A DNA stretch of 63,805 nucleotides, filler included, from Sluysia triapertura (taxonomy: Eukaryota), in assembly GCA_046118255.1 (NCBI GenBank). It is 5 parts of 5 records of this genome, joined end to end, with 100 filler letters (N's around TTAATTAATTAA, not from the genome) between each part and the next. Parts side by side here need not be neighbours in the genome. Positions count along the whole stretch, not along the records: positions 49,042 to 63,805 come from JBJNIA010249535.1; 4 more parts are not named here. One strand, written 5' to 3'. Of this stretch, positions 1 through 63,805 are shown one piece after another; within the stretch, counting starts at the first letter, position 1; each line of letters starts with the position of its first letter. Under the pieces are notes generated by a model. It was given only the letters and a program-made list of their open reading frames with translations, searched no databases and was not told where the DNA came from. The position numbers were made by a program, and so were the translations under genes.

Positions 1-598
1 GTTGCCTTGACACCAAATTGAAACAATTACATCATCGGTTTCGAAGGTCGAGTGAAAAGGTAGGTGTGGAAAGAAAATCAGAAGTTAAATGACTTATCTA
101 AGTATCCATGAAAATTTTAACAATTTTATTCAAGTAATCATATTTTAAGCAATTAATATTTCTAGCACAAAGAACATTGACTTAATTTGTTTGTATCTAT
201 AAGTTATATTTAGCAGTTTGCATATATATAATTTTGTGCTGTGGAAAATGTATATCAAAATTTTGGATTTATGATATAAAATTCCCTATCAATAACTGAG
301 AAAATAAGAAAATCTTAAATTAAAAATTTACTAAATTCTGTACAAATATATTCTTTTCTCTTATTTTTTTTATAGTTTTTTAAAGTCATAGGTGTCTCTA
401 ACAATAAAAGTTTGGAAGCAACTGGATTATGTGACGTACTGATAAATAGTTGTACTTAATTTATCTGTCAATTGCAATACGCAATTATGTGTTGAAAAAA
501 TTAATGTATCAAATTCATAAAATTATTTTAAATGATTAATGAAACTCACCTAAATTATTAAAACCTCAATCTTAATTTGTTTTCATAAAACAATTTAG

Positions 599-807
599 AT
601 CATCGATTTTTTCTTTCTGAATGGGATTATAAACCAAATTTTACTAGCCGTTCCACAACTGGTTTTGTAGGACTAAAAAATGCTGGTGCTACATGTTACA
701 TGAATTCAATTATTCAGCAGTTATTTATGATTGCTCCTATTAGAAACTTTCTTCTTATGGTTGATGCGGGCCCACCAAATACTGTATCAGATTATGACGA
801 AACAGTG
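599..807 (+). CDS. USP9X: USP9X-like exon containing the Cys box
   Basis: AG acceptor at 597-598. Translates [38 protein letters not shown]. Donor is GT at 808 (or 805), giving a 39-42 nt intron with an in-frame TAG. Confidence 0.9.
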
Positions 808-3800
808 GTTATTATTTTTTTCAATGATTATTATTTTTACATGTAGTCCAACATTTATTTTGCACGAAAAGATCTTTTAAAGAAACCTACAGACCCTAAA
901 ATAGCTAGATTGGATATATTAAGAGAAGTTCAAATGATATTTGGTAATTTAGCATTCAGTCAAAATCAATTTTATACTCCTCATGGATTTTGGAAACATT
1001 TCAAGTTCGATTATTTTTTTACTAATATGATTTTTTGACTTTGCTAAAGTTAATTCTTAAGCTTCCTGATTTATTGATATTATTTTTTCAGTTTAATACC
1101 AATTTTGTATATATACACTCTTCGATACAAATTTTTGATATAAAATGTTAAATAAGAATGTTAGTTACAAAACTTGTTCAATACAAATAGCAATACAACA
1201 TTCTATGTTAATATTTAAATACTGTTTTCTCTATTTAAAATATATAACCAATAATTATTCAATTAACTTGTATTTATTTGTGTATCTTAATATTCTTTTT
1301 TATTGTCGTTCTTTTGACATTCAATTCCATCCGTAATCATTTTGGCGAATCATTCCACTAATTAAAAGTGGAAAGTCCCCATCTACATATTATCGACATC
1401 ATATATCGACTACTTATTTCAAGCAATTTTTTTGTTTAATGAGGAACTTTTCAAATGTTCTATTATTATTTTTGTTAGATTTAGAGTATCAAGTTCCCAT
1501 TAATTTATACCTTTAATTCTTTTAATATTTTAATTTAGATCTCACAATTGACATTTATTCTTCATTTATTACTTAAATTCTTTTCTCACATCTACTACTA
1601 TTTTGATGAATTTTTTCGATTGATTATAAAATAATGACCAGTTTATTCAAATGTTACTTCATGCTTTCAATTTACATTTTTGGAAAATGATGATTTTGTG
1701 TTTATTAATATACTTTTAATGGTTAAATGAATTCGAAAAGAGTATAGATTTTATTTTCCAAATAAATCAAATGCAGATATGCATATTCAAACAATGATTA
1801 TGAATAATGATAATAAATTTAGCTATTTTATTTAGATTATGGGGTGATGAGGTCAATCTTCGAGAACAGCATGATGCTTTAGAATTTTTCACTTGCCTTG
1901 TTGATACATTAGATGAAGCATTGAATTCATTATCAATGCCCAAAATATTCGAAGAAATATTACAAGGTCAATTTGCTGATCAAAAAATTTGCAAAGGATG
2001 TCCTCATAAGTTTGTTTATTTTGATATTTTCGACATTAAAATATTAATTTTATTTATTAATAAACTATAAACATTTAATGTGTTTTATCAACAGGTACGA
2101 ATGCGAAGAGAACTTTTTCCAACTTAGTGTAGATATTCGCAATCATGAGAATTTATTGTGTTCCTTGGAACAATATGTAAAAGGTGATTTGTTGGAAGGT
2201 GACAATTCTTATTTTTGTGAAAGTTGTAAAGAAAAGCGAGATACAGTGAAAAGAACATGTATTAAAAAATTACCTTTGGTATTAGCAATTCAATTGAAAA
2301 GATTTGATTATGACTGGGAAAGGTTAGTTAATATATAATAGTACTAGATTTATATCTTAGAATATATTAGGCCTCCCGGAAAGTTCTGTCCGAAAATGCA
2401 ACATCAAATTTCAACACATGCGCATATTAATTTGAGACATACATGGTTGTTTCTCTTTATCATTGCATGTATTCATATGTGACATTGTAAATTAACTAAA
2501 ACGAAGATTACTTATATTAGTGTTAAGTGCGACTCAATCACTGGACAAATTCCAATAGAGAAGAAACGTTGCATAAGCTTGTAAAAGTTTAGAAAAAGTG
2601 TTGCTGAAGGTACAAGAAATGGTTCGAAAATTTTAAAATACGTGATTTCGACCTTACTGATAAACCGCGCTCTGGGTGACCATCTGTGATGACGATGTTT
2701 TGACAACATCGGAGATTGTGGAAAGGCTCAACAAACAATTTCGAACCATATTCGTAAACGGGTGCCACATGCGTTAAATGAGAAAAATCTGAATGATCGA
2801 GACATCATATGCACATCTCTGCTTCCTCGGAACAAAATCGAACCCTTCTTGGACCGGAGATAATTTACTCCCACCCCTAAATTGAACTTGAACCTGAATA
2901 AGAAAATGTTATGTATATGGTGGACATACGAGGACCAATAGATTATAAACTTTTGAAAACGAATGAAAAGCTAATTCTGAAAGATACTTAAAAAGGCACT
3001 CAGAAAAGAGGCCGGCACTGTTCAACATGAAGGAAATCATATTACATCATGATAATTCCACTCAACATACTGCTCTGGGCAAATCGCAGAAAATCGCAAA
3101 GTTAGGCTGGGAAATTATGTATCCAGCATGCTCCTCAAACTTAACACCCTCCGATTATCACATGTTTTTGTCCTTACAAAATTTTTTGAAGGGAAAAAAA
3201 TTCAAAAGTGAATCAGATGTCAAACAAGCATTACTTGAGTTTTCACCTCTAAGGACGGTATTTATAAATTGCCATCACTTTGGCAAGAGGTTTTAATAAT
3301 GGAAATTATATTCTACAATAAGTATTAAAGGTATGAAAAATTTATTACTTTGTTTTATTCTAAAAGCGGACAGAACTTTGAGGTCGGCCTAATATTATAT
3401 AAATTGTATAAAATTACTAGAAAATTAAACAAATTACAAATGAAATTTTTATTAGTTTTATTTCTATTTTGGTGACAAAGCTTTTTCCATGTATCGTTTT
3501 CTTAGGTTTGCAATTTGCGAAGTGTGATATTTGATCTCTATTTTAATATTTCAATTTTAATTTAATTCAATTCTTGAATTAATTTATTTTTATAAAGATG
3601 TTCACTGTATAATTTTTTTATTTAGAGACGTAGCAGTAAAGTTTAATGACTATTTTGAATTCCCATATGAATTAGATATGGAGCCATTCACGGTAACTGG
3701 AATAATGAAAAGAGATAATCTAAATTCGCTAAATGAGATCGTTCGATCTCCGTCTGGCCTTAGTGAGGATACAACATCGGAAGAAAACAATAATACTAGT

Positions 3801-6800
3801 AGTATTAGTGCTCTTTTGGATGCTGCTTCTCCATCACCTACTCCAACGTCATGTTCATCTACGAAGTATACTCTGAAAGGTGTTGTAGTACATGGTGGTC
3901 AGGCATCTGGTGGACACTATTACTCGTACATACGTGAAAAGAGGAAATTCGATATTTCGACAACACAGATTCCTCTTTCTGCGCCTTCAACAACTGGGGT
4001 GCAAACTTGTCAACTACCGGGACAAGCTCAGTTTTATACTACAGGTAGTGGTAGTACCACTGGACTCAGTACTTCAGTATCAACTAATGGTAATATTTGC
4101 GGTATGTCTAGTACCACTGGTAACATGATTCCACACAGTACTACTAGTAGTAATATTCAACAGCATTCAACAGATTCATCGATTACAGAAGATGATATTT
4201 CCTATTGGTATAAGTTTGATGATACTGAAGTAAGTTGATATGATACATACTTTTGCCTAGATAATTTGTAATTTTTCATAACTTTCAATAATTGATACTT
4301 TTCACGATTCTGATTAAATTCCTTTAATATATGGCTAAGATTCGTTGAAAATTAAGTTCTTTTTTGATACTTTTCGAAATATTTTCATTATTTAATAAAT
4401 TATAAATTTAAATGTATGAATATACAAGAAAATATCAAGAAATAAACAATAATGTGCGGTATATTCAAAAATATTTCGAAATATATAGGTACATCTAGCA
4501 GAATAATATAAAATGTAAATTAAAAATTTGAAACAGGAACTTATTTGAATTCATTGTAACATATTCCACGTATTCTGACAAGTTTAGAAAATAAATAGGA
4601 GCAAAACGTATTGATACGTGTACTAATCATATACATTTAATAACATCACCAATGGATTCTAGTAGTCTGTATTTTATTTTGACTATGATAATACTGTGCT
4701 AATATCTATATATCTTCAACTATGTTCGAATCAGCATTATTATAAGACAAATATAAACCTTATCTAAAGAAATGTTTACCATCTGCTGCTTTTTGAATAT
4801 AAGTTTTAAAATTGGTAGTGTCATTTCTGATTACACTTCAATATAACAATCTGACTTATATTTTCTATTAATAATTAGTTATTCCTATTAATAAAATCTT
4901 TTATCATAAAAAGCTATTCCTTTTCACATTGAAATTATCCTTTCCATCGAAAAATGAGTTTCTAATTAGAAAATATTACAATCCCATTTATGGTTCTGGA
5001 TTAGCTAATGTAGCATATTAGAAACTCTTTGATTCTTGTGCATTTGATAAAATTATTTTTCTTTAACTTTCTTATGTAAATATGTGTTTATATAAGATAT
5101 TTTAAAGTTTATCATCCTGATTTTTAGGTCAATGAAGTACAAATGGATCCAGAAGAAATGAAAAATCAATGGTTTGGTGGTGATTTCGTTGGCGAAACAT
5201 ACGATCATCTTGTTAAACGAGTGAGTATGCGCCGTCAAAAGCGTTGGTGGAGTGCTTATATTTTGTTTTATGAACGTGAAGATTTTGCGCGAAATTCTAC
5301 TGTAACTGAGCTTGAAGAACGTCTTTTGTCATGTAACATAAATAAAAGTACAGCTACAACACCTCAACAACAAGGCTCAAATAACAGTGGTACAACTAGT
5401 GAAGTGTCTGGATATACTGTTATCAACGAAACGTTTAAATCATTATCGTTAACTCCGCTTGATTCAGATGACACCAATCACTCTACGAGTACGGAAATAT
5501 CCTATGATTCTAATTCTAACACTACTACTCCAGTTACTTCCGATTACAAAGAACAATCTCACAGCGAGACACACGTAACTGCTCTTTCCGGTGACACCAA
5601 TAATACTTTCAATATTACTAAATTACCACGCCATATCGAAGAAACAATAACTTTACATAATATTGAATATATGCACAATAAAAGTCAATACACTGTAGAG
5701 TATTTTTCTTTTATGAAAGAATTACCTCTTCTTGTGTCACCTTCGGAGTATTACCTACCAGTTAAACCAGAAAAATGTGATTATAAGATTGTTAGTTATG
5801 TTTAATGTTAAATTATTATTGAAATGATCTTATTTAAAGAGTTTGTAAAAGCTACTTAGGACAAAAATGATGCTGTTATATCGAATAATTTTAGTGTATT
5901 TCATTTTATTGTAACTTTATAGGATGCTTTATAATGTTTATAATGATTATAATGTTTAGTTAATTTTCGTTTAGACATTGTTTTCTAATTCTTTTAACTC
6001 AAATTACTCCAAGTTTATGCTTTATAATTCTTTAACTCTGAAATCTTACCATGATTTAACTCTTAAGCAAATAACTTTTAATGTACAATTCTTTTATTTG
6101 TTTAATGTTAAATTTCCTTTTGTATTTTTAGCGATGCAAAATATTCCAATGGTTACTACTTTATTTAACTTTGGATTTGTAAATTATGTATATTCTTATT
6201 TTTATTTATTTGGTTTGACGATTAATTCTTTATATAGTTAAAAACTTTTTCTCATATTTCTAAATGGCTTAGTACACATTTATCAAATAATTTTTTAATT
6301 GAAATCATTTAAGATAATTCTTCCACTCTTTTAAAATCGGTGGTTTAGTTCACTATTTGTGATCTCTTAAAGATGGAAGTGCTGGTTGACAAATACCTTT
6401 AAAATTATTTGGAAACATCACATTTTCAACTCCAGAGTATGTTTTAAAACCTTCAATTGAATTTGAGCAATAAATTGTGTAATACATTAATAACTTAAAT
6501 TCTTTAATTAAATCATTAAATCACTGATGTTGTAATTCAAAAAACATTCTCAATCTAAGTAATTTTTTGAAAATGAACAGAATTATAACCAGACTAAACG
6601 ATTCAATATTACACTAAGTAATAAATAAGAATAAACATTTATCTAAATATTTTACTGAATAATGAGACGCAACAATATCTAAATACCTTGATGGCATAAG
6701 CCACATATGATCAAAAGACGTAAAATTTTACAATATTTCATTATCTAACATTCCTTTATTATGTCTTTCCTAATATAGTAAAATACCTTTTCGGAGATAC

Positions 6801-8975
6801 ATCTAATCATGCTTTTCATCAATTCAAATGACATCCTACTTCCATTCTTGAAAATTTTGAAATAATTCTTTAGTAGATTCACACTTTATTGTTCCATACC
6901 TCTAACTTATTGAAATTATGAAAATTATGCAAATTCACCTCAATTCTCTTTAAAGAATAAATTACTTTTAACATAAAAGTAATTATTGAATAATTAAAAA
7001 AAATAATTGTATGATAAAATAGCTTGCTAATCCAACGGAGGTACTTTCAAAATAACTTCGATGAATGGAAACTACTAAATCATGTTTCAAATATCCATTT
7101 TTTCTGGGTTCGTAAGATAATTGTATTAAATAGTTAACATTAGCTTCATTTAATATATTTGATTCTAAGGCAAAAGTTGCAGTTGAATATTGTAATATGT
7201 CTCGTAAAGCATCACAAGGATAACTATTTATAAATATAATTCCCACAAGAATCAAAATTATAACATTTTTAAATATTATTAAAGCAAAGCATAATTATAA
7301 TAATGATAACATTGATGATGATGATCATCATAATTATTGTTACAATTAAATTGATATTATTATTTATTTTTATAACTATTTTTTAGAAATGTTTAGAATG
7401 TTTTTTTAAACAATTTTAAGTACTTATTTTGCAATTGATATTATTTGTACGATAGAATGTAATGTTGGTGTAAGGTAAGAATTATAAAAGATATGTTGTG
7501 TTTTGTGTGAAGTCATGTACTAAAATTTTTAGTTTAGGTTTGAACCACCTTATGCAATACAATTAAATTATATTACATTTTGGTTCTTCGAATAATTAAA
7601 TAATTTTGGCCACAGTTTACTATTAAATTAACGATAACAAGTAATTTATTATCTGTTTAAATTCTAACTGAAATTTATAGGTAAGTAAAATAGGTTCCAA
7701 AAATCTGATTCTTAGCGAAAGAAACATGATCGAATAAAGTTTAAGAATAAACAGTCGATAAATTTTGCTTTTATATTTTCGAATGAAAAAAATTGGAAAA
7801 TAGATGGACCTGATTGTTATAACAACTACTGATACGAAGAAAGGACTACAAAAACTATCTAGCAAAACGGAAAGTTGGTAAATTAAAAATAGCTATGCCA
7901 AAATTTCAATCCTTTTAAAATGTTAAATATGTTTTTTGGAAAATTTTTATTGTCTAATTAGTTTCAGTTTTACTATTACTATTTAACAATTCAAACTAAT
8001 GAAATTTCATATTTTAATTATATAACTATACTTCTATTTACATTCATTGAAAACGTACTGTAAACTACTCTTAGATATTTAGAGTTTAAATCTTTTATGT
8101 TCTCGAAATATTGATGCTCTTAAAATTTATTTTAATATTAATTTTATTATTTTATTTACAATTTTAGACAAAACAAGAAAAAGAAGTGATAAAGGTCATG
8201 GTTACTGATGTGGTTACAAAATTTCTTTTCTCTATTGGTTTTAAAACTAGTAAAATTATCAGGTTTACTATTTATCTTAATTATTGATACATAAACATAA
8301 TTCGTTACTCTTGTATAAACTTAAATTAATTAAATTTTTATTGATTTATTGCATAATTAATAGTTATTGATTCATCGTCCATTTATATTTTTAGAGGCCC
8401 TGCTATTGATTGGTTTAATAGTCTCAAACATATTTTACAAGACTGTGAAAAAGCTCGACTTAAATTTTGTGCTCATGCAATGTTTTGTCCAATCAACAAA
8501 ATTACTGAACATTTATTGGAATCTCCTCTTGCCGAAGTTGCTTTGTTTATATTATAAATGAATTGTATTTATGTTTATTTGTTTATAACAGTTATTTTAT
8601 GTAACTTTAAAATGTCATAATGTAAATTTATTTTAATTTCTAATTGCAGATACGTCAAGTCTATAGTACATTTGTTCGATATATAAGTTCTTGGTCTTTA
8701 CGTGATACAAGTCATCAAGGATATCATTATAATGATTTTTTACGTGAAAATTTCAAAGACATTCACGCATTTATTAAAGACAGGTATCGAACAGATTCTA
8801 AACTCAAATTAGCGCATATATTAATGTCTATTATTTACGTGTTGCTCAATAAGGAAATCAATGATTATGGAGTTGCAGCCAATGAATATTTGTCAATTTT
8901 CATGGATTATCCAATGATGGGTTATCCCGAACTTTGTCATTCTCTTGATATCAATTTAGCGACGCATACACTTAA
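599..8975 (+). CDS. USP9X: USP9X/fat facets-like ubiquitin carboxyl-terminal hydrolase, partial multi-exon gene (catalytic USP domain plus downstream region; both ends missing)
   Basis: Nine exons with GT..AG boundaries and consistent phases: 599-807, 847-1004, 1836-2009, 2095-2322, 3626-4229, 5128-5790, 8168-8262, 8395-8536, 8650-8975. The spliced product contains [16 protein letters not shown] (Cys box), [50 protein letters not shown] (His box), WYKFDD and [16 protein letters not shown], all characteristic of USP9X/faf (USP24 is the closest alternative). Confidence 0.93.
847..1004 (+). CDS. USP9X: USP9X-like exon
   Basis: [30 protein letters not shown] matches the USP9X segment preceding LWGE. 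AG at 845-846, GT at 1005. Confidence 0.88.
1836..2009 (+). CDS. USP9X: USP9X-like exon (QHD box)
   Basis: [18 protein letters not shown]...[12 protein letters not shown]; AG/GT boundaries. Confidence 0.92.
2095..2322 (+). CDS. USP9X: USP9X-like exon (fingers subdomain)
   Basis: [22 protein letters not shown]...[14 protein letters not shown]; AG/GT boundaries. Confidence 0.92.
2365..3394 (+). mobile_element. Decayed mariner (Tc1/mariner, DD34D) transposon inside a USP9X intron
   Basis: Imperfect ~28-bp TIRs including the TA: tattaggcctcccggaaagttctgtccg (2365-2392) and cggacagaactttgaggtcggcctaata (3367-3394). Frameshifted transposase motifs [16 protein letters not shown] (WVPHEL-like), MLCIWW, ILHHDN and [12 protein letters not shown] (YSPDLAPSDYHLF-like). 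Confidence 0.93.
3626..4229 (+). CDS. USP9X: USP9X-like exon (His box) with Ser/Thr-rich insertions
   Basis: [22 protein letters not shown]...[23 protein letters not shown]...WYKFDDTE; donor GTAAGT at 4230. Confidence 0.93.
5128..5790 (+). CDS. USP9X: USP9X-like exon (end of catalytic domain)
   Basis: [10 protein letters not shown]...[16 protein letters not shown]...[18 protein letters not shown]. Donor GTTAGT at 5791 is in phase with the next exon. Confidence 0.9.
8168..8262 (+). CDS. USP9X: USP9X-like exon
   Basis: [15 protein letters not shown] resembles USP9X RFLFTTGFHTKKVVR; AG/GT boundaries. Confidence 0.85.
8395..8536 (+). CDS. USP9X: USP9X-like exon
   Basis: [10 protein letters not shown]...[12 protein letters not shown] resembles GSASDWYDAL...FSEYLLECPSAE. 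The reading frame differs from the ORF-track entry at 8367. Confidence 0.85.
8650..8975 (+). CDS. USP9X: USP9X-like exon (last one recognisable on this contig)
   Basis: CAG acceptor at 8647-8649; [19 protein letters not shown] continues the previous exon in phase; donor GTAAGT at 8976. Confidence 0.8.
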
Positions 8976-10619
8976 GTAAGTTATAATCAAAATTTAATTT
9001 TGGTTTATTAGTGAATTTTAAATCAATAATGCATTATTTATTATTTAAAAATTATATATAAATTTTATGATTTGATTCATAAACCTGAAAGTGCTAAATT
9101 ATAAACTTATGTTGTATTAATTACGAATTCTAAAATATTCAATACTAAGATAAACTATGAAGATTTAACAGAAAAAATAAAACGCAAACCAAAAAATGTT
9201 TATATTTCACACAATCATTTACTAGATATTGCTTAATTTGAGAAATATAAGCAGAATTCGCAACCAAGGTATTGCAGACATGTAGCAAATTACTTTTCTT
9301 TCCAAGGGCTTGGTAACATAATAAAATTATGATGCTTTTCTGTTATTTATTATCAAATTAAAAAACTTGGGTTCTCCTATTGTGAGTCTTATGATTCACA
9401 ATTGATTCGCTTAAAGGATTATTTATGGCTTAAAGATATAAGAATCTCAATTTTAAGTAATGTTTGTTCAAGCATTGATTACTATTACTATTATGAAACC
9501 CTCTACCTTTTTATGGAAAATTTGCTTAATATTATGACTTTCACTTAGTTCATGTAGTCAGTTTAATTCACTGTACGTATTTTGACAGATTTATTTCTTA
9601 ATCGACTCTTTAATTATTCGCATAATTAAAATATGATTTGATAGTTTTTCCGTCTACTCCCTTTAGTCAAGTTATTTGAAAATTAATCACCAAACCTCTC
9701 TATATTATTATGACCATTAACACGTTACAGTTGAGTTTGTATAAATCAATAAAATCAATAATTTATGTAATTCGTACTTATGTGAAAATAAGAATAATCA
9801 ATGACAAAATTTTTAAAATAAATATTTTATTTATTTATATATTTATTTCTTAAATTATATTTAACTTTTTAAACTTGTGGTATTTTAAAATCAATTTCGA
9901 AACAGATTTTGAGTCGAATTAAGAAAAATCCTATTACAAAACTCTAAATTAAGAAAAGTAATGCAGATTTGTTTATGATCTTGAATTATATTGATAATAC
10001 AACAGATTGTGACAGATTTTCTTTATATTTCATCCAATTATAATATTTACAAATGGTTTCATTGGTTGTTTTTATTAGTTGTACTTTTAGTTTAGTTATT
10101 TAACTTTTAATTTTATTAATTTTTCTTAATCTTAATAAATTTATTATAATATATAATGTTAGATTTTTGAATAAAATTTATGTAATTTAATGAATCGAAA
10201 GATAGTTTTCTAAAATAGTATCAGAATGAATTAAGATATTACAAGGTAACAAAGTAATTTTATTAATTTGAAAATATGGTACACGTTTATTTTATATATT
10301 AATTATTACAATACAACTTTAAAATATTATTATTTCCGTTAATAATATTTGTTATAAATTTATATCTATAACTAAATTTTAGTAAATAATAATTAAAAAT
10401 TTTGTCTATTTTATATTCTTTATTAAAATGAATCAAACAATATAAATATTAACTAACTAATATCGATAAAAGTATACGAGGTCCTTGGTTAAAATAACAA
10501 TTGAATTAAAACGGCTAATTCATTGACCTTATTTCAACTTTAATTTACATAATTCATCAAATGGCGTACTGTTATTAATTTTGATACTATTAATATTAAT
10601 TAATTTGATACTGTTATTA

Positions 10620-12050
10620 ATTTTATTACTATTAATTTATAAACATGAGCCATAATTATTGTGAAGGCTATTAATGCTTCCTCGTGGTTTCCATTTATTG
10701 ATGGATAACCGTAATCATTTATAAATTCATGTGGAATTAATTTTCTTTCGTAGAAATATAAGTCAATGTCTGCTCTGGTAGTATCATTTGATTTGATTAA
10801 TTCTGTAATATTCTTTACTGTTTAAGTTATTGGGAGTTCCATTGAAATATTTATAGTATTAAGAATTATTTTTATTTTCATTAAGTTTTTAGGTTTCTTT
10901 TCTCTTTCATTTTGGCCTATTTTTCTTAATAAATTTCTTAATAAATAAATCTTCTTTGCTTATTATAGGAAGTATTAGTTTGATCTCATATACATTTGTG
11001 TACTTGAATTTAATCTAATCAAAATTTTCATTTAAATTTTTAGCCTTTGTTATACTACTAGCCAAATGTAATAAAAATTCTTCAAATTTCTTATCTCTTT
11101 GTAATTCTGGGGTATCCATTTTTTCATTTGCTAAAACAATTATCGGTTCCTTTTTTAGTTTATTAATTATATTCATTTCTCCAAATTCCATGTCTTTTCT
11201 GGCACTATCTATTTCTTCATCATCTGTTTCTTTATTAACATTTTCAGTATCTGATTAATTTATTAATCGCTAAATTTATTTCTTCAATTGATTTTTCCTT
11301 ATCTTTCTCTTTTGCTTCTTTATTAGTGGATTTTATATTTGATTCAATTTCTTCATTTATTTCTTCTGTATTACTCGGTTCGGTATTAATTTCTTCTGAT
11401 CTTGAATCTATTTCTTTATTAATCTTTTGTGTTTTACCTTCCCATTTATCGATTAATTGTTGAATTCTCTGCTTCTTATCTTCATTTGAAATTACATATT
11501 TGATTTCATCAGTTTGTTAAATTCTTTCTTCAATTGGTTGGTTTAATATTTCTCGAATTCTTGCTTGAGTTGGTTGTATTTTAATGGGTTTTCTTCTCTT
11601 TTTGATCTCTTCGCTTTTTGTCTTTCTTAAATTCTCGATATCTATCATGCATATAACTCATAAAAACTTTATTCTTGAATCGATTTTTATCACAATCTAA
11701 TCTTTTAATATAAAATTGTTTGCTGGCCATTTTGGTGCTGGTCTTTGTTCATAATTTGTTGCACCATAATTATTGTTACAATTTCCTCTCTAATTCTGGA
11801 ATCCTCTTGGTTTGAAATTGTTTCCTCTATAATTGTTAAAGTTTCTTGGGTTTCCCCTATAATTAGAAATACCTCTGCGCGGGTTATTATACTTATAATT
11901 ACTATTATTTATATTATTATATTCAAAAAGGTTATTATAATTATAATAGAATCATTAAATTTATCATTATTACTTATAGGTGGTGGGCTTTTATATTCAT
12001 TGTCACTTACATAATTAATATTATCTTTATCATCATAAGTGGATTTTTCT
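10620..12050 (-). pseudogene. Decayed ORF: RG/N-rich region, E/K-rich region and a candidate C-terminal ubiquitin-like domain; probably part of a repeat element
   Basis: The minus strand is purine-rich and translates, with a few stops and frameshifts, to NNPRRGISNYRGNPRNFNNYRGNNFKPRGF, a long E/K-rich tract, and MKIKIILNTINISMELPIT*TVKNITELIK...IDLYFYERKLIPHEFINDYGY (10881-10705). Confidence 0.5.
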
Positions 12051-12244
12051 ATATTTCTGCAAGTTTTTTCTTTAAAAACTATCTTACAAAATATCTGGAA
12101 GTCTGTTAGCCTAATAAGTACGGCTTAAATCTATAAAGATGGCGTCCTATTAGGATTTTAAATATGATCACGAAGTTTAGAAATCTTTCACGAAATAATC
12201 TACTAAGTCAGATGCACGAAAATTATACGAAGTAATTAATCTAC

Positions 12245-12431
12245 CGTAGTGGCCAACCTTAACAACCACTAAAATTTAATTAAAAACCAATATCCTTTTC
12301 TTCTCTTTTCATTATACTCTAACAATCACACATCCGTCTATTACATATTTTTTAAAAATCAATCTATATCCACAATCTTACGACATCCAAATCACGATTA
12401 CACCTAACAGTACTAAATTACATTAACTAAT
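12245..12431 (+). repeat. C/A-rich interspersed repeat, truncated at the contig end
   Basis: gtagtggccaac...ctaaaatttaattaaaa and aattacattaact match 54648-54770. Confidence 0.55.
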
Positions 12432-12531
12432 NNNNNNNNNNNNNNNNNNNNNNNNNNNNNNNNNNNNNNNNNNNNTTAATTAATTAANNNNNNNNNNNNN
12501 NNNNNNNNNNNNNNNNNNNNNNNNNNNNNNN
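12432..12531. other. Artificial contig linker (N44-TTAATTAATTAA-N44)
   Basis: Exactly 100 nt with a six-frame stop 12-mer; the identical linker occurs four times in the window. Confidence 0.97.
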
Positions 12532-12679
12532 GTAAAATGAAAATATTTCATTAGTTAAAATTCCACCAATTATATTCGTATTTATTAAAAAGAAAATCAT
12601 TAATTTCATTTTTCGTATAACCTTGTTTTAGAATTATATTGACATTTGTGCCTTGTGATTGTAATCAAATTAAATCTCA

Positions 12680-13876
12680 ATGACTAGTAATCAAATTGTA
12701 ATAAATTTGACAACATTTACGAACCAACCAAGTAATTTCACCAATAGACCCGATATTCATGGTAAACTTATTATGCAAGTATATGGTGCTTTATTGCTTT
12801 TTCTTGGTGTACCGGCAAATTGTTTATGTGGTTTTGTTATGGGTACTGATACATCGAATCATACCAGCACCAGATTATTAATGATTTTATTGGCTATATT
12901 TGATAATTTAGTTTTGTTGGTACCGTTTTTAAGGTACTGGTTTCTGTTGACCTTGAAATTTGATTTCCGCGAATTAGATCCAAATGGTTGTTTTTTGCAT
13001 TCATTTTTGTCTGCTATGGCAACCGATGCTTCAGTTTCAATTCTGTGTGCTATAGCATTAGAACGTTTTATTGTAGTAGCTTATCCATTGGTTTCTCAGG
13101 CACTAGTTACTATTAGAAACACTGTTATAGTTTGTTTTGCAACAATTGCCGTACTTGTCGTAAAAAATCTACCAAATTTTCTTTTTCGTGAATTTAATCC
13201 ATATTCCGATAGCAAAAAATGTACAATAAATAAAAATTGGGAAATGTTCGTATCGATATTTGCTAAAATTGATTTATTTACTTACGGAGTTTTACCTTAT
13301 CTAATCCTAATACCAACAAATGTTTATATATTTGTTGTTTTACGACGTCAAAGTCGTTTATTTAAATCGAAAATGTCGACTGGTAATTATGATAATCATC
13401 CTTTACAATGTGCGACAACAGCAACAACAACAACAACAGCAGTAGCAAGAAGATCAACAAGATCTTCACGAAATCCCCAAAATACTATTAAATTACTAAC
13501 TGCTTTGTCATTAATTCATGGTATAACAACAATACCAACAACATTATGGAATTTACTGCTTTTGATTTCACCTACTATGGATTCAGTACAGCATAAACAT
13601 ACTATAGCACTTTTACTCATCAATTTAATGTTTACAAACAATGCCACTAATTTTCTTGCTTACACAATATCATCAAACAGTTTCCGTAATCGATTAGTTC
13701 AACTGTTTACTTGTTCTAATTGCTGTCGTCATAGTAATATGTCTATTAAATCCAGATTTGATTTTACTAGAAATAAAAATGGTGATATAGAAAAATTACC
13801 TGACAATCACTTAATGGCTGCTGGTTATGAGAGTTTTATTAAAGATAGAAATACTATTATAATAGAAAATCCATAA
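12680..13876 (+). CDS. Single-exon rhodopsin-family (class A) GPCR, invertebrate peptide-receptor type
   Basis: Intact 398-aa ORF with seven hydrophobic segments: TM1 GVPAN, TM2 LAIFD, TM3 Cys and ALERFIVVAYP (DRY variant ERF), TM5 YGVLP, TM6 TTIP, TM7 NNATNFLAY...FR; N-terminal N-glycosylation sequons (NLT, NFT). Confidence 0.93.
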   Translation: MTSNQIVINLTTFTNQPSNFTNRPDIHGKLIMQVYGALLLFLGVPANCLCGFVMGTDTSNHTSTRLLMILLAIFDNLVLLVPFLRYWFLLTLKFDFRELDPNGCFLHSFLSAMATDASVSILCAIALERFIVVAYPLVSQALVTIRNTVIVCFATIAVLVVKNLPNFLFREFNPYSDSKKCTINKNWEMFVSIFAKIDLFTYGVLPYLILIPTNVYIFVVLRRQSRLFKSKMSTGNYDNHPLQCATTATTTTTAVARRSTRSSRNPQNTIKLLTALSLIHGITTIPTTLWNLLLLISPTMDSVQHKHTIALLLINLMFTNNATNFLAYTISSNSFRNRLVQLFTCSNCCRHSNMSIKSRFDFTRNKNGDIEKLPDNHLMAAGYESFIKDRNTIIIENP

Positions 13877-16800
13877 CAAAAATAAAAAGTAAGCTAATGT
13901 TTTTTAACTAAATTAATTCTAATAGATAAGTTACAATGAATTTGATATTTTAATAAGTTTTTATTATTTTCAATGTTAAATTAAAGTAAAACGTCATGTT
14001 AAAGATTTGATCATAAAATTATCAAGTAATACATATTATTAAAAACTCCAACATAAAATAAGTTAACTTTATAGTTGAATAGTAATTTATTTTAAGGTCA
14101 GCTTAAAATTCCTTTTATATATTTTATAAATACATTATTCTCGTTATTTGTTTTAATATTCAAAACAATGTCTAAAAACGATTTGAAAGATTGTTTCCTG
14201 TTTATTCAATTAGATTGCCAAAAACTCTCGGATACATAAAGACTAACGTATAAAATTCAACATTTAAGACTTTAATTTATTTACAAGATATAAAATAATC
14301 TACATTATAAAATCATTTATTTCAATGAAAGTCGCACATCTTTTATTATTATTATTATCATTATTATTATTATTATCATTATTATTATTATTAAATCCGA
14401 AATATGTTACGATTTAGTTATCAAGCAAATTTTAATAATAAAACAGTTTGAGTTACAATAAAAGGTGTGTCGCATTGATGTAGTTTTATATTTTTCTTTA
14501 AAATCAATTTCTGTCTTTTTCCTATTATGATATCTTTATTTCAACATGACTCAAAATAACTAACACTCACCAATGATGTCAACTTTAAACATAAATTGTC
14601 TGTTTCACTTCAACAAATAAAATGCAAAGTATCGCCATTATTACAGGGTTTCCGTTCTTATTTCAATTTTGCCATATTTCAATGCAAAAAGAATAATTAA
14701 ATTTTTCAAAATTTAAATACTTAAAATTAAAATTTAAGTTTTAAATTAACACTAAATGAAATAAGGATTAATAAAATTTTATAATTATAACAAAATTGAA
14801 ACCATGTTAACTGGTGAATATTAAGAACCTCCTATGAATTAACAATTAATTGTAAATATAGTATGTCAACTTAAATTCTGATTGGTAATTGTTCAGGTAT
14901 TTGTGTTCATATTTGACTGAAATGTGCAACATATTAAATCTCTATTTAAAATAATCAAACTAAATATTCAAATCGTATATTCTTAGTTATAAGTAACACG
15001 TTTTTGAAACATTTGACAGTAAATATATTAGTTATAAAAATGTATTATTTTATTTTATTATTTTGATAAGACAACAAAATTAAATCTATTAAGGAAACAC
15101 ATTTTAAACTATTTATCAGAAGTCATCTTCTTGGTCAATGCTTTTATTTCAGATGCTTTTTCAAATGATAGAAGAGATGGAATTCGTCTGAACGAGATCT
15201 GTTCATTAGTTATTCCCTGTATTAGTTATAATGTGGTGAAATATGTAGAGGCTTTTATTCTTTTTCACGTGCAGTTAAAATAAAATATCTAAGTAATACT
15301 TTGAATTAAAACTTTAGCAGAATCTTTTCTATTCATCTACCATTCATCAGATGGTATAAATAAAGGAAGTGAAGTTCAGTTTTCTTCGACAAGTTTTAAG
15401 TTTAAATTACGTAATTTACGTAGTTTATTTTATGTTTTATGAGTCCCTGTGATGTTGGTTAAGGGCCAATTCAACGAAAGATAATAATGCAAGTATTTTT
15501 GGAGTCAAATAAGATAATGTCACATATTCAATTCCGCTATTAGAGAGATTAGACTTTGTGTAGTTTATATGAAATCCGTTTTATGAGTATCTTTATTTAA
15601 TCTTGAATTTTAATTTACTATCAACAATAAATTTTATTATTATTTTCTGTTATTGGATATTGTAAATGTTGAGACTATAGAATTTATTTATAACAATTCT
15701 ATAAATAACAATTAATCAAAAATGGTTTATTTGTCGAAAAACAAAAATGTATTAATCCAAGTAAATAAACAATTATAGTTAGTAAATACAAAAATAATTA
15801 AACAATGAATATAGTTTTTTCAATGATGAATGTTCCTTTAAGTTTTAATAAAAATTTAGTTAATATATAAATATTGTCACCAATTAAACAATGTATAATT
15901 ATATTACAATTATTAGATCAGATTATTTACACAAATGAATTGTGTTTATCAAAGTATAATGAGAAATTTATTAAGAGAAAGTATTTGTTATTATTATTGA
16001 CTCTTGCAGTAATAATTGTTGATTAATTTAAATTAGGACATTTAATTTTTTGCAATTTTTTAAAATTTACTACAATATTAACTAAAAGACTTTACGTAAT
16101 TAATTTATTCTCTTTTATTAAAATAGATAATGCATAAGAACAAAAACTAACGATTTTTAACTATTTTGTTTTTTAAAATTTAAAAAATTAAATCAGGTCT
16201 GTCAATACAACGATACTTATTGTGGATTTTTCTTTAGAATTGATGATTAGAATAACAAAATTTGATCGGCGTTCGTGAATAAATATTTTGAATAATAGCC
16301 AAGTAATACATTAATAACTTTATGAGACTGCGTGACAAAAAATGATTTAACTCATCTGATATAATTTTTTAAATCACAAATTAACAAACGTTATTAAAAA
16401 TGTGAGTGCTTATCAATGTTAAGTGTTTTTACATTAAATTTAATCATTGACCTTACTCACTAAATCATTCATTCAATTTTAATACTTGTGACTAGATTTT
16501 TTACTAATATTATGACTAATTTGGCACTTTTATTATAATTTTGATAATAATAATATTATAATATAATAATAACGATGACAAATACTTATTTTCAAAATTC
16601 TAATAATTGTATTAAATTAAATTAATTAAATTGCATTTATTTAATAAACTAATTAAATTTTGTAAATTTTACATACATTAGATTTCATAAATTATAAATG
16701 TTACAGTTTCATATATTTGCATATAAAAAAGTGACATCATATATCAGAATTGAACAAAAGATGTTTATTTCCTTTTTTCTTAAAATTTCACCTACAATTG

Positions 16801-17045
16801 AAAACATACTAGGTTATTAAAATATAGATTTATTTTGGATTTAAATAATATTTTATCAAATTTAAAGTTTTAAATGTAACTGTTATAGGTTTTTAATAAT
16901 TTTAATGAAAGTTTAAATAATAATTTAAACATTTGTATTTGTTGATTTATTATCACTATTGTATTATCGCTATTGTTCCAACTTCCATAATTAAATAAAC
17001 TATTATTTTGTATTTTATTATAATTTTAATATTTTTATATTACAA

Positions 17046-17048
<3 letters not shown>

Positions 17049-17100
<52 letters not shown>
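17049..17100. repeat. (ATT)n microsatellite
   Basis: Pure ATT run. Similar runs occur at ~14343-14392, 21795-21858, 42347-42388, 43612-43670 and 62095-62133. Confidence 0.95.
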
Positions 17101-19239
17101 GTAATAATAAATTATTTTTAATTTTAAGTATACTTCTAATTCTACTTATTATGAGTAAATGTAGTGTTTTAGTAATATTATTTATGATAAAAATAAGTTA
17201 AAAAATGGAAACATTAGAATTGAAAGTTATGAGATTGAAATTTTAAATGAATTAATTAATGGCTTTCAAAAGAAATGAATGATAAAAATAGGAAAGGAAA
17301 CTTTAAAAAATTTAATTGATATTTTAAATAATAATAATAATATGTTAAAAAGAAAATTGTCAAAGATATCGACCATCACGATAATAGTTAATCTTTCATA
17401 ATTTAAAAATGGTTACATGGTTAAAATTGTTAATGATGTAATTGTTAAATTTATCGAATATTTTAAAATAAATGTAAGTTAAAAATCATAATGAATGATT
17501 TTTAATCATACAGTATGACTAAACAGTTGATTAATCAGTTTAACTGTGAAGTAACTTATCAATATATCATAAGTACAATATCTTAGTTTGTCTTGCGGGC
17601 GATGTTCAAAGTGTATCTTATTCAAAGATCAGAAACATTATTGAACAATGTCGATAATACATTAAGACCACCTACTGTGTCAGTCATTTCTCAGTCTGGT
17701 CGTGTTCATCAGTTAAAACTCCAAAACAAAAAACAATTATTTAATCACAATAGTCAGTTAAATGCTTATGATTGTGTTATTTGTATTTTATATTTTGCGG
17801 CTGCGATATTGTTAAGACTTGTTATTTGTGAACTTGTTTTAAGTTTACAAGGTTATCGAATATATTAAATGTTTTTCATTTGTATTCGTTATTAATTAAA
17901 GTTTTATTCGAGCTGACATTTTCAAATTTAAAATTCAATCTGCTCTAACTTCAAAATCATCTCACGGGCTAGAATTCTTAGATTAATAAAGTGTATTTTC
18001 ATGTTGAAGCCATTAACAAAATTGTTAAGCACGTCAACAAAAGCCTCAGATGAAGGGAATACTAAAGCAACTAAATTAATTGATATAAAATCGTCCTTAT
18101 AACACTGTGAAACAAAATAACACTTACTTGTGTTTGTATTCTTCGATCTCTAGACTTATGGGAAACCAAACAAATTGCTGATATATGACAATATCTAATC
18201 ATATGGTATCATTATTTTTGCATAGTCAGGGATCCCATAAAATATTCCCTTTATGTATTAAAATTCAACACAAATATTTATTAAAATTCTTCTATGAATA
18301 ACTATTGGGTTTTCCCCATAAAATATACATTAGCATAACTATTTTAAATTTACCCATGCTTTCTACTAATTCTACTTTTCTACAAAACAATAAATTTGGC
18401 TTTTAAATATATTACATTTAAAATAGTATAAAATAAAATACTTTTTTTATAAAATATAATTTTTACTTTTAAATATTATGCGCAATGATTTTATAAATAT
18501 TTAAACAAACTTTATATAACAGTGAATTTAAATCTGATTGTAGGGAAATCATATAAAATACATCACACTTCATCATATAAAAACATTTCATACATACATA
18601 GAACATTAAACAAACTACTTAACTCATTCAAAAAACATTGTTATGAACTATAGTTATTGTTATAATAAATCAAATCATATTAAAATATATAATTATTATG
18701 ACTATTGTCATATAATAACTTTTATAATAATATTAATACAGCATTATTTTAAAAATATATAAAATATATACGTTATTGTTATCATTATTATTTCTCTTAT
18801 CTATATATTCAATCTTTCTTCTTATATTTCTGATGTAAAATTAGGAGATCTCGAAAATGAAACCCCACAAAAAAAGAACCTATTAAAGTATCATTCTCTC
18901 AGAACCCGCACTTTCACTCAATTCGAAATCAATATTTTCCATCCAATGAAACTCCAAACAATCAAAAGAAAATGTGCCCATACATCATCAGAATCATCAT
19001 CGTCACCAAGTTCAAACAAGCATATAATTTAACACTATTTCTACAACTTTTTTTTGTGTATACCTATTTTTACCTAAAAATTGTATATTTAGATCTAGTA
19101 TGAGCTAAAAGAAAATTATACTATTAAATAAATGTAACAATTATACATATATTGAGAAAAATGGTTAAAGTTAAAAAATTTTAAAACAAAATATTTAATA
19201 AATTTAATAAATATTTTTATGGATTTATCGATGAATAAT

Positions 19240-20110
19240 TAGAAACTCGAGGCTTAATCTACGAATTATGTCAAAAGTTAATTTATATATTCTTGAAAAT
19301 TTTTTTGAAATATATAGCAACATTGAATTTTTAATCGTGGATTATGAAGAATTAAAAATTTTTCTGGATGATGATAAAATTAACATTCAAAATGAAATTA
19401 TTTTATTTCAAGCTATTATTAAATGGATTGAAAAATCGTGAAATACATTTAATTTCTTTACTTAACTGTTTAGGACTAGCTAGATCGATTTTAAACGAAA
19501 TAAAGTCAATTAAAAAATTAATACGGTTAAAATTTTGCCACATTCTTCAAAATTGATTTTGGTATTAACGAAGCGTAAAGTTTTACGCAGAAAGCGTGGT
19601 ATGCGCGTTTTACTTGAAGCACATTATTTAAGTTTACCACATCATTGTAATTTAGTTTTTGGTGGAGGTATGTTTTGTTCACCCTATCGTAAAATGAAAG
19701 TATATAATAATCGTGATGAGACTCTAATATACCAACCGGACGAGTTTTTTTTGAAACAGTCGTAGTGGATGATTATTTTTACATGCTTGCTGGTCTAAGC
19801 GAAAAGTTTTTATCAACATCATCGGTATTTAAGTTTTCACTGCATATTCTTAAATGGTCACCATCAGCACCAATGCAAGAATGTCGTTCCTTTTTTGTAT
19901 CTATCGTTTTAAACAATCAAATATGCGCTATTGGATGACAACGTGAAGGTTAGGAAACTTTGTCCAGTGTGGAAGGATATAGTAATAAAACAAATCGTTG
20001 GGAATATATAGCTCAGCAACTCTTGATAATAAGATACATGTATTTGGTGAAAATCCAGTGTTCACAAAAATAGGTTCTAAGAATATGGTTGGTCATCATT
20101 CAATGACTGT
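19240..20110 (+). pseudogene. Kelch-like (BACK plus kelch repeats, KLHL10-like) decayed copy
   Basis: YILENFFEIYSNIEFLIVDYEELKIFLDDDKINIQNEIILFQAIIKWI is BACK-like. DYFYMLAG...KWSPSAPMQECRSFFVSIVLNNQICAIG*...LSSVEGYSNKTNRWEYIA are kelch repeats. Several frameshifts and stops; no obvious introns. Confidence 0.82.
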
Positions 20111-21791
20111 TCATTAACGTTATTATTATTTTTCTAAATGTTATGTTTTTTGTTAAAATTGTTATCTCTAAAAGACCTTAAGTCTAGTTCATTAATTAAA
20201 AAAGTTTAACATTTTGTTAATTGTTTCTAAATTTCTTTTTTCGAATAATTGTTATAAAAGAAAAGAAATAAACAAAAATAATTATAATTTGCTAATTTTA
20301 AAGTATAAAAAGCCCTCCCCACACTGATGCTAAACCTTTTGACACTACCATTTATATAAATTTTTATTTTTAAAATTATTTTTAATTTCTACATGAATTA
20401 AGTTTTGAAGAAATAACATGTTTTGAGGATTTTGATAATATAATTAAGATTTTATGCAAATTAAAACTACTCCTGTAATTACTTGTGTTCAATTTTGTTA
20501 CTAATTTATTCAAATTAGGATTGCTCTTGTAATTAATTATATTTAATTATTTTTTTGTTTTATAATTTCTTTATTAAAGTAAAATTTAATTATTAAATTC
20601 AAAGATGTCGAAACTATAACATATGCTAAAGGGACAATTGACCCAAAAATAAACAAGTAACGAAAAACACTAATATGAATTCTATAACAGAAATAACAGC
20701 AAATAAATCTAACTTTCTAGTTCACTTTGTTGTAATTGTTTTTGTGTAATGCGTCGTTTTTTCGTTTGATTATATCGTTTATTTCGTCTTACACGATGTA
20801 AAATTTATATTTCTAATTTTATTTAGTTTACGTTCACATCGTTTTACAAAAGAGAAAAATAAAAAATATTAAATATTAAACAAATAAATATTGTTTTAAT
20901 TAATAATCATGATGCAATATAAAAATCACTTAATCGATGAAGTAGAGATCAACTAGAATTATGTCATTAATGTTAGCTTTATTATCCACCTGACTTGATT
21001 TAGATCAGTTTCCATAATAAACCATTGTCACGAGCAGAATCTCAAATTAGAATGAAGTTTTTAAAGGTCTATTGCTTGGAAGATTTTGGTCTATTCTTGA
21101 TTACCTTCGTCATATGAGTTTGATCTACTGTGTTTTTCTTATGAAGTCTCACTTACAATTTCAACGGATTTTATTCTATCTTGTTTCGTCTTTCCAATGT
21201 TCTACGCATTTAAGAATAATGACCAAGGACATTCAAGAAGCATTCTCTATCTAAGAGTACACATTGCAATATGTTATTGCTTTTATAGTTGCATCATGTC
21301 ATGCATTAGCCACAAACAAATGCAAACTAAAAATAATGAATAATAAATACATTTACATAAAATCGAAAAGAAACAGTTGTAATGTATGAAAGTAGAAGTG
21401 GTAAAATAGAGAGTTAGGGAACAACAATATTACGAAGACAATATAATAATATTAAATTTTAGATTACAGTTGTTTGTAAATGTTAATTCAGGTGTTGTTA
21501 TCATTACTATGATAGTTGTAAAATTTGGTGCATTTTGTGTTACTTTGTTGTATTAGTGTTTCCGATTTTTCTGTGTTAGGTTGAGTCAAAGTTTCTTATG
21601 CACTTCTTTATGATAATTATGTTTTTGGAGATGAATTCGCAATTTTATTGAAATGATTTATGAAAGTAAAACTACGACAAAAAGAGATATATCGGATTTA
21701 CTTACATAAAAGACTGATGTAATGCTTTAAACAAGAATGTTTTACAGACCAAATAGATAAACTGGCTTTTAATCAAGCTCTTAAAAATGCA

Positions 21792-21844
<53 letters not shown>

Positions 21845-24539
21845 GTAATAATAATAATATCAAAATTTTTCAGCATACATCAATACATAAATAAATTTAA
21901 AATTACATTCTTTAATCATATTTACATTTAAAAACATAGGATAAATTATCTTTATTGATAAAATAATTCTCGAGCATGAAAACAATTAAGAAACGTAATT
22001 AACTATAATTATCAAATGAATTTAATTTCCAAACTTATCACAAAATTTCTCTCTATTATTACATAAGAAGAAATTGAAAAGTTTCAAAAAAAGGAATGTT
22101 AATAAAAGATTAGATTTTAATGTCGAAAATATTTATAAATAGATAATTGAAATAGAATTGCTTCACAATTCCATAAATTACTTGACTCATGCTATTATGG
22201 CATTAAAAGTATTTTCTATTGGAAGTATTAGAAAGATTCCGAAATCTTGATGTTTACGGAGAATACAATTTATGAAAAAATTTATTACATATTATTATCA
22301 CTGTTTCATACTATTATAAAGAAATAACATTAATAATAAATAAATATTTAATCATTGTAAAAGTAAATAAATATTTAATAAAATAAATAAAATTATACTC
22401 AATAAAAATGACTTTTTGAAAATGGAAAGGAAACAATCCATAAATATACTGAAAAATAATAAAAAATAAGGAAGAATGAATCCAAGAAGCAAAAGCGCGA
22501 CTCACCAAGTAGTCTTAAACTCTGGGTTCGCCTACAGTGCACCATTTCTGCTCTCTATAGGATTTTAAGAGTTTATTCCTAACTTAACTAATGCTAATGT
22601 ACTTGATTACTCTTAATGGCAACTGTATTTTTGTAAGATTTATATTAACATTAATTTCTTGTCGAATCTCTTTATACTAAGTGAAAAGGTTTGTTTCTAA
22701 AATCTTTATTTAATTATTTTCTTTTATAAAATATGTCATCCTAGAAATTATCGTGATTCTTTAATTAGTTTCAGTTCGATGAATTTCTATAATCTAGTTT
22801 AAGAAATTTTTCATTCAACTCGACAATAATCCTGGGTTTTTAATTTATTTACACAACAAAAATTCAATTGTCACTAACATGAAATATATTTCAATACATG
22901 ACCATTTTAAACGTAAATAGATACAAACGCAGATTATTATAATGAATTATAAAACACACAAATATGTTGAGATTTTATGACTAATCATAAGTTAGCCTCA
23001 GAATAAACAAAGGTTAAAAGTGTAGTATATATAATAAACAAAATTATATAATTATTTATAGAATAATTACATTAAAAGTTTGTTATTAAGTTTAACACTG
23101 GATAATTATATTTATTGATTTTAAAGCAATAACATTATGTTAGCCGTACAATTTAATAGATTTTATTTGATCACTTACTTATCTAATGGAAAAGACTTAC
23201 AATCAAAACTTAACCGGTCCATAAATGAAATAATGTATTTAATGAATAGTTCTTCATTGGAATTGATAAACTTAATGTAATTATGTTTATATCTTTCACT
23301 ATAACCAATAGAATGGATTTTTCCACAACAGGTGATTGATTCCAATTGCTACAGTAGAATTGTCTTTATTCCCAATGTACAATGTAATCAATTATTCAAG
23401 ATATAACTCGTAAGCATTAAATATTTATTAAATCAATTTTGAGTTAATGTTGATTTATTGAGTTTTGAAGTGGTAGATTTAATTGAATTTTGTATTGTAA
23501 AAAGTTGTAATATAGTAAACAAATTTTGTATTCCAAAGTTTAGAATATCTATTAATGTCATTAGAATTTATTTTTTAAAGATGTTTGATGATCATCTTTG
23601 TAAGAAAGGAAATGATGTCGAAAAAATAAATCGAATTGAATCAGAAATAGCAAACTTGCCATAGATTTTGATACGAATATAAAGTAGTATTTAGTTTCTT
23701 TATTAAAATTAGTAAATGTTTTGTTCAATTTACATAAACGTATAGAAGTTTTAATAACTTTGATAACATTGAATTAAAATATATTCAGTTTCGATAATTT
23801 GAATATTTAAATTTTCATTAACTTTTGATATACATATCCTTTTTTATTTATTACATTTCAATTTATTTTTGTAAATCTCATCATATTCCATTGTAATTTG
23901 CTTTAAAATATAGAATATCAATTATAATCTTAGCGCTACCATACCCTGATTCCGAATTTCCTAGGAGATTTATTTCGATATCGATCTCAGGTAATACTAA
24001 TAATAGAAAGACTGCTTCTCGAGAAGATATTCTCTTATTTTTGACCTCATGTTGAAATTTTTATTTCCAGTAAAATTTAATTCATTTAATAAAAGGCGCA
24101 TAGACCTAAACTTTAAATTAACAGTATAGATAATTACCATGAAATAACTAACATAAACTTAGATAAACAATAACACTCAAAACAGAAATGACAAAGCGAA
24201 TAACATCATACAATTTGGCAGTGAATGGGTTAATAACACATTTTTAATGATTTAATTGAAGTAAATGATTTTGAAAAGGATTGCAGGAATTTTTGTCATT
24301 TCAACAATTCAATATTGGCTGCAGCATCCATATTTAGTTTTTTATCCGATTTTGGTAAGTTATTTTCTATTAAGGTTCTTTTAACTTTAAACTACACTAA
24401 AAATTAATTTTAATTAAACCTTTTAATCCCCCATTTACTGAGGGATAAATTCATTTCTTATAATATTTTATACTTATAAAACATACTTATAAAATATTTA
24501 TACTTATAAAACTTACACTCAAAAATCGCACAACAGCTA

Positions 24540-24643
24540 GTTCACAAAAAACATAACATCTAAATAAATCACATTTCACACCATCGAATTACATTAACTG
24601 ATTCATCATAAACAATATTCGACATTTATAATAATTCAACAAC
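24540..24643 (+). repeat. C/A-rich interspersed repeat, truncated at the contig end
   Basis: catcgaattacattaactgattcatcataaacaatattcgacatttataataattcaacaac closely matches 54749-54810. Confidence 0.75.
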
Positions 24644-24743
24644 NNNNNNNNNNNNNNNNNNNNNNNNNNNNNNNNNNNNNNNNNNNNTTAATTAATTAAN
24701 NNNNNNNNNNNNNNNNNNNNNNNNNNNNNNNNNNNNNNNNNNN
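24644..24743. other. Artificial contig linker
   Basis: N44-TTAATTAATTAA-N44. Confidence 0.97.
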
Positions 24744-25649
24744 GATCTTATATATATATATATTTAAGACTTACAAATTTCTTTAACAATATCTGATATC
24801 CATATTCTCAATGTACCAAAATCAGTGATATAAGAATTTATCTGTAAACTACATACATCTAATGAGACCCACAATCATAATCTTACTATCTCTGGAAGCT
24901 GATAATAGTATTTTTACACATCTCAAGGGTGAGAGATCAACACATTTCCTTTTTATATGGAATATTCTCAAATACATGATTCTTCAATTGCTTTTACTAA
25001 AACTTGTTACAGGTTATCAATTGAATTAATTCTAACGCTTTTGAACAATAGTTTAAGCTTTTAATTTAAATTTTGCCCGCATTTCTGCCACACATCATTA
25101 AAATGCATTAAACTAATATCTTGGAATAATACATAAATTACATAGATAATGATAACTGCAAACAATAAAATAATACTGCTTATAATACGCATATTTATAA
25201 TACTTATTGAAATTATTATTATAATTGCAATATTCAAGAATTAAACCCACATTCAATTATCAATAAGACGTAGAAAACGTTCCAGAAAATTGTAAAGGCA
25301 AATGACAACACCGCATCGCCTGTATTATTAAGTAATTGTTTTTACCTCATTAACAAATTAATAATTAGTATTAATTGACAAAATTATCAACACTGAATTA
25401 TCAATGTCTTTCAAATCAAATAAGTTACATAATTTTTATTTCTTTTCGATTTATGTCTGTCATTAAACTACGATAAAACAAAACCCAAAGGAATATGGCT
25501 TACAATCGTAACCAACAATCGATAGAAAATTCACAATTAAAATACAGCTACTTTGAAAAATATAAAAAAATGAAACTAATCCAACATTATATTAAATTAT
25601 GAAACTAAGGTTGATGCAATATTTTAGTTCTATAATATCTAGCAAAAAT

Positions 25650-25850
25650 ATTTGCTATCCATATCTTTTTGTTTCGCTCCAATTGTTATCAAATTATATA
25701 AATATTCTGTTATTTCCGATTCCATTCCTTTGATTTTCAGAATTCTCAATATTTTACATCTTGTCACCCGCATGTTTACTGTTAGTTGCTATTTCTTCAA
25801 CACATATAATGGTCGTAGATCCCAACAATCTACAAATTCTTATTAGTTAT
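25650..25850 (-). mobile_element. Possible Helitron/PIF1-helicase relic
   Basis: Minus-strand translation CWDLRPLYVLKK*QLTVNMRV...EITEYLYNLITIG resembles the PIF1 W..(x)..LT.NMR...LL.IG motif; it is short and decayed. Confidence 0.35.
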
Positions 25851-37340: not shown

Positions 37341-38286
37341 ATGAATCAAGATTCTACTACACTGTGTATTAATATCGATGTAAAATTAATGCTATTTTCA
37401 ACACATATCCTAACAGGCGTTTTATGTCGTTCTAATCATTATGTTATGATAATTGATACAGAACAAAAAGATGAAGAATTTTCTCAATTATTACAAGGTA
37501 TTGATAGAGTTAAAAATGTTAACAATTTTACAATTATTTCAAGAACCAAAGATTTTAAAGCGTACATTTCGAACTTATCAAAGAAGTTATCTCAAGAATT
37601 AATTAACCTAATATTGTTTTTATATAAACCTATCCATTCTTGTTTAAACCAACTTTCAAGATTAATGTAAACGATTGGAATCTATTCGAACTAAAACACA
37701 AATTGTTAAAATCACTAATACCAAGTAAGTGGGCCCACTTTCCAAAATCTCTATGGTCTAATAATTACAATTATGGTAAATACGTTATGATTCCGGTTTG
37801 TGTTAGACATGAAAATAATTTTATATCATTCAGAATGAATGTTAATAATCAATTTTCAGTTTTAGTATATTATCATGAAGGAAATGAGTCTAGTTTAATG
37901 CGATGTATATTATACTCAAATGTGACACCAAAAATGAGTTCAATTGATTCGATAATCAAATTATTGCGACGTCGGTGTGAATTGACGGATTTAAGATTAA
38001 AACACCAACGCTAGGAGATAGACATGTCAAGAGATATAATTTGATATATGATAAAGTCGGAAGTATGATGACAGAACTTTACAAATTAATCGAATCTCCT
38101 ACTCTTTTGGTCTTTTTAGATTGTGTTTGGGAGATGTTACATATATACTCAATTTCATATGAAGTAAATGAAACAATTTTTAGAAATGTTACAAGATACA
38201 CTTATAATTGGGAATATGCTGCAGATATGCTAAAAGAAGAAAAATCGATAAAAATGCTTTGCCTGAACATAAAGTATGAATCATAA
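37341..38286 (+). pseudogene. Myotubularin-related (MTMR9-like) diverged, internally deleted, frameshifted copy
   Basis: GVLCRSNHYVMI...DEEFSQL...ID...TIISRTKDFK resembles the MTMR9 PH-GRAM (GTLCLTGHHLIL...EELWLL...ID...TIIIKCKDFR). YPFLFKPTF..NDWNLF resembles YPFFYRPMF..DGWHSF. FSVLVYYHEGNESSLMRC resembles FPVLSYYH..NG..IMRS. ESPTLLVFLDCVWEMLHIYSISYEVNE resembles [27 protein letters not shown]. Confidence 0.78.
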
Positions 38287-40295
38287 ATTAATGAAAATAT
38301 AATTTATCCCAAAATTTTTCAACAGTATCGATTAAGTTCTCGAGTACCTTTCAAGTATGACGTTTTCACACGCGAGTCATTATGCCATGCTATGTTCTTG
38401 GTTAGTATTGTGGTGTCGAAAATTCAGCAGTTGCCGTATCATTGCCTGGCGATACAAGCACGGTCCCAAATAAATTTTATGAAATTTCGCTTAATAACAA
38501 ATTTGTAAGTCTTAAATCGATTTATTTATTTAATTGTTTTTGGTCATTTTAGGAGAAATTAGGATCGTGAAATGCCGGCGAGTAGGACATGATCGTTGTC
38601 ATGAAACAATTATTGTTAAATATAGAACTTCACAAATTTGCAAAATAAAACTTCATCTTCAACATTTTGTTTATTTAATAATAAATTTTAATATTGATAC
38701 CTTCATTTTATTCCGTCAGATTTATGTTTTTACCATAAAAATAATATCTAAGTATATGCTAAAGTTTAATTTCAAATATGTAATCAACTATAAAAATTAT
38801 TGTAAGGTTTATAAAAGATACATAGACATGATAATAAAAAAAATTAATAACGAAATAAATATAAACTTTTACCTAATACCGAACTTTAGATTAAACAGTT
38901 ATCTTGTAGATCCTTCATGCTCATTCTTAATCTTTAGGGAACCGCTTGGCCTCATCCTTCTTAGTAAAAACAATTATCCGCCCTCAAATACAGCTTATAC
39001 CTTGACGATAAATAATAATTTTAAAAATACATCTTCAAAACTTTGTTCATCACAATACAAACCCATAACATCAACCATAGCATTAAATGTCGTGTTTGAA
39101 AGATTATTTTAAATATAAAGTTACAAGATAATGCGGAACTATATTTAAGTTGTATTGTTTTATTTTAATCAAGATACTCTCATGAGTACTTAAAATTACA
39201 ATTAAAATCTTTAAGTTTTAAATATAACTTATAATTCAATCCTGGTTAATTAATTACTGATAATTACACAATAATTGTAATTGCACAAGCTACTAAATAG
39301 TATACTGTTTCAAATTGTTTTATTGATTTTTATTTATTGGCCATTGCTTGATAGAAAACATAGATTTTGCATAACATTATTTGAATTATTTATTGGTCAA
39401 ATAACTTATCTATAGAATTTGATTATATAGAACAAGATCAAAATCTGGCTTATTTATTTTTGTAGTGTAATTCGGTCGAGTATATGTCTCACTTTTCCTT
39501 TTAATAAAGTACTTCTTGCATTTTCATTGGATATGAAGTAATTAAACCACAGACCATTGGGCCAAGCGTATCAGTTACATCACTTTGGTAATCACAATCA
39601 ATAAGCATTTTCAAGAAACGGAGCACGTTAAAGAGTATTATGTAAGAAGGTTTTATTTGCTTGAGAAAACAAAAGAAAAGATATCATTCAAACATATTAT
39701 ATAAGTCGGAATATTATGAAATGTATGAGTAAAGTGATTCTTATGTTAGTAATAACTCAGGTCTTAGAAAATATATAAATAAATGAAGATGGGGCGGTTC
39801 AACCACTTGTTACGATTATACATTACACCACCTACACGACAAAACTTCATTTTAAACATGTATAATAATGCACTCCATACATACCCTTACCTAACACCAC
39901 ATCAACTTCCATATCTTCATTATTAAGCATTAACTTTAAAATAATGAATTTATAGAATTTTCAAAACAAATCTAATTTTAAATTAAATCTAATATCCTAA
40001 AAATGCACGATCAGAATTGTCATCGTATCATTATCATGTAATCATATAATTATACTGAAAGAAAAATCAGCAACCAAGAATTAAGATTTTATAAATAAAT
40101 AATTACATAAATAAACAATGATTGCAAAAGTAAGGGTGTGATGAAAGTTAAGCTTCAGTTGAGAATATGAGATCACCTAAATTTGAAGGAACAGAAAACT
40201 ATGTGTAGATTTTAATTATGCTAAGAAAATATTCACGATTACAAATTAATGGCTTCTAATTCTTTCTTATTTTGATTATAAAAAAATTATGTTAT

Positions 40296-40454
40296 TGTTA
40301 GACTTCGTAAAATGGACTGACCGGAGATCGAACCCGGAACCATCGCTGCGCAGTTCGAATGCTCTACCACTGAGCTATCAGCCCCGTCTAACATTTTCAT
40401 TTTTTAATATATTCAATTATACTACTTGGCACTTTTAGGCCTTTTACCCCAACA
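40296..40454 (-). mobile_element. ~159-bp TG...CA repeat unit containing a tRNA-like gene (copy 2)
   Basis: Minus strand TGTTGGGGTAAAAGGCC...GTCTAACA; homologous to 35120-35275. Confidence 0.7.
40313..40384 (-). tRNA. tRNA-Ala(UGC)-like pseudo-tRNA
   Basis: GGGCTGA TA GCTC AGTGGTA GAGC A TTCGA ACTGCGC AGCGA TGGTT CCGGG TTCGATC TCCGG TCAGTCC A TTTT. G3:U70 and A73 present; positions 34-36 read TGC; anticodon stem unpaired. Confidence 0.72.
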
Positions 40455-42245
40455 TATTATATTAATTATGAAAAACGTTATTATTGTGCTTAAGACATTT
40501 AAATGAGTAGTTACAAATTATAAACTTTAACTTATTAAAAAGAAAATAATAAAAACGAAATTTATTTTTATTACACATAAATGAAAATAGATAGAGGTCT
40601 TATAACTATGTTCATGTATCAGTATGAATTAAAATTTTTTCTACTATTACTAACGTTCCCATACAACTGTATATCGATCAGAAATAACTACTTGAACAAT
40701 CTAATATACAAGTCGCCTCGAAGAGTATCGGAACACTTTATAGTAAGCCAGTGAGTTTGTCTCCTGAGACAATGGTAATTTTCATGCTACGGAGAGTAAC
40801 TTTTGTCTGTCAAACACTGCAGAACCATGGTGATACATATAAAAGATCGTTGTCAGATTTAAACGTACACTTGATTGAAAAGATAAGTGTTTCAATATGT
40901 AAAAATAAGTTAAATTAGAAGTATGATTTAGAATGTGAATATAAAAAGTGATTTAAAATGTGAATCTAACACGTAAATTTGATTCTAATTTGGAACATAA
41001 ATGTAAATGCTTAAACTCTCAAAATAATTCAGTTCGTAAATGTAAATAAAAACATTAGGTATGATTTAAGTCATAAACGTGATTTAAAATGTGAATATAG
41101 TTCTTATACTCAACCTCAGTACCATCGCGACTGCGAATCGAGGATAACTCGGTATGTAAATAATCTAAAGTACGAGTTACATTACAGTAGATCGAAACAC
41201 TGCATATTGCACGTATAGTAAATGGGTCTGACGCCTTGGACCATAACCATAATACTCTATTGCTTGTAGTCTGCTCATGACTAAGAGACTTAATCAAACC
41301 TTACATCATCGCGAGAAATAACGCGGAAAGGTGATTGATACATTAGATAATCAAATTTAACAACTCTTGTTATTTCAAAATTTTCTCGAATTCAATAATG
41401 TTGTTTATCTAATTTTTATGGAGGCAAAATTAGTTAGAAATTATTTTAAAAATTACATATTTGAGAGTGATTACGTCTTTTAGTGGTTTATTTCGTAATA
41501 ATAGTGAAATAATATTGGTCATCAAGTTCACATTTAACCAATAATCTATAGAAAATTAATATAGATCCAAAAGACTGTTGTAATAATTAAAACAGAATAG
41601 CTTTGTTTTAAATATAAGCTTTATAGTGTTTTAAAGATATTTATAGTTACTTCGCTTAATAGAAAATCAAAATGGCTTGTAATATTCATATTTTAAATTA
41701 TAAAAATGACCTTTTTTGAATCGCATAATAAACATTGCTATTAGTGACTAACAGCCAAGTTTAACACATTATTAATGATTTCGAGAAAATCGAATGTTTT
41801 TATATTTATCAGATTTCTCAGCTTGCATTGGTCAAATAAAAATTTTCAAAGTTTGTACTAATTAATCATCGCAAGTGACTCGAAATACTTAATGGATAAC
41901 GGATGATAAGTTTTATCGAATCTGCGACATTATCCAGACATTTTACTAACTGACGATCGTGAAGGAAGGAAATTCTTGATTTAAATGGTACTATTTGATT
42001 TTATCTTGCAAGAAATGTAAATGTAAATGTGACATCGATGTAAGATTGACAAAAGATTATAAAATGAATAGTAAAAATATATCATTTCATTAGTTTATTT
42101 CTTTGAAAATAAGAAAGAACTTATGCTTCAACATAATAAATAATTGTATAACTATTATTAAATAAGTACATTTGAAAGTAATTAGATCGTGGAAAACAAT
42201 TCTACTATTATCAATATGTAATTTAAAATTTATTTTTAATTTTAG

Positions 42246-42344
42246 AGCATTGGAATTGCAAGAATATTTTCCAAATGGAAAATTTCAGAAGTACACAATA
42301 AATAACAAAGAAGCTGACAAATGGTGGAAAAAAAATTTTGACAC

Positions 42345-42389
<45 letters not shown>

Positions 42390-45300
42390 TTCATATTTTA
42401 ATATTTTAAAGTGAATGCTTTTTGTGGTAAAATGCGTTAGGATTTTAAATCTTTATCCTAGAAAATTATTGCTTGGTACTTTTATATAACTGCTCTTGGC
42501 AATTAGTATAATACGCTCTGTTGCTGTAATATTTATTCTACTAGTCTTTCGTACTATTTTTTTTTCAAATTCTATCACTTTATAAGATATCAATTTCAGT
42601 GAGTCCACTACTCGTCTCTGATATTAGACATGAAAGTTTTGTATCAATAACAGTTTGTAATCTTTATATTTCGGACTTTATTCGTTAGGTCTTAGTTGCT
42701 AAACTCTATTGATTAAAATTTATGTATTAAACTCTATCAGACTTAATTGAACTTTATTCCTCAATCCCCTTTCTTATTTGTATAAGTATAAAGTAAATAA
42801 ATGAATTGTGAAGACAATACATTATAAAAAATGATAAAAAATAAGATAAAAATATTTATATAAAATGTTTAATTTAACTTTATTTTAAAAAATATAGCTT
42901 GTCGGCTAAAATTGAATTACCTGGAATTACGGGAACAAGAATCGTCAGTAACTGCTTTATACGAATTAATGATTGTACCAGAGTAATTGATTCGACATAT
43001 AGTTGATTATTTTAAAGTGGTCCCAACTATGTCGATTATTTATTTATTGTTGTGTGCTTTATTTTGAGTTAACCTCTATTTATATTCAAATAATATTCAG
43101 TATCATATAATGTTATAGCAATATATAATATTAAAATACAAAGTAACGAATTAATAATAAGTACAGAAACTTCTATTTTATCCGCCATTTTCTGCAATTC
43201 GCCGATTTATTTTTGTAAAAATGAATATAAATAAGTGTACTTTGTAATTTTTTACTCGAAAAGCCGCCATCTTTTTTCATAGTCCAGTTTTTTGGCGGAT
43301 ACATAATAGAATGAATAAATAATATCAAATGCATTATTATTTGTAATAGAATGAATTAACAAATAAGTAACCAAATATTGATAATATTCAAATGTGTCGT
43401 GTCAATGAATTGACTTAGCAGATAAAATAATTTTTGTTCACATAACTGTAGTAATTCTAATAATCTTTCAATTTTAGCCAACAAATTGATTTTTGTTGAC
43501 ATAAATTTAGATTTCAAAATATTTTCTATATGTACTCTCAATTCGATTACTATAACTTGAAACATTTTTAAAGCATTTAGTCATTTTATTTAATATTAAA
43601 GTTGCTGACATTATCATTATTATCATTATCATTATTATTATTATAATTATTATCATTATTATTATTATATTAATATTCAGAATGTATATAGAAAGATCTA
43701 AATTTATGGAAAAGTTAACTTCTCACTTCTTGAAAATGAAGGGGGGAGAAATTAGAAATTTTGAAGATTGTATTAATTTTACGAATACTAACTACGTAAC
43801 TAATTTTGAATTTGATTTAATAACCAGGTAAGTTTTTATATATTTTAATTATTAGTACTTGTTAATGACAAATTAGACGATGTTTATTGTCTATGATTTA
43901 ATCGGAATTCATATAAACATTTATACTTTTTCAGGATTTGTTAAGTACCTTTTGAAATGAATGTGGTGGTAGTTTAAATGAGTTTTGTTGATGATAGTTG
44001 TTAAGTTTTAGTTCGATTTATTTCAGATTTTAGTAGCACAATTAAAATCTGATTGATCAAGTAATGACAAAGTTTAAATTATTGGTTTAAATTTATTAAT
44101 AATCATTGATTATCTTGAACACGTTAAGTTGTGAATAAGGTCCACACAGACTTAAAGTTTGAGTAGTTAAAATTTAACAAAGTATTGTTTAAATGTTCAC
44201 TACAAATTTTAAATAACATAAGTGTAGATTTAAATTTCAAATGCACAGTTATTTTTTACGACGTTTTATGATTAAATGCATATTTTGACATTTTCCGAAG
44301 CTCCTGAGGGTTTTAATAAAATTCTCAAAACTATCGAGAGTACAGTTTGATAAATTTAGATAAAAGATGTACCACTCATAGAACAGACCTTCAGAACTGG
44401 AAAATAATTCTCCGAATACTCAAATAAGTCCAATAGAAGATTTTGTAATAAGAAGTAGTCATACAACCATTTTAAATTATTCAGAACTACATAATTCAAA
44501 ATCAGTATAGAAGATTCCGAGTCTTAATTGTAATTTCTATATTGAATCTTTCTTGGACCCAATTATTATTATTATTATTATTATTAATATTTGTATAAGA
44601 AGTATTATTTTCTGTTAAAAATTGGTGCTTTTGTGTGTTTGTGTGATCTTCAGATTTCATACAATCAAAAACTTTCTCAAACTTTTAAACAATTTATTCA
44701 ATGTCACATACAACAATATGCCAACTTTCTTAAATTCATACTCCTTTTTTGCAACTAAATTTAAATTTTAAAATATTAAATATTTTATAAACTTATTAAA
44801 TTGGAATAAAATAAAATAATAATCATATTTTTTATCTGTTACTTTATTATTTTTTTACTTTTATTTCATTTTTATTTTGCTTAAAATATTGATGAATTGG
44901 TCAATCAATTTTCATTTTCTTTAATTTTAAATTAAGGCTGAACGTTGCTAATGTACAATTCTAATTATTATTGTTGGGTTTGGTTAAAGATGACGAGGAA
45001 CACGAAGGTTATAACTCATAGTGTAAAAATAAAATAAGTATCATTGAGAAATTAAGATAAAGCATAACGATGAATTGTGATAACAAAATAAGTGTATAAA
45101 AGAATGAAGATAGAAAAAACTCTTTATAAGGTTTTATTTGTTAAAATATTAATTTAATTTAAAATTGTTTAATTTGATAAATTAGTGAAAAATATTGACA
45201 GAAATTACTATTGAACTTTTTAATGAATGAATAATTTTATAAGTAACTATTTATGTTACTTCCAATATTTGGTATATAAAACTTCATCTCCATTAGGGAT

Positions 45301-45908
45301 AAACACTATGATTAACAATAGTTTTATTGTTAGGGTTAGCATCTTACGTTATTAATAAAATTCGTCAACATTTATTGTATTATGTTATTCCTGGATTTTT
45401 ATGTATTTAGTACATAAGACAGTGTGATTTATAAATTTACACATATTTTTATAAGAGTAGTTGATAATTTATTGCAATAATTAAGAATATATTGAGATTT
45501 CGTATTAATTTGATTATTGAGTTATTTTTAAATAAAGACAACAGTATTAAAAAAGGTTCTGAATATCCAGAGTATATTGTTTCATAACAAAGACAAATAA
45601 TTGAAAATATATTCATAATAAATTCATTTTATATTGTTGAACAAGTAACTCATTTCTGATTGGTTAATTATAAATACTTTTATTATTATTATTGTATTTT
45701 AAAATAGAATCTTTGCGATCACGTATATAATTCTGGCAATTTTATAATTTTCAAAATACTGTATTTATTCTTAATTTAGATTATATCAACCATGGCAATA
45801 TTTCATTGATATATGGCGAGTCGTTTATAATCATCCAGGATATTTACATTTCGGAACATATGGTGAAACTAATGATATTTTGACAAAATACATAGAAAAA
45901 CCTGGCAC
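42246..45908 (+). CDS. CBL: Cbl-family E3 ligase, TKB domain (end of four-helix bundle, EF-hand, start of SH2), partial; exons 42246-42344, 43681-43827, 45780-45908
   Basis: Three phase-compatible GT..AG exons. ELQEYFPNGKFQKYTINNKEADKWWKKNF resembles [50 protein letters not shown] resembles IDLTCNDYISVFEFDIFTR. LYQPWQYFIDIWRVVYNHPGYLHFGTYGE...YIEKPGT resembles [30 protein letters not shown]...FIHKPGS. Confidence 0.88.
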
Positions 45909-47542
45909 GTTAGTTTAACATTATTTGAGTATTAGATGCTAAATATTGAGTCTTAAATGTTAAAGTTATATTAAGTGAATTTTGTGTGCTGATACATTAA
46001 CTTTTTTTTAGTGTAGTTTATTATTTCAATGATGAACTTAAAAAACAAGTATCATTTTTATTTTGTAAAAATCCTTTTTTTTAATAAGCCCTTATATATG
46101 TTGAGTTAATTTCTTTCGAAAATTGTTTTATTTTGTTTTACAGTTTCATTTTACACAAATTTATAATATTGACCAATAACAGCAATCTAATGTGTACAAT
46201 ATTACCTAATGAAATGTTATTTCTCACTGCTTAATTTTTAAAATACTAAATTAATAGTATTAAACAGGCTTGAGTATAATAACTCAATAGTAATGGTGAT
46301 GATTTTATTACAAATGCGCTGTACCTCTCTCACCATTTTTAAATATGTTTATATTTTTATCTGGAGCGATACCTTCTCGCTAGTTTGTATTTCATAGAGC
46401 TTAGTGTATACTCGTTTGAATTTAGTGCTTTTCAATTTTTTGTTTTTTTTAAAGTTTATATTATTATTATTATTATTATTTCTACTTTATCAACATTATA
46501 AATAAAAACAATTAAAAAACTACTTTTTTTGACCTCATTTCACAGAAAAGCACTCGCATTAAATGGTTAAGCACAATTTTTAGTGCAATGAAATTTTGTT
46601 CTTAAATTTATCTTTGTTTTCAATTATTATTATAAAGCATTATTATTAACCAGTTTAGTAGTTTTGTTACAATAATTTTACACCAATTTTTATTTAAGTC
46701 CATCATTGTTCTATATTGAAAAGGTTTTGCCAAATGTTTATGATTAAAAAAAATGAAATTGGATAAAAGTAACAGTATAACGTAAAAAAACGTTAGTTTG
46801 TTTTTATTAAGCTTGCCTCGTTAAAGTAGCTCAAGGTCATACGTTGATTGATAATTTACTACTTTTAGGCCACTTTAAACATAAATATTATTATTAAGGT
46901 TCAAAAACCTTAATAAACCAAATATTATTTTTTATTTAATTTCATACAATCTTAGTTTTATTTTAGTTTCTTTTGATTTTATATATGTTCCACTTTATTT
47001 AATATCAATTTAACGTGGCCACTGACCTTCTCTAGAATTATTATATAGAAAAAGATAATAAAATTAACATAACATACATCACGAAATGTAAATTACAAAT
47101 TTTTTCTATTAATATGTCAAATAATTCACTACATAAAAATTTTAGCTGATAATCCAATTAAATATTAATATTGAATTTAAAACATTACGTTTAATTAAGC
47201 CCGCAAATTTTTGAATAAACGTGATGAAAAATGCCCAAAGCAATAAGTTATTATTATTAACTTATGAAGTTTAAATAAAGCCATTGCATACGTTTCAGTT
47301 AATGGATCAATAACTTTGGATTCATCTTACAAATTGATGTGTGTTTGTATTTTATTTCATTGTATAAAATTTGGTGCAAAATGTGAACAGTTTCTGAAGA
47401 ATAATTTTTACTAAATTTAAAATAAATTCTTTATTCAAGAACTGAAATAAAATCACGAAAAAAACTTAGAATTTTGAAAATGGAAAAGAAGCAATTCAAA
47501 TAAATAAAAAATAAAATGAAAAATAAAATAAAAATTATAATT

Positions 47543-47574
<32 letters not shown>

Positions 47575-48568
47575 AATAAATAAATAAATGAATCAAAATA
47601 AATAAAAAGGAAAAGTGGAACAGTTTGCTGTACTTAATTAGACAAGAAAAGAGGTGAATAAAATTAAAGCGGATATAAATATAACTACAACATAGAAAAT
47701 AATAAATAAATAAAGTGGACGAAAGTATAGCTAGAATTATATTCTAGAATGTAATTAACTTTTATTTGGAGAAAAATTGTCATAGAAACAAAAATATATA
47801 GAATAAGATTAAAATGTAAAATTAATTATAGAGAAAAAATTATTATAGGATATCATCAAGAAAATCTTTGGCTTTAATTGGCTAATTTACAAGTATTATC
47901 GAAGATTTGGTACTGTCTAATCGGAAAACATTTGAAGTATTTAATGAAGATTTGTCAAATTAGTACGCCATCCTGAAAATAAAATATAATATAACACAAA
48001 TTTTTATATAAAAGTTTTACTTGTTTATTAAACTCTTCCCTGTTTATTTATTTTTCAAGTGTGTGGTCGAAAACTGGCTATTTTTTTATTAGCGAAAACA
48101 AAATAATTTTTTTCTAATAGAAAAACAAATAAAACTAGACAAACAAGGTAATAAAACATACAATGTAATATTAAATAATAGCAAAAATAGTGTATAAAGA
48201 TATTTTTGACATCGTTTTATAAATATTATGAAGATTACACTTATTTTTTTCATTTGATTGTTTTGGTCCGTATATATATACGGGATTTTATACTCTGGTC
48301 AGTTTTAGTTACCCCGTAAATATACGGAATAAACAGGGAAGGGGTTAAATAGACTTTAGTTAGTTTTTATTGCGAGACTTTGAAAGATTATTTCTTACAA
48401 CAGAGACGAATTAGGAGCGCGCACCTTTACAGATAGAAACTATTTATATTAAGGTTTTAAATTTATTAAATACTATATAAAATATTGCGATAGTTTAAGT
48501 AACTAGAAGTTATTGATTATGGAATTAAATAAAAAAGATTTCAAGTCTTAATATTTATAGACGATATT

Positions 48569-48728
48569 NNNNNNNNNNNNNNNNNNNNNNNNNNNNNNNN
48601 NNNNNNNNNNNNNNNNNNNNNNNNNNNNNNNNNNNNNNNNNNNNNNNNNNNNNNNNNNNNNNNNNNNNNNNNNNNNNNNNNNNNNNNNNNNNNNNNNNNN
48701 NNNNNNNNNNNNNNNNNNNNNNNNNNNN
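48569..48728. other. Intra-scaffold assembly gap
   Basis: 160 N with no linker sequence. Confidence 0.95.
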
Positions 48729-48867
48729 AATGATACTAATTATAATTATAATTATAGTTATAATAATTATAATAATATTACTACAATACAATATTTTTTT
48801 CAAATGTCATACAGTTTTATATGAATTTTAGTTTTCGATTATTTATTTGTTTCGATTATTTCAGATA

Positions 48868-48941
48868 TTAACCCTTTGAGTGCCAACATGATTTTTAGAG
48901 AATTATCTAAAAGTGCCAGGATGCTACACAAAAATGAAAAT
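48868..48941 (+). mobile_element. piggyBac-like terminus truncated at the contig end
   Basis: TTAA-CCCTTTGAGTGCC followed by a second AGTGCCA; other GGTTAA-type ends at ~46570 and ~48347. Confidence 0.4.
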
Positions 48942-49041
48942 NNNNNNNNNNNNNNNNNNNNNNNNNNNNNNNNNNNNNNNNNNNNTTAATTAATTAANNN
49001 NNNNNNNNNNNNNNNNNNNNNNNNNNNNNNNNNNNNNNNNN
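48942..49041. other. Artificial contig linker
   Basis: N44-TTAATTAATTAA-N44. Confidence 0.97.
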
Positions 49042-50403
49042 ATTAAGTTATTTCTTCTAGCAAAAAGGACGTTTAATCAAAATGATTATCATTAAATTTC
49101 TTTAGCATAACCAGGCTTAATGCCGTTTTTCTTTTAACATTTACTTCAAATTTGTAATTGAAAAACAATTTGATAACTTTATTTTTATTTGTTAGTTTAT
49201 CACAATTTAAAATAAATACATTTAAACTTTTAATTAAATTTTATCACTGAATTATGTTCAATAAAAGTCTGTAATTCAAAATATAATTAAATAAATAACA
49301 ATGTTTATAAGAAATTAGATTAAACTTTAAAGGAAATCTAATTTTCTATGTATAAAGAAAAATATTCCTTGAAACGGAAAATTTTATATTTTTAACCTAC
49401 AATTAATCTTTTATAATATTAGATTTTCTTCATTTTTTAAAACATTGAAAGATTTTTCTAGCTCTAAAATTCAGAATAATTATAATATTATGAAAATTTT
49501 ATGAACATTTTATCCCACAAATAATACATAATTTTGACTTAAACTAATAACACAAATTAATCAATTTGTAGTTCAGAAAACTATTTATGTTGGAGTTATA
49601 GAAATGCATCGAATTTATATTGAATATTATAAAAAAATAAATATTCTAATGACATAATTTGGTAAAACAAATTATGTACTAAATAGCAAGTCTCTGATAT
49701 TTTAACTCACTCATACGTTTTATTATGTGTATTTTAATTCTATTATTGAACCATAATATTTTAAATATGTTAAATTATTCAGGCCTTTAACTACGACTAT
49801 ATATTTTTAATAGGCAAGTCGCTCAATACACAAAAAAACTAAAATATAAAAATAAAAATTTTCAATTAAAAATTATTTATTTTGTTTTAGAACAATATTT
49901 TTGCAAGAATAAAATTTAAAAACACATTCTTGCATTTAGAACGAAATAAAATATCTTCTGTAAATTGATGTTCTTGCAATTTGAAGCTATATCTGTCTGT
50001 ATATTCATGTAAAATGAAAATTTCGCTAACAAAATTTAAAATTTCAGTTTGAGTTTAACGCAAAATGTTTCATTTTAACCTAGTAGAAAACTTCTATAAT
50101 GTAATATTTTCTCTAACCTGATTATTTTTGGTACAGAATATAAACTCGACTTATGCAGATGTATATTTCTATTACTCATATTTTTGCCTCTAAAATAATA
50201 TACAATCTAACTTGCATCAGTTGAACTTTTTCAAATTTGAAATTTTCTCTATACTTATTTTAGGTCTAAAATGGATATAATTCTTTATAATTATGATTTA
50301 TTCTTTTAATTAGACCAAATAGTAATAAATTACGTGAGTTTGTATGCTCTGTGCATCTAAATGAATTCAGTTATTCATAACAAAGACAAGCTACAACCAT
50401 TCC

Positions 50404-50468
50404 TAGCGCAATTCATCAGATCGCGTACCTCATATAAGTTTCGTTGCGTCGTCTATTGACGACAGCTA
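50404..50468 (-). ncRNA. Hammerhead-ribozyme-like motif (type II order), possibly inactive
   Basis: Minus strand GCAAC-GAAA-CTTATATGAG-GTA-CGCGAT-CTGATGA-ATTGC has both core strands, a GUA triplet, stem II GCAA/TTGC and a short stem III. Stem I cannot form. Confidence 0.4.
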
Positions 50469-50639
50469 CAGTTAAAAGGTTAATAAAAATAATTTAATAT
50501 TTTACAAAAGATTTATTTTTATTTTTGGTATTGTTCAATCACAAAAAATAACTAATGAAAAAATATAGTTAATAACACTATAAACTTAGTTTTATTGTCC
50601 AAAACTAAACTTTGTGGAACTTATTTATCATATTCTAAC

Positions 50640-50906
50640 CTCACTGTTACTTGGTCTTTCAAAATCTGAAAAGGACGGTGTATGATAAGGTGATTCTAAA
50701 AAATAAGTGGCCCAAATTTGATTTGGCGGTCTAACATGAAATGGTCGATTAACATTATGCATCCACAGAATAACATGAGCTTTACTGGCCTTTTCTCTGT
50801 CATCGGTCAATTTACACCACTTTACAGGACACTGATCAAATTCATGTTCTGGATTTATACCAGCCATTCCATTAAATAAAAGAATAAGTTTTGTCTTTGG
50901 TGGAAT
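50640..50906 (-). CDS. Alpha-1,3-fucosyltransferase (GT10, FucTA-like) internal exon
   Basis: AG acceptor at 50908-50907 and GT donor at 50639. KLILLFNG...CPVKWCKLTDDREKASKAHVILW...RPPNQIWATYFLESPYHT matches the GT10 N-terminal domain (C....C.LT.DR...A..V...RP..Q.W....ESP). Confidence 0.85.
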
Positions 50907-53499
50907 CTAGAAAATTTTTATTTTAGTAATTATACATTTTAAATTATTTGATTATTTGTTTTACATTGTTTAACATAAAAATGTTTAAATAAATTTTTTA
51001 ATATTTTTAAAATTTAAATTTGTAATGTACCAAAATGAAAATATTTCTAACGTATTTAGATTAAAAAAAAGTTAATCAAAATTATAAAAACAAATTTAAA
51101 CAATAGAAATAATAAAATCTACATCAGAGGTTTTCTTAACAATTAAATATAAAGTGCAATAGTTAAAATTTTCTAATGTTAACATCGGTAGAAAAATATT
51201 GATAACTTTTTAATCTAGACAGGCAAATAGAGTTAAAAATATTAAAAAATAAAGAATATAATACTGGAAACTTCATTTATTTATTTATTTATTTTATACC
51301 TTTATAATTTTTACTTACTTATTCGTTATGTAAATTGATTTAATCGATTTTTGTAGAAATACATATGTAAAAATATAAATACTAAATTTACAAGAAATAA
51401 AAACATCAATATAATTAAATAAAAATTATATTTTAAAGTTTAAAAATCATTTCAAATAATTTTCACTATAAAAATTGGTGTTGATTCCTTCTTAACTGAA
51501 TTTGAAAATCCAAAAAAATGCATTATAATTTATTTATTTTAAATGTTAAAATGTAACATATTTAAGAAAAAAATAATAACAATAATAAAATAAAAAGAAG
51601 ATATTTAATTATTAATTTATTTATAATTTCATATTAACTTCATTCAATAATATAATAAATAAATTTTGAACTAAAATAAAATAGGTATAATATAATATTT
51701 ATATTTTAAATTTTATTTACTAATAATTTTCTTGTAAAATTATTTTATTCACTTAAAACATATTTTGAAAATTTTTATTAACGTGGAAATTTACTTTCCT
51801 GTATTGCATTGATTATTCTAACAAAACAAATTTTCATAGATGAAAGAGGTTTTACTTTCAGTAATTTTGTGTTAAATTTAATGTCAAATTTTGTACTAAT
51901 TTAAATAATTTCGAATAAAGAAATTATTAAATTATTAGAACAAAGTATTGTTACAAATAATCTTAAATTTTTTCTATCAATAGTTATTAGTATCATACAA
52001 ATATAATAAAATTAATCAAACCAAGTTAATTTAAATAAAAAATACTTATAGCTAATAAATATTTAAAGACTAATAAAATTTCTAATAAAAGACTAATAAA
52101 AATTTAAAGTCTAATAAAATTTCTACTAAAAATAAAAATGTGCAAAGATAGTCAATATTCCAATATTCTGTAACGGTTTCATTTTTTAAATATAATATAA
52201 GATTTAGTTAATAGTTTAACTATTGTCAAGTTATAACTTTACATTTTTAACGGATTTAATATTATGGCTTGTAATTTTTAATTTCATACTAAAATTTTGC
52301 CCTAAAGTTAACTTTTGTTATGTGACATTTTTTACTATAGTGAAATGAATCTAATATATGCATTAAAATGATAACATGGCAGTAGATGGATTTAATAGTG
52401 GATTAGTGGAAGCACAATTTTAGAGCCTTCCGATTGGTTGAATGTTGCTTATTAGAGTGAGTACTACATAAGATTTGTATTTGGTGTTAATAAATTGGAT
52501 ATTGATTTTTAATTTTTAATGGGTCGATATTATAAATTTATATTATTTGTACGCCTACGATCCTGAATAAATTAAAAAATTTTGAGTAAAAAGTATATTA
52601 GTCATAACTAAAATACTAAATATAAAAATTAGCAGTTGTTACCATCTAATGCGTAGCAGACTTGTGTATAAGCCATTTTTTCATTCTTCATATCAGTAAT
52701 TCTAACAATAATAGAGTAATTAGGTCGTATTTTTTCTATCGTTCTTGTGACAGACTCAGAACATTTAATGGTATTTCCTTTAGTGATGTTGTATCTTAAC
52801 ATACTTCTAATAAAATTGCAACAAACTAAGTTGCCAAGAATTTTACATGTAATTTGAATTTGTAAATTATATCTTGTAAAAGTACATTATCTATTTTTGT
52901 ATCTAATATATTTTTATTAGTCGAAAATTTTTGTTTCACGGTTTTGGTATGCTAGTTGAATTTGGTACTCCATTCAAATTTGGTATGCCAGACGATTTTC
53001 GTAAAATCGGTATTGTTTTATCAACTTTTGTGCATGTACCCTCGCAGACAAAATAGAGCAAAGAATTTAGTAATTACTTTGCTAATGTGTGTGGATAGAA
53101 AAATTTATACCTATATCATTAAGTACAAAGAAATTATGTCGTCATTTGTTTAAGTCAGACTAGCAAATATTAAATACGAATGTCACGTTTGAGATTATAT
53201 TAGTCATTTAAAATTTAATCAATAAAAGCAAATACAATAAATTAAAAAGATTATTCATTGATTATTTTTGGGATGTGAGAAACAAATAGAATATATTTCA
53301 TATCCAATCAGAATCAAAATTAATTGCAAACAGTCATATTCAAAATGGACCATATAGTTAATTTACACAAACTATGAACTAACTTGATAACCAAAATTCT
53401 AAAAGTAATTTTCAAATAGAATGGTTTAATACTAATGGTAAGATGGGTTCATTATTATCTAGTTTAGTTAATATAAAATCATATTGATGTAATGGAAGG

Positions 53500-54230
53500 C
53501 TAAGACAAAGTCAATAGATATATGGTTCGATCCGAAATACCCAGTTAGTTACACAATAGTAAAAAAATATGGAGAGGTGACATAATGGTTGAGAAATCAG
53601 TTGGGATACTCACTGAGACGAAGATTTACAATACGTAAATATAAAAAGACCAAATGAATTGTATCAAACTGATTTAATGGAAATGATTCTATATTCAAAA
53701 ATTAATGATGGTTACAAATATCTTAAATTATTTTGATGTTTTTCCAAGATTAGTAAAAACAGTACCGATTAATCATTATTCAGTGCTCAGTCACTATAAA
53801 GTGGCATTCGTTGAATGATTTGATAGCAATATAAGATAAATTAATAAAAGAATTTTACAAATAATCGTACTAAAATATGTATTAATGTATTACCTTATAA
53901 ATTTGATGCAAAGTAAACACCGAGGGCTTGATGGACTTAAACCTGTAGATATTAATGTTGCTAATTTTATTGAAATGCTGCAAAAGCATAATTTTAAACA
54001 AAAGATAAACCCAAATATAGAGTTGGTAATTACTTAAGAATATCAAAAATTTCAGCAACTACATTCATAATAAACTTTAAAAATTGGAGTGATGAGGTGT
54101 TTCAAATTCATGAAATTTGTACAAGACGAAATTTGTACAAATTGTACAAAAGTACGATTCATAATTATAATTAATTCATATAACTATAATAAATAAAAAT
54201 TGGAATACAATATAAAAGGATCAATTTTCA
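53500..54230 (+). mobile_element. Polinton/Maverick retroviral-like integrase relic
   Basis: Decayed motifs in the expected order: WFDPKYPVSY, WLRNQLGYSL, PNELYQTDLMEM, NDGYKYL..DVFSK, NHYSVLSHYKVAFVE*F, LKPVDIN, KPKYRVGNYLRISK, NWSDEVFQI. Confidence 0.85.
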
Positions 54231-54644
54231 GTAATTTGTTTCGAGTCTGTTTTTATTATTATTTCGAAAAATAGTTCACCAACTCCTAAGTTAATAAATA
54301 TAATCAAATAAATTAAAGTATTTAAATTTATATCAAAATCTTTAAAAATTTATTGAAGTTTCAAACGTAATAGATCTGATTTATTGGTTTTTCTTACTAT
54401 TTTATTCGTCCCAAGCGCCGAAAATAAAAGTTAGTAAATTATTCTCAACTTATATTTTCAGATTTTACTTCTATCCATCTATCCAACCAATTAAAACCCC
54501 AACATTTAATTAAGAGATCGATCAAATCAAAACTTATACCGTAACGGACAATGCAAGATCTGTATTGTATTGGATGTAGCAAGATATCAACTTCAGTTTC
54601 AGCAAGTTTGTGAAGACCTTACTGAGACTAATTTTTGTGCAATA

Positions 54645-55400
54645 TCTTGTAGTGGTCAACACTCACAACTTAAAATTCATTAAAACATTATATTCAACAC
54701 CCATAATTCAAATTTTACTAAATTTTACTAAGTCAATCACACTGACACTATCGAATTACATTAACTGAATTATCGCAAACAACATTCTACATTTATAATA
54801 TCTCAACAACTCATATATACCAACAATTCGTCTAATACCCTCAATCATCCACTTCACAACATACTCTGATAATTAATCCCGAATAATCTATAACACTCAC
54901 TCAAAAGTTATTTTATCAAACAAACCACAACCATAATACATAATATGTAAATCACAAATACATTAATACCATACAACAATATTAACACTACCTCAGACAA
55001 AGAAAACATCTACGTTAAAACCTCGAATCAACTACACCAAACCAAACCCACTTCATTTACACATATTCATCATCAACACTTATTTTTAACAACATCACAA
55101 ATAAGCTAAGATTTATTTTGTAATCGTCTTTTAAATTAAACAAACTCCAACCTTTCAATAAACATCTCAAACCATTATATTCAATGCATAAATCTTGTTT
55201 TCAATTATAAATCTTCAATAAATTTCAACAAATTATTTTAACATTCGTCGTTTCAAACACAACTCAAATCATTTCTTTTATCTTCATAAGTAAACATAAT
55301 AAAGCCTTCAAAAATTCATTATCTTACTATTAAACAGCAACGACAACTGAAGTTTAGCATATCACGTTACCGTCGCTACTTAATGTAACAACAACCGTTT
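54645..55400 (+). repeat. C/A-rich interspersed repeat (longest copy), abutting the upstream part of cassette B
   Basis: Strong G depletion on the plus strand; shares blocks with 12245-12431 and 24540-24643. Confidence 0.65.
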
Positions 55401-55563
55401 TTACTCTTCTTTCTACTTTACGTATGTAAGAAATATGAAATATTGAAAGAACAGGTCGTGTAATTTATTTAAAGATAAGATTTATGCATTTTATTTCCAA
55501 TAACAATAATAATAATAATTACAATGTTATTATTGTTATTATTATTACTACTCTTATTAATTT

Positions 55564-55810
55564 ACCAAATATAAATTTTGCGTTAATGTCGATCAATCTG
55601 GTTGCTACCATTACCAGTGTTGACATTCTATGTTACATTTCTCATTAGAGTGCCAACGCTGATGAGGGTCAGTCATCAGTTACACTTCATATTAAATTTT
55701 AATTATACTTTACATACCCCATCCAATCGAGACCTAATTTTGCTTGTATCATTTTTAAAAGGCCTCGATTGGATAACCAATAAGCAAACAGGCAAAATTA
55801 GTAACAATTA
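55564..55810 (+). promoter_or_regulatory. TATA-like motif plus double-hairpin cassette (copy B)
   Basis: TATAAA at 55570; ~33-bp stem 55598-55679; 14/15-bp inverted repeat ATCCAATCGAGACCT/AGGCCTCGATTGGAT at 55721-55774. Homologous to 36925-37185. Confidence 0.65.
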
Positions 55811-55875
55811 AAAATAACAAGAAAAGAAAATAATAATAAAATTGTTTTTGGTGGCGGTTATAAAATAATTACGAA

Positions 55876-57474
55876 TTGTGTCAACTTCAACCTAACAATT
55901 CTACAAAGCAGATAAAAACAGCACTAGATCAATGTCAACAACTTAGTCAGGCAACTATGCGAATTTTATTAGTAGTCGATTTTTGGAATTTACATCAATT
56001 TGAATTTTATTTTCCTAAAACGCGAAATGATTATTTTTATGATGAAAGTATTTTTTTGAAGGACGAACTCAAAATGCAAACGCTATGGTTTTCACCCTTA
56101 GATAAGGGTCAGGAGATTTGGAACAAAAATTAGAATGCAGAATCATTAATGATAACTATGTCGAATTAGACAAAAAAATTACGAGGTACCTCAATTTTGT
56201 AGAAATATACAGTCTTCAAATGAATCAGTATTTTACAATAATGTACTACTTTACTTAAGATGTCTGGAGGATGGCTTTAATCGAAATGAAATAGTTCAGA
56301 TATATAACGATTATGATAAAGAAAACTGGAATCAATATGAATTTAAACATTATTATCAGAATCTTTCTAATCGTTTACTAGACTTAGATCAGTCAATTAT
56401 TAGTAACTACAGTAGGATTGAATCAATTCAGCAGGATTACTCAAATAAAGTTACAAGTCTAATTGAATTTATAGTGATACATAAATTAGTAAATAAAGTT
56501 TTTAATGTTCTGAAATTTGTAGAAGATGATTGTCGAAAGTCTCGAATTCCGATTGATCAACTGATGGTTACAAATATGTTCAAAAAACAATTTTATGTTC
56601 CAATCTCGCAAATGAATAATCAACTCCATCGTAACACTATAATTTTGGCTCCAGTTCAAGCAAATAAGATTTTGAGAGGCACGACCAATCCATGTTCAAG
56701 TATGATGACACGTACATTCAACAATGAAGTCAATTGTACTCATTTAGTCAACACCAACAATGGATGCTATATTATATATTTAAACTTAATTAATGGTCTG
56801 AAATCAACGAAGCAACATCATCACTTCAGCAAATTACTACAATACAACTCATTAATAATGAATCAATTGACAAAGGAGATCTTGAGTTTTTTATTAGAAA
56901 CTTTTCCAATATTAAATCAATTAGTGTGAGTTCTAATTTTATACATTTATTAACTTTTATTTTAGTTTACACGATTCACAGCTGGATTGGTGAAGAGCAA
57001 CAGAGCATGCCACGCTACAAGGGGTCAGCAGAAGAAATAAAAGTAAAAAACAAAATTTTAAATCCGAGTACGATTTATAACAATTGACCTTTTAATAATA
57101 GATTTTCGTATTATTAGTTTGAAAGTTTTTTGTTCCTTATAAACAATAACATAGTGATCTCATATTTGCTAGAAATAAATGAAGATAAACCTTTTGATAA
57201 TTTTGAAGTCGAATTTACTAAATTCATGTTTAAAGACATAATGATAAACAACTTGTCACAAAATTATAAAATGAAGATACAGTACTTGAATGACAAAAAA
57301 GAAATATTGATAGGTTCTAGTATAGTTTTGAACGTCATTCATTTTAAGCCTAAAATTAGAGTAGTTTCTGAAGCGTTAAATTCCTTCTTTAAACTTGCTC
57401 AATATAAATGTAATAAGATGCATATTATGTTTTTAATCAAACAAAAAAAATGCTATATTACCATTAAATCATAA
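55876..57474 (+). pseudogene. Diverged DH-PH RhoGEF copy, ECT2/pebble-like, with stops and frameshifts
   Basis: QFYVPI...ILAPVQANKILRG resembles ECT2 LFQVPL...ILAPEEIKTIFG. Y..YLN...FSKLLQYN resembles Y..FVN...FHAFLKIN. FLFLINNNIVIS resembles the PH strand TLFLFNDCLEIA. TLLKMSGG is BRCT-like. Candidate 40-nt intron at 56926-56965. Confidence 0.5.
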
Positions 57475-60103
57475 AACAAAAAACGATTATAAACGCCCCA
57501 AAAACATAAACAACCCAAAGATCTAAAGTTAATATTAATTGATTTTACCTGTATTTTGCGTAGATATCGTGAAGATATCGAATCATATCACAAATAAACT
57601 AACGTTTATATAAAAGAAAATTGGAAAATCTGATCAGGAGTCTTTTCTGTTATAAATTCTGTGCCAATTAAAATGATTAATTCGGTTTTAGAACTGTTTG
57701 AAATTGAAATGTAAATAGTCTTGAAAATTGAAATTTAAATCGATTATGTGTTGTGAAAATTTTCTGAAATTGTAATACTATTTATATAATTTTTTCTTGA
57801 CCTTCACCAGATTTAAAGATGCTATTTAATATTTAATATTTAAAATTAATAAAATATTCATAAAATTTTTTTAAAAAATAAGTATTAAAAATATTTATGA
57901 GTTTAAAAATAAATAAAACATATTTTTAGAAATCCAATAATTAAAACCAACAATTATAACAATTGAAAAATGATTTACAATAAAATAATCAATGGTTTTG
58001 TATAAATAATCAATATTGAATATACTATTGTACAAATAACAAATGAGTCATACATAACATTAACTTGTATAATAAACGAGTCATATTCTTATTTATTCTG
58101 CAACTCGTTTTCTGACTAATTAAGTGTGATATGCTACATTCTTCCTTCTTATTTTTCTTTCATTATTTTTTGAGCGCCACTATGAATTACTTACTTTCCA
58201 TTTTCAAAGTTCTAAAAATTTTTTAAATTTATTAATGTTCTTAAGTTCTTGAGTATACATTTAAATGAGTAAAAATTTTATTTTATTTATATCTTTACTA
58301 TAGTATAATAATATATTTAAATTCGCTAGTTATTTACTTAATCGATCGTGATCCAAGCTCTGTGCAATAATTTTGGTGTTATACTTGATCCGTATAAAGA
58401 TAATTTACGAATAATTAGTTATTGTACTAGAAAGAATTAGAGTCATTATTATCTAATATCATCTAAGTTTTAAGTTAAGACTTAAATCCCTATTGGGTAA
58501 GATGCGATAGTTCAAGAAAGATTTAGATCACTAAGAATTTGGCAATTTGCACAAAATTAAAATTAGACCCTCAATCTGAGATTAAGTAATACATCAACTG
58601 GAATTAGAAAGTAAATAGTTAAAATATACACTAAAATCGTTTACTTATAGTTACAGGTACGTCTACTCTAAGTTTTAAATAAATAAAATTTGGAATAAAT
58701 AAACCACATCAAAGCAATGAATGAAGACTACTATCGAGAAATTCTGAAAGTGAATGTCTGAAAGGTAATGCTCTGGCTCAAACGTGGTGTCAATCTTTTA
58801 TCAATAAAGTTTGGAAGATTTTGAAAGTTTCGATACAATTTTATTTGTAAAAGCTAGTCTATGAAACATGTGATAATTATATTATACTATGTGTTATTTA
58901 TCCTTAAAAACTTGAATATCTTTTGATGAATGTTGGCTTATTTATCATTGTGATTTCTTACTATCTGTCTTGCCTCTTTTCAATCTACAAGATGGAAATT
59001 AGTAAGGCGAATAGATAAAGTTTTATGACAAAGCTAAATATTTATCTTGTATTTTAAACTTATCTTCAAAAAATACTTAATTGATAATAGTAACTTGTTT
59101 AGAAATTTTGCATTAGAAAATTGTATTAAATACAAATCACAAAATGGCTTATTCACAAAGTTTTATCGTTGAGTGAATGGATTACCATTTAATTGGTCAC
59201 TGTCTTTTGAATTAATTGATTCTATAAAACTAATGAATTCCTTTACTGTTTTTTTGGTATTTACTCCAATATGGCCTTCTGATTAATAAATTTTATTAAG
59301 GCTGCATAATAAATTTGTTTTGTACTATATTTTTAGGTGATTTTTGTTGCATTTTATTTATTTTTGTTTAATTATGACCATGATCATGTTTATTTTTAAT
59401 TAACGTTTTTGACTTTGTAGATAAAATCAATTTATTTATTTTGCATTTAAGTTATCAATGCAGGTAATATGAAAAGGCTCTATATATTAATAAATCGGAA
59501 AGCTGTTTCAAAATCTGCAGAATCAAAATGAATTTCTAAGTTTATTACTGATTTTATAAAGTATTCACTGTTATGTGGACATGGTTGAAAAATTAATTAA
59601 AAAACAGATATTCTATTAAAATTAGATATTATTGATACATTAACCAAAGTGATTTAATATAAGCATTATATCTATAAAATCGAACAATAGCAAAATTTAC
59701 TACGAAAAATTTTCTCTAATAATAATTATTATTTCTTTCAATAATTCACCAATTATAATTTAAGTTTGTCAGGAATAAACATCAATTATTATATTGGAAA
59801 TTAAATTCAAAATTATATTTCATAAATGGCACCTCCCTATCAATGTATTTATCGATAATAAAGTAAAATTTCATACATAAGCATAAATAAATTAAAATAT
59901 CTATAAACATTAAAATTATTATTTTTACAATAATCAAAAATAATATAAATTTACATTTTATTTCTAATATTTAGTTTTGCTAAATCATTACAATGAAAAA
60001 ATGTATGGATTATTATAAATGTATTTACCATTTTGTCCGGTTTGAGGTTTATGAAATTAACTCAGTTTGATTTTATTTTAACTAAAATAACCATTCTCTA
60101 AAT

Positions 60104-60324
60104 AAGCGTTTCTCAACATTTTTACCCCGCGACCCAATAACATTTTTACAGATTGTTCTGCGACCCAATTTTTTATTACATAAAGGAATGCTAAGAAATA
60201 AAAAAGACATACTATTGGCGTTTTGATTGCATAAATTAATTTTTTGTATGTAGTTAATATTTATATTATAATATATTATTTATACTAAGCCGTGAATCCT
60301 CGACCCAACGATTGAGAAACTGTG
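60104..60324. mobile_element. hAT (Charlie-like) MITE
   Basis: Perfect 8-bp TSD CTCTAAAT (60096-60103 and 60325-60332); ends aagcgtttctcaa / ttgagaaactgtg; internal CGACCCAA repeated three times. Confidence 0.85.
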
Positions 60325-60974
60325 CTCTAAATTATGGCATGTTAGAAATGTAGTGGCAAAAATATGCAGTCTGAATTCAGTTTACTTTTATTGCAGTCAA
60401 TTCAAGAATATTTATTTTTCACTTTTTACGATTTTTAAACTCATTGTTGAAAGACAGAAATTTCTAAGCTGTCTTCTGCATTTAAACTAAACTGATGATG
60501 AAAAATTATATTTTTTAATGCATTACTTTTACAAAGTAATTGAGTGGTAAAATAATAGATAAAAATTTTGAAATATGTAACTTAACGAAAACATGGAGTA
60601 ACGAATACCAAATTATATAATTAAAAACAGAACTGAAATTTTATTTTTAAAATTGGTACAAAAGCTTGAACAAGTAAGTTTTGTGATGATGAATTATTGA
60701 ATGTAATAGTTAGTATATTTGTAAATACGTGTTGTGTGTAATGTGTTATGACTAATAGATGTATAAATGACCAATTTACGATATTTATTCTGATTAATCT
60801 ATGATATATTGTTATTCTGAATTATTATTTATTGATTTTAAACTACATTATTTACATAATTATTCATTTTATGTTTGTTTAAAATTATTTAATTTTACAA
60901 TTTCGGAATTATATCAAAAGTATGTATAATTTTTATAATTTTTAAATTTTATTAAATTTAATATTTTAAATCAT

Positions 60975-61241
60975 TAACGTGATCCAACTAAATTATTATT
61001 TTAAAATATGTTATTAAATTATTATTTTAATATGTTTTTGTTTTAAAATTAAATTACTATTTTTGTTTTAATCCGACCTCAAGGTCAGATTAAAACTACT
61101 ATATATTAAAAACAAAAAATTGCAAAAAGCATTCACACACGACACACAGGAGCAAATTTTGATTTTAAATTTTTTGTTTGGAGAAGCGATTTTTAAAGGA
61201 ACAGTTTTCGATTTTTTAAATTTTCGAGTTGGATCACGTTA
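60975..61241. mobile_element. TA-flanked MITE with perfect TIRs and an internal palindrome
   Basis: TAACGTGATCCAACT (60975-60989) and AGTTGGATCACGTTA (61227-61241) are exact inverted repeats including the TA; 14/15-bp internal palindrome at 61065-61096. Confidence 0.8.
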
Positions 61242-62094
61242 GGTTAATTATTTTTTTAAGGTAGGATATTTTTTGAATATCATAGGCAAAATATACTAAA
61301 AATCATTTTTAAATTCTGGACCTTATAAAGGTCTATGGCAAAATAATTTTTTAACTTTTGAATTATAAACAAACTAATTACATTTAGTTTATTGCAAATT
61401 TTTAATCTATACTATAACCATTTGGTAATTTATCTTACTTTTTACATTTTTATTAATAAATTGTTTAATTTGTGTTTGCTATTCATTTTATAGTTTTAAA
61501 ATCTTAAAATCAATCGATTTATACGTTTTCCTATACTAGAAGTTAACTCTAGTAAGCAAAATCTATTTTTCTGATCCCATATCACGGGATTTACGTAACA
61601 TTACAACTTAAAATCATTGTATTTAATATATAATTAACTTGATTTAAGTCACTTAAAAATTCACCACCAGAATTAAGTTAGTAGACAAGACCTATATTTA
61701 AAGTAAAGCATTCTTTCTTGTATTAAAAAATCCAACGGCTGGCCCTCATTGGTAAGTCCAGTACGTTGGTGAACTCACGCAAATTTTAATTTAATTAACT
61801 TTTCTTACACATTTACTTTTAGTTTGTGTATTTGATCATACGATGGTAAATGTTAAGGAGAATGTGTAAGATTACTGGACGTGTTAAATCTGTTGAAAAT
61901 TAATCAGAAAATAAGATCACAGATATTATATTAAATTGAATTAATAAAGATCTTTAGAAGAAATTGAATTTATATTTTGAAATTATAAGATGATTATTTC
62001 TTAACTTTAAGAAATTAAATAAATAGTTATTTATAAAATTTATTTGCAACATTTCACGCTGCGGTAAATTAAAATTTTAATTTTCTTTATTGTA

Positions 62095-62133
<39 letters not shown>

Positions 62134-63805
62134 GCTGGGTGTTTTTCTTAATCTAAAAACCTAACCTACCTCAAAATAATTAATTATTCTGAGTCCGTTT
62201 ATAGTATACGACTTACTAATGGCGTACCTGTAAAATTACGCGAAGACATTTATCAAAATTAATCGTATAAAAATATGCTTTGCCTTAACTTAATAATAAT
62301 GGGCAAAAATCGTCGTTTAGGTCAACTAACAAGAGATAACTTAAAAAACTAATTAAGACCAACGCTAACTTAGGAATTGTATAAAATTCAAGTGAATAAT
62401 ATGGAGGTGTATCTTTCCTTATCTCTTTGTATTTTAATTTAATGATCGTTAGGCCTTTTGGTTTTTCTTCTAAATTTAATGGAACACAGTTAGAATTATG
62501 GTAACTATCAAATAAATCTAAGTTATGATCTTAATATTAGAATAATTAACAAAACGTACAATTTTTAATACTTTTATTATATAAAAATTTGAATTAAAAT
62601 AAAATTATTACAAATACACAAAATTCAATAAGAGATAATTATTAATACGACAAAAACAATATAAAAAATATTAAAAATGATAAAATTATAATAACGATAA
62701 TAATTGAAATATAATAAGAGTCTAGCCCAGAAGACTCTACCCTACAATATCTATTTTATAATTGACCTTAAGGACCAACTAAAGGTCTAAGATTTTATAT
62801 TTTAAATGGATTTTGTGATTGGCCTTAATGACCAATCGTGAAAATAGTATTTTACGTTTAAATTTTAACTCAACAAGTGAGTGTTCACCTATGTAAAATC
62901 AACTTACGGATTAATCAATAATAAAAATCGGAGCTCGGCTGCTGGAAGTAATTTGTTGAAGACTGACTTGGTCTGTGGTGATGTTGACGTTTGGAGATCG
63001 CTATCCCTCTAATCGTAGACGCGAGATTTAATCAATAATGTATAAATTGAATCGAAGAGTTGATAGAATGCACCACAAGCTGATGATGAATTCACGCTAT
63101 AACCAAAATAGAGTCTTCTGATTTATAATAAGCCTTGTTTGGAATAATGGCGATCTTCTTTGTTTATAATTTAATTGTGAATTGAATTTTCTTTGATTGT
63201 TATTATATAGTCATAAAGACATTTTAAAGTTTTTATTTTAATTAAACAAACAAGTTTCTTTTGTAATGTTTTTTAATTTATAATAATAATAATTTTAATT
63301 TTAATTAATAATTAATAATTTTAATTATTAATTAAATTAATAATGTTTTAAATAATATAAATTTTAATAATTTTTTATAATATTTTTATAATTTCATTTT
63401 TCATACAAAAATCATAAAAATAAAATTTTTTACGCCTTTACAATAGTTTAGAAATTTATTTTATTGATCCTAAAGAAATATTAATTTTCCAATGAATATA
63501 ATGTTGTCTACAACCAAAAACAATATCATTTAAAGAGAAACATTTAAATTGTAATTAAATTTATATTTATGTGGTGATATCAAAGATTTTTTCGGTTCAA
63601 AAAACCTTAAACCATATATGTGTGCGGGTTATATTAAAAAATTGATTTTTACAATGCGGGCTACAAATTAAGTGCGGATTATACTATGGGGTAAGTGTGC
63701 TGTTTTAACTGCAATTTATAATGATAGAAGATGTTTAGAAGAGTGGTTGAGGGCGTCTTATTATGTGATGGTCGAATGTATTGAAGAATGTTAGCCTTGT
63801 TAAAA

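Follow-up and report, generated by a model that had tools for sequence, protein, structure and literature searches.

Large DNA elements are known to capture cargo in nematodes and in fungi. In the part of their description drawn on here (10.1101/2022.07.12.499685), nematode Mavericks carry intron-bearing cargo beside an integrase, and those with wasp/krma cargo resemble the locus reported below in that their cargo is multi-copy, intron-bearing and fast-changing and adjoins a retroviral-like integrase. Helitrons and the Burro giant gypsy elements resemble it in carrying host-derived regulatory domains or gene fragments; the portion of PMC6431247 considered here names RING, BIR and ankyrin domains for Burro and terminal hairpins for Helitrons. 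The locus described here differs from the nematode Mavericks in having a palindromic leader common to different cargoes, a feature that does not appear in the same part of the Maverick description (10.1101/2022.07.12.499685).

The window, that is the whole stretch of DNA analysed (63,805 nucleotides of Sluysia triapertura, assembly GCA_046118255.1), is AT-rich animal DNA with a GC content of ~25%, and its assembly is fragmented, with 100-nt gaps interrupting the sequence. Pfam places a 7TM receptor and a UCH-family match in it, the latter gene being probably USP9X-like as we read the match; a putative mariner-like transposase relic recognised by eye (2380-3400) lies in an intron of this gene. 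Further broken regulator genes are found by Pfam elsewhere in the window. A broken BACK and Kelch gene occupies 19200-20100 on the plus strand (Pfam E 9.4e-10 and 1.1e-7), a RING-finger ORF piece stands alone at 29797-30150 (plus strand), and a resemblance to a Cbl SH2-like domain at 45775-45915 (plus strand, E 4.8e-5, below the cut-off) is followed by a GT donor-like site. An N-terminal piece of an alpha-1,3-fucosyltransferase lies on the minus strand at 50631-50906 (Pfam E 5.4e-11), with no recognised adjoining exon. Repeats comprise a pair of tRNA-containing sequences, 85% identical, at 35117-35291 and 40292-40472, which may be tRNA gene copies or a SINE, and an inverted pair, 69% identical and without family match, at 33405-33607 and 45026-45191.

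Cassette B consists of a leader and a broken ORF, and we consider it probable, if only just, that it represents one decayed example of a cargo module which a mobile element spread at the DNA level in many copies. The sequence is multi-copy, its leader is common to different cargoes, it once had coding capacity, and an integrase relic lies next to it. The leader, with its three inverted repeats (palindrome 0, hairpin 1 and hairpin 2), and the TATA motifs are as follows.

55400..55834, plus strand: leader B, 63% identical to leader A (36741-37204) over ~450 nt.
55499..55546, no strand assigned: palindrome 0, an AT-rich inverted repeat (fold z -4.4; copy A -4.8).
55570..55575, plus strand: TATAAA within a 9-nt block that copy A shares without change, a putative promoter element.
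55598..55679, plus strand: hairpin 1, a 35-pair imperfect stem with a 10-nt loop, pri-miRNA-like in shape.
55721..55774, no strand assigned: hairpin 2, with CCAATC and GATTGG in its arms.
55859..55864, plus strand: second TATAAA, 73 nt before an ATG at 55932 and absent from A, an alternative promoter candidate.

The arms of palindrome 0 are simple-repeat and the element is hence weak, but it is found in A too. Hairpin 1 has fold z values of -3.6 in B and -6.6 in A, hairpin 2 of -4.6 and -4.2, respectively. A TATA-driven structured RNA of pri-miRNA-like type, with the transcription unit beginning at the base of hairpin 1, would account for the 35-pair stem with its G-U pairs and three two-sided changes, for the better folding of hairpin 1 on the plus strand, and for the finding that the commonest letter at 55666 in a public sequencing run (X1, see below) closes a stem mismatch. 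We regard this as doubtful. The alignment of the two hairpin 1 sequences, in which 87% of cells are paired, is equalled by 54 of 500 shuffles, so that its covariation is without significance; the conserved part is the basal and not the upper stem; and no Rfam family reaches its gathering cut-off on the leader, the best being mir-192 with 23 bits versus 54. The preliminary description had also seen in the TATAAA at 55570 the canonical distance to a transcription start. The motif is indeed there, 28 nt ahead of position 55598, where the pairing of hairpin 1 begins, but this reading of the spacing is weak, as the window holds 311 TATAAA hexamers with 315 expected by chance, the corresponding distance in copy A is 43 nt, and palindrome 0 lies upstream of the motif; the spacing had thus been over-read. 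Moreover, since hairpin 1 folds better on the plus strand and hairpin 2 on the minus strand, the folds do not favour an RNA from either one of the strands, and for the leader as a whole palindromic DNA is as plausible as a transcript. A covariance model of the hairpin finds A and B only in the 64-kb window, with no free-standing third copy, and the hairpin pattern is absent from the viral and metagenome contigs searched and from all of 111 loci. No description of such a leader was found in a search of the openly accessible literature, bioRxiv supplements aside.

Downstream of the leader lies the broken ORF:

55864-57474, plus strand: broken ORF B, ~1.6 kb, in several frames.
55864..56130, plus strand: ORF piece 1, stop-to-stop, 89 codons, without family match.
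56156..56929, plus strand: long ORF piece, 257 codons, without significant relative.
56926..56965, plus strand: intron candidate GTGAGT..TTTTAG, 40 nt.
57118..57474, plus strand: last ORF piece of 118 codons, without PH match, weakly placed on ARNT PAS-B.

The broken ORF of ~1.6 kb that had been proposed here is borne out; its open piece of 257 codons is far beyond chance (no order-1 resample among 1000 reaches it, their longest pieces averaging 74). The 40-nt intron candidate proposed with it holds as a sequence; the strict GTGAGT..TTTTAG-type pattern occurs five times in the window, including the copies in B and in A (38505-38552). At least four or five breaks interrupt the ORF, and excising the candidate from the long frame still leads to a stop within nine codons. 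Codon-usage scoring failed to separate the frames. One might suppose that gene B is intact and that its breaks stem from errors in the assembly or from introns that went unrecognised, given the fragmented assembly with its 100-nt gaps, the 10 of 40 listed positions that differ in every X1 contig covering them, and host introns that, judged by eye, can go down to about 40 nt. Yet none of the 12 best-supported of 68 indels lies at the breaks, those within the ORF being minority variants, all six host exons tested are stop-free, and several neighbouring genes are broken as well. We therefore hold an intact gene to be highly improbable.

But from which gene would the B protein derive? The preliminary description assigned it to ECT2, a BRCT-DH-PH RhoGEF, on DH, PH and BRCT-like traces. 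The short motifs quoted for these domains are present in the translation, and a few appear ECT2-like by eye; the domain identity did not stand. For B, Pfam yields no RhoGEF, PH or BRCT family at E<=1 and E<=10, with whole pieces, X-read frames or sub-pieces, so that the profile match on which the assignment would depend is absent. CorA (E 0.001), RUN (E 0.01) and Aida_C2 (E 0.03) came up in the same Pfam searches and were set aside, being under their cut-offs. No RhoGEF or BRCT protein appears in any of five phmmer searches of the PDB with B pieces at E<=10, and human ECT2 presumably has an entry there. The long piece has no match among 1.84 billion representatives, no relative among 385 longer-protein candidates in a weak search, and none among viral contigs, and an exact look-up gave 0/6; the best ESM Atlas score is 0.78, below the usable level. 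Single-sequence folding gave a model of pLDDT 37.6 without fold match at E<=0.001 and another that is one long helix. In addition, the 'ILAP..I.RG' stretch that had been read as DH aligns instead to helix 2 of the BMAL1 bHLH domain (PDB, E 0.7-1), and the BRCT-like trace follows this supposed DH motif, the reverse of what we take to be the domain order of ECT2. An origin from ECT2 thus has no profile, sequence or fold support and is most unlikely. The searches are insensitive at this divergence, as a recognisable myotubularin piece of copy A (37628-38011) also came out blank by word search and in the PDB.

The alignment to BMAL1, which is weak and covers bHLH helix 2 and linker with residues at about 56603-56752, raises the possibility that B derives from an ARNT/Tango/BMAL1-type bHLH-PAS factor, the long piece then covering bHLH plus PAS-A and the last piece PAS-B. 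The domain order of ARNT is bHLH, PAS-A, PAS-B. BMAL1 chains make up three of the top four PDB matches (E 0.68-0.78), although unrelated PDB proteins score equally well. From 111 loci with an ARNT/BMAL1 motif, 19 distinct long members of 22 were compared; in 14 of the 19 the long piece falls at the beginning of bHLH/PAS-A, and in 15 the last piece falls on PAS-B, in colinear order. Then again, these members are closely related to one another, and the BMAL1 match had already been seen when the hypothesis was picked. An ARNT-type profile scores 5.2 bits (equalled by 18/1000 shuffles), but the BMAL1-type profile is equalled by 868/1000 and the pooled profile by 153/1000, and the long piece ranks only 6th by profile among 1,679 window pieces. 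The sole tblastn match of the 19 members to B is short (E 4.1), frameshift-aware scores of 29-55 compare with a maximum of 55 in 200 shuffles, z is at most 1.2 for the long piece and at most 2.0 for the last, and Pfam gives no HLH or PAS match. Taken together, the ECT2 label is unsupported, and ARNT/BMAL1 is a somewhat better guess, unproven and, in our estimate, doubtful; with ECT2 lacking a match and the ARNT/BMAL1 scores at or near those of shuffles, the searches do not single out a parent gene of B.

The same leader fronts a different cargo in copy A, which is located about 380 nt from an assembly gap:

36741..39112, plus strand: copy A, in which the leader precedes a myotubularin derivative that is broken and internally shortened.
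38505-38552, plus strand: copy A intron candidate, 48 nt.

Pfam matches the myotubularin model twice in A, with E 7e-4 for model positions 2-100 and E 1.9e-6 for positions 299-344, and the top five PDB matches of the second piece are MTMR2, MTMR8 and MTMR1. The two matches are separated by 185 nt; because about 62 codons here stand for about 198 model positions, the myotubularin of A is diverged and shortened, as the preliminary description had supposed of the B protein beyond what its lesions would explain. No protein similarity between the A and B ORFs is found by tblastn. A connection of Burro elements with myotubularin was not confirmed; myotubularin is absent from the Burro domains in the part of PMC6431247 considered here.

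Sister copies of cassette B were sought in X1, a single public run that possibly stems from the source sample and contains 46% of the words, by placing its contig pieces on 55300-57650 at >=80% identity. All 30 bins of this region are covered. Among 1,134 pieces, 83 are 99%+ identical, 185 fall at 95-99, 394 at 90-95 and 472 under 90, so that 866 lie under 95%. Summed contig depth, which is not equivalent to copy number, is 180-1,976 over the ORF, 535-9,876 in the bins of 55300-55852, and 5,338-9,876 over hairpin 1, where it is deepest; eight listed single contigs have depths of 14-49, with 20.5 for the listed exact match. A loose reading would put the ORF at tens of copies and the leader at hundreds. 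Depth is still 3,213-5,921 at 55300-55457, left of the A/B homology, which places the left edge of the repeat further upstream.

The excess of leader over ORF is also what would be expected if an independent MITE-like palindromic repeat had inserted upstream of host genes, be these an expanded family or segmental duplicates, with the integrase a chance neighbour. This is the main rival to an element-borne cassette, and eight contig pieces that switch to other sequence straight after hairpin 1, at 55681, fit it, as does the lack of element ends (see below). We nevertheless find it unlikely, because both leaders have the same orientation and lie at comparable distances from their ORFs, each about 1.6-1.8 kb long and carrying an intron candidate, and because the 64 kb hold no free-standing third hairpin.

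The preliminary description had proposed that B evolved as a coding sequence before it decayed. Former coding is borne out by the long open piece, but the differences from sister copies do not bespeak selection. Of 540 substitution places 40 were listed, and 28 of these, in the three main ORF pieces, were used (nine upstream, one ambiguous-frame and two downstream positions being omitted); seven are synonymous and 21 non-synonymous, near the neutral expectation of 6.4 synonymous, and no purifying selection is visible in these 28 listed differences. Since no listed indel falls at a break, the breaks may be common to many copies. If so, much of the amplification would postdate decay, which would speak against the cargo having been under selection by then.

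A processed pseudogene was likewise considered and rejected: the intron candidate is present, no A-run of >=9 occurs across 57400-58500, and no parent is found in the representatives. A sequence that was once coding, is multi-copy, lacks poly(A), holds an intron candidate and shares its leader with other cargo fits cargo borne by an element but does not fit a recent processed pseudogene, and on this point the original proposal is supported.

What kind of element might have carried the cassette is suggested by a relic 1.3 kb upstream of leader B:

53520..54132, plus strand: rve integrase relic, Maverick/adintovirus type, broken and 3'-truncated.

It matches rve proteins (three of the 12 candidates, best E 2e-15), tblastn agrees, and one rve relative has a weak sub-threshold match to a chromodomain, a domain described for adintovirus integrases in the part of PMC8502044 considered here. 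The degraded rve integrase with such relatives is a likeness to adintovirus/Polinton relics as presented in that part. Unlike in these, the integrase is the sole identified gene here, and its membership in the cassette is putative, being suggested by position only. The C-rich stretch separating it from leader B contains a repeat copy (54728-54810) that is 83% identical to 24560-24643, and this other copy stops at a gap. An integrase profile run across the window marks one place only and none near copy A; Pfam misses the relic itself, and a viral search with integrase queries gave no locus.

Other element hallmarks were not found within the ranges searched, in which respect the locus differs from the nematode Mavericks as far as the consulted part of their description goes (10.1101/2022.07.12.499685), as it does in having its cargo downstream of the integrase. 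No polymerase (PolB), ATPase, protease or capsid is present among 102 stop-free window pieces of at least 46 aa that are neither low-complexity nor low-GC, a scan that heavily broken genes escape. No TIR and no target-site duplication was found in the gap-free 49042-63805; a 34-nt inverted match of 53460-53493 with 60056-60089 was judged not to be a TIR. Different from Helitrons and Burro elements, the locus shows no Helitron 3' signature (0 matches to one strict pattern of hairpin then CTRR on both window strands), no LTR pair, there being no downstream copy of the leader, and no RT/gag piece. A Maverick/adintovirus-like carrier is accordingly a tentative proposal, to which we give clearly less than half of the total weight, other DNA elements sharing the rest.

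We suggest that in a DNA-level mobile element of whichever class, three inverted repeats and a TATA-like site would form a high-copy leader to which ORFs taken from different host genes are attached, a myotubularin in A and another in B, with the leader serving as the cis module of the element, be it promoter, origin or end structure. The leader-plus-cargo unit would have been amplified as DNA, retaining intron-like sequence, and the cargo would have diverged fast while it was coding; copy B would now drift neutrally.

A bolder and rather improbable extension is an undescribed animal element family in which one conserved palindromic leader acts as a plug-in head for interchangeable, stripped-down host regulators that work as decoys. 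If this were true, the leader would be a promoter or origin, possibly doubling as a pri-miRNA scaffold whose upper stem varies, and the cargo would comprise a myotubularin that has lost the bulk of its central part, possibly also a bHLH-PAS factor, and perhaps Kelch, RING and Cbl pieces, which as decoys would bias host signalling in the manner of polydnavirus or poxvirus cargo. If one structured leader stands before unrelated ORFs of host origin and has been amplified to far greater depth than these, this would indicate modular gain and expression of cargo, and such a shared-leader system would offer a clean case in which to ask whether captured regulators evolve as decoys.
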